Positions 1 to 64,000 of a stretch of 64,000 bases of DNA are shown here, piece by piece. This DNA is from Yuukianura sp. NJ FZ-2021 (lineage: Eukaryota), in assembly GCA_046563655.1 (NCBI GenBank), contig CM102287.1, positions 9,610,001 to 9,674,000 of the forward strand, given 5' to 3'. The position numbers and the translations under genes were made by a program. The notes beneath the pieces were generated by a model. That model ran no database searches, was not told where the DNA came from, and was given only the letters and a program-made list of their open reading frames with translations. How positions within the stretch are numbered: position 1 is the stretch's first letter; each line of letters opens with the position of its first letter.

Positions 1-31
1 GGCACAGAGTTTTACATTTTAACCAAATCGC

Positions 32-185
32 TACTGTTGTTAAACAAGCAGTTAGATTGATGCAACTACCCCAAGCCACGCCCACCCGCAAGGAAAAGCG
101 TCATCAGTTTCATATGACATTTTGTTTAACTTTCAATGAAAAAAAAAACTGTTCCAAAAAACTTTTTTCAAAAAAAAACTGAAAT
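32..185. repeat. About 150 bp direct repeat, copy 1 (copy 2 at 2720-2847)
   Basis: tactgtt..aaaca.gca...gattga.gcaactac...ggaaaagcgtcatca.tttcat.tgaca.tttgttta...caatgaaaaaaaaactgtt is shared with 2720-2847. Confidence 0.85.
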
Positions 186-445
186 TACTAATTAGCACAA
201 ACTAAGATCCTCTTGTAAGTTTCTACAAAGGCTCCCCCCTCAAGTCCCCTTTGTCAAAAAAAGCTCACAAATTTCATAAATAATTGTTTTTATTTTTTAG
301 TTTTTGCATTGAAAAGTGAAAGTTTCGATTTTTAAAATACCATGCCATAAGCTCTAGTCGTAAAAGTTAGACAACCAGAAAAATTGAAATGCGATCTTGA
401 AATTTTGTTGTTTTCTGAGCGGTCAGAGCTTATGACCTTCTTGGC

Positions 446-2255
446 CTATTCGCCTTCAGGGATAGTCAAGTAAAATTTTCCTCTTGCACTGAAATTTCAC
501 ACAAAATTTTCAAAATTGGAGTAAAAAGTAATGTTTTTCCAGTTGAAAAATCGTTTCCGATCAAAAACTTACGTGAAATCAGTGAATTCTCCCATTTTGA
601 CCCCAAGGTCACCACTGCAAGTCCCTCTCTTGTAAGTGGCATAGTCCGCACAAGGATGGCCTAAGTACACCTTCCCCAGAATAGTCTTGCTGTAGTAGTC
701 GGGTGCCTTAATGTGGCTACACGCTCCTGCAAATTAGCAAATCACATCATTTTGGCAAAAAATTTGCAAATTACGAAATAAAGTCATTTTTGCAAAAAAT
801 TAGCAAACCTATGCAAATTTTTGCAAAATGCTGCAAAAATAACTTTTTAACTGCAAAGAACTGAAGGGACTTACCCATGACCTCTCCAACGACAGCGAAT
901 GAACAACCAGGTTGATTCTCTCCTGGAATTTCCAAAATTCAAATTTTGTGTTAAAATCTTAAATTTTCATGAAGGAAAGACAGTTTTTGTGAGGTCAAGG
1001 TCACTTACCTCCGTTGGGGTAAAAATCCACATGACCCGATTGTATGGCAGTTCCAAACGACCTTACGCTGGTTCCCATGTTAGTGTGAATCACATCTACA
1101 AATGCACCGTCTCCAGGGTCAAGTCGACTTTCAAGTGACACCGAGGGGTCACTGAATCCTGGACCGGCGGGGTCAAGGCCTAAGGTCAAGTTAATCACTA
1201 ATTAGTTAAAGTTAAGATGAAGTTAAAGTTAAGTTGACCTTTACCTGTGACACGACCAACTTGTTCATTCAGAAACTGAGCAGCATAGTACGATCCGATG
1301 CCAGCGACATGCGCACCCAGACTAAAACCTACGACATGCACATCCGACAAATTTTTGACGTAGTTGTCAGTTGGATTGCGTAGAAAGATGAGTAGTTCTG
1401 CGACATAAAGTCCCACTTTCTCAGTGTTATTTGCAGACAGGAAGTAGTTGGTCTGACGAGCAAGGTCGCGCCAGTCCACAAAAATCAAGTTTTCTTGTCG
1501 TCCTGCCTCGATGTAAGCTAAACACAAAGGTTAAAATTTAGGCTAGATAGTTAAAGTTAGATTAAAGTTTGACCTTTGACCTCTGAGACTAACCTCGAAT
1601 GATTGCTTTCGTTACAGACAATGGACTGTCGGTAGAATCTTCTGTGTATCCGTGAATCACTATGATCGTTTTCTCATCTTTGTTCCAATTGGAGTTGGCG
1701 AAAGTTTGCGGGTCACTTGGGGTCAACACTTGCTCTTCGTAGTTACTGAAAATCAAAATTTTCAAAAATTAGACTTGAAATTTTAGTTTGACCTTTTTGC
1801 GTTCATACTTTCTGCTGTTTTTCTTACTTTTTGTTGTTTTTGCCATACTTTTTGCTGTTTTTGACTTACTTTTTGCTGTTGTAGTAGTGGAATGAGGTGG
1901 CATTGTGTACTTCCGCCGTCACATTGGACAGTCCCCAGCCCTTGGAGAAGTCTATAGTGTTCTTAAGGGACAAGGGGTCAATCTTGAGTCCAGAAAGTCC
2001 AGGAATTGGGGATACTGGAATCACTGGAATGTCCAGCCATCCTCCACCAGCATCACCACCATCACGACGCCCGGGTAGTTTCGGAACTACCGCAAACTAC
2101 GAGGTCAATTAACAAAATATTTTTAGAAATTGTTAAAATTTTAGAAAATTTTAGAAATTAAAAGAAGCTCATCTTCTTAAAGTTTGCCTTACCGCAAATG
2201 AAATGTCGATGAAGACGACATTCAACAAGATGCTCGTCAAAATAATTGGCGACAT
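446..2255 (-). CDS. Secreted pancreatic-lipase-like (lipase/vitellogenin family) triacylglycerol lipase, multi-exon
   Basis: Spliced product has a signal-like start [21 protein letters not shown] and the motifs VIHGY, IFVDW, nucleophile elbow [32 protein letters not shown] and ACSH. It ends [13 protein letters not shown] at TAG 446-448. Confidence 0.9.
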
Positions 2256-2719
2256 TTGACCTTGACCTCGTGACCTTACTCTGACAATCAACAGAAAAGT
2301 CTACTCTGCTTTCTTTTTGTAAAATGAAACTTCCTTGGAATTCACTGAAAAACTGAGCCTCAAGTTATGGATTTTATAGTCCAAGATTTTATAGACTCTG
2401 GACTTAAAATACAAAGGTCAAGATAGTAGGGACGAAAAATGTGACATCGGTCGTCACTTTTTTGACGTTTTTCGTTTTTTCAAAAACAAAATTGTAGGTC
2501 ATTTCAATTTCAGATTTACTGAAACTTCATATGAGAAACGTAAACTGACATTTTTCATCTGGTGTAACAGTCCAGAGGTCACGCTAAATTTGTCTTGCAC
2601 TGTGGAACAGCAGCAAATTACAAATTACAAATTTTCAAATCAGCGTCACTTTTATGAATTTTTCAAAACTGTTTTTATTTGGAAATTGGAAAATAGCAAA
2701 CTGTGTACATTGAAATCCT

Positions 2720-2847
2720 TACTGTTATAAACAGGCACATCGATTGACGCAACTACGAGGAAAAGCGTCATCAATTTCATTTGACACTTTGTTTACTTAC
2801 AATGAAAAAAAAACTGTTTCAAAAAACTTTTAAAAAAAAACTGAAAT
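2720..2847. repeat. Direct repeat, copy 2, upstream of the lipase gene
   Basis: Aligns by eye to 32-185 with one deletion of about 20 bp. Confidence 0.85.
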
Positions 2848-3446
2848 GAAGACATTTTCCAAGTAAAACTTTCGTGAAAGGACTGATCTTTTTGTCTGTT
2901 TTGTTCCTATAACCTTTGACACAAAAAAAAAGTTACCGTGCAAAACTTATTGTCAACTTTGTCAAAAGCCGCTTTTCTTCTGAATTCGTTCAGCGGAGGT
3001 CTCAATTTTTTGAACAATCGCTTTTCAATGTCCGTTTCTTTTCTTTATTTCCAAAAAATAGCCGCTTCATCTTTGAAACCTTAAACGCAGCACCTTAAAA
3101 GTCTGCGATTGGTTTCCATTCATTTTCTGAAAAAGTTAACTTAACAAGGACAGCTAGAGTCAAATTCAGGAAAAAAGAGTTTCTCGTTTTTCAAAAAAAA
3201 GATACGCGTTTTTAAAATTTTAGAACAAGAATACATAACTTTAGCATAAAATACTTACAGAAATAGTTGTGTTTTGTAATTAACAGCTAATTTAAAAAAT
3301 GGCAGGAGACAGATTACGACAAGACGGCTGAAACTTGGACTCACACGCTTGAAGATTGTTTAAAAAGACTTTTTTTAAAAACCAGTTTTAAAACTCTTCA
3401 AAATTTTGAAGATATGTGTTGCTTTCTGTACAAAAATGTTGGTCCT

Positions 3447-5057
3447 TCACTTGACGAATATCACAGTATCTCTTTTGAAACGGACGTTGACGACGACAGT
3501 GGCGTACTCACCGAATGTAAAAATGGAGTAGAGGAAGTGCGTGCAGAAGTATTCGTGCAGGAGGTAGCCAGCGAACATCCAGAGGATGAAGAACGTCTGC
3601 AGCAGAATGAGGATTCCGATGTGTCGGTAGTAGTTGTCGACGTCTTCATTGAAAAATATTGTTTTGTTTCTCTTCAAGTATCGAGTAAAATACTGCATCA
3701 GTTCCGCAATATAAGTGAGCACCAGGAACAAAATGAAGAAGAAACGATGTGCTTGCCAATCACAGTCAAGAGAAAAGGCGGGAATCATGAGCAGCGACAC
3801 CTAACAAAAATTTTGAAACAAAGATTTAGAACAAAGATATAAAAAACTCAAAGTTTGGTTGAAGCCTCAGACATTAGATTTTTTGATTTTGTGAATTTCC
3901 CTTACAATTTCGATATTGTCAGCGTAGTAGGAAATTGTCAAGAAAATTTTGTTGAACCTGGTTGGCTCGAACCTGGAAACAGAAGCAAGAGGATTTTTTA
4001 AGAAATCGAATTCTTGAAGAAAACGGAATTTTTTGAAAAATCGAACTTTTGTAAAATCTAAAGCAGCTTTGTACCATGATTCGTAGAGTTTGTGCAGAAA
4101 AGTGTTTGAAGCAAGTCGAGCGACGAAGGCCAAGGCGATTACGACCGTCCAAAGAATTGTTCCAACCCGAAAACTGCTCATGGTTCTGGACAGTGACGGA
4201 AGGATATTGAACGGATACTCCTCTTTAGTAGTTTCACCTACAGTACAAACTTCTCTAGTCGCTTTGGAGTAATCGATTATCAACGACCATCCAATTGCTA
4301 TTGCCATTGTCAGCCACATTGCACGTTCCAGCCATCCAAAGAATCTTCCAAAATCCAATTCAACTAAAAATCAATTACTAAATCAGATACGTCGAACATG
4401 ATGATAGCACTGGAAGCTTAAGCGATTAGAATTCATCAATTTCACCTTTGATTTTCAACGAAACTGCTTGTTCTCCGCTTGGTCCTGGAAGTCCATCGGG
4501 CTGATCACTAAGTTCTTCTGGACGGTCAGGCGGAGGTGACCCTGCTGGTGGTCCAACTGTAGTTCCAGTCGGTACTCCTCCAGCGATAGACACTGCAACA
4601 AAAACGTAAAACTTTCGTTTTGGAAATGTTTTCTAGAAAAACTTTGTCTGAAAAGTTGAGTTTCCTCAACTTACCAATACTAGACTTCTTGCCATGCCTG
4701 ACACTTGGTCTTGGAAGGGCAAAGATTGGATATCGAATCAACTCCGAGGCTCCTTGAGTAAGCAAATCCTGGACACCATGTTGAGTACCTGCAATGGACA
4801 CAACGACAGTATTTCGTTTTTTCACTTTTTTAAAACAGAGGTCACTCGGGAGCAACACTCCTCGTTCAAGTCTGTCGAGCCACATTTCTTTGTTCAAAGT
4901 GAACTTTATAATTGTTGTGCGTCATACCATTGGTGGCAGGCTGTTCACTCTGGATATTGGACAACTCCGTGGCATTTAGCAGCTTCTCATCAACAGTAGG
5001 CAGGGAAGTTGGACGTATTCCCACGGTCTTTGGATGGAGTTTGTACTTGAACGACAT
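3447..5057 (-). CDS. PGAP2/Frag1/DRAM-like membrane protein with a low-complexity N-terminal extension
   Basis: C..FNILPSLS, LWTVVIALAFVARL and YLLHEYFCTHFLYSIFTFGEYATVVVNVRF resemble the PGAP2 motifs NYLPSIS, WR.CI.LH..PR and RHN.YC..GVYT.FA..EY.VV..N. Upstream exons (MSFKYKLHP...) join in frame through intron 4364-4445. Confidence 0.75.
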
Positions 5058-5797
5058 TCTTATAGGCTTCTTGGTCCAAGATTTCCCACGCCTCTAGCAA
5101 AATTGGACGCAATACCCGGCAGCAGACGTGCAAATTAGAAATTTGGAGCTTAACTAGGAATTATTCTGGAAGAAATGAAGTCCATTGTGTTAAAAAATCA
5201 AGGTTTTCCTTATCTCTTCCTTTCTGTTGTGCAAATAAGTGTTATCTTTTTTTGCAAAGTGTTATGTACATACTTACCTTAACTAAACATGTCACTCCAC
5301 TTATGCCAATAACTCCACAGCCACTTTGTCCTAATTCTGCCACTGTCATGCATTTTTGCGGTAACCTGACTAAAGAGAGAATGTGTTAGTTAAACGGAAC
5401 TTGACATAAAAGTTTCGGCTTAATTAGTGAGTCAAACAATGACAAATCAAAGGAAGTTGTGGGATTAATAGCTAAAGCTTACGTCAAATCAGCTGATTGA
5501 TTCTCGGCTCCTGTCCCGCTCTTCACCTCAGAGTCCAATGTCCAAGTCATACCTTGTCCTGTCCATCCCGAACCAGAACCGGTACCGGTAATACCGACAC
5601 GGTTTCCGGTACCGGTTTGAAGTTATGTCTAGTAGATGAATTGACCTTTGACCCGAAACAGAACAAAAAAAAATGATTAATTGAAATTAGTATTACTTCC
5701 GGTACAAACTTTTTATTCAGACCAAGAAAGTGTTAAAAATTAATTAGGATTTCATCTAATTAGACGTGCCTGGTCGATCGGGTAATTAAAGTGGATT

Positions 5798-6766
5798 TTA
5801 TGGCTTGCATTCCTCATGAAATGGATCCAAATTTCGTAAATCCCGCCACGTCGGTGGAGTATTGTTGACAAGATGGAGTCCACACTTTTTGCAAGGCAGA
5901 GAGAATAAAGTAACATAGGAATGGAACCAAGTGATGTACGATCTGACGGACATTTCTGGATGAATTGGAACATAGAAGTGGAGCATGGCTGCGTTGGCAT
6001 TGTCCGTAACTTTCTGGAATATTTTATACTTCGATTCAGTCCAGAGATCCAGTTCACCATTTTCCAGTTGCATGTCTTCGCTAATCCCGCGTACCATGAC
6101 CCACTCAATTAGCCATCCTTTCAAGATGATTACTGCCCGAAGAGTCCGTCCCAGAGTGACACAAAGTACGGTGTTGGAACCGAGTGGTCGCATGACCTTG
6201 ATGTCCATGTCCTTGTAGGCAGCATTGATAGACATAATGGAATTGTCAATCACGGCAGGATTCTGGACGTTGAAAGCCGATGTGGTGAGGATTTTCCGAC
6301 GTTTGGCTGACAGACTGGCTCCGAAGTAGGTTCTCTTCAGTGGATTTTGGCCAAGGAGGGGTACAGCCAGTCCAGCATATTCGTGAACCTTCTCCAGCCA
6401 TTTGTAGCTGTCAATTAGTTGAGAGTAGAGAGGAATCTTGTCAGCACTGACTTCCTGATTAATCTGACTTGTATTGCCAAGGGTGAATCCACTGGTGGGA
6501 GCATTTAGACTCATGATTAACTTTTCTAGTTCTCTGACATTGGCAATGACCCGTTGCATGTTGGCGTTCAGTTCAACCTTGAAGTTCCGTTCTTTCTCTT
6601 CCGGTGTCAAAGGTTCTGGAGCAGAGGTGTTTGAGTTCTCCAAGTGGTTAGTGATCGACTCAAAAACGTTGTTCATACTACATCGCAGCATCTTGACGTG
6701 CCCTAATGAATTCTGGAGGGTCTCCATCGTAGTGGCGTTCAGTATACTATCTGGTATTGGATTCAT
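5798..6766 (-). CDS. MED27: Mediator subunit 27, intronless CDS
   Basis: LYSQLIDSYKWLEKVHEY, LKGWLIEWVMVRG, SKYKIFQKVTDNANAAMLHF and C-terminal Zn-site CKKCG...PPTWRDLRNLDPFHEECK. The ATG at 6766 follows a splice acceptor. Confidence 0.95.
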   Translation of the reverse strand: MNPIPDSILNATTMETLQNSLGHVKMLRCSMNNVFESITNHLENSNTSAPEPLTPEEKERNFKVELNANMQRVIANVRELEKLIMSLNAPTSGFTLGNTSQINQEVSADKIPLYSQLIDSYKWLEKVHEYAGLAVPLLGQNPLKRTYFGASLSAKRRKILTTSAFNVQNPAVIDNSIMSINAAYKDMDIKVMRPLGSNTVLCVTLGRTLRAVIILKGWLIEWVMVRGISEDMQLENGELDLWTESKYKIFQKVTDNANAAMLHFYVPIHPEMSVRSYITWFHSYVTLFSLPCKKCGLHLVNNTPPTWRDLRNLDPFHEECKP

Positions 6767-7250
6767 CTTGGTCAAGGTCACCTAAAATTTGCAAATAAAT
6801 ACAGACAAACGTTTTTCTTACTAAATAACATGTCAAATTTCGGCAGTCTCAAAAGCGTAAATTACAAATTATAGTAACATAAGTTATATATTTTACCTTT
6901 TACCACAAAGCTCGATTCTCTTGGCTTGACCTTTGACCTGAAACCCGGCCTTTAGATCTAAGAACAATTGAAACAAGATCAACTAATTAATTAAACATTG
7001 AACATGAAATTAATCGGTGCGCTGTTAAAAATTATAACAGCAAACAAAAATCAAAACAAAATAAAATTGGCAAGTTAAAATTTTACGCAGCACAACCCAC
7101 CTTATCACTCTTCAGATTTGGGCAACCTCAATAATTCAAAAATAATTAAATTAATTAAATTTAAATACCATACGATTAATTAATACGTAAAATATTTTAA
7201 AGTTTTATGATTTCTGATTTTTTTAATAATGTTGGTCCACGGTCATGGTT

Positions 7251-7261
7251 AACATGGCGGC
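7251..7261 (+). promoter_or_regulatory. YY1/Pho-like motif in the MED27/LYRM7 divergent promoter
   Basis: AACATGGCGGC matches the YY1 consensus AANATGGCGGC and lies between two head-to-head genes. Confidence 0.4.
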
Positions 7262-7874
7262 GGACCCATCCAAAAAGTGGGAAGACGTTAATCAGTACAA
7301 GACTAATTAACACTTCGGAAAGAAAAAGTAATCTTTCTCAAGAAAGTGAAGATAGGTGAACCAACGGATGCAAAAATCGAGAGACGACTATGAACAAAAT
7401 TCTAAATATTGCAACATAAATTCATTTTATAAAACACTACATTCCACTGGGAACTTTATTTTTGGAAATTTTTAACACTAGACAAACAATTAGAAAATTT
7501 TGAATGGCTTTAACACCATTCAATTTCATTTTCCTAATGTCATTCTCATTAGTGTAAGTTTTTTTTACTAAAAAAAAGAATGAGGGTGTGTGTGGAGGAC
7601 TTTTAGTCGAACCGGGTAAGAGCGGGAAAACTTTTTTGAAATTGGAATTCTTGTTAACTTTCAACTTTGACTTTTCAAAAAAAATTCACACGCTATGGCC
7701 TATGGCTTTTGTTTAATTTTTAATTAAAAATTAATGCAACAATTTAAATTGAAGTTAAAGTAAGCTAATTGATAAAAATTGTTCACGATATGACATTTGA
7801 GTCAGGACGTTTTTACTGAGACTTCCAGGCATATCAATAACGAATTATTGGTGAATCGCTGAATCTTGCCGAAA

Positions 7875-8481
7875 ATGTCTTCCTCCAGGTCAAAGGTAAA
7901 GTTGTGTTTAAGTTTAATTAATCGACATTAGTAATGACAAATTGGAGATGTTGATTGAATAGGTGTTGTCAATTTACAAGGCGATACAGAGGACACGACA
8001 AGATGTTTTTGCTGGAGACGAATCAGCTCTCAGTTGTAAGGATAAACTGTTCTCTCGAAAACGATTTTCAATTTTTGATTTGAGAATACTATTTTACGAT
8101 TTGTAGATGTTCGTGTAAAAATTAAAGAAGAATTTGAGCGGTTCAAGTCAGTGAAAGATCCTGCTGAAATTCAGAATTTGATAAAAGGTTGGTCTTCTGC
8201 TGAGCGATCAAACTTCTGTTCTTCCTAAGTTTCACAGAGTTGCTAATTTTATTTTTTACAGTGGCGGAAGAGAGCGAGGAAATTCTGAGAACGAAGGTGA
8301 TTCAAGCCAAAGAAGTTCGGCCGAACGTTTTTCGTAAGAAACTTGTACTTCATAAAATCTTAAACAAAAGACCTTAAAATTGTTCTGAATCTCCCCGTTT
8401 TTAGAACTCCGATCGGACCATTTGCAGCAAAAATGTACGAATGTCCGAGAGACCTGTGCTGACTGTACTTGTCAACCTTAA
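7875..8481 (+). CDS. LYRM7: Complex III assembly factor LYRM7 (Mzm1), 5 exons
   Basis: Spliced product MSSSRSKVLSIYKAIQRTRQDVFAGDESALSSVRVKIKEEF...DPAEIQNLIKVAEESEEILRTKVIQA matches the LYRM7 pattern (RTR..VF..D..AL..AR.KI.EEF...L...VIQ). Not in the ORF track. Confidence 0.85.
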
Positions 8482-8885
8482 AACCGCCCTGAAATGGATT
8501 CTTCTTTGTTTACTTTTCCAACAGCAGTAACTTCTTAATTACCCATTGTCTTAAAAATCATTTTTAGAATCAATTAAAGAAACTTCTAGTCACAATTTGC
8601 TCATCAATGGAATTCCTTCGCGAGAATTCTAGAATTCTAGGAAGTGTCCACCCTCCCGAGTCCTCATCTTGCTATAGTGGTCACGCCATGGAACAGGTAC
8701 TATGCTAATATTTTACTTAACTTTAACTTGATTGTTAACTTTAAATGTAACTACAATTAACAGGAAGGTCTCATTTTTAATTGGGCATTGTTTCTAGACG
8801 GAGCATTCCAGCGAGCCTCTGCTAATTCAAGCGACTGCTTCAAATTCTTTTCGTGGGAGACAAAGGATTGACGACATCTTGCAAC

Positions 8886-9631
8886 ATGTTGACCTTGCCA
8901 ATGCCAACTAAAGCTGACCTCCTGCGGATCCTTGTGGTCATCGCGTCGGTGATTGGAATCGCTGTAAGTGTCAACGTTATAGTAACGTTTCAAAAAAATC
9001 TATTGTTACAGTACTGAAAACTAGCAATGCCGTCCATTTTGTTCTCAAAGGCCCACGTTTCTTCCATCGTTACTTACATGTACTGTCGCTGTAACCCAGT
9101 TGGCATGGATTTTAAGTCACCGTCAGTCAAGATCGCCTTGACGTACGTCATGTCCTACAAGCAGATCAATCGGTACGAGGCTGTCATGAAAATTGTGGCT
9201 GAAGGGGGCGGAGTCTTGGCTTACATTTGTCTTCTCGTCGCTGCCGTCAGGGTATGGCTAAAAGCCACACGTGAATTTTTTTTTTCAAAAACACTAGTTC
9301 TTCGAAAGACGGAAAAAGTTCGTCTATAGTAATTGTTCGTTTTTTGAATCAGCGCTCCATGGCTGCTGTCATTCTTTTCCTGACGTTGGCCATTTTGTAC
9401 CTCACTGGAATCGCTGGTCACTTGTACATTCTGTTCCGGATGTGGCGTATGGGATTCAAAATGGTGGACTTGAATGACGAAATTGGCACGGCCGTTTTGA
9501 CTTTCACTTACGAATACTTTGCAGTACTACTGGCACTGGCTCTGCTCATTCACATTTGGCGTAAAGCCAAACTCCGGGAATTTGAGACAGTCATGGAGGC
9601 TACTGGAACGTACAACGAAATACCCGTCTAA
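8886..9631 (+). CDS. Uncharacterised four-transmembrane protein (LAPTM/DUF4728-like topology)
   Basis: Spliced MLTLPMPTKADLLRILVVIASVIGIA|AHVSSIVTY...GVLAYICLLVAAVR|RSMAAVILFLTLAILY...FAVLLALALLIHIW has four hydrophobic segments and GT-AG introns. Confidence 0.6.
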
Positions 9632-10929
9632 GGAATGCCCAGTGTGCAGTTTTAATGTATTTTAAAAGTTTACCTGCCTAGTTGCTTTTCTTTTCGTTTT
9701 TCAATCGTTTTCCAAACGATTTTTGTTCATTTTACAAGACTTTTCTGACTCTTCTGCTTCAAGCCTTTTGCTTCTTCCAAGCGGCCAATCTTGGGCAATA
9801 TTTTTTCTTTTCGGCTCCTGTTGCGTCTTTTTCTGCTTTTGTTGTTTTGTTTGTTGTACAATTCCATTTGTAATCCATGACCCCGAACGAAACTTGGACT
9901 CCTTCCGGGATAAGGTTGGTCTGTGGACATAGGCAGACTCGTGTGACACCATTCCATTTCGTCACCAGTCAAATCCGGAGCTGGACCATTTGTATATTAA
10001 CTGATACTTTCGGCGTTGCCTAATTCATTTCAATTAGTGACTTGTAATTAAATGGTTTTTGCAAAAAGTTAAGTCCCAGATTGACTCTATTTTTAGTATT
10101 TTAATAGTCGGATTAGTTTTGGCGAGGTTATTTTTGGTGTCTTGTGGACATGGACATCGAGGATTTCTAGCGGAGCCAAGGATTTAGGGGTGTAAATTCG
10201 CCACCGCTTTTTCGAAATCCGGAAGTCGGATTATGATAGATTTAGACTAAAAAATCCGGATTTCGGAATAATTATGGAATTCTTTGAAGAAGATCCTTGA
10301 ACAATGTGACTTTTGGGGGTAGCTTGGGGTTTGGAACATCCTAGAAGAGGCTGAGAGGGGGATTAATTATTGAGTAAACTATTTTGAAACTGGGCTTTAC
10401 CACTTGAAACTGCTTCTGAGGAAACAATTCCACAGTTGACCTCTGACCCCTTCTGTCCTTCTGTGGAAATGTTATGGTAAAACCACAACAAATCCATATC
10501 TGGTAATCACCTCAACAAATATTATTGTTGTCTTTACAATTTTACAACTTTACTGCGTTTCCTCTCACCCTCTCTAATGCCTTTGGCGTGGTTCGGTTCT
10601 TACCACATCCATGTCCATGCACATCCCATGACACCAAGTTCTGGATTTAATAGTTGATTCAACTCACAAAGTCAAGTCAGTTCATCTCCAGACGTCTTAC
10701 TGAATATAGCTTCCAGAAGTCTACGATTACTGATTAATCTGCGCTTAATATTTTGCTACTCAATTGACAAGGAAACTCCTCTGCTCAAATCTCCAACTCT
10801 GCTCGGTATCACTACGGTCAAGGTTTCCTGGACAGGTCAATTGAGGTCACTTCGTCACCACTCAATTCAGTGGACGCTGGAACTTCAGCGATAAAAGAAA
10901 GTACTGGCCAAATACTGACATACTTGCAG

Positions 10930-11400
10930 CTTCACCCCGACGGTTTCCGCCATTCACCTCCAACGTTCTGCTGACGATTCGCTGGACACTTTACGACGGG
11001 ACACACATCGGTTGACAGATTGTGCTAAAATGGTAGTTGACATGGACGATGCACATCGGGCAGTTCTGGATCGCTGTTCAGAGAGTATCCTGTGTGACCT
11101 GGACTACAATCTAGTCTGTGCTAATCTCATTCTTACTGGAGTGCTCAACTGGAAACTTCATCATATCATCAATGCTCGGCCCACTAATCGGTTGAAAATC
11201 AGAGCCCTCCTTGCCATTCTACCTCGACGGTAACTAAACTTAAGTTGATCATCAATTAATCGATTAACCCAGTGTCCTTCATATCTTTTGTTGTAACTTC
11301 CAGGGGTCCACTGGCTTTTCAACGTTTCCTTGCGGCCTTGGATGCAGCCGACTATGTATGGCTCGTTGAAGAAATTAACCGTGCTCTGTACGACGTGTAA
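10930..11400 (+). CDS. CARD-domain protein (RAIDD/caspase-prodomain-like); 5' exons uncertain
   Basis: MDDAHRAVLDRCSESILCDLD...LILTGVL...I.ARPTNRLKIRALLAILPRR|GPLAFQRFLAALDAADYVWLVEEI fits the CARD pattern (M...HR..L...R..L..DL; LL..LP.RGP.AF..FL.AL). Confidence 0.75.
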
Positions 11401-13316
11401 GTGACAATCATAGGAATTGGACACACTCCAGAAATTCTGCGATAATGAATGGGCAGATTACCGTAGAGCATGCAAAAATCATGACACTAGACAAACAGAA
11501 CTTAATGTCAAGTGTCATGGCATGTCACGAGTTGGTCACTTATGAATCTCTTACTATGCATCGTTGATTTACTACTATGCATCGTTAACGTTTTTGAGAT
11601 CATGTGTGGACTTTCTGGACTCAAGTGAAGTAATGTTTGTTAATTCATGGAATCCACGAGTTAACAAAATTACGCAGTTTGTTTAACTTGTTTTCCATTT
11701 ATTGTGTAAACTAACTTAAACATGATAACTTATCATAACTGAAGCTAATTCTTGTTTCTTCAATTAAACTAGGTACACATCCGAGTCGTACTAAAACTAC
11801 CAAGTCCAAACCAGATTTGCTCATCGCCGTTCTTCCACCACACATCTTCTTCCCTTTTCGTTAATCATCCATCGCAAGAACAACAATTAAGAGTGTATAC
11901 TTGGACTGGATCTTCTGGATGAGTCATCTTACAGTTCAAGATAGATGCATTCCACTACCATTGTTTTGTGTTGACACTTTCCAACATGACGATACTCTAA
12001 CTGTGCAAACTGGAATGTTACCCCATTTATAAATCTGTCCTTAAGCACCGCCCCTTGAGATACTTAAGTTATGAAATCATCAATTGTTTAACCAATTACT
12101 TTATTTTTTGCTACAACGTTAATCGTTAACTATTAAACTATCTTTTTTGTATCTGAATTTAAGCAGGACAGCTTGCGTCACTAACACCGTCCGGAGTTGT
12201 TATTTTTTACTGGAATTGTAAACTCAGGCAGCAAAATCTGTTCTAAGTCGGCATAATTTGTGCCAACCTTGGGATAAGCGCAAGTACAAGTGTTAACAAT
12301 AATAATAAACAAACTGTTCGTGTTCATACAACGGATGGGCTAATTTCAATTTCAAAGTGGTTTTTTACCTATGTGCAAAAAATTTCGCAAATTGGCACTC
12401 CATTTCATAAATTTCGCAACGAATTTTGCACAGAATTTAGGGTGGTTTGGGCCGGTTGCAGAAGCCACTTGTGGAGAAGCGTCACTTTTAGCCAGCGTCA
12501 CACTAATTCTGTGAAACTGTTGTGACCTTATTGGATTTAAAAAAGACATTTATAGCAACTTAATAACTATTAAGTGTCAAATTTTAAATCTTGCATGATT
12601 ACTAACTGAATGACCTCTCTCTCCAAAAGGTCATGACACGACATTTTCAATTCAACGCCACTCCAACAAATGCTCTAGCGTCCTAGCTGCAATAAATTCT
12701 TAGCGGAAGGTACCCGTCTGTTTCTGGATCTGTATCCGTAGTTTACAGGCTTTCCAGATCAACGCCAATATTTGGCGGCTAATCTTAATTAAATTAACTT
12801 CCCTATTCAATGACTAATGAATCTTTTAACACATTTGTGTTTAATTAATCTGTGTACCTTTGTAATTTATGAGGGTGAACTTTCGATTGAATGCTATTGT
12901 CCAAAGAAAATTAAAATCATTATTGTTCTTAGAATCACGGTTTCTGACGCTATGTTTGAAAAGACCGCCAAATTTTAAATAAGTGCCAACAAATTTATTG
13001 TGCAAAAAAATGAGTTGTAAACAAAAACAGATGACAAGATGTTAAAATCTTGACAAGTGTAAGTTACCGCTTTCTTCTTCCTTGTGGTAAGGTAAACTGT
13101 CAAATTGGTTGAATTAATTGCTTAACTCAATTACTTTGGAGGGTAAGGTGTTGAATAGGCTTTCGTGGAGAAGTTGTCATTGCTCGAATCGGCACAGGTG
13201 AAATATTATTTCGAATGTTTTTGTTATTCACTCTTTTAACGTATGTTAAGATGATTAATTGAATAATCTGTTCTAGATTTAGTGGTTACTGAATCTAGAC
13301 TGACGGAGGTATAAAC

Positions 13317-16300
13317 ATGGATAACAGCAATACAGAAGAGAATCAGCAGCAGCCTGTGAAGACCGCGGAGGCGGGAGTACCGTTGGACACAGCTGTTAAG
13401 GTTCTGGAGGTGACTGCCAAGCAAATTGTCGACAGAATTAGCAGTGCCGGTATCGGAGATTCCGAATTCCCTGGATCCGTTTCGTCAACACCAAAAAGAG
13501 GATCCAAAGTTCGGACGATATCGGAAACTAGTGTTTCTTCTACGCGAAGTGGACGTTTGAATTCGTCCAATGAAGATTCAGTGCCTATACCATTACCAAC
13601 TGCATCTGCTTCAGCCCCATCAGCAGAAAGCAGTTTGGTCAATACTTCCTCAGCATCAAGCCAACCATCTCCCGATTCAGGTTCAAATGTTCCCAAAAGC
13701 AGCTCTCCAACTCAATCCAAACGAACTCAAAAGTTGCTAACTGTGCTTCAAGTAAGTTTCTGATCCTGGGTAGAGTCTAATTTATCACATGTGACTAATT
13801 AGTTTTCTGTTTTTAGCACTGGATAAAAGATGTGAGTGACAAGAAAGGGACCAAAGAGGGAGAAGTATTTCATCCTACTGGACACCGTGACAACCTGTAT
13901 TATCTGTCAAGTATTGAATCATTTGCTCGTGACCTTCCGCATTCTAGTCAGGAAGCTTTGGCCCAAAAATTTTCATCCAATCTTCTCAATTGGATCAAAC
14001 ATCTTTTCCATTTCCAGTAAGAAATGTCCAGTTTCTTCTAAAAACGTTTTTTGAAAGTTTTAAAACGTTTCTTTTTCAGAGATGTGTGTGAAGGTGATGT
14101 AGAATACAATCAAATTCTGCCGCACTGGGAGAAGGAAGATGGACTCATAGCCATGACCAAATGGCAACTCCATCTCCATTTTCCGAATCTTCTGTTCAGT
14201 GGTTTCGATACTTTTGCTCAAGAGGATCGATTTCCAGTCATTTACTGCTCAGATGAAGATGTTGGAATTCAAGTCACATCGTCCGTAAGCAACCAATACT
14301 TTACTATGAAAATCATCATTTTTTCTTGGAAAATTCATTTGTGATTGTGTCTTTTGTTATTTTTAGTTGGGTCTTTCAAAAGAGTGCTTTAGTCTCGTCG
14401 AGACAATGGAAAATGACTGGGTAAACACATTCGAGGAACTGATTCTGTTCGACAAGAAGAGAAACATCACCCCAATTATTTTCTTAATCAACATTGGCAA
14501 AAGTAACTTAAAATCAACCAGCTAAAACATCAGCACAACATTCAAATCCCAAATAATCCACAAATAATTTCAATTTTTTCAGCCTCCAAAAACTTAGAGA
14601 AGGGTTGTCACCTCGCCGAAGTTCACCAAATTCCGGTCCACATTTTTGGCAGAAACACTTTTTCGTATTTTGCCAAACGTCCAGAATTGGATCAAATCGG
14701 AAACAGTTTCACTGTTGACCTGAATCCATGGATTCCCAGCCCGCCGATTCCTCATTTGGTAACACAAATACAATATTTTCATTTTGAAAACTTTTTTTCA
14801 AGCACTCAATTTTGAAAAATGTTTTGTTTTAGACAATCTACAAAAAGCCGCTCAAAAGTGATCAGACACAACTTCGAGTCTGTGGACTTGCTCCTCGGAA
14901 CAAAAATCTACAGTTACTTACTCCTTGGTTCTGCACTGAAGTAAACCATGTCACACTTAACATCATTATCATCAAAAACTGTTTTATTTGTCCTTTGACC
15001 TACTAAACTGTTAGTACTAAGACTACTAAAACTAAACTACTATTGTTACATTTTATAGGCTTTTGGTCCAGTTAATACCAAATCACACATTGAGGAAGTG
15101 TGTGAACTAGGACAGTTTCTACTCACCCTTTTGAAAAAGTATTCTTTCCTGTCAATCATCGTAAGTCTCTTGGTTTCTACCAACTTCAACTAAACAATTT
15201 TAACCCAATTTTTGTATTTTTAGCCCAACTGGAGTACCTTGACGGATGGACAAGTCATTGTCTCGTCGCTGATTTTCCGATTTCGGCCGAAAGTGGACGA
15301 AGCAGAGCCAAAATTGACAAACGGCGAAGTGTCTGAAGATCCCTCTCCACAGTATGTGAACGTCCTCAATTCTTGGGTAAGTTCAAATCAAAATGAAAGA
15401 TTTTCAAAAATGTCATTTTTAGAAAATGTTGTTGAAATTTTGAAAAACTGTTTTCCATTTCAGCTGTACCACATTTTTGAGCGAGACTTCAAAGAGCAAC
15501 TGCATATTGAATTTGTTGACGTCAACGGAAACTGGCACATCCTGTTTGACGTTCTCAAGACGCAGAAGTTGACGGCAGCAGATGAACAAGGAATTGAAAA
15601 ACTGTTTGAACATCACATGCAAGTTTTGCATTCAACAGTTGTTAAAAAACGGGAATTTTCTCGTCTTGTGGCAGAAACGACAGAACTGGAAGATGTAGAC
15701 TACGACAGTTCTTGGGCTGGACTAGGAGCTGTTCGCTACATTCCAAAGTTCTATAGAGAAGAAGCGGCTAGGAAAGTGGGCGGAGTCAATGGTCCAGATG
15801 CCCCGCCCCAGAAGAGAGCTCCGCCCCCTGTTCCAGCCAATGAAGATCCAGGATTACATAGGAAGTCAAACATTAATCACCTCAATGCACAAATAGTTGA
15901 CAAACTTAAGGCAATTGACAATGCCTTTTCACTGGGTAAGTTTTCAAAAAAAAAACGATTAAGTTGGAATTCTACTTTTCAAAATTTCGAAACTTTTTTT
16001 TTCTGCCCGTAGGCGTTTATGGTGACGGTGATTGGTGCGTGCAGTTCGGTATGGTTACGGACGAAACCGAAGTTTCCGAATTGCTTCGTCTTGTCATTGC
16101 CACTGGAGAAGACATTGAAGAAAGTTCGGAATTTTTTCAACAAATGAGTGAACTTGTGAAAAAAGGTTCGGGAAAAAAGTCGATTATTTTGATTTTAATT
16201 TCTATTAGCGGTTCTTCAATTGTTTTTAGGAATTGAACGGGCTACGGAAGAGCTGAAACGAGAGAGCGAAGAAGCAATGTGGGAAGAAGGAATTTTGCGA

Positions 16301-16504
16301 CGTGTTCCAGTAGTTGGAACTTTCGTTAATTGGTTTTCACCTCCAGCACGAGAATCGGGTATCAGGGGCAGAGCATTGAATTTGGCTCAAGGACGAGTTG
16401 AAAGTACTGAAAATATTTACAAGTATCACATGCAAGTGGAAGCTCCGTCATCCCCTACTCCTGAGTCCAGCAACTTCCTAAACCGACTTTCTGTGTCCAA
16501 GTAA
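13317..16504 (+). CDS. PDXDC1: Pyridoxal-dependent decarboxylase domain-containing protein 1
   Basis: WAGLGAVRYIP, LNAQIVDKLKAIDNAFSLG, CVQFGMVT, DIEESSEFFQQMSELVKKGIE and EEGILRRVPVVGTFVNWFSP...GIRGRALNL..GRVESTENIYKYH are characteristic of PDXDC1. Confidence 0.92.
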
Positions 16505-16852
16505 TCGCTGAAAAACTGAAGAAGAAGGAAGTTCAAGCGATCATGTCAAACCAAAGTGGGCCTTGCGCCAAACAATTTTCAAAAAAAATATGCTTATGAA
16601 ATCCTCCTACTCCTACACCCACCTACTCTAAATGCACTTAAGAATTAAGTTATTAATCGTAAACCCAGGTTTGCAATTAATTAATGGAATGGTTAATTAG
16701 TTAATTAAAATATAAATTATTTGTTGAAATTTTAGATTTGCATGAGCAAGGTCGGGGTCAGTTAGGTCTGGCTGGGAATAAAGGCTATTTTATCCTAATT
16801 TCTCAAGATGTAATCGATTACTGCAATAATCGATTAATATCATAGTAATCGA

Positions 16853-19420
16853 TTACTTCCGATGGTCCTGAGCGTATCCGACTTGTGGCGGAGCCACTTC
16901 GTCTTTGTACCGTTGTTCTTCTAAGGCCTTGAGTTCTCTGCGCAGAATCTTTCCACTGATGGTCTTAGGAAGTTCCACAACAAATTCAATTCTGCGTGGA
17001 TACTTGTAGGGAGCTGTGTGTTTTTTGCAGTAGTTTTGGAGTTCAGCGATTAACTTCTGTTCGTCACAGTCCTTGTACTCAGCAGACAGAACAATAAAGG
17101 CTTTGACGACACTGCCACGCTCAGGATGTGGAGAAGCGACAACAGCATTCTCAGCTACTGCTGGATGGTTCTGCAGAACTGATTCGATTTCAGATGGTCC
17201 AATTCGATATCTACAGAAAGGTCACCGTTAGGTCAAAGGTCAAGTTAGTCGAGGTAAATGTTAACTTTAAATGTTAAATTGTTACCCTGCGGATATAATT
17301 ACGTCGTCACTTCGTCCAACATAGTACAAGTGACCTTCAGCGTCTTGAATTCCACGGTCACCAGTCAAATAGTAGTCGCCAACAAACGCTTTATGATTTT
17401 CTTCAACTTCCACTCCAACTCCAGATTCCTTGACGTAACCTAAAGTTTTCAAAAGGTCAAAGGTCAACTGTACTAAACAAAATCAAAATTTTAGTTTCTC
17501 AACTCTTGAATTCTTTTTTGAAATTATGAACCTTTGAATAAGCCAATGGGTCGTTGCGGTTTGACCTTGATGGCAAGGTTTCCTTCTGTTCCTCTTGGAA
17601 CTTCTTGGCCAGCATCATCCGTCACCTTAGTCACAAATTAGAGATGGAAATTTAATTAAAGGTCAAAGGTCAACACTCATTTAAAAAACGTCATGTTTAG
17701 GCTTACGCGAATATCGTAGCCAAAGGAAGCAAGGCCCAAGGAATGATCTTTCCGTTTGTCCCCCTTTTGATATCCAACAGCAGCCGTGCATTCGGTTTGG
17801 CCATATAGTGGTTCCAAGGGCACTGTCAAATAGGTCAAAGGTCAAGTGAATAAGTGAAACTTTCAAAAAAGTTCTTGTGATTCCTGTTTTAGAGTGACTT
17901 ACAGTTTGTCTTTTCTGTCCACGCTCTGACGACTTCTGGCTGCACGGCTTCACCGCCAGTGACAGCGTACTGGAGAGATTTGAATTTGAAAAGGGCGGGG
18001 TCAGTTTCTTGAACGATTGACCTGAACAGGGTTGGTGGAGCACAGAAGCCTTTGATTGGTCGGCTACAAAGTACCTCCAGAACTTTTTTGGCTTCGAAAC
18101 GTTCCATCTGTAAAATGTAAAAATGTCAGTTCAAACTTGGACACACCGTGGCCAACGTCAAGATTGACCGTGTGACGTTTTGAAATCGTTAAAAAGTTGA
18201 TTGACCTGGTGAATGTACACTCCGGCACCGGCTATCCAAGGAGCGTAAAAATTTCCGTACGCTGATTTGGCCCACCCAGGATCAGAAATGTTCCAGTACA
18301 GGTCATTTTTCTTGATTGTCATCAACCTGTCGTCACAAAAACGAAAAATTAGGCTCTACTCTAAAACTGACAGTGTTGGTAGTTTGAAAAAGCAAATCGT
18401 CGTAAGTCAATTACTTGGTGGATTGGTAGTGTCCAATTCCATATGACGAATGAGCAATGGCCACTCGCTTCGGCTTTCCTGGAAGGAAGACAAAAATGTA
18501 ACATATGCTAATGCTGGAAGTATTTAAAAGAATGCTGGATGATGGATGCTGGAAGTTTTTAGTACCTGTCGTTCCACTTGTGAAGTACATCTGTGAAATG
18601 TCAGAACTTTTTGTGCGTGAATCCAGGAACTCCAGTATATCAGTGTCCATGACATCCTCGGCAATGTCGTCATACCGAATCCAGTTCTCTGCCGTGATGT
18701 GTTCAATTCTCCGTTTCTTCGGAACAACAATTTTAATTGGAAGTTGACTTTTCATAGCACAGATTCTCTGAGCCTCTTCTATCTTCCACATATTTTCGTC
18801 ATCAGTAATGACGAGACGTGGTTTAGCAGCTTGGAGTCGATATGCAATGTCTTCCGGTGTCAATTGAGTCGTAGCGGGACAAACGATTGTGCCTAGCCGA
18901 AGAGAGGCGAGGTGGAAGAACCACCATTCGGGAACTCTCGGTAGCAAAATGAAGATGGTCGTATGTGGTGGAATGCGTAACGACTTTGGTGAGTCCACTT
19001 TTCTCGGGTCAATTGTTCTGGATAACGCAACGGCAGCCCGGACAGATTCGTTGCGCAGTTGCGACCACGTCCATTGTCTAGAAAGTGAATCTCCTTCTAC
19101 CCAAAGTGCCAACTTCGTTGGATCCGATAGCTAAAATTAGTTAAAGATTCAATTAATTATTACCAATTAAATTATGTAAATAGTTAATGTAATTCAATTA
19201 CTCCCACAATGCGATCATTAACGTAACTTACAACATGGGAGTCAAATACGTCGGAAGCAAAGTTAAAATATTCAGGTGGCGTGCCTGTTCTGAACACATT
19301 TTCAAAGTCAAAGCTCTTGAAGACCGCAGAAGCTTTAGAAAAGAAGCGGTGGTTGTTCAATTGGTGACCTCTTGACCTCTGACATTGGATCAACAACTTG
19401 ACACCTCTTGTCAACCGCAT
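16853..19420 (-). CDS. Mitochondrial medium-chain acyl-CoA synthetase (ACSM family)
   Basis: [81 protein letters not shown] and [13 protein letters not shown], with a basic presequence. Confidence 0.93.
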
Positions 19421-20011
19421 TTCCAGAATTCTAGATAAACAGCTGACACTCCCTACAGTAATTGACAACAAAGTTAAAGTTAATTTACAGTCTTTGGCTT
19501 GTTCGCTTGTTAGAAGTCAAAAACAATACAAAAGCTTACCCAATTCCCAGATTTCGTCTAAATTTCAACGTCAAGGACGATTTTTGCCCAGGAGTCCGAT
19601 GGCAATTCAATTAATTAAATTTGACTAAATTTAATTGCAAAAAGCCGATTTATGTTGCAACTACCACAAGAAATCGGCTTATGTTAACAAAACCAACTCC
19701 ACAACTTGTCCTCTGGAGCAGCAAAAAAATCAAGTGGAGGGACGTGCATGGATAATAAGGTGAAGAAACAACTAAAAATCAAGGTCATCAGTGCAATCCC
19801 CACTCTAATTAATCCAATGTTATTTTTATTAGTTAATTACAATTTTATTAGTTAATTACATTTAAAGTATTTAGTTAATCCGAAAATTTTAATTTGTTAT
19901 GTGACATGTCCGTTTCTTCCTGAAACTCTTGGGGTTTTAGTTTTAAAAGCTGTGATTCCTTACTGATGAACGATTGATAGACGTATTGATGACGTAATTG
20001 AACGTAATCGA

Positions 20012-22662
20012 TTAAGAGAGCAACTTGCTCAGAAAATGCTGCATGACGATGGTGGACAGAAGAGCAAAAGTGGACACGAGAACTGTTTGGGCTCCACTCA
20101 TTGCGTAAGGGACAGTTGTCCTTTCGAGGTAGGCCAACATGGAGTCCTTGTAGGCATTTAGGTATGTGACCTTGTTGAGGAACTCGGTGAGCTTCTCTCG
20201 ACATGCAGTATGGTAGTCATTGATCCACATCAACTACAAATGTCACAAGAATTATTCAAAAGTAAGATATCCGTGTGACGTTTTTTTGACGTTTGACATA
20301 TTGACATTTGATGTGTGTGAACACTTACCTCTTCATCAGTCAACAATGTTGGGTCAATCAGACTCTGCTGAATTGGGACAAAACTGATAGTTTCGAATGT
20401 CAAGTACTGTCCGTCAGTGCTGCCGTCAGCAGCCTTCACCAGGACGACATTCTCCAGCCGAATTCCGTATTCTCCCTCTTCGTAGTAACCAGGTCTAAAA
20501 AGTAAAACAAAAAATTTGAAAACGTTCAAAATTCGAACAAATATTTTTTTCTGTATTACTCGTTGGTCATGACCATTCCAGCTTCGAGGCCTGAATCGTC
20601 CTCCTTCGGATAGTTGCCTATCCCCTGAGGCCCTTCGTGGATAATTCCGTAGTGACCAATTCCATGTCCAGTTCCATGTGCATAGTCAGCCTTCACTTCC
20701 CACAGTGAGTTTCTGGCAAAAGCGTCCAGTTGATGTCCAGTCGTTTTCTTCGGGAAAATCGACGTGCCCAGTTGAATAAGGCCTTTGAGCACCTGAAAAA
20801 ATTTTAAGCTCCATCAACATTTCCAGAGTTTTTCTTGACCTTTGACCTTCCATTTCAAAATTTGGACTTACCCGGGTAAACATTTCTCTTTGCCTGTCAG
20901 TGGCTACTCCAAAGTGGACTGTCCTTGAGATATCGGTGGTTCCATCTTGGTACTGGCCCATCGTGTCCAACAAGTACACATTGCTTGAGTTTATCTTAGA
21001 ATCTGTCTCTGGAACTGGATTGTAGTGAATGATGGCAGCATTTGAGCCTGAAGCAGAAATCGATCCGTAGCTGGCAACAAAGTGTTGGTTTGGATCTGCT
21101 GCAGCCAATCTACAAAATTTTTCATTACAAACAGGCCAACATTTCAGATCAAAAGTTTTCAAAAAGTTTTACCCTTTGATTTTATCCAGCTCCTCTCGAC
21201 CCGAAATTTCCGTGATGCCGGTCTTTCCACTGGCGATTTCCGTCTCGAGCCAGCTCAGATACGCCACAATCGCTGCAGATTCTCTCAAATTGGCGTTCTT
21301 CATTCCTTCAATTTCAGTTGGATTCTTAATTGCTTTGAGCATCGCAACTGGACTCAGTTCCACCACCAATCGCTTCCCTCCTGGTACCACGCTTGCCATT
21401 CGGTAGTTGACATACTTGCTCACCCACACACTAGCAATTTCAGCTAACACGACCTGGATAATGAAACAAATCAAATATGAAATACTACTCCTGCACAGTA
21501 CATATCTACTTTTAGTAAGTAAATACTTTTAGTATTTCATTAATGAGTCATTACTAAAAAATTTTAAGTCAATGTGATCTGATGATTTACCTCATCTTCG
21601 AAAAGTTTTTTGGCCATTGAATAGTCACCATTATCACCAAATTCACCATTTTCAACTTTGACCCCCATGGCTTCCAACTCTAGGACAGCATCGTAAGGGG
21701 GGATCACACCACTTTGAATGATCAACTTGGCCGTGTCTTTCCGAATGGTTGCATATGAGTAGAACATCGGTGGAAGATCGGTTCCTCTCCAGTTGAACAA
21801 CCCTGAACATTGAAAAAAAAAGTTTTTCGAAAAACTATAAAATATGCCATAAAACTAAAATTCTACAAAATGAAAACAATATAGTGAAAAACTTGCATCC
21901 AATTTCCTCCAGTTCAGAGAGGAGCAACAGGTCAACATTTTCTTCCGCCATTTTTTCTCGTACTAGTCTCAGCTTCTCTGCCACGTCCATTCCAGCTAGA
22001 CTTACATCCAAAGCCGTAATGTCTTCCGTGGGACACAGTGGCAAACCGATATCCGGAATACCGTCCACGATATTCACAGGATTTGTGTCGTCTTTCAACT
22101 CAATTTCACCATCGACCAGGTCTGCCTCCATTTTTTCAAACGTGGACTTCGGATACAACTGGCCATCCACCCCCACGGCACTCCCCTTCGGCAATGTGCT
22201 TTTGAGCCATTCCGCTTCTGTTTGGTCTACACCTAAACAAGTAGTCATGAATCAATTACTTTTTATATAAATTAATATAAATTTAAATATTTTATAACTA
22301 AATTTTACCATCTCTCATTAATGTCCAGTAGTCCAAATCCAATTGGCTCTCGGCCTGAAGCCAGTAGCGTCCATCGGTCCACAGGAGGGCCTTAGTGTCC
22401 GTGATGATCACGCGAGCTGCACTGCCAGTAAACCCCGAAATTGCTTTGATTCTTTCTTCACAAGGCGCCGTACTTTCGCTCTATAATTTAAAAAATATGG
22501 AATTGAACAATATTTTGACTAATTTTGAAAATTAAAAAAAAGTGGTTTTACATAGTGTGGTCCGTTGTACGGAATGATGTAGGCGTCAAACCCCCTTTGA
22601 CTCATTTCCGTTCGGAGGGCCCCTAGAATGGCAGCGGTGCTTAGAAACGATGACATCAACAT
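20012..22662 (-). CDS. Xaa-Pro aminopeptidase (aminopeptidase P, M24B) with a GPI-signal-like C-terminus
   Basis: ISGFTGSA, ALLWTDGRYWLQAE, AIKNPTEIEGM, LDTMGQYQDGTTDISRT, HGTGHGIG..IHEGP and NEPGYYEEGEYGIRLEN, with the metal ligands intact. Hydrophobic tail SGAQTVLVSTFALLSTIV. The true start may lie further upstream. Confidence 0.92.
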
Positions 22663-22964
22663 GGTGGCTGCGGTAGTGCGTGATTCAACTGTAACTAAAA
22701 CTTGGAATTCTTCCGAAGTATAACGTAGGTAGAGTCTAATCTGATCTAAAAACTAAGTACAATTACAAATTAGATTAGTTTCGCAAACAATTAAGTGCTA
22801 AAAAGCAGATTAGAACCAATTCCAACAAAAACTGCTAGCCGACTGCTGCAGAATTGTATTTTTCAATTAATGTCCGAAAATTATTCCACTCTACGTCATT
22901 TGGCACTCAATCGACGCAACCCTGGTGCGAAATCTTATCAATCTTTTTGAATTTTGTGTTTAGC

Positions 22965-23987
22965 TCATATCGAAGTGTCCAGAAGAATCCAAATCAACAA
23001 GTAGACAAAGTAGAAGTAGTTGATGACTGATCTACGATTGGCACTGTCGTGATACAGTTTTGGTTGGTTGAGTCGTATGGGATGAGGAATGTATCCACGG
23101 TCAGAGTCCAAATGCTTCGCAACACTGGCCATGTCCAACTGACCAAAGACGTTAAGTTTCGGATCGTAAACGCTCTTGGCCCAAATTATGATCAAATCAT
23201 TCTGGAAAATAAACAGAAAGCATGATTTTTAGTTTTAAAAAGTGATATTTAGAAGACTAACGGTCAGATCGACGTCGAATTCGTTTCCAGTGGAGGCTTT
23301 TCGTTTGAAATAAATGATCGTGTTGTTATCCGAACCGCGTGCCATTTTAGGCCATGTCGTATTGCCATTGGTAAAGTTACTTTCAATCCAAGCACTCTCT
23401 CCTGAATCTTCACTAAGAACTCCATTCTCTTCGGAAAACATGTCCTGGCAGGTGAAAACAATTGAAAGTAATTGATTACTAATTGAAAAAGTCGGTGAAG
23501 TGATTCATTCATGGGATAGAATTGACTATTCCGCTGATCCACTGATATGGATCGAAATCAGCGTATCCGCGAAATAGTCCGTCCGGCAATTGATCTTACA
23601 TGAATGTGAACTTCGTCGTTGTCGTCGATCCATCCAAGAACAATGTCGCAATGTTCCATCATTTGACCTTTTGTTCTCTCCAAGGGATCGCAGAATCCAA
23701 CGGCTAAAAAAAGTCAGAAAAAAGTTCAAGTCAAAGTTCATTCAACGTTTGAATGAATTTTTGAACGTGGACGTACCGACGTATCCATCTGTACCTGACT
23801 CCATCATCATTTCGAATTCGCCCAATTCATTTTCCCGCCTCCACCGAAACGTGACATTGTTGTAATTGGTTTCAAAGTTATAGTATTCATAGGTAGATCG
23901 TGTAGGTAAGCGTGTTGCTAAGTCTAAGTATTGACCTTTGACCTCAATCAGTATCGAAACAAGCCAAAGCACTATGACCTTTACCAT
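22965..23987 (-). CDS. Secreted, probably GPI-anchored single-DOMON-domain protein
   Basis: Signal MVKVIVLWLVSILIEVKG, then TFRW, GYVAVGF...GQMMEHCDIVLGWIDD, IIYFKRK..TG..FDVDL and IIIWA..H, ending in a hydrophobic C-terminus. Confidence 0.8.
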
Positions 23988-24198
23988 TACTCGAAAAGAC
24001 AGTGGAATCAAGCTTGTGGCAAAAGTAGGGAATGTACTTTTAAAACGAACAAAAGTAAGAAAGAGTGACAATAGTGCAGTATTTTCGTTACCAAGTTTAT
24101 AAACAATTAGTAGGCAGCAGGTATTTCCAAAGCAGCAGAAGGTTCAGCAAGATTCAGAATTTGATTGACATTGTTGAAAACTCAACGCACTACTGTTG

Positions 24199-25088
24199 TT
24201 ATGCGGCTGGATTTGGATCATTTTGAAAACTGTTAACATCAGCGGACGTTGTTGTGGAAGGTGCACGAGTTGCTCTCGGACCGCCTGCTTCACCAGTACT
24301 GGCGCCAGTTCCTTCCTTATCCTTACGAATGTCATTGTACAACAAGAATCCCAAAACGACACTGCAAATACCTTGGATGATGGCGAATACCTGAAAAAAC
24401 TTTTATGTTCAAAGCGGAAACTAAGATGCTTAATATCTAATTAGTAATTACCCACGCAGCACATGCAAATCCTAGTTTGGTTTTGACAACGCAGTCTGGG
24501 TTAGAGCTAGACGCCCCTTCACCACATTCGAGTTTACCAACCTTCGTCCAGAAAGTGAACACCAAAAGTGCAATCCACCAAAGGCAGATGAGGACGATAA
24601 CTCCTCCGGCAGCTCCATTAACTCCTCCATCCTTGAGACATCATAAGAATAAGAAACGTTTTCAATTGTCAAAACTACGTCCGGAAGTGTCAATTATTCA
24701 CAGTCATACCACTTGCTTCAATACAGTCTGGTCGATATCCGGTCGATTACCAATTCTGAGAAGTATTGTTGCCCATGCGAATTGGAACAAGTACAAAATG
24801 ATGACAATGAATCCAAACAGACCGAACCAGGTCACTTCATCCACGTGGTGCGCTGATTTCGAAGACGAGTAGAATTGTTCTATAACAGTGGTCACAAGGA
24901 CAAGCAACCCAGCAAACTGTTGACCAAAGCATGATATTAATCGATTAACAGTATCACGAATCTAGAATCATAAGTTACTACGTGAGACAACGACAAGTAA
25001 ACGTTTGACTTACCAATAAAATGATTCGGCACAATCCATGCCTGCCTTGGAAGGCAGCGGATAAGTTCATGAACTCACAACCCCTCAT
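24199..25088 (-). CDS. MARVEL-like 4-TM protein, paralogue A
   Basis: MRGCEFMNLSAAFQGRHGLCRIILL|FAGLLVLV...KQV|DGGVNGAAGGVIVLICLWW...FACAAW|VFAIIQGICSVVLG; four exons with phase-0 introns, as in the neighbours. Confidence 0.65.
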
Positions 25089-25687
25089 TTTCTGCTATAG
25101 TTGATTCTTGAGTAAACCGTTAATCGCACAACGAATTCGTTAGTCAATTATCGAACTAATACTCATGTAGTAGTATTGTCTTTAGTTTGTAAAATGGAAG
25201 AAACCATACAAAATGGCTAGCAAAATTTAAAATTCTGGATGCCGTAAGAAATAACGACAGCCATCGTAGCCACCCTGGCGACCATCTTGTGTGGGTGGCT
25301 AGAATACGCAGCTACACCTAATCGCAACATTTTAGCCGCTAGAGCTTTAACACAAGCCTAATCTAAAGTGGCAACATAAGTAGCCGTACAGTGTTGTCAT
25401 CCATTAACTGTAGTCTCATCAAAGTTGCTACATAACGATATTTAGTTAACCCTTACTCCAACCAAAATTATTACAAAAATCAGCTGATTATTTAAACAAA
25501 AAACCCCGCGCCACCCGACGCATGCGTAGACATTTTTACTTTGTTCCCACGCTTTCCCTTCTTCTAAAGGCCAACGACCTCTCGGAATTTTCAAAATTCA
25601 TTGTTTACTTTCAAAATTTCCAGAAAACTCTTCAAAATTTTATTGTCATTCGAATTTGGTTTGGAACTTTCCTCGGTTTTATATGTG

Positions 25688-26760
25688 CTAGCGAAACCGT
25701 CGCGTAAACGTAAAAACCGAAACTGCGGCGCATGCCATACCATAACCAAAGTAAATCTGGAAGAAAACCGATATATAAAAAATAAGTTCCTAGAATTCTA
25801 TGAAACTAATTTTGATAATTAATTAAGTTAATTCTTACACTTCCGAGGACAAAAATCTGAGATCCAATGACATAAACGACATCGGGGTCCATCTTGGTGA
25901 GGACAATGCGTGAGGTCAAGAAGTAGCTGCGGTCATCAATGGCCTTCATAGCCCGGACACTTGGACCTGCATCAATGTTGCTGGATATCCACTTTTCGAC
26001 GTTTCGTCCAGTGGATATCCAGTGGATAATATATTTCATGTGGTTGTATCCAGCAGAAATTGATGGATAATATACAGTGTTGCTGGATGGTTGGACAAAA
26101 TATTTCTTCCACTCTCCTCGAAAATGGTGGATAGTGGATACATCCGGATTTTATTGGTTTCTTCCGGACGAAACTCGGTTTCGTTCATCGGAAACTGGAT
26201 TCTATCCGGATTTATCCATGTATCCAGTGGATATCGCCCGGACGAAATGCTAAAAAAGTGGATATCCAGCACCACTGATAAAATAGATGCTTCCACCTAA
26301 TTTGATGTAGGTGGAAGAAACATTTTATCCAGCCGGCAATATTGACCTGGATGCATGACCAGGACACCTCCAACATGGACATCCGCCACTCCATAGGCTA
26401 TGAGCAGCACTCCTGCGACTGCGTGGGCCACCCCGTCAGTGACCTTGACCCAGCGTCGTTGCAGGGATATCTGGTCCGTCACGAGCAGGAGGAACCACGT
26501 CATGGAGAACAACCAAAATGCAACGAAAATTGTGTCCAGAATGGTGTACAGTGTGGCCAAGTAAAATACTGTACAGATTGTGCCCAGGATCTTTTCAAAA
26601 AAATCAACTCAAATGAAAAATTTCTAAAAAAAAAAAAAAAAAGTTCGAAATTTTATTTTTGAAAGCAAGTTTTAGTTTGTACAAGTGAGATGACACGTAT
26701 CGGCCCATCGGTAGAGTCAGAAAGTTCGCCCCAGAACTTACGCAGGCGTCGAACAGTCAT
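25688..26760 (-). CDS. MARVEL-like 4-TM protein, paralogue B (remodelled intron structure)
   Basis: MTVRRLRKFWGELSDSTDGPIRVISL|ILGTIC...VTDGVAHAVAGVLLIAYG...MHP|GPSVRA...VIGSQIFVLGS|IYFGYGMACAAVSVFTFTRRFR*. Confidence 0.7.
25973..26344. mobile_element. Non-autonomous TIR element (hAT-like MITE) with an 8 bp TSD, forming an intron
   Basis: Termini CAATGTTGCTGGATA and TATCCAGCCGGCAATATTG. Internal ~55 bp inverted repeats (25973-26028 versus 26221-26277) and many GGATATCC motifs. Flanked by acctgcat (25965-25972) and acctggat (26345-26352). Confidence 0.75.
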
Positions 26761-27092
26761 TCTTCAGCGATTTATGCACTGTTTAGAACAAAGTGAAAGT
26801 TTCAAAAATTCAATTTAAATTGCAAAACACAATTATTGTGATTTGTAATTTTGATTTTCAGATTTTGTTTTTGAGTATTTTAAATTGTTGGAATGCATAC
26901 AATCCAGTCAAAATTTTTCAAAATGTTGCTATGGTAAGAAAAAGAATCATTATATAACTGCATAATTTTTTAATTTAAGGGGAGGCTACACTGTGTGTGG
27001 TAGTTTAAAAATTTTAATTTTTCAAATTCATATTTTCTAAATTACAAATTAAACTTTTATTAAAATTAAAGGTAGTTGTTTTAAACTTATTT

Positions 27093-27817
27093 TTAGCCAT
27101 GTGGATTAGATGAAGCCCGGAATAGCCGAAATCCAATAAAGATAAACAGAAATCCATCAAAAATTCCAAAAATCTGAAAAAGAAGAAATATTTAGCAGAC
27201 AAGCCATATTTACATTGTTTTATAATATTAATATGATATATTTTAATATATTAATATAATATTTTAATTATTATCTTACTCCTGCAATTATATTTTGAGC
27301 AAAAAGCCCGCCTCCCCCGGTGTTTCCTACTTTTGCAGTTGGGATAAACCAACAAATGGCTCCGATTATCAATAGGGCTCCACCTCCAACGTGATAGAAA
27401 AAGTCCTAAACAAAAGTAGGTCAGCAGGTCAAGGTCATTTCATAATTTCAAAATTTCGAACTTTTTTGAAAAAAAACTTCAAAGGCTTACCATTTTACTC
27501 AAAATTTCATTTTCTGACAGAGCATCAATCAGAGCAAAGATGATCCAGACCAAGGTGATCATGAAAGTGACGATGAGAACTGCCAGAAAAAATTCAGCTT
27601 CGATGTAATGCACATAGAAATTGCCTGACGCTACCAAACCCAGCAAAATTGTGCCAAGCACCTATTAGTTCAAAAAAGAAGTTCAAAATTTCGAAAACTT
27701 TACTTCAAAATTCTTTTTTTGAAGAAAGTACAGCAGGTTTCCCTTTTTTTTTCCAAAACTTACCACCGTGAGCATCTTCAATTGCCAAATGAGGCTCCGG
27801 AAAATGGCCGTATTCAT
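27093..27817 (-). CDS. MARVEL-like 4-TM protein, paralogue C
   Basis: MNTAIFRSLIWQLKMLTV|VLGTILLGLV...EFFLAVLIV...SKM|DFFYHVGGGALLIIGA...IIAG|IFGIFDGFLFIFIG. Confidence 0.75.
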
Positions 27818-28580
27818 TTTGAATTTGATCCAATTCTACCTCCAAGACCTTCTAAGATTTAAATTTTGAAATTTTGAAATTCCTTTGGGAAGAAAAAATG
27901 AAATTTTGAAAAATTTGGAAACTCTGGCCAGAACCCAGTGTATGCTAGACTAAGGTGTGAAAAGCAGATGAGTAACAAATGACATGATATGACTCTGGAA
28001 CTGATTAAAACCTGTGATTAATTTTATCATTATCACTTCCCCCATTTATTACTGCCAAGATAAAACTACTAAATCTTCTAATGCTAAGCATCACACATCT
28101 AGAACACAAAAATCTAACGGTTTCTAGAGATTCAGAAAAAAAACGAAGAGCAAAAAATTTTTTCATTATGATCCAATTCGTTTAAAACCGAATTTTCAAA
28201 TTTTCAAGCTCAAGAACTTCGGCTATTTGAAATTGATTTTTCCGAAAAACTTTTGACTAAAATGGAGACCTTGAACAGCTCATTTGCAAAAACTCAAACA
28301 CGAAATGAGAAAAGTTTTCAAAACAAAGTTGTCTTTTGCATGTGTCATGTCATGTCATGCTTGTTTTCAAAGTATTTCACAGGACGAATAAAAATTTCAA
28401 AAGTGAACCAAGATTATTCATAACGATTCCAGACCTTGAACATCTTCATTTCATTTCTCAAAATTCAAATCCGCAAAGTATTCGCTGAAATTCCAAATTT
28501 TCTGAAATAAACCGGAAATTGTTGTAGATTCGTGTTTTTGAGAGAAATTGATCACTGTGAAGGAAGTAAAAGCAGAAAGT

Positions 28581-29289
28581 ATGAAAATAGCCACGACTGT
28601 TTTCAGAATGGTCTCGTTCGTAAGTTTCAAAATTTTCACAAAAACTGCAAAAATGATAAATTTTTCAAACGTTTGACCTTTGACCTTAGCTGCTTGCAGT
28701 AGTGACTCTTGGCCTTTCAGCTTCAAAATACATAAACCACAGCTACGAAAAGACGCTCATCGGCATCACTTCTACTGTCATCATTTTGTCTTTTATTTGG
28801 ATCGTTCTAACTTTCTTGGGATTGGTCAAAGCCAGCAGCAACTTGACGCGGAGACTCGTACATGCGATTTTGTTTTCAAATTTTGAAAACTGAAATTAAA
28901 AATTTTGAAGTCTTTTTGTATCGTTACAGGATGGAGTTTTTCAAATTGCAGCAGGAATTGCAATGTTGGTTGCCACCGGTCTTTGGATCGTCAATGTCAT
29001 TGACTTTGGAAAGCATTGCGTAGCTGCCAATAGTGCAATATCAGATGCAAAGAGGGAACTGATCAAACAAGGGTTTCAAATAACACAAGACGCCGCCATT
29101 CCCCTTTGCTCCGACTGCGCTAAAGCTCAGCGATTCACGGCTGGAGTAAGTTGACCTCTGACCTCTGACCTCGCATTTTTTCCAATTTCTGGATAATTAC
29201 AGGCATTCGGAGTTCTGACGGGAGCGGCCTATCTAATTCTTGGACTAATACTGCTGGTCAGCCCGAATTCTGCAACGAACCGTCATTAA
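28581..29289 (+). CDS. MARVEL-like 4-TM protein, paralogue D
   Basis: MKIATTVFRMVSF|LLAVVTLGL...YEKTLIG...RRL|DGVFQIAAGIAMLVA...RFTAG|AFGVLTGAAYLILG. Confidence 0.75.
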
Positions 29290-30142
29290 TCCACAGTTTA
29301 CTAACGCATTCATTGTTTTTAGTACTTCTATTTAAAAAAAAACACCAAAATTTTAATTTTGAACGGAGAAACTTGCTTTGTTTTGAATTTTTAAAAATAC
29401 AATTCACACAATGAAAATCAACACCTCAATTTTTCCATTTTTTGCACTTGACGAATTTCGTGAAAATTTTAGGCGGCGTAAAAAAAGTCAACTTTTTCTT
29501 GTATTTATATTTTTAACTGATTATTATCTTAATTAATTAAAATAAATTATTTAAATGCAAGTAAAATTCAAAGTTCACAGTTCCCAGTTGATTCCCTTGA
29601 AAATGAAATTCCTTTGAGCAAAGAAAATGACACTAATAACTCATTCCAGCATCAAAATTTCGCAAATTACAATTTTTCGCAAATTGGCCTTGATTTTTAG
29701 CAAGGTTTGAAACATTATGAGAATTCGTGGGTGAGTTTAGAAGGTCAACTCCTTTTCTGTGTCAGCCATAAACACATTCCTTTTTCCACATTTTGTTTAT
29801 GGACTTTTCAAGGAAAAATTTCTGCAAAAAGTTTGCAAAAAACGGAAGTTTATTTAAGGCGATGATCATCTTCTTTTCTTTACGCAGCTCCGCTGTATGA
29901 GCAATGTCTATTAATTTCCAAGCGGAAAAACTGTGCAAAAACTACACAGAGAAATTGAAGTTGTCATTATGTAAGTTATGTTTGCGAAAATGATTACGTG
30001 CAAATTGTTTGCGAAAAGTGACTAATCTTAAAAGCTCTTGAGACTTACAGGGTCATTGTGGATTAAAGTTGGAGGAGTCATAGTCAGGACCTTCCAGAAA
30101 TCACGTCACCGTTCATAAGACACCAGGATGTAAAGCTCAGCT

Positions 30143-30173
30143 CATAAAAGAGTGTGCCAATTCGCATTCAGTC
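30143..30173 (+). promoter_or_regulatory. TATA-like box plus arthropod initiator upstream of paralogue E
   Basis: CATAAAAG at 30143 and TCAGTC at 30168, about 25 bp apart and about 150 bp before the ATG. Confidence 0.45.
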
Positions 30174-30316
30174 GTCGTTTAGTGCTTGAGGAAGTGACTT
30201 TGTTTAAATACTTTGAACAATAAATACTATAAACAATAAAAAATTTATAAAACATTGACTATAAATATTATAAACTATAAACAACTTATAAAATTTGAAC
30301 AACAAATTCCGGAAAA

Positions 30317-31206
30317 ATGGGTTTCAACACCGGTGTTTTCAGTGGCCCGAGCGGAAGTCTCCGTCTATTTACACTCGTAAGAACGCGCTTTACACAAAAT
30401 GAGAAACTTTTTAGTTCAAAATTTAGTTTTTTGAAAAAGTTGTTTTTCAAAGTTCAAAATTTTGAAAACTTTCGAATTCCTGAAAATGTTGAGTTGTGTA
30501 GTAGATGCATGCCGGACAACAATTTGTACATATTTTAGCTAGACGTTTTTACTAAGCAGGTTTCTCTGATCAAATGGTATTTTAGTTATTCAAAGTCAAA
30601 AGTAACGATGTGTAGAGTAGTAAATTAGTTAATTGTGATTAAAATTTTAAGTAATTAGTTAATTTCAATTAATTAGTTGATTTGAATTAATTGCAGATCC
30701 TTGGAGCCATAGTTGTTGGAGTTGCGCAGGATTGTTACTACAGGGGAGTTGACTACGAGGACTTTTTCTTCTGGACTGCTGTCGTCCTCCTCATAGTTTC
30801 AGTGATACTGGCAGTAGCTGCTTTTCTGGGCATCACTGGAGACGCTGTTTTTGTTAAGAAGGGGGTAAGTTGACCTTTGACCTTTGACCCTTTATGTATT
30901 GACCTTTGACCTTTTTGAACAGGATTCTGGATTCCACTTGGTGGGAGGACTGGTGTTCCTCATCGCAGCATGTCTCATGCTCTACAGCATCTTCCACATT
31001 GGAAACAACCGCAGTACGGGTTTCTTCATTGAGAGAATTGCCGCTGGGGTAAGAAAATGTGACCTTTGACCTTAAAAATCCTTTGAGTTTTGACCGCTAG
31101 TTTGTGAAACTTGAGATTTCGAAATTTTGATTTGAAATTCTAGGCGATTGGACTCATCAATTCCCTCGTCTACTGTTCACTTGGTTGGAACATGTGGAGA
31201 AGCTAA
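30317..31206 (+). CDS. MARVEL-like 4-TM protein, paralogue E
   Basis: MGFNTGVFSGPSGSLRLFTL|ILGAIVVGVA...YEDFFFWTAVV...KKG|DSGFHLVGGLVFLIAA...RIAAG|AIGLINSLVYCSLGWNMWRS*. Confidence 0.8.
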
Positions 31207-31671
31207 GCTTTTAGAATCAAATGACCTTGCTTATAACGTGACCTCTGATTCAGGTCAAAGGTCAACTTGACCCTGCCAAAAACTAGGTTAAACGATCTTC
31301 TAAAACTGTAAACTAAGTTCAAATCAAAACTAATTTTCCAACTTCCAGAATACTCGTCACTTTACTTTCACAACTTAAATGATATTATAACTAATAATAT
31401 TAAAATTGTACCACACATATTAAAATATAACTTCAAACTTTGGTTTTCAATGTTTTCAAAATTTTCCGTCTTTTTCTAAAATTGCTACTAATGTGTTTCT
31501 ACATTACAAAGTTACATGGAAATTAGTTTTTAGTCACGAAACCAATTTTCTGGATTTTTTTTTATTTTGTAGGCGTTCGTGTTTTGTTTTTCTGAACAAA
31601 AACCAGTTTTTTGTGTACTTTAACGAGTGGTTAGACAGTTTTGTTACAAGGGATTTCCCATAAGACTTTAA

Positions 31672-31976
31672 GGGCAATTGCTGCATGATTGCTACGACTC
31701 TCAGAAAACTACGACCACACTTTTCGCATTAGCATACGCTGGAAAATATCACTCAAATCTTTTTTCTTGAGGAAACTGTTCGCTTCATCCAGAAAACAGA
31801 GGTTTTCTGAAGGACATTCGTGAAAACATCGTATTTTTGCCATATTTTGCTTCCTACGGCTAAACGATTATGAAAAGGCAGAAAAAAAGATTTGAGTGAT
31901 ATTTTCCAGCGTATGCTAATGCGAAAAGTGTGGTCGTAGTTTTCTGAGTGTCGTACCAATCATGCAGCAATTGCCC
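31672..31976. mobile_element. MITE with ~95 bp near-perfect terminal inverted repeats (PIF/Harbinger-like ends)
   Basis: GGGCAATTGCTGCATGATTG...GGAAAATATCACTCAAATCTTTTTT is mirrored by AAAAAAAGATTTGAGTGATATTTTCC...CAATCATGCAGCAATTGCCC. Flanks are TAA and CAA; no coding capacity. Confidence 0.85.
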
Positions 31977-32733
31977 CAAAAGATTGGGTCAAAATGCATG
32001 ATTTTTTTGTTTACGATTTACTGTTCACGAACTACGTAACAGCACTGTGGCGACATGAGAAAAACCTGCGAATGGTTCGAAACTTTGAAATTTTATAAAA
32101 ATCTCATTAATTAATGCTAATATAGTTGAAATTAGTAACTAGTAAATTGAAATATCAAATGTACTTTCCAACTGTCTCACAATTTGAATTTGACAGAGCG
32201 GGATTTCCGGTATTTTGAATTCGGTTTCGGTTGCACTTAGGTTTAACGATCATAATTGGGTTACTGATGCAGGTAGTGAAGCTTACAAGCTTACAATGAA
32301 ACTCATTTGTTGCACAAAATTTCAATTGTAAAGAACACCCGTTCGGGTTTTTCGTGATTACGTAGGCTGTAAATTCTAAATTTTTAGTCGTTGCCATGTC
32401 AACAAAACGTTTTTTGGCGTTATTTTTATTGACCTCCAGTCTCTCCTTAAGCGTAAAGTTGGGCTCTGTAGATTTTGTGTGTGTGTTCTACTGACTGCTA
32501 CGCAGTTTGTAATTGTTACAAAAAATTTCATAGTGTAAACATTTTACTTTTTACATCCCTCCTGTAGCCATATGCATTGAGTGTTGAATTGTTGCTGGAT
32601 TCTTGTTCATTTGAAAGGTGTGGTCTCCATCCCTCCGAGGCAGCAGCTTTTCCCATTGTCATCTTGAACCAAGGACACATCCGCTATTTTTACACCCCTT
32701 CATCTTCTCTGTTCACAACAAAACACACGAATC

Positions 32734-32734
<1 letters not shown>

Positions 32735-32778
<44 letters not shown>
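32735..32778. repeat. (TCA)n microsatellite, about 14-15 units
   Basis: Perfect tcatcatca... run; it explains the spurious poly-H and poly-S ORFs. Confidence 0.95.
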
Positions 32779-33133
32779 GTTCCAACTGATGATGATCACA
32801 TTCATCTGGGGATGATCCACGGACCAGTTGGAATATAAATCAAAACAGTGAATAATTCAAAAGTTCGTAAATAAAAGCTAGGGTGTGGACTAAACAGAGG
32901 AAACAGACAAAAATTTTACAAAGTTTTGTAGAACAGAGTGAATACAAAGTTTGACACAAAAATTTGAGCAAATGGAAACAGGAAGTTTCAATTTTGTGAA
33001 ACAAACTGCTAATTTTCTTCGAAATTGAAAATGTTAAAACTTTTTGAAAAACTGACGAACTAAACTGTTTTTGAAGGGTACTAAATTTTGAAAATTTCGC
33101 GAACGTTATCGAAGGTGTTAAAAAGTGAAGAAT

Positions 33134-33736
33134 ATGGACACAAGTGGAGTTTCAGGGTTGGCGGGACTGTTTCGGATTTTGACGCTGGTAAGTACGCTGC
33201 TAGTAGCATATTAAAAATGTTGACCTTTGACCTTTGACCTTTCAGCTCCTAGGCATCGCTGATTTTGGCGTTACCGTGGACGCTTTTCAGCATCACTATC
33301 GAAATGAAGAATTTTTCTTGACAGTGGTCATCGTCTGCCTCGTTTTCTCCAGCATTTCGTTCCTCTTTACTTGTCTTCGTTGGAGCAAACCCAAAATTGT
33401 AAATTTTAATAACTTATTTTATATACTTTTATATTTTATATAATTCATTAAGCATTTGCTCAAATTAGGACATTGTATTCCACATTATCGGAGGAACACT
33501 GCTCCTCATCGGTGGGATTTTAATGCTGTACAGTGTCATTCAGTTCGGTCGAGGCACGTCTGCTTTTGGTCGTTGGTTCTACGGAGTCCGGATTACTTCA
33601 GGCGTAAAACTAATTAAATTAATTAACTTATTTAATTCAACTTAATGAAATTATATTTAAATCTTTTCAGATATTGGGAATCATCAATTCCATCTTCTAT
33701 GGAATTTTGGCGTTTCTCCTCATGCGGAAATCTTAA
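33134..33736 (+). CDS. MARVEL-like 4-TM protein, paralogue F
   Basis: MDTSGVSGLAGLFRILTL|LLGIADFGV...EEFFLTVVIV...PKI|DIVFHIIGGTLLLIGG...RITSG|ILGIINSIFYGILAFLLMRKS*. Confidence 0.8.
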
Positions 33737-34602
33737 AAAGTTGAAAGGTCAACTTCCGTTTGGTACAAAATCAGAGTTCAAGATCAAGTTGTAATACACA
33801 TAGGGTCAGTCTTTCACTCTTCTGTTTTCAATGCAATTTGCCAAAATGCAATATCCCCACCAAAGTGTTAATTAATTCTTAATTGTTAATTAAATTTACG
33901 TTAAAGTAAACAATAAAAGCACTTACTGTAATTCTGAATTTAAATGTGGCGTCACTTATAAGAATAAAGAAATGGCGCGAGAATAATTTGAATTCCAATT
34001 TCTCAAACAGTTTGAGTTGGTGTAAAAGTTTTTAAACGCACTACTTACCTGTTAAAAACTTTGCAGGTATGGGAAATCGGTCGCAAAATTTCTTTTACTT
34101 TTAGTTTTAATAGTTTACTTTATAATAATTATAATATAATTTAATAATTATAATAACAATCGTTTTGTTTAACACTAACCTCAAACGTTTTTAAAACGTT
34201 CCGAAAGAATTGGTTCTAAAATTTCGTTTGAAAAAGTTAATATGCCCAGCCCTAGTGCAAAATGTACAAAGCAACCGGAAGGAAGTTTTAGCACAACCGA
34301 AATTTTCACAACATTATGATTTTTTGCAGTTCAGTTTCCGTTTCCGAAGTTTTCAATTATCCTGCTGGTTTTTAATGAAATTTTAATTATTAATCGACCA
34401 CTGGCTTTGGCAAGATTTAAGTAAAGGTAAGTGGCGAAGGAGTGAGTTAATGATGGGACTAATTAGTTGAACTTTAACTAATCAAAGGAATGCTTTTTAC
34501 AGACGACACGGTACGGTAAACGGTGAGAACCGGTAATAAGAAGAGGAAAAGACGATTACACACTAGCGAAATTCTGGAAGAAAACTCTAATACAACTACA
34601 GC

Positions 34603-37231
34603 ATGGTGACTGAGGACAGTCCGTCTGTACCACCATCACAGCAACCGAGATGTTTTTTCGACATGGAAATTGGGGGCATTCCTGTGGGTCGGATTGTATT
34701 TGAACTCTTTTGGGACAAAACACCGAAAACAGCTGAGAACTTTCGAGGTTTGGTATGCGGAGACAAAGGGATTGGAAAGCAGACGGGAAAGCCGCTTCAC
34801 TACAAAAATACCATATTTCACAGGGTCATCAAAGATTTTATGATTCAAGGGGTAAGAGGAAAACGTTTCTAAACGTTTACTAAGGTAAAAGCCATCGAAC
34901 TAATCGTACCAAGACTAATTACATTTCGTTTGAACAGGGCGATTTTGTGAAAGGAAATGGAACTGGAGGAGAGAGTATCTACGGAGGCACTTTTGAAGGT
35001 ACAAATGCCTTCCCGTTCAATGCCGGAATTGGAAAAATAAAGTTTTTGGTTTGCTTTAGACGAAAATTTTGAACTGAAGCATGACGAGCCATTTTTGTTG
35101 TCAATGGCCAACAGAGGTCCAGCTACAAACGGAAGTCAATTTTTCATGTAAGATGGTTTTGGTAGGAGAGGGAACCTCTAAACAATTTTGATATTTTTTG
35201 AAGTTTTGAAGGCAGAAATGATCCTTCCTCATAACTTTTTTTTTAAAAACTACTCAATTCAGCTTTTCCTCCAACTCCATATTTTTATTTCCGTAGAAAT
35301 TGATTTGGAGGGAATTGTTGAACAGTGTAAGGTCTTTGCTCCTCTCAAAAAGTGTCAGTCAGCCACTTTAATCCAAACATGTTTTTCTCTCTTCTTCTCA
35401 ATTAGACTCACACAATCAGCTCCGCATCTCAACGGGTAAGTTCACACTTCCAAATCTGCTAAAATCCCATCAATTTTTCATTGAACAAGTAAACTAACTG
35501 TTACTTTTTGTTATTGTAGAATTCACGTTGTGTTTGGGCGGGTAGTCGGCGGACAAGAGATTGTTCGTCAGATTGAGAGCCTTCCGGTGGATCGCAAGAA
35601 TCGTCCGTTGCAGGACGTCAAAGTTGCAAATTGTGGCGAACTTGTTCTGCTTGTGAAACGTAAAAAGGGTAAGATTGAAAATTGAACGAGGAATGAATCA
35701 ACCGGAGTGAAGTCAAACAGTGTCCAGTGTTTACAAAACTACAATTTCAAAAAAATAGTCTATTTATTTTGATTTTGTCCATGCCGTTGTAGAGAAAAAG
35801 AAGAAAAAGAAGCAATCTGCATCTTCAGAAGATGATGGAAGTTCGGATGAAGACAGGAAGAAGAAGAAGCTTAAGAAAAAAGACAAAGAGAAAGAAGAGA
35901 AATCAGTTCCTGCTGCAGAAGTGGTCGAAGAGAAAAAGTAATTTCTGAAAATTCTCTTAAATTGTAATATTAAATCAGTTATATTGAATTTCTGTTTTTT
36001 AGGCCTCTTCTAGAAAATCCATTTTTGCCTAAAGTGACCGAGATCGAAGAGGGTGAGATTCCGAAGGATCCGTTCAATCGTCTTCGTCGTGCAGTTGAAA
36101 CTGACAAGGAGAAGGAAGATGAGAAAGACTCTGACAAAAAGAAGAAAAAGAAAAAGAAGAGCCGCAGTCGAAGTCGTGACAAGGATGAACGCAGAAAGTC
36201 AGATCATCGTGGAGATAATTCACGTCAAGATCACGATGCATCGCAGCGACACCGCGGTGGTGACCGTGACCGTGATGGAGGTGGTCGTGATCGTGACCGT
36301 GGAGAACGGCGAGGAAGGTCACGAGAAAGAGATTTTCCTAACAGGAGAGGTGGAGGATATCAACAGCAACGGTTTCAACCTAACCGTTCTTCTTTTGGCG
36401 GCGGTGACAAGAAGGTCAAAGGTCGTGGGCGTATTGTAAGTTATTTCACTAAAGAAACCTTTTTGTTTTTGCTTCTTTTTTTAGTTCCTTTTTTTTTTTT
36501 TTGCAGTGCTTCCGTCCTTCCAGGAGTCGATCCAGGAGCCGCACACCACCACACTGGAAAGCCGAAACCCGCAAAACCATCACGCTGAAGGAATTCGAGG
36601 TAACTGTCAAATTCCTTGTTAGAAGTTAGTAAGCTAATGGAATTTAGCCTAATTAACCTAATTTATTTTCCAGGAAAAAGAGAAGGCCCGTCGTCAAAGA
36701 GAGGAAGAACTAAAACGTCGTCAGGAAGAGCGTGAACGTCGTCACAAGGAAACGGAAGAAGCTGCCGTTGCGTCAGGCGAGAAACGACGATCATCTCGTT
36801 CCGATTCCGACGCTGCTCGTGTTGCATCGAGCAAAGAGAAAGATGAACGTCGTAGTTCCACAATCTTAAACGAAACGGAAACGGATCCACTTGTCGTAGT
36901 TGATTCCACTGTGTATCATCACTTACTCCACAAGAGGAGTACTGGAGGAGGAAGTGACGATGACAAGTCACCTTCCAAACGTCGACGAAACAGCAGTGAC
37001 GGTGACAAAACTGAGCGGACCAGAACCGGACCGGGTGACAACGGAAGTGGCACGGATACGGGAATTTTGTTTCCTGGAGTGGTCGAGGCTACGGCGGAAG
37101 TTGAGCATCGTTTACGAAACGAACTTTTGAGGAAACGGCTCAAGGCGTGGGAAGAAAATTCAGATGAAGAGGGAGACACGAAGTACAAGTCTAGAGACAT
37201 TGCATCCAGAATCAGACTTGAAGCGGAGTAA
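34603..37231 (+). CDS. PPIG: RS-domain cyclophilin (PPIG/Moca-cyp-like)
   Basis: [85 protein letters not shown], then a K/RS-rich tail with [10 protein letters not shown]. Confidence 0.9.
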
Positions 37232-37593
37232 GTTAAAAACTTCGAAAAAGTTTGTCAAAAACTTGTTTTCGAAAAGTTTTTTTTAAAAAGAAACATCACC
37301 ACAACCAAGTGAAAAAAGCTAAGGCCATCATCATGCTGTTGCATGGTTAAATTTTTAGCTTCATTGTTTACTTTTCCTTCTTATCTTCAGAATTAAGTTT
37401 TACTTGAGAATAATTCAAGAATTTAATTACTTATTATAAAATAATTTAAAGTATTTAATTAATTAGTTTTAAAAACTTTATTCCTTGGAAATAGATTCTT
37501 TGTGATTCAGATTACTTAACTTTAATTTGATTTGGCAATTTAGCAGGTCCTGATTGGTCCACCGTGGAGGAGCTTGAACGGGATTGGTTGCAG

Positions 37594-40500
37594 CTAAAAC
37601 TTGTGTAGCCAATCCCTGAGGTCCTTTGTCTTGGCCTTGATCGAATCTTCTTCTTGGTACGAAGGGCCGTACGTTTTCCAAATGCGTTCTTGAAGGGCCT
37701 CAAACGTTTGTAATTCGTTTTCAAGAACGTGTTTGGAGGCTTGGTTAAATTCGAGGTTGTTGAGGATGCTGGAGTTTGGTACGGCTGGGGCAGAGGTCAA
37801 GGGGTCACCAGAGGTCACGGTGTATCTCTTGCGGAGGTCACTTGTAGTGATGGCAGGGTGCCAACTAGTGGTCCTTAAGGACTCAAGGGCTCCGTTCTCT
37901 CGCATGATGTTGTACTGGGCTAAAGCTGCTGGAGCAGCGGGGTGGACCAAGGGAGTCAAAAACCCCGGGGGGTCACCATTCTGACCTTGACCTGAAGTAC
38001 CAACCATTGTCCACAGAGATTGCATCTAAAAATTTTGAAAATTTTCGAAATTTTTAAAGATTTTTAAAATTTTGAATTTTTTCACTGAAATTGTTTAGGC
38101 TAACCTGGTTGTCAAGTTTTTTCAGTGACGAGAGAATAGTATCAATGTCTTTGGCCACTTTGGAAGTTACTGGACTCCGAGGACTTGGACTGTGCGCATG
38201 CGTGATCGAACTGCGTTTGAGACTTCCGATACCGGAACTTTCAGTAGTTTCCGACTTCGGTACGAAATCTTTGGCCTTTTGACCTTGGCCTACGTTGAGG
38301 TTAAGGCGATGTCGTTGGGACTTAATAAAAGCCTTAGCTTCTCTTACGGCTTTGTACTGATCCGGAATGTTTCGGACTGGTTCCGGTTCTGGTTGAGTTC
38401 GTTTCGTCGGAACCACAGCAGTTTGTATTCTCCGACTACTTTTGAAAGTAGGACTACTTGACGGTACCAAATTGTGTTTCGATCTGCGTTCCGTATTACT
38501 TGGTTTCTGTTCAAGTTCGATTTCGGTACGGCTCGGTTTCTTGACAACGGTATCCATGTCTAGAATTTGTTCTCTGAGGATTTCCAGTGCACCGAGAGCT
38601 CTGCTGAGTCGATCGTTTGTGATCGGTAAACCGGGACCGGAACTTGCAAAAGAATTGACAAACGAATCAGCTTCTGAAACGACACTGGGAGTTTCGGGTT
38701 CGTTCGGAACAAAAGGCGGGAAGTTGGTAATTTCTTCTTTCAAAGCAGCGTAACGCTGCTGAAGTATTTTGTACTTTCGTTTTGTTCTTGAAAGTTCCCG
38801 CTCTTTAGTTTCCAACGAATATGAAATTGGTGGAGAAATACTTTCCAGAGGGAAAGGTTTCTGATTGGTCGGTTCCTTCGATACTTCTCTCTGATTGGTC
38901 GCCTTCTCAGCCTCCTTTTGCTCTTGTTCCAGTTTTGCTTTTTGATCGCTGAAGGTTTGCCGGAGATCTTCCAGCGCTTTGTGCTGATCTTGTCGTAGTT
39001 TGGTTATCTGAAAATTTCAGAAAATCATTTTTCAAAAAAATCTTTCACAATTTTTTTTTTTCGAAATTTGTGATACCTCGTTTTGCCATTCTTGCTTCAG
39101 AGTCTCCAATAGTTGTTGATGAGAAGCTTTCAAGCGATCCAGCTCTAACTGCTGTTCAGCGTGCAGCGATTTTCGAAATTCTTCAGACTGCGTTTTAATT
39201 TGTTGTTCAATTTGTTCAAACAGCATCGTTTTTTGTTTAGCCAAGAGAGCTTCTTTGTCCAACAGTTTAATTTCAGTGGAAACTTCACTCAGAATCTGCA
39301 AATTCAATTTTTTTTTAAAACAAGCTTGATTTTTCCCAAATTTGACCTCTGACCTGCTCGTTTCTGGAAATAATTTCAGTTTTCCTGTCACTGATGGCCT
39401 TTTCTCCCTCAATTTTCAATTTTTCAATTTCAGCTGCCAAAAGTTTTTCGTTTTCAGCCTTTACAGTGCTCAGTTCGTTTTCAAATTTCTCTTTCGCCAT
39501 TTCCTTTTCATGGACCAATTTTTGTAAATTTTGAGCCTCAAGGTCATCCAGCTCCTGCTTCAAAATTTTCTCGCGCTCTTGCTGCTCGTCGCTTAGTTTT
39601 TGACGAAGTTCGGCCAAATCTGCCTCCATTTTAAGCCTAAGTTTTTCCTCTTCCTAAAATTCAGCGATTTTTTCCAAATTAAACAATTGTGATTTTTTCA
39701 AAATTTAAAAAAAAATGCTACCAAATTTTTTTTTAGTTTACTTTTTTCATGTCTGCAGCGATGTCCTCTCCAGCTCCTTTTTCTTGTGCAGCGTTCTTTG
39801 GAAGAACCGCTTTTGGCTGAGATGTCGCTGGAGGAGCAGGAGGTTTCTGCTGCGCATTGGCTTGTTGAACGACATTTTTCGGTGGAAATGTCGCCACTGA
39901 AGCGACATTTGCTTTAGGCTGAGCTGGTATCTGTTGTACCACTGGTTTTGGTTGAGATGTCGCCACTGGAGCTGCAGGTTTCGACTGTGTAGTTGCTTGC
40001 GTGGTGACATTTGGTTTCGACTGAGGCGTTGATGCAAGTTTTTTTGGTGATGTCGTTACCGGAGCTGAAGATTTTGTTGGAGATGTCGCCACAGTAGCAA
40101 CAGGTTTTGGCTGAGATGTCGCTTGTGGGGCGACATTTGGTTTCGGCTGGGCTGTTGTTGATGCTGTGACACTGGAAATGACTTTTGTATTGGTAGGTTG
40201 TGTTCTAACAGGACTGAGACCAATAGTTACTGGAACTGGTCTGGGGGTCATAGGTTCATTGACCTTGACCTTGTCAGAAATTGGTTCTGATCCGTTGTCT
40301 TCTGAAGTCTGCTCACTGCTAGACCCATCCTGTTAAAAATAACACTTCAAAAATGTGTTTTTCAAAAATTTCAAACGTTTTGCTTAAATTTTTTTAAATT
40401 TTCGAACATTTTGAACAGAAGAGCCTCTGGACGACGTTTCAAACTTGAGGTCAATGTCATCTTCCAAATTAAATTGAATGTTGCCCTTGGCCTTCACTGG

Positions 40501-41960
40501 AGCCTTCGCTGGAACTGAAAAGCAAAGTTAGACACACGATTCTGCGAAGTTCCAGTTGCGTACAAATAAAAAATGGCATACTTTTGGGAGAGGAGAGGAC
40601 AGGAGTTGAGGATTTAGTAGGTCCGTTGTGATATGGAAACAACTCGCGCATGCGTGAAACAGACTGACCCGATTTCGCTTGTCCAGAACCCGTGACCTTT
40701 GGTTTCTCAATTTGATGCCCAAAGTCCGACACGGACTCTTCTGTTGAAAACTGGTCACTCAATGGTCCAATTGATGGTGGATCTGACGCATAAGGAAACA
40801 GAATTTCAGAATTTTCAGAAATGTTTCAGAAATTCTTCCGGAGTTTCAGAGATTCTTCAGAATTTTACCTTCATCTGGAATCCAGCGTGGTGGTACAAGT
40901 TGCCTTCCATCCTCCAGTCCCATTGGCTTAGCCCTGACAAGCGGTTGACGTGCTGGAGCCAAACTTTGAGCTGGTTTTCCAATTGGCAGAGGAGCAAGAC
41001 GCTTTGGTGGCGGGAGAGACTTGATGTGACCCAAGGGGTCACTGGGGTCATTGACCCCTGAAGCTGCAGCGCCCCCTGGAGTCAATGGCAAAGCTTTCCT
41101 CAGAGGCGGGAAATCTTTTATCGACGTTTTTGGTCTCGGAAATTCAGAATTTGAAATCATTGTGGCGGAACTGGATCGACTTTCGACTACTTTTTGTTTA
41201 TAAACAGCGTTCAACGGATGTTCCCACTGCGTAGTCCCGTTGTCAACATTGAGGTAAAAATAGGCGTTTCGAGTCGGATCGTGACTGCAAAAATTAATAG
41301 TTTATAATATGATTTACATGTATGCGTTTATAGGTTGTGTTTATGCGTTTATAGTCTATGTTTATGTTTAGTACCAAGGTTTCCAATTGGTCGGAAGTGG
41401 TTGAGCCAATCCCTCTCGTGCCAAATGAAGCAGATGCGGTTCCTTTTCAGTATCAATTCCAATAATTTTTCCAAATTCGACAATTTCTGAAACAAAAAAT
41501 TACGAAATTGGATTCATAGATCATTTTCGTTTTGTAATAAGTTCATGTCACAGAAACATGCGATTAGGTACTAAATTAGCCTGCATTTGACTGTAATCTT
41601 ATGAATCTATCGGATGATGCGAGATGACATTTGATTGATCTGTGGTCGCATGTTTCAAACCAATTTCCAAAATTTAGTTTTCAAAATTTTAATTTCCGCC
41701 ACAAAAGAACGAAATAGTATTAAAATTGTAGTTTTCAAAAACTAATCGTAAGTTTTTATTTCACTTTCAAACCGTGTCTAAAAGGTTTTGCCAAATTTAG
41801 AGAAAATTTCGAAACACAAATTTTGAAAATGCGTTTTTTTAAAAAATTGTTGACCTGATTCTGTGAGTTGATCTTGAGGTGAAGGCGGAAGTTCTTTGCA
41901 AATTCTAGGCGACGTTCCTCTGGATCCTTGCTGCTGGAGACCAGAAGGAGTTGATTGCAT
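37594..41960 (-). CDS. CEP164: Centrosomal protein 164-like
   Basis: N-terminal [40 protein letters not shown] domain [16 protein letters not shown], then a low-complexity region and long coiled coils. Confidence 0.88.
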
Positions 41961-42765
41961 AGTTAATTAAAAAAAGTGGAGAGTGCAGAGGTGTGAATTG
42001 GCAAAAACCAAACACAGTCAAACACCATCACAATTTTCCAACTTTTTACAAATTACTGAAATCAAATTCGACAATTTTAGCTTCTTGCCACTTTCTGACA
42101 CAATTCTTTTTGAAACACGAAGCTCTTCATCCAGGAAGGACAGATGCTCAGTGACAACTGATTTCGAAATTCAAAAAAGTCAAAACATGTGGAACAAACT
42201 GAAGAGTTTTTGCAACAGTCGCGTTGACATGGCAACGCACCCAAAACAATTCTCAAAACTACGTCTCTCAGCTCCCCCTTCATCTTCCGCTTCCGTTTCC
42301 CTCGCTCATGAATCATATATCCGAAAATTATACTGTTTGACAATAAATTTTTCCAAAATTTACAAAATTTTGATGACAACATTTGCATTGTTCTGATACT
42401 GAAACTTTTTTTTTTTTTTGTTAGAACGAGTTTAGTTTGAAATGAGAAAATGCGCTTCTTCTAAATGTACAAAGGACAACTTTTATGTTAGGTTGGAGTA
42501 AGTTTTTTCATTTCTGTTGTCGTAACTTTTTCACTTTCACATTTTGCAATTTTGCTTTTTTTTTGACATTTTTTTGATTGATGCGTTGTCTTGACGACAC
42601 TTCACGGTTTATGATTTTGTTGGTAGAAAATTTTAGATTGTTTCAAGTTAATACGTCCCCAAATCATCGTCGTCGTCGTCGGAATATCGATCACTTTTAA
42701 GGTTTTCTTTCGTTAGGATTTTGTTTGTTTAACCTTGACCTTTTCGTGACCTTTGACTTTTAGAA

Positions 42766-43950
42766 ATGGACGGAGATCGTGATACTGTTGGTATTCAGAC
42801 GAACTTGGAAGAATCGGATCATGACGGAGACGTTTCGGAATCCAGTTCCTCCGAATCGGATTTTGAAGATCCTTCGGATGCCATGTTGGGCGGACTTCGG
42901 CTTGGCATGAGAAGTATTCGCAGACATGCCAGAACCGAAATCGGAAAATCGGATTCCCGTAATTTCAAAATTTGAAAAGCGTTCTAGCTCTTCAACAAAT
43001 TGTTAAAATTTTGATTTTCTTTAAAGTTGGAGCCATGGAGGATATGAAATTCAAACTGGAGAGTTGTACGCTTCGGCTGATCGCTGGAGAGCAAATGTTT
43101 CTGGAGACTGCTCGTATTGTGGCTGGGGTAGTAGATGACATTTGTTCGGATCCAGAAGCACCGCCGAGTGATCCCGAAGATGAAAACGGAAATCCACGAA
43201 TCACAGTGGCTCGCCTCTGCAGTCGGCACAATGATGACAAGCCACGGATTCCCACGTTGGAACAGATGATGAACGACCAGGTCAAAATGGCTGAAGTAAG
43301 TCGCTGCTCATTCAAAAAGAGGTCAAAGGTCAAAATTTTAATTTCGCGCGTTTTTTTTTTCAGTTGTTCAGTAATCGTATGGAAACTTTTGGAAAAACGC
43401 TGACCAAGGAGACGATGAAGGACCATCCAGAGTATGTCGCTTTGCAGCAAGAAATTGCCAAGGGAGAAGCAGGTTTGAAATGAAAAAGTTTGACCTTTGA
43501 CCTTGACCTGACCTTGAAATTTTTAGATTTTGACCTGAAAGGTCACGTGACGTTGCCTGATTGGACAACGGAGTACCATGAAGAGGATTTGCTGGAGGAC
43601 GAGTCAGTTTTGCCGGCGACTGACCCAATTTCTAAAAAGCCGATGTCCAATCCGCTTCAAAACAAATTCTGCAATCACGTGTTTGAACAAGAGTCAATCG
43701 AATTGTTCATTGAAGAAAATCCAGGTCAAAGGTCAGTAAACTTTAACCGCCGAAAAAATACTTTACTGAACTAAAAAAATAAGTTAATTGACACCTAATT
43801 TAATTAACTTCTAATTTGTTGATTGGTTGTTAAATATTTAGCTGCCCAATGTATGCATGTCAAAACAAACGCCCACTGGAAATTCACCATTTTTTCGCCG
43901 ACGTCAACTTGACACGATGTGTTCGTAAGAAAAACAACAAAATGTTTTAA
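42766..43950 (+). CDS. NSMCE2: SP-RING E3 SUMO ligase NSE2/MMS21-like
   Basis: DPISKKPMSNPLQNKFCNHVFEQESI...SCPMYACQN is the SP-RING signature of Nse2; the N-terminal part is acidic and divergent. Confidence 0.8.
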
Positions 43951-44594
43951 AAATCCTCCCATAAACAAAGAACTAAAACAGAAACTATTTAAAAAGTAAT
44001 TAAACTTTGTTTGTAATTGATTAGTTAATTTTAAAACTGATTATTTGTCAATTTACTTTGAATTTTAATCTTGTTATTGTAAGTAACTTTGTTAAAGTGA
44101 AGCTAAAAAGTAATGGGGTAGAGTGAGACGCGGGAGAAGGTGATGCAATTCTGGCGGGAACAGAATTCAAGATAAGTTTGTTTTTGTTGTAAACTTGAAA
44201 AAAAAAATATTACTCTCACAAATTCAAATCAAACATCAGAAAATCTGTCAAGAACAAAGCAAACTGAGAAGGAAGTCGTCAAAGGTCAAAGGTCACATCT
44301 TTTCAGGAAAGGAAAGAAGAGCTTTTGAGGTAAGATGACTAATGTTATGCGTGTCATTGCGTCCCTGTTGTGGAAGTAAGTAACAACAATAGGTTTTCGA
44401 TTCCGCAGATCAGTTGTTTTGGAGTCGGCGGACCGGATAAAACAGTGACTGTGACCGGTAGACTGCACAAGTTCGGGTAAGTACCAGGTATGGTAGTCAG
44501 AGTTATAAAATGGATGTTGTAACTGCGTGAAGGGGATATCATAGCAGTGTTGAAGTCTTAGAATAGCTTCTGACTTTCGTTGTTTCTCTTCAGG

Positions 44595-46142
44595 ATGGCA
44601 CGGACCAGATTTCCGAGTCGTTTGAGGCAGAAGCCGGAGTTGGCAGTTGTCGCCGTGGAAGAAAAGCAAACGGGGATTCGGAAGCGAGGACGCCGTCGCT
44701 TAACCAAACGGCCCAAGGCAAAGAAGAGTACTGTCAAGAATGATGACCCCAAATTGTCACAAAAGGCGACAGTAAAGCTCACTAGGGATCCAATGGTGGA
44801 GAAAAAAGCTGCAAAGACTCGTATGCCAGTTCCAAAGAAAAAGAAGCCCGTGAAAAAGAAGTCCGTCCTGAAGTTTAACTTTCCAACTCCAGTCAATCGC
44901 CGTACTACCAGTAACAGCAATCCTGGTATTGCTAAACTCAGCACATCAAGAGCAACAGGAAGAAGGTCTCTCAAAGCATCCACTGTTACTGTTCCGGTGA
45001 AGAAGATTCAGAAGAAGCCCAAGCGTCTCTCAGCCTCTGTCGGTTCAAAGCAAGTGCAGTTGCCCAAGAAAAAGCAAAAAGCAGCGACTCGTACTCCAAA
45101 ACGCAAGAAGAATGCAGTCAAGAGCCAAACGTTAAAACTCTCATTTTCTATACAAACATCTTATATAAACACTTTACTCCTCGAGCATGTTCAGGAGAAT
45201 CCATTTCAAATCACGCTTCACCGACACGCAGATGCCGAGGCCAAAGCAGAAGCTCTTAAAATTCAACAATCAATTAATGCAAATCTTCCAGGCCCGTCAA
45301 CACAGGGCAGCAGCTGCTCAATTGACGAAATACGTTTCGACCCTCCTCTCCCGCGTGCATCTACAATCGATGACATGATGGCCACAGATGAAACGGTCAT
45401 GGAGAGTGGCAGTCAAGTCAGAAATGCCAGAGCACTGGAACTTGAAACTCAACTGCCTTTGGATGCTGATGAAGAGGAAGAAGAACCGGTTAAATGTATT
45501 GACCTTGACGCTGAAGAGACTCAGGTCATTTCGGAGCAAGAACGGAAATTTTTGGACTCAGATGAGCAGGATGACTCTGTCGGCGAAGAAGAAACCGAAT
45601 GCATATCTGTTGCAGATGATCCTCAAGTGGAACAGGAAGCTTCTATGGATGTTGGAAACGAAGTTGAAATTGAATCAGGGGAAGATCCAGAAAGTCCAGA
45701 AGTTGAAGGAGAAGCTGAGGCGGAGGCGGAAGAGGAAGCAGAGGCAGAAGATGAGGCGGAGGAGGAGGATGTTCAAGCTAACGATAACGAAGTGGATCTG
45801 GTCAGATTGGACAATGTGGAGGAGGAGGAGACTATTCAAAATAGTGATGTGGATACAACTACTGGCGATGTTGAAGATCTTGAGGCGGCTGATGATGGTG
45901 ATGGTGTGCCACCTGATGATGATGATGATGCTGTCTCACCTAATGATGATGATGATGATGTCGGACTCGGAGGATACCCTTGGGACCATGATGCTGATGT
46001 GATGAATGGTGACGGTAACAGTGCAGACGGAGAGGCCAGTTCAACTACTAGTGACGAAGCTCCTCCGGCTATGGATATTGATTTCGGTGGAGATCAGATT
46101 CGAAGGGCTCTAATTAGTGCTAGACAAAGTCCAAGTAAGTGA
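44595..46142 (+). CDS. Uncharacterised disordered protein with a K/R-rich N-half and a D/E-rich C-half
   Basis: Open frame of about 515 codons starting MARTRFPSR just after a splice acceptor. A possible in-frame 78 nt intron lies near 45117-45194, and the 3' end may splice further at gtaagt near 46135. Confidence 0.7.
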   Translation: MARTRFPSRLRQKPELAVVAVEEKQTGIRKRGRRRLTKRPKAKKSTVKNDDPKLSQKATVKLTRDPMVEKKAAKTRMPVPKKKKPVKKKSVLKFNFPTPVNRRTTSNSNPGIAKLSTSRATGRRSLKASTVTVPVKKIQKKPKRLSASVGSKQVQLPKKKQKAATRTPKRKKNAVKSQTLKLSFSIQTSYINTLLLEHVQENPFQITLHRHADAEAKAEALKIQQSINANLPGPSTQGSSCSIDEIRFDPPLPRASTIDDMMATDETVMESGSQVRNARALELETQLPLDADEEEEEPVKCIDLDAEETQVISEQERKFLDSDEQDDSVGEEETECISVADDPQVEQEASMDVGNEVEIESGEDPESPEVEGEAEAEAEEEAEAEDEAEEEDVQANDNEVDLVRLDNVEEEETIQNSDVDTTTGDVEDLEAADDGDGVPPDDDDDAVSPNDDDDDVGLGGYPWDHDADVMNGDGNSADGEASSTTSDEAPPAMDIDFGGDQIRRALISARQSPSK

Positions 46143-47334
46143 ATTACTTTGAATTGAGAGATCATTGTCTAATTAACTTAATAAGAGTCTCTACAGCATT
46201 TAACCTTTCCGAGTAGCCTTTGGTCTCTGATTGGTGGTACAAGTTCTTTATTTCTGAATTCTGTTATGTAATTATATTGTTTTAGCTAATCCAATTAATG
46301 CATGACAATTATATTAGTGTTTAATTAATGTTGCTTTAAAATCTTAGAAGTTAATAATGAATTTTCTTGGTCCTCGTTAATCAAAAGACTTCTAGAATTG
46401 AGTGACCTAACTTACCCTACTATCGATATTTACAAGGTAGTAGTAGATATTTGTTTAGATTCTCTTGTCAGATGCCATTAATTTAAGATATGATTTAAAT
46501 GAAAAGCATATTCAAAATGATAAGGTTGAAAGGTCACTATTTTTTGTGAGAATAAAATACCAAACCAATACCAAATGATTATAAGAAGAGCTCAATTTTT
46601 GCAAAAAGAGGTCATCGCATCCCGGTCGCGTTTTATAGTTTAAAACGTCCATCATAGACTGTAGAGGTTCAAGGTGATCTTTTTTAATTGATGGAATTTT
46701 GGAAGTTCGTTTTTCAGAATTTTTTTTGCATTAATTACGCGAAACGATGTTTTGCAACTACAAATAGCGAAAAAGCTGTGTTGTAATTTTTTGAATTTTA
46801 GGAATTGAAAAGGCCACCAGTGTGAATTTGGTAGAATTGAGATAGGAGATTGTACAAAGCGAAGAGATGGAAAGGAGAGCTGCCTGCCTGTGCCTTTTAG
46901 TTTTGTATGGGGATTCCGCCAGCGGGAAAAAGTTGATGGAGGTAGGGAACCTTTTTAAGCCGTACTATCTCCGCATAGATCCGGACACTTTCCCAGCAGA
47001 ACTTTTAACTTCACTGTGTAAAATCTCTTCTACAAAATTCAAAACTTCATAAATTAAAAAAATTCATATCCCAGGAATGGAATGTCTCGGAGAGCAAATC
47101 TGTACACAACTAAACTCAGAACAATTTATATTTTAAAAATTCAAAAACTAACAAGTGAAGTTTGCGATTGATTTTTCAAAAAAAAAAACATATAGTATTA
47201 TAGTAGTCCACGTTTAATTTTCAAAATTCGACAAATTTTGGATGGTGCATTTTTTGAAAATTTTTGCATCGAATTATTTGAAATGATGTTTTGGCACGTG
47301 AACCGGCGGATGGGGCGTGGCCTCAGAAATCTGC

Positions 47335-47757
47335 AAAAGAGTTAAATGTTACCCCTCGAAAGAGTTACGAGTTAACTCCTTTCCGTTTCTAGAAAATTCA
47401 TTTTTGCAAAAGGAGAAAAAGGGTCAGGGGTAGTTTCGAAGTGCGGACATTCAGAGTGAACAAAAGATGCGCCATGTGTAGTTCAAGAGTGCGGACCTCT
47501 GGCGGAACAGCAAAACGGAAAAAAGAGTTACCAGTTACTCCTTTCGTTTTTATATAAAAGGAAACCGCACCAAATTCTTCTCACTCACTGTCTCGTCTTG
47601 GTCGTGGAAGGGGGCGGTTCCCATTTCCAACTCCAAAAGAGTAGGATTGAGCAGGATCTTACTCCTCAAAAGAGTAACCAGTAACTCCTTCCTTTTTCAT
47701 ATAAAAGGAAAGCTCACCGAATTTTTCTCCTTCATTCTCATCTTTGTCTTGGAAGGG
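47335..47757. repeat. Degenerate tandem repeat (period about 147 bp) with AAAAGAGT(T/A)A..GT(T/A)ACTCCT and TATAAAAG
   Basis: Copies at 47521 and 47668 align over about 90 bp; partial copies at 47335, 47359 and 47635. Confidence 0.7.
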
Positions 47758-48354
47758 AGAACAGCTTCATTGTGTAAATAAAGTAGCAGAGATCTCCTTA
47801 CATCAAAATTTCGAAAATGCATAAGAATAAAAACTTATTAATTAAAAGAGACAGGAATTGAATGATTCGATTCAGGCATTCGTCTTCTGCACAACACATG
47901 ACATCAACTGACCAAATGGAATTTTTTAGTTTTTAATTTTCGTTAGTTCGCTCTCACAACAAGTTTCCACCAAATTGCTTATCACATATTGTTCTAGAAA
48001 GTTTAGGAATTAATTGAAAGTGAAGTGCCCCGAAGAAGCGAAATCAGCGATTCGAGTTTAGATGTTAACTTAAAATTAATTGTTATGATAAAGTAATTTT
48101 AATAATAATAGTAGTAACGTTGAGAAATCCAAATCCTCTTTCCAAATTCGCTCATCAGTCCACTGGGCTTCAAATTCACAGATAGTCGCTGAATCTTCAC
48201 CAAAAAGGTTATCAATGTTCAAATATCGCTGAAAACTCCATGTCCACGTTTCTGAAATTCAAAAAATTAAGACAACTTGAACAAAAAATTTTATAAAATT
48301 TTACAAAATCCATGTCAAAATTATGAATTTAGGTTACCTTACGTTGCATTTGAG

Positions 48355-51087
<2,733 letters not shown>

Positions 51088-52137
51088 CCTGCGTAGTCTC
51101 TAATGGTTGAGATTCTCAACGTTTCTCAACTTGAGAAACTTCAAGGTCCTCACGTCCTAAAAATGACAAAAATACAGACGTCAACTGATTCGTCTCGAAA
51201 ATCGGAATGAAATTCGTGTGACCTGAAATTCATAAAAACACTACGCATTTATGACGTAGAACGACGGAACCTTAGGCTTACCCTAAACGACAATTATTCG
51301 GAAACAGGAATCAGCTGGGAACTGTCGTTCGTTTTACGTTTCCAGACCTCCGAACAAAGTTAATTGACAATTGATGATTAATGACACAATAAGTTAATTA
51401 CCTTGCTCTAATTAGTCAATCCGAGGAATCTATAATGAAATTCCAAACCAAGACGAACAGCTTCCTTCTGGTAATCCAAAATATTCCAGTCCAATTCACC
51501 TTATGCACTGCACACTCCGCTCCGCACCAATCCAACCACCTAACCAAAACACAACACAAAAACAACCTAAAAATAAACACAAAAGGGCTACACTATTCCT
51601 CAGAAAAGTCGGAAATTCCCAAAATGCAAGAAAAACGGAAGTGAAAATTATTATTTTTCAAACAGTCTCAGCTCACTACAAAAAAAACATACCTGACACT
51701 GAAAAATACATGATTTTTTGTAAGAACTCTCTAGAAAAATATAATCATGTATCATTGAACAATCTGGCATGATCTGAATTGAATGAATCTTGAATGATCT
51801 GGCAATGATCCACATACCTTGAGAGAGAAGCTGTTGCATACTTTCTCTTGGTGCGAACTAGTCCGGTCGAAGCCTGTCACTACTGTCAATGATTTCCGTC
51901 GTAAGCGCAGAGCTTCTGCTTCCTATCGATTTTTAATGACACTTCCAGGGTCTGTCGGCTGGAGAATATGCAGGAACCGGAGAAAGTCCAGGGCCAAGGT
52001 GATGCAAGACCCTGGAAGTTAGAAATTCAAAAGCAGGAGCTTTTTAGAATTAGAACATATCTCACCGCCAACGCAAATTAGTAACTATTTTGCTTTCCTT
52101 TGTTGCTAAAAAGTGCAAATTAGAAGGTCACCGGGTA

Positions 52138-52865
52138 ATGGCGTCTTCCACTGATTCGGAATGTCCAGAAGCAGCGGTGACCCAGAAGGTCAGACTGGTC
52201 CGGCATGACCTCAACGCATTTGGTCTCAAGGACAAAACAATTGAGAAGGGCATTGAAGTTGAGATCAGCGCTGAAGTGAGTCGAGAGGACTTTGTCAAGG
52301 ACAATATGCTTCCACCAGACTCTATTTTGAAGGTCAAGGTCAACGGAAACTACGGTAAGGTCCAACTTCCAATTGATTCCAATTAGAAATGGCGCTTCCA
52401 GCGATTCTGTTTTTGTTCCAGTTCCATGGTCCCTCATTCCACTTTGTTGTGCTGACCAAGTGGAAATCCAGGTTCTGCGACCTCGTCAAAACGGTAAGGT
52501 CAAGGTCATCTGAAGGTCAAAAATGAAAAATATTAAAGTTTTAAGTTTTTAAGTTTAACTTTAATTTTAACAAATTCTGTGGTTTAGTCAAACCTCATGT
52601 GAATAAATTCGTTGAGAATCATGACGCCGTTAGAGAAGTCGTTTCGGCTCTTGAGACGCGTGTCAAATCGCTGGAGGAAGATGCCAAACAATCAGTTCTT
52701 GAAGCCAAAGAAGACGCTGAAGTGGAAGCACTATGTAAACAAGTGGACATTCTCAAACGTCGACTCGATGAAAGCGATAAAGCCGAATGGGTCCGAGATG
52801 GTGACGATCCAACAACTTCCAGTAGCGTTGCAGCCGAAGAACAAGAGGAATCCGCTTCCAATTGA
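52138..52865 (+). CDS. Uncharacterised 3-exon protein: putative beta-grasp (ThiS/MoaD-like) domain plus coiled coil
   Basis: Spliced ...IEVEISAEVSREDFVKDNMLPPDSILKVKVNGNY|VPWSLIPLCCADQVEIQVLRPRQN|VKPHVNKF...ALETRVKSLEED..., with clean GT-AG introns and the frame maintained. Confidence 0.65.
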
Positions 52866-53066
52866 TTTGATTTAGGTCAAGAGTTTAACGTTTTACTTTA
52901 GAAATGATACTATTCTTATGGAATCTGAAATCTAAAGAGTCATGACGCTTAAGAGAAGCTACAATTAATAATTAACAAAAAGTGATAGCTTGCTTCAAGT
53001 GAGTTCGTGTTTAGTAGGATCCTAGGAACTTATCGACGAATAAATATGGCGGTGGAAGGTCAAAGG

Positions 53067-54583
53067 TCATGGAATTCCTTGTTGTACTTCTTCAGAGAAA
53101 CAAGTCTCCGGCGGAAGGTAGTGGCTGGAGACCTCCGTCTGTTACTGACGGTAACTTTGTCAAGTCGGGCATACTGAGAACGTGGGCTTTCAATTCTTCT
53201 AACTTCTTCACCAAAACGTTTTGGTGCGTCTGGTGTTCCTGTAAAAGGAGAAATTAAAACATTAATCGGTGTTAAAAATTAGTAAAAGCTAAACTAAGTT
53301 AAGCTAAAGTTAAACTAACTTCGAGTCGTTGTTCTGCTTGGGTAAGGAGATCCTTCTGAGCGTGAAGAAAGTCTTGGAGTTTCATGGAAAACTTTTTACG
53401 ATCCAGAACTTCGTCGTCCAGTTTTCGATCGTAGTCGTGCAAAATTCGATATGCGGCGAAAATCTAAAATAAACCAGGTTTGCACAAGTGTTTGAAAAGA
53501 AATGAAAACATTACCTCTTTCTCCAAACTCCGAGATGCATCAGAATCAACGCAAATTTCTTCAACACCGTCTGGATTTGAAACAGTTTCAGGCAATTCTG
53601 CAATTTTTCCACGCGTGGCACCATCTGTACTTGGCATGTTTTCCATTTCCTGAAAATTTTTGACATTTTAGTTGAAAAATGACATTTTTTTTGGAAACTG
53701 AAAACTGATGCTATCTTTTACCATGATGAGTTTGATTAAGTCTTCTTCTGTTGGAGGTTCAGTGTAGGGCGACGGAGATAATTTGACCTCAAGCTGAACA
53801 AAACCGTCGGTCTCCCATTCGTCTATTTTCTTTCCCTCTGCCTTTCTTTTTCTCATCTTCGAATTCCCTGCTTCCGGTTTTGCATTTCGTGGACTTTTGT
53901 CTTTGGAAGATTGAGAAGAGCTGGGACCTGGACCACTGTCAGTCTCAGTTCCTGGTGGGGGAGTAGTGATACTGCTGAGTAGATTGAAATCGTCTTCCTC
54001 TCGACGCTGTTCATCCCAGGCTTTGAGGTACGTCATTTGAAAGTCGTCCATAAGTGGAGCTTCATAGATTCCACGATCCTTCCAGATTGCCAATATCCGC
54101 AGTAAGCTCTTCTTCGTCTTTTCTCCGGGAATCTGGGCCATGTGCTCAATGGCTTTCTTCAAGGTTGGAGCAAAAGCCTTCCCCAGTTCTGGACCTTTTC
54201 GACGACCATTCTGCACCACATCGTTAGCAAGGTAAATGAAGGTAAGTTTCCGATGATCCTCAGCTACAATCAAGAAAAACGCACAATTAGTTCATAGAGT
54301 TTCTTCCTTTCTGCACTAAAACCAGAAATAGAACTATTACTCTAGTCTCGTCTCACCTTTGAGAAATTCCTTGTACCAAACCTTAGCAATATTTTGACTG
54401 TCTTTACGATGATGGATTAGCCAGTTGGACAACCCTTGAATTGATTGTTGCGAGACATTCAGTTCCTGAAAATGAAAAAAAAATTGTAAATTGAAATCGC
54501 GGTCACACGATTGAAACATAACCAATTAATCTTTGACTTACAGCGCACTTCCTCTCAAAAGCACTTTCCGTGAACCCTGACAT
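53067..54583 (-). CDS. RPRD1B: Regulation of nuclear pre-mRNA domain-containing protein 1B (CID domain)
   Basis: MSGFTESAFERKCAELNVSQQSIQGLSNWLIHHRK, KLTFIYLANDVVQN, RILAIWKDRGIY and C-terminal MPDLTKLPSVTDGGLQPLPSAGDLF. Confidence 0.93.
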
Positions 54584-55446
54584 GATTTGCAAAGTGACAG
54601 TGCGCTTGATCAAACGATCCTCCTGTCAATCGACGCTAAAAACACGGAATAACCAGCCGATTAATTAATTAGGCTAGGATTTTAGGGAGAGGAAAACAAA
54701 AACAAAACCACATTTTGATTTTCATGTTTTATACTTTTTGCAAGAAAAACAAAAGAATTTGATTTTGAAAATACCGCCGTGGACTTTTTTTCTTCGAAAT
54801 TCCATGGAATTGGCAATTGCAACACGCAAAATACGAAACACAAACTGTGGCAAATGATATTGCAAAATGGCAAAACGACACGCGTTTTGCATTTTGCAAT
54901 TGGAATTGGATGTTTTGCAATTGCAATATTGCAATCTGTTTCTGTCCAAAGTGCAATTGCGAATTCTCATATAAAAATTGAAGGACAGATTGACTGATTG
55001 ACTTTGAAGCTGTGAAAAAGCGAATTTAGATTTAAGTCAGTGAAAATATCACTGAAAAAGCCTGTAAAATTGAATTACTAATTAGTTTAACTTCGTTACT
55101 GGACTCTCCTCGTATTTTCTCGTATCAGAGATTCGTTTAAAGTGCCGATTAACGTTGGACCTAGATGGAAAAATAGGATATTCCGATAATCCGTCACTGA
55201 ATCGTAAGTATAAATTTAGTACATTGCTTCAATTTAGCGTTAATCACTAGCAGAATTTAGCAGCGACCGACTTGAAGCTCAAAATTAGTGGGTGTAAAAT
55301 AAAATGTTTGTTAGCTAATTGGTATTTTGTTTTCCAGAGGGCTGGTTGCAACGTTGTCTCGACTGATTCCGTCCGGTTCTGTCAGTGAATTTGTTCCAAC
55401 ATTGTCATCTTCATCGAATTATCTCCGCAAAACTTGATTAGTCAAG

Positions 55447-58400
55447 ATGATGATGAGCATGAGTCCGATGGTGAGACCAGCAGGGTATGGTCATGGCCCT
55501 GGAAGTACTGGCGGAGTGTCTCCTGGACCTGGTGGTCCACCAATGACTCCCATGACTCCTTCGTTTCAACAAATGCAACAGCAACAACAACAGCAGCAGC
55601 AGCAACAACAACAACAACAAATTGCTACTATTCAGCCTCCTGGTGGGTCAGTTTCCCTTGCTGTACTGATTGACTTCATTCTCCAGAAGACTTACAATGA
55701 ACTTACTGTCATGGCTGAACTGTAAGTTGCTCAATTGATTCCATTTTTCCTAGGTGTCAGAAATGTCACAGTTTTTGTCTTGTCCACTTCTAGGCTTCCC
55801 AGGAAAACTGACATGGAACGGAAACAGGACATTTTCAGCTTTTCCTCCAGAACGAGACTTTTGTTTACTCGGCTCCTGGCTTTAGTAAAATGGGGATCAT
55901 CAGCAGCGAAAGTCGACAAATCAGTCGTAAGTTTACACGAAAAATTCAAGAATTCTGGCCAACTTCACTCGTCAACTTTTTTTTGGCAGCATATCATGGC
56001 TTTTCTGGAGAAGCAGTCTCTGCTGTTCACAGATTCCGCAGACGTTTTAGCTCGAATCGCTCGTGAAACGCTTGTTCATGCTCGGCTTCCCAATTTTCAT
56101 GTACCGGCAGCCGTAGAAGTCCTCACAACTGGAACATACAGTCGCCTTCCCACTTGCATTAGAGTAAAACACATTTACTTTTAGATTTCAATTTTTCAGG
56201 ATTGACCTTTGACCTATTTAAAACACTTACCTTTGACCTTTGTGAATAGGAACGAATTGTCCCAGCAGATCCTATAACTGCTCTGGAGAAAAAGCAGACA
56301 CTGCACAAATTGAATCAAGTCATCCAGCATCGCTTGGTCACTTCACAACTTCCTTCGCAAATGCGAAATCATCAAGTACTTTCAACTTTATGAATTTTAA
56401 AATCATCTTCGTTTTCTTAACTTTTTTATTTTGTTTGTAGATTGACCAAGGGCGAGTTGCTTTCCATGTTGAAAATGAATTTGAAGTCTCACTGACCGTT
56501 TTGGGCGATGGGCCGACCATTCCTTGGCGAATTATTGAAATTGACATTCTCGTGGAAGACAAAGACATTGGAGATGGCATGGCTCTTGTTCATCCGCTTC
56601 AACTAAATTATCTGCATCAACTGGCTCAAGGAAGAATCGAAACAAGTTCAACTCCACTGAAAGATCTCTACGACACGCTCCACAGGTTAAATTTTTTTGA
56701 AAACTAGTTCATTCTGTACTTGCAGCATTAATTGAAACGTTTTTTTTTAATAGTTTTGCCCAGAGTCTCCAGTTGGAAGTTCTGTACACGCAGGCGCTCA
56801 AGTTATGTCGCGAACGGCTCGGAGAGTATTTGAGTATCGAAGAGTACTCTATCGGGCAATCGCTGATCCTGGGCTACTGGAAGTAAGTTCCAAAATTTCA
56901 GTTTTTTAAAACAATTTTCTTTCAAATTTTTTCAGTTTTCAAAATTTTGAATTCCAGTGAGCTGAGTACACACGATCCACGAGCAGAACTTGGTTACAGA
57001 ATTGTAATTTCAGTGGATTCGGCTGATCCAGCCAATCCATTGGGCGTGACCCATCAACCACCGCTTCCAATGGAAGAAGCAGAGCAGACTGTAGAAGGAC
57101 TTCGGTTGAACCAGCTCGAAAAAATGCTGTTTCAAACAGTATACTTGCGCAGCAGAACTCGATTGGCGGAGTTATCAAAAGATATTCGTCTTCACCTTGG
57201 ACTGAATCCAACGCTTAGCGGATCTCCACCAGTTCTCAGTATTCCTATCCTCATACCAGCTTTGCCGTAAGAATTGAAATCCAATTTTTTGAAAATTTTG
57301 AAACTTTTTTTTTTGAAAAATTATGAATTTCTTGGTTTTTCAGATCTGAGGAATTGGTGGTGAATGTGAATGTACATACTGGACGATTTCTGATCCACAT
57401 TCCGCAGTTCACTTCGTCACCTCCTGTGGTCAAAGATATTCAGCTTGGACTCAACGCTCCGACGCCGGACATGGACAAGCTGAAAACGCTGTTATCGGAT
57501 TTACGCTATTGGTTGACTGAAAGACGCTGCGAAAAAACGCTGCAACACCTTCCAGCCACACCCACCGATGGACTGAGTCTTCTGCGATGGGAGGAAGATC
57601 GGATTTTAAGCCGAATCGGACCACATAGAATCACGATCAAGTTTCAAAAACATCCTTATGCCATTTTGGTAACTTTCGATTTTCACCGATTTTTAGAAAT
57701 TTTTGAACTTTTTACACTTTTTTTTCAGATTGTGGAATTTCATGAACTTGGAAGCGGTGAAATTGACTTTGGGTTTCATCTGGTTATTGTCAAAAAAACT
57801 TCGGCTGATGAAAACGAAGATGTATCTTTAGCTGCTTCAGGTCAATCGTCTTCACCAAAATTTTATTTACGACCGGTCAGTATCCTACCCCTGGACATTT
57901 TTGCATCAACACATGGACCATCAACGTCAATCCATGGTAAAAGTTTCAAAAATTTTCAGAATTTTCGAAAATGCTGTTGATTTTTCGGAATTTTGAATCA
58001 ATTTTGATTTTTTGGAATAGATGCCTTTGATAATTTGGATGGAAAGAGAAAACTGGTGGGAGCTCTGGGTGGAGCAAAAAAACAAAAACATCCGCCCTAC
58101 TTTATTCCAGAACTGGCTCACGTAGTGGCTATGTGCGACGAGAGATTACCATTTTCACTTTTGGCTCATGAGGTACTTTCAAAATTTTAAGTTTTCAGAT
58201 TTTGAAGTTTCAGAATTCATAATTTATGTTAAAATTGAATTTTGTTGTGAATAGTTGACAAGTCGAGGAGTTATACATGGAGGATGCACAGTTGAAGGGA
58301 ATGGGATGTGCCTTGCAATTCCAATTTTTAGATTTTTAATGAACATGCCTGGCGTTCCAGAAAAAGTTATGCTCAAACTGCATCAGTATCTTCAGTCAGC

Positions 58401-61400
58401 AATTATACGTTCACAAGTACAAGTCAAAAGTTTCAAAACATGGAACTTGGAGTTGAAATTTCAAGAGAAAAATCTCAAGTACGTTTAAAATTTGAAAATC
58501 ACCGATTTTCTGAGAATCCCCGATTTTCTGAAAATCGATTACAACTGTTGATTATTTGGGGAAATAATCGATTTTTTTCCTACAGTGTTCCGGGAATGAG
58601 TAATCCAATTCACTACACCTTTGAAATGGCTTTGTCATCGGAAGATCACATTACGAAATTAGTTGACAATATTTTGGACCATTGGCATGGAATTGCTCGT
58701 CTCTTTTTGCTTCTCGAAGGCTCAAAATGGCTAAAAAGACTTCGGGAATCTTCGGTCGTGTCCATGAAAAGTTTTAATTGGAGCAATTTTACACTTTTTT
58801 ATGGTCCTGGACGTGTAGCTCGAGCAAACTTCATGTACTCCCTCAATGACAAGTGCTACAAAGTCTACTTTGGTAAGCGAGACGGAGGTCATAGGTCAAA
58901 GTTTCAAAATTTTGAAAGGATTTTGAATGATTTTTGATTTCCAGGAGGCCTCGTTTCTCATAATCCGCACACTCTTCTCAGACCACAACTCCAAGCGTTT
59001 TTGAATTCAGAAAAATCGTGGACACTGGAGAAGTTGGTTCGACTTTTACAAGAAACTTATGAACCACTGTCGTATTTAGTGAAACTTCCAACGACAATTC
59101 AGCTCGGAACGGTACACAATCGACCACAACTGCCAGTACAAACTTTTGTGTTAATTGCACAGTCAATTGCGCATGTTCGGCTGGTATACAACAATGTATA
59201 CTGTCTTGATGTCCATTTCCAACCGGAAGGACTCGTATCTATTCGGGATGGAGCGTATTCACTTTTTGACAAAACTCAAGTTCTGGGAGATTTAACACCA
59301 ACACAAGGGTTGAAGGTGAGAAAATTTCAGATTTTAGAAAGTTTTTTTTTTGAAATTCGGATTTTGAAATTTTAAGATTTTGAATTTTTCCAGGCGTTTT
59401 TATCAAAGTATGTGGAAGAAAGTGGGGTGTTCAGAAGAAGATCGCAATCGGAAGATGACAATCCACCGTCACCGATTTCTACAATGTTAGATTTGGAACA
59501 GAATTTGGGCACTCCTGGTGCACCATCGTCATCGTCATCGTTTTTGTCTAAACCACAAAGTCCGGCTCCTGGAAGATCAAATCCACACACTCCTGCTAGT
59601 CCACACTTGGGTCAAGTAGGAACTTCAAAATTTTGAACTTTTTTGAAAAAAATATGATTCTGTTTGAGAATCTTACGTTTTTGTTTGTTATCTGGCAGGC
59701 TCCAAGTGGATTTAGTCCAGCGACGTCATTTGCCAACTTGGCATCTCCACCATCACTGCCACACTTGAGTCAACCTTCACCAAATCCCCAGCAAATTATG
59801 CATATGCATCAAGTACCCTCTCCTGGTACTGGTGCAACACACATTCCAGCCCCGTCACCATCCGGGGGGCCCTTATCAGTACCCACTCCTTCGCCTAATC
59901 CATCTTCTCATAACATGAATGCTCCAGGACCAGGAAGTGCCCCTACGTTAATCGGACATCCTTCTCCGTTTTTTGGCCATGCCGAAGGGTCCCCTGCGGC
60001 AGTGCAGAGCCCTTGGGGTGTCCCAGGGTCACCGTCGATTCCACGACCTTCTCCTGGCAGAGCTGGAGTGTCACCGGGAGGAGGGGGGCCCTTAGACGGA
60101 AGAACTAATGCACCAAATAGGGTACTTCCGCAGCGATCGTGGGCTGGAGCAATTCCGACTATTCTGACACATGATGCACTGGATATCTTGTGTACTCCGA
60201 TTACGATGGACGAAGATCAGGACGCTGGAAAAACTAAGGGACAAGCGTACCCTTGCAGTCCCCTTGAAAGGTTCCTTGGATGCTCGAATCTGAGAAGGCA
60301 ACTTCAGCGTATAGTGCAACAGGAAGAACATGTAAGCATATGTAAAAAAAACGTTTTGAAATCGTTTTGAGAACGTTTTTGAATTTGTGATTTGCAGTTG
60401 AATCTTCTACCGTCAACGGAGTTGGGAGTTTTGCTTTTCCGATCTGATACGATGCAGTTCCGAGTTGGTTTGGATCCTACGAACTTCCAGTCTTTACATC
60501 TCAAAATCACTCCGTTGCCAGAAACTTTTCAGTGGTCAGCTGAAGAAGTGCAACTGCTGGAAACGTTTTTTGCTGCCAAAGTGGTCAAACCGCCGTTTCG
60601 GCCTAACGGTCTCGCTGCCTTTGCTCGCCTGATCTCTCTTCCGCCTAGAGTCATTCGTGACTTGGTTCAAATCATTCGTCTTCAACTTATTCCGTCTATT
60701 GTGGAACAACAAGGATGGAACTGGTTGCCGCAGTTGTGTCTCACCGTGCCACCAGCAGCACTCCCAATCATAGCTCCAGGTAATTATGAAAAATCGCTGG
60801 AAAAAACGCTGAATTCTAAAAATTTGAAGTTTTCAATTTTGTGACGATTGAATTTTGCTGATTCCAGGAATGCCTGCTGTGGTCATCTCACAAAGCAAGT
60901 TTTTAATTTATGTAAGTGAAACTGCTGAATCTAATTTTGAAAAGATTTCTTCAGGTTTTTACTTTGAGTTTATTGGAATTTTTTGAAACTAAGTTTTGAT
61001 TTTTGACTTTTCAGCTTCTGTTGACGAAAGTGCAGTCGGAAGTGGCAGTTCCAATGGAAACAGAGTCAGCTGATCCAGTGGCCAAAGCAGACCGAGAAAC
61101 TTTTGTGGTGGCTCCGCTTGTGCATGACATGGGCAGTAACTGTACGCAAATGGCTGAGAAACGAAATGGACCAGTACCGCAAGACTGCGCAGCATTGTCG
61201 CATCATATCAAGAGATTTACGGATTTTACGTTTCCAACAATGGGCATGGATTGCAGTCTCTTTCCTACCGTGCAAGACGTAATTGCCAACTTTGTTCTGC
61301 CGAATCCCATGGAACAGCAGCAGATCAACCAAAATATGCCGATTGGCAGTGTAAGTTTTTAGTAAAAATTTAATTACAAAATTAATTAAAAGTAAGAATA

Positions 61401-61534
61401 CTTGATAGATTGTTGTTTTTGTGTTTCAGATGCCCGGACAAATGGTTCGACCGCAAATGCAAGGCATGGGAATGATGAGTCCAGGACAATTTGGCCAAGG
61501 TCACCCTCCGCCGCCTCCTCCGAACATTCTATGA
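55447..61534 (+). CDS. MED14: Mediator subunit 14, multi-exon
   Basis: [112 protein letters not shown] and CSPLERFLG. Confidence 0.95.
55576..55620 (+). repeat. CAA/CAG repeat encoding polyQ in the MED14 N-terminus
   Basis: caacagcaacaacaacagcagcagcagcaacaacaacaacaacaa. Confidence 0.9.
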
Positions 61535-61631
61535 CATTTGGCCAACAGTTGACCTTGACCTTGAAATTATTTGACCCCCCGGGGGTAATTTGACCTCTTG
61601 TTTGTGTATTTGAGATTAAATATTAAACGTT

Positions 61632-63027
61632 TCAGTATCGACATCCACATGATTCGACGAGAGCGTTGTGGTGAACGGCGACAACGTGACCCGACCGACC
61701 TGCTTCCATTACCATCAGAGGTCTGTAGGCTACTGACACGCAGCTTGAAGATGGAAGTTGGTCAGGCGTAGCAAGTCCTTCTAAGATTCTGAAATTTTGA
61801 AAAGTTTTTGAAATATTTTGAAAATTTTTGAAAATGTTTTAGATTTGTGTACCTGTGTCTGTCTATGAAGTAGGAATGGAGACTGTAGTTGTATTTTTCA
61901 TTGAGCAGAGGAAACGGACACTTTCCGCTACAGAATCCGAGGTCTAAAAGGGGCGGAGCTATGATGTCGTCCAGTCCGATGTCGCTCGGCTTCACGAGCC
62001 ATTCTTGACGACGACATGTCGCTACTTCTGATGTCGCTCCGGAAGTCATTGACCTTCGACTTGACCTTGACCTGCTTGATTCTGCTCGTTTCTGTCTGGA
62101 TGGGGATGAAGGCTGTTCCAGAAGATATTCGGGAATGTTTAGCGGCAGTTTTTGAAAAAGGAGGAAAGGCCGGTTGAGGTCAAGGTCAAAGACGAGGTCA
62201 AGCGGAATTTGGTGTCCAGTGTGATTTGTTATGCTGAATTCTAATTGGACGGTTTCTGGAATACGGTCTTCTGATTGGCCAATCATTCTGGTCATGTTTA
62301 TAGAGTAGAAGTTGCGATGTTTGGTCCAGCGGAAGTGATGATGCTAGGATTTTCAAAATTTGAATTTCAAGAATTCTAAAAACTGGATTTAAATTTTCAA
62401 AATTTTCAATTTTTTAAAAACCTGTTGAGTTGTTCTAAAAGTGACGTGCAGAGTCACTTGAGCAGGAACAAAACCTGGATCTTGTTGGACATCTTTTCGA
62501 AGTGTAAAGAGAAGCCGAATGGAATGGAAATCGCTTAAATTTTGACCAACTGAACTCAAGTTGTAAAAGGCTGTTCCATCTAGGATTCAAAATTTTTCAA
62601 AATTTTGAAATTTCTTTTTAAAAAACGCTTAAGAGTTTAAATAGAACATTTGATTAGGCGGAACATGAAAGATTTTAGCGGCAAGCTTTTAAGTTCAGTG
62701 AATTGCTAATTTTGTGGTTTGTTTATTTTAAATTGTTTAAAAAATTGACAACTTACGATGAAATTTTGATGGAAGAACGCTTTGAACTAAAGTTTGATGT
62801 CCGGTCAAGTGATTTAGCATTTGACCTTGACCTGCAGAGGTCAAGAGGTCAAATAACTTAAGCAAATACACTGGAGGTGTTGATCTTGATCCATTTTGGG
62901 GCAAATTGAGACGAATCGCTGATTCGCTGAAGCGCTGAATCGCTGATGAATGTCGCAGATGAACGAACGACAAAATGTCGCTCACGAGGCAGAGCAAAGT
63001 CAACGCTTGACTCACTTTCAGCGGCAT
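61632..63027 (-). CDS. Divergent TGF-beta/BMP family ligand
   Basis: Signal peptide, prodomain PPVYLLKLF and FYNLSS, furin site RQKR, and mature domain CRRQEWLVKPSDIGLDDIIAP..DLGFCSGKCPFPL...SSSCVS...VESCGCRY*. Confidence 0.88.
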
Positions 63028-63777
63028 TCGTTTTCGAAATTTCAAAATTTCAGAAATACTTTTCCAAAAGATTTTTCAAAATTGAAATTTTGGAAAATTT
63101 TTGAAGTCAACTCTGTTCGAGGAATGAAACTGAGAGGAAGGAGGCACAGGTAATAAACTTCTTTTTTCTTTCTGCTTCAATCTGCGTGTGACTTTTAATT
63201 GTTCTCGGTGACAATTAATTAAGTTAAACAATTTGCAAATTTGCAATTTCAATTTGCAAATTATTGGCAGAGACTTTATAACATTATAACTTTTTAACAA
63301 TGAGGAAGGATGGTCCAGAACCGTCTCGAATGTTTCAATCTTTGCCCTTGCAAAAGAAGACTTTAACTTTGCCAATTTTTGCAAATTTGCAAATCTTACT
63401 CATTTTTTTAAAATGGAACTGTGGGAACTGGGTATTTGGTAACTTGATCTCTACTTAACATCTCATCTCTGATCTGCATCTTTTCAAATCTCTTTTTTGC
63501 AAATTCACACCAACAATTTAAAAATTTCTTAAATTATTTACAAAAACTTAAATGAAAAAACTTTAAACATTTTTGAAAAAAAGTTAAGCAAAAGTGAAAG
63601 TGAAAGAAATTGGATTTTTACAAGTTAAAGTTTTTAAAGGTAAATTTTCACATTTTTATTAAATGTTTAAAGAAAGCTCATTCGACAATTATTGGTTTTT
63701 GACTTAATTTAGTAATGAAAAATGTTGATTTTTGGATTGTTGATGATTTGGTTGTTGATGTTTTCACTGTTGCTTGT

Positions 63778-64000
63778 TTAGCACTTCGAGCCTTTTCCTC
63801 TCTTGACACGACGCTTCTTTTGAGGAGTGCAGGACTTGGATTTCGAAACTTTCCGAACTAAAAAATTAAAACAATTAGTCAATTAATAATCGAATTAAGT
63901 TAATTAATTGAAAAGTTAAGTTAATTAAAAATCGGTTTAAATTGTTTTACCTTTTTTCGTCGGACCACATGCAGATGCACGTGACCGACGACGTTTACCT
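63778..64000 (-). CDS. 3' end of a small, highly basic protamine/H1-like protein (partial)
   Basis: Spliced ...GKRRRSRASACGPTKK|VRKVSKSKSCTPQKKRRVKRGKGSKC*, with a GT-AG intron near 63858-63950 and an AT-rich 3' UTR. Confidence 0.55.

Follow-up and report, generated by a model that had tools for sequence, protein, structure and literature searches.

Gene B is one of a cluster of six very divergent four-helix paralogues in the window, the 64-kb stretch of DNA that was analysed, and its coding sequence is interrupted by 372 bp of repeat-rich DNA. The question raised by this locus is whether the insert is a newly made spliceosomal intron, how such an intron could have come about, or whether the gene has simply been broken. 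A preliminary description of the window had favoured intron gain by a transposon of the introner type, and its claims are taken up below alongside the results that bear on them.

Gene B and its paralogues

The model of gene B is a minus-strand coding sequence of 519 nt (172 codons), which begins with ATG, has one terminal stop, is built from four exons and encodes a protein with four hydrophobic segments (Table 1). The boundary of the first exon was placed from the reading frame and from likeness to the first exon of paralogue E. The insert lies after nucleotide 322 of the coding sequence, in the loop ahead of the fourth hydrophobic segment. When 25967-26346, which runs from GT to AG, is taken out, an open frame (...VMHPG/PSVRAMK...) is read across the join of 26347 to 25966. 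On re-reading the sequence, the coding-strand reading at the insert and its coordinates proved correct as first described, and so did the claim that this excision restores the frame, since it yields the complete 172-codon coding sequence with a stop only at its end. The GT at 26346-26345 and the AG at 25968-25967 are the only pair that restores the frame of gene B. If the insert were retained, translation would meet a stop after residue 123, 16 codons into the element and ahead of TM4.

The same segment can be compared with that of the five neighbouring paralogues. From TM3 to TM4 each of them is a single open frame, and none of the five has an intron at the position of the insert in gene B, just as the preliminary description had stated. 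An intron after this segment is common to paralogues A, C, D, E and F and to gene B, where it is intron 3, and another just ahead of the third-helix exon is present in all five paralogues and absent from gene B. The label 'MARVEL', which had been given to these genes, could not be confirmed. A Pfam scan run on single-exon translations found its best match to the MARVEL domain (PF01284) on one exon of paralogue A, at a sub-threshold E of 0.017 (15.6 bits against a cut-off of 32.8), and no match to it in the other 11 of the 12 exon translations tested, those of gene B included. A word-indexed search of a large protein library returned no protein relatives of gene B. An exhaustive search gave one match (E 3.3e-7), which covers 43 residues in a protein of 1,534; it was taken as a match between hydrophobic segments and set aside.

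The window also encodes Med27, Med14, TGF-beta and other domains. For the Med27 frame, the best named match comes from the springtail Orchesella dallaii (56% identity, with 96% of the query covered), insects reach 41-49%, and a metagenome protein is 81% identical. We infer that the host is a springtail-like hexapod; a nematode, which the short introns had suggested, was rejected on these matches.

Table 1. Features of gene B, of its insert and of the neighbouring paralogues, in positions of the window
Feature	Position	Strand	Remarks
Gene B exon 1	26683..26760	-	ATG at 26760-26758; 26 codons, ending ...VISL; followed by donor GTACAAAC
Gene B intron 1	26591..26682	-	92 nt, GTACAAAC...TTGAAAAG
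Gene B exon 2	26347..26590	-	End of TM1, TM2 and TM3; last letters ...CAT CCA G
Candidate new intron	25967..26346	-	380 nt, GTCAATAT...TTGATGCAG; phase 1, in codon 108
Gene B exon 3	25839..25966	-	Loop and start of TM4; followed by donor GTAAGAAT
Gene B intron 3	25757..25838	-	82 nt; position common to the paralogues' last intron
Gene B exon 4	25688..25756	-	End of TM4, then stop
Outer TSD, upstream copy	26345..26352	-	ATCCAGGT; its final GT (26346-26345) is the candidate 5' splice site
Outer TSD, downstream copy	25965..25972	-	ATGCAGGT; its AG (25968-25967) is the candidate 3' splice site
Composite insert	25973..26344		372 bp; outer MITE copy with the inner copy within
Outer MITE copy	25973-26074 and 26286-26344		161 bp; termini CAATGTTGCTGGATA / TATCCAGCCGGCAATATTG
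Inner MITE copy	26075..26277	+	203 bp; termini CAGTGTTGCTGGAT / ATCCAGCACCACTG, alike at 13 of 14 positions; orientation opposite to the outer copy
Inner TSD, left copy	26067..26074		ATAATATA
Inner TSD, right copy	26278..26285		ATAAAATA; matches the left copy at 7 of 8 positions
Paralogue A	27096-27661	-	TM3-to-TM4 segment one open frame
Paralogue C	28690-29286	+	TM3-to-TM4 segment one open frame; loop as long as that of gene B
Paralogue D	30691-31066	+	TM3-to-TM4 segment one open frame
Paralogue E	33231-33700	+	TM3-to-TM4 segment one open frame
Paralogue F	24440-24961	-	TM3-to-TM4 segment one open frame

Target-site duplication and candidate splice sites

Read on the minus strand, the junctions of the insert are ...GTCATGC-ATCCAG/GT-CAATATTGCCGGCTGGATA...TATCCAGCAACATTG-ATGCAG/GT-CCAAGT. 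An 8-bp duplication had been proposed to supply both the GT and the AG, and this proposal was upheld at the positions given in Table 1. The two copies, ACCTGCAT and ACCTGGAT, are identical at 7 of 8 positions, and a match of at least this quality at a fixed position has a chance of about 25/65536 (hand calculation, equal base use). The insert and one copy of the duplication together make up the 380-nt candidate intron, in which only 8 nt (GT and ATGCAG) are not part of the element. The exon side of both splice junctions is a perfect CAG/G. The element ends in CA...TG and has neither a GT nor an AG splice site of its own.

By hand calculation, AGGT on a given strand is expected in about 5/256 (about 2%) of random 8-bp duplications, so a high-copy family should now and then make a spliceable insertion. 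Of these, only insertions in working genes would be kept by selection.

Two nested copies of one MITE family

The 372 bp had been described as a single element with inverted termini and internal inverted repeats. The repeats are present (16 inverted pairs, the best of 26 nt at 92%); the single element gave way to a 203-bp copy that is nested in another, of 161 bp, from the same family. When inverted 14-mers bordered by direct repeats of 8 bp were sought blindly, the scan returned 26075-26277, with ends alike at 13 of 14 positions and a duplication alike at 7 of 8. In 30 simulated sequences of the same dinucleotide make-up, the scan found 0.2 hits per 64 kb on average, and none of the 30 had a hit at 13/14 or better.

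The ends of the two copies resemble each other cross-wise. The outer-left end aligns with the reverse-complemented inner-right end at a score of 77, and the reverse-complemented outer-right end aligns with the inner-left end at 53, both far above what is obtained between each element's own two ends past the first 14 nt; the outer copy's own ends align with a 4-nt indel. Such cross-wise likeness shows the outer and inner copies to be members of one family in opposite orientations. The simplest reading is of a family with two unlike sub-terminal regions, present twice, nested and in opposite orientation. That these end pairs are the most alike had also suggested an interleaved model, with overlapping elements at 25973-26277 and 26075-26344. 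It was replaced by nesting, which is preferred because three more observations follow from it: the duplication around the inner copy, the contigs with a span of exactly 26075-26277 and the version of the locus without the inner copy. Nesting further accounts for all four classes of contig ends described below and for pieces such as record 27 of run X4, one of the contigs with exactly that span.

Within the window, the terminal 14-mer CARTGTTGCTGGAT occurs three times where 0.12 occurrences are expected, always inside the insert (a count equalled by none of 100 shuffles), and no further copy of the insert was found elsewhere in the 64 kb. The elements have the features by which MITEs are recognised: they are short with inverted ends, each copy has an 8-bp TSD, and the family is multi-copy with common ends and unrelated flanks. 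Duplications of 8 bp with CA...TG ends are typical of hAT elements; P elements and some MULEs also give 8-bp duplications. Like MITEs of the hAT superfamily, the copies here are short, non-coding and high-copy, and the 8-bp TSD is seen twice independently, once for each of the nested insertions. The termini CAATG and CAGTG fit the YARNG motif of hAT ends. Each duplication has only one of the two fixed positions of the hAT target consensus nTnnnnAn, and the consensus flank of other copies, (C/G)TTATAA(C/G), would fit it. The duplication seen twice, together with these end and target motifs, points to a hAT-like family.

Copies of the family in DNA runs

Five public DNA runs contain the locus, and contigs from four of them (X1-X4) were placed on a 1.5-kb stretch at a likeness of at least 80%. 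This gave 360 contigs for X1, 713 for X2, 584 for X3 and 165 for X4, the excess lying nearly all over 25961-26368. The summed word depth in X1, which over the insert is not to be read as a copy number, was 562-13,599 across 25961-26368 and 16-95 in the flanks, and X2-X4 have the same pattern. The contigs also share ends. In each of X1-X3, 16-20 contigs with unlike flanks end at about 25973-25976; in each of the four runs, 12-21 end at 26277; 5-9 per run, again with unlike flanks, end within 26331-26344 (sets at 26331/26339 included); and smaller sets end at 26075/26092, 11 contigs of X2 at 26075 among them. The onward flanks of contigs ending at 25976 or 26277 disagree with one another (agreement 0.41-0.49). 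Shared ends with unlike flanks mean that other genomic copies exist with the same termini. The insert is transposon DNA belonging to a multi-copy family with defined termini, and on this point the preliminary description was right. Matches of the terminal 19-mer to 18 metagenome loci were rejected as chance, being confined to the seed (19-24 nt) in sequence of unrelated composition.

The surroundings of the other copies were read as consensus flanks, ..TATAAC/CAG.. and ..CTG/CTTATAA.., which describe an AT-rich, palindromic target without AGGT. These flanks are TTATAA-like and do not contain CAGGT, the site at which the preliminary description had proposed to look for further copies.

Read-derived contigs bridge both junctions of the insert in gene B, the left one in X1 record 1 (25400-26005) and the right one in X1 record 7 (26291-26613). 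The insert is therefore not an assembly artefact, and the runs may share the sample of the assembly. No empty site was seen among the 15 joints listed out of 30, none of which skips 25967-26346. Run X4 is uninformative on the presence of the insert, as it has zero cover over 25757-25960 and, among its 8 pieces listed, neither junction is bridged.

A second version of the locus

Around gene B, X2 and X3 also yield contigs with about 90% identity to the window, which represent a second, diverged version of the locus from the same sample. One of these (X2 record 12, 245 nt) runs through exon 3 from 25836 and then through 45 nt of the outer copy to 26017; it next carries 35 letters peculiar to it before the match picks up again at 26277. 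Equal depth (69.9), geometry and the sum 62 = 35 + 27 tie the contig to the 35-letter joint. On visual inspection, these letters are a diverged counterpart of 26029-26074 and run into ...GATAAAATAG, which reads as the unoccupied target of the inner copy. Reconstructed in this way, the second version carries the outer copy at the same exon position and lacks the inner copy.

An outer copy common to both versions would make the outer insertion older than their split, and the absence of the inner copy from one of them would make the inner insertion later. If the second version is an allele rather than a diverged paralogue, the inner copy is polymorphic. The insertion had been called recent; the outer copy is common to versions that are about 7% apart in adjacent non-coding DNA, and the inner copy alone differs between them.

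A measure of constraint on gene B can be taken from the same comparison. X3 record 23 is the counterpart, in the second version, of 26360-26876, with 29 differing letters. Of the 23 differences listed, 21 fall upstream of exon 2, in a stretch of 286 nt, and two in 231 nt of the exon itself, both of them synonymous third-position changes (ATC to ATA and TGT to TGC). Had exon 2 diverged at the non-coding rate, it should hold 17 differences (Poisson P(<=2) = 7e-6), and were all six remaining differences to lie in exon 2 the probability would still be low (P(<=8) = 0.013). Exon 2 is thus far less diverged than the adjacent non-coding DNA, which suggests that gene B has been under constraint after the insertion.

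Intron, lesion or truncation

We consider it somewhat better than an even bet that the insert is spliced out as an intron. The candidate donor, GTCAAT, has C at +3, whereas neighbouring introns of the paralogue cluster, read by eye, have A at +3 in 11 of 11 (donors GTAAG, GTAAA, GTAAT, GTATG and GTACA). The candidate acceptor TTGATGCAG has no pyrimidine tract, and the local acceptors CTCAAG and AAATTAG are equally poor. A wider census of donors, drawn from frame-bridging GT...AG pairs, was dropped, as most of its 153 'unique' candidates proved spurious (66 had T at +3). The candidate intron measures 380 nt, four times the length of the other introns of gene B. Its predicted RNA fold is unusually stable (-145.4 kcal/mol, z = -10.1; none of 100 shuffles as good) and pairs the first six bases of the intron with bases 371-376, so that both splice sites would lie at the foot of one long predicted hairpin.

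A poor acceptor and a donor of a type, GTC, found in none of the 11 local introns are also what might be expected if the insertion had disabled gene B, leaving a null or a young pseudogene whose GT...AG is a coincidence that the spliceosome ignores or uses inefficiently. We regard this as unlikely, though it deserves to be weighed seriously. Five neighbouring paralogues could buffer the loss, the protein searches returned no homologue that would show conservation beyond this sample, and with AGGT in about 2% of random duplications a family of many copies could yield such an arrangement by chance. However, all four exons are still open, with start and stop in place, and a single GT/AG pair, the one in the duplication, restores the frame. 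The low divergence of exon 2 between two versions that share the insertion, with both listed differences synonymous, suggests purifying selection on gene B after that event, which is hard to square with a dead gene; the comparison is of one contig, for exon 2, with 23 of the 29 differences listed.

Because it is confined to exon 2, the evidence of constraint would also suit a gene whose message reads into the element or uses cryptic sites within it, giving a three-helix protein or degraded transcripts and leaving exons 3 and 4 non-coding. The read-through stop is well defined, 16 codons into the element, and the insert holds internal AG/GTGGAA and TTTTTTAG motifs, the latter a stronger-looking acceptor brought in by the inner copy (about 26253, minus strand) that could compete with the candidate one. 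Such an outcome nevertheless seems improbable to a marked degree: exact removal of the insert leaves open frames in exons 3 and 4 that continue that of exon 2, the fourth helix is kept in all paralogues, and the hairpin is predicted to hide most of the internal sites. Least probable is a short ancestral intron at codon 108 that was later filled by MITEs, which often land in introns, as the inner copy did in non-coding DNA, since the 8 nt outside the element are all target-site duplication and form a 7/8 direct repeat with the exon edge, leaving no older intron sequence, and all five paralogues lack an intron at this place.

Comparison with known systems

Single transposons are known to be spliced from pre-mRNA, for instance Tc1 in C. 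elegans and Ds/dSpm alleles in maize, and recent intron gains in Daphnia are flanked by short direct repeats. As with Tc1 and Ds/dSpm, the case of gene B would be a one-off exon insertion tolerated through splice signals near the ends of the element. Those insertions mostly use cryptic sites and give imprecise products, whereas exact restoration is possible at gene B because AGGT lies within the duplication.

Introners offer a closer parallel. As described in the main text of Gozashti et al. 2022 (PMC9860276), there are introner families that bring one splice site with them and obtain the second from the duplication, and the introners of Florenciella, which have no splice site of their own, recruit both at the insertion site; the relevant passages of a 2024 review in Mob DNA (PMC11282704) give the same scheme of splice-site recruitment. 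Like introners of the Micromonas, Aureococcus and Florenciella type, the insert is a short TIR DNA transposon in an exon, with a duplication at its junctions. It also makes up the whole of the candidate intron, at a position that is intron-free in five paralogues. Removal of an introner restores the mRNA with its length unchanged, and as read from the DNA the same is expected here. By this analogy, the mechanism is of the introner type, in the Florenciella variant where both sites come from the insertion site.

Membership in a family of introners, raised as a possibility at the outset, is not supported. Introners form many near-identical introns in many genes, whereas one intron-forming copy is seen here, in a terrestrial hexapod; the element brings no splice site of its own, and the consensus flanks of the other copies are AT-rich, with neither AGGT nor CAGGT. 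With such flanks, nothing marks a specialised introner family. A survey of 3,325 genomes found introners in just two animal groups (2022, PMC9860276, main text), and that main text makes no mention of springtail or nematode introners. We found nothing on springtail introners in the literature searched; the supplements of the survey could list such a case. An ordinary hAT-like MITE with an 8-bp duplication, rather than a specialised introner, probably created one intron. It is doubtful, with the probability small, that the family is now active in a terrestrial hexapod and repeatedly makes introns at exonic CAG/GT, taking both sites from the 8-bp duplication, as an introner family of land animals would.

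A further parallel is found in the tunicate Fritillaria borealis, where introns derived from MITEs have inverted repeats that bring the ends of the intron RNA together, according to the passages on this species in the same review (PMC11282704). As characterised there, these introns share with the insert in gene B a MITE origin, end-joining inverted repeats and duplication-like repeats at the junctions. They have non-canonical ends and need a modified spliceosome, whereas the ends at gene B are canonical GT...AG.

A proposed history of the intron

The explanation that fits best, and that we hold to be rather likelier right than wrong, is that insertion of a hAT-like MITE founded a new intron which was later enlarged by a nested copy. 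A MITE some 160-200 bp long, which has inverted ends of 14 bp, CA(A/G)TGTTGCTGGAT, and makes an 8-bp TSD, would have landed in the codons of gene B for the loop between the third and fourth helices. Its target on the coding strand, the 8-mer ATSCAGGT, would have been duplicated to leave ...CAG/GT both upstream and downstream of the element. With CAG/GT so duplicated, the first copy's GT and the second copy's AG bracket exactly the element and one duplication. Their removal by the spliceosome would restore the original mRNA, and the insertion could survive as a phase-1 intron. A second copy of the family may later have landed inside the first, in opposite orientation and at an ATAA(T/A)ATA site, by which an intron of about 169 nt would have grown to 380 nt. 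In the intron RNA, the long inverted repeats would form a hairpin and draw the splice sites together. The analysis shows the anatomy of the insert, a multi-copy family with its termini, both duplications, the nesting, the restored frame and the lack of an intron here in the paralogues; splicing, the order of events and the hAT assignment are the parts of this explanation that we infer.

Gene B is a single locus rather than a genome-scale process, and the mechanism is already known from other systems. Were the improbable land-animal introner family real, it would lie in a lineage for which no introner was found in the literature searched. The birth of an intron that can be read straight from sequence is rare in animals, and the locus of gene B displays the ends of the element and a duplication that holds the splice sites, together with intron-free paralogues and a second version. 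Should the junction be confirmed by RNA, it would mean that an ordinary MITE can found an intron when its 8-bp target holds AGGT, that a new intron can grow through nested insertion, and that both stages may still segregate in one sample.

Apparent intron loss and possible intron gain in gene B

All five paralogues of gene B, the minus-strand four-helix membrane-protein gene that carries the nested MITE insert, have an intron directly 5' of the exon encoding the third helix (D..FH..GG motif). Gene B itself is uninterrupted at the corresponding point, at about 26437 in exon 2, between ...WVKVT and DGVAHAV.... Comparison of the gene sequences suggests that gene B has lost one conserved intron here and, if the insert is spliced, it seems to have gained another 56 codons downstream.

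Positions in the window of the stretches compared and of example motif sites
Feature	Positions
Paralogue A, compared with gene B at about 26437	27406-27490
Paralogue C, as above	28858-28929
Paralogue D, as above	30868-30915
Paralogue E, as above	33420-33470
Paralogue F, as above	24641-24706
12-mer TGACCTYTGACC, example site	29152-29170
12-mer TGACCTYTGACC, example site	30871-30911
12-mer TGACCTYTGACC, example site	33221-33239
12-mer TGACCTYTGACC, example site	17231-17844
12-mer TGACCTYTGACC, example site	43321-44295

A second version of the entire 25400-26900 locus is contained in X2 and X3, two of the four public DNA runs whose contigs were matched to this region. It is represented by contig records 10, 12, 15, 18, 21 and 23. 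Its non-coding parts are about 90% identical to those of the reference version, which has the higher word depth of the two. This second version either arose by recent duplication or is a divergent haplotype, the sample being mixed or heterozygous in that case.

Other repeats in the window

The 12-mer TGACCTYTGACC occurs 37 times with at most one mismatch across the whole window, where 0.62 occurrences would be expected; none of 100 shuffled sequences reached this count. It is frequently arranged as TGACCTT units in tandem. Of the 27 exact matches, 9 have a GTA-type donor motif within 25 nt upstream, and about six of these nine, judged by eye, are donor sites, such as GTAAGTTGACCTTTGACC. The 12-mer may have an intronic or regulatory role; alternatively, it may be a repeat of microsatellite-like type that is characteristic of the host genome.

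A further MITE-like structure of 285 bp, with long internal inverted repeats, was seen at 31682-31966; its sequence is not related to the MITE family inserted in gene B. Its inverted ends, TGCATGATTGCTAC and GTACCAATCATGCA, match at 13 of 14 positions, and an exact GCAATTGC lies at both flanks. This 8-mer is itself a palindrome and may therefore be part of the inverted ends instead.

The gene family

Six small, strongly diverged four-helix membrane-protein genes are clustered on both strands at 24440-33700. None of the six has an above-threshold Pfam match, and searches of two large protein libraries revealed no relatives of gene B. The cluster looks like a lineage-specific family.
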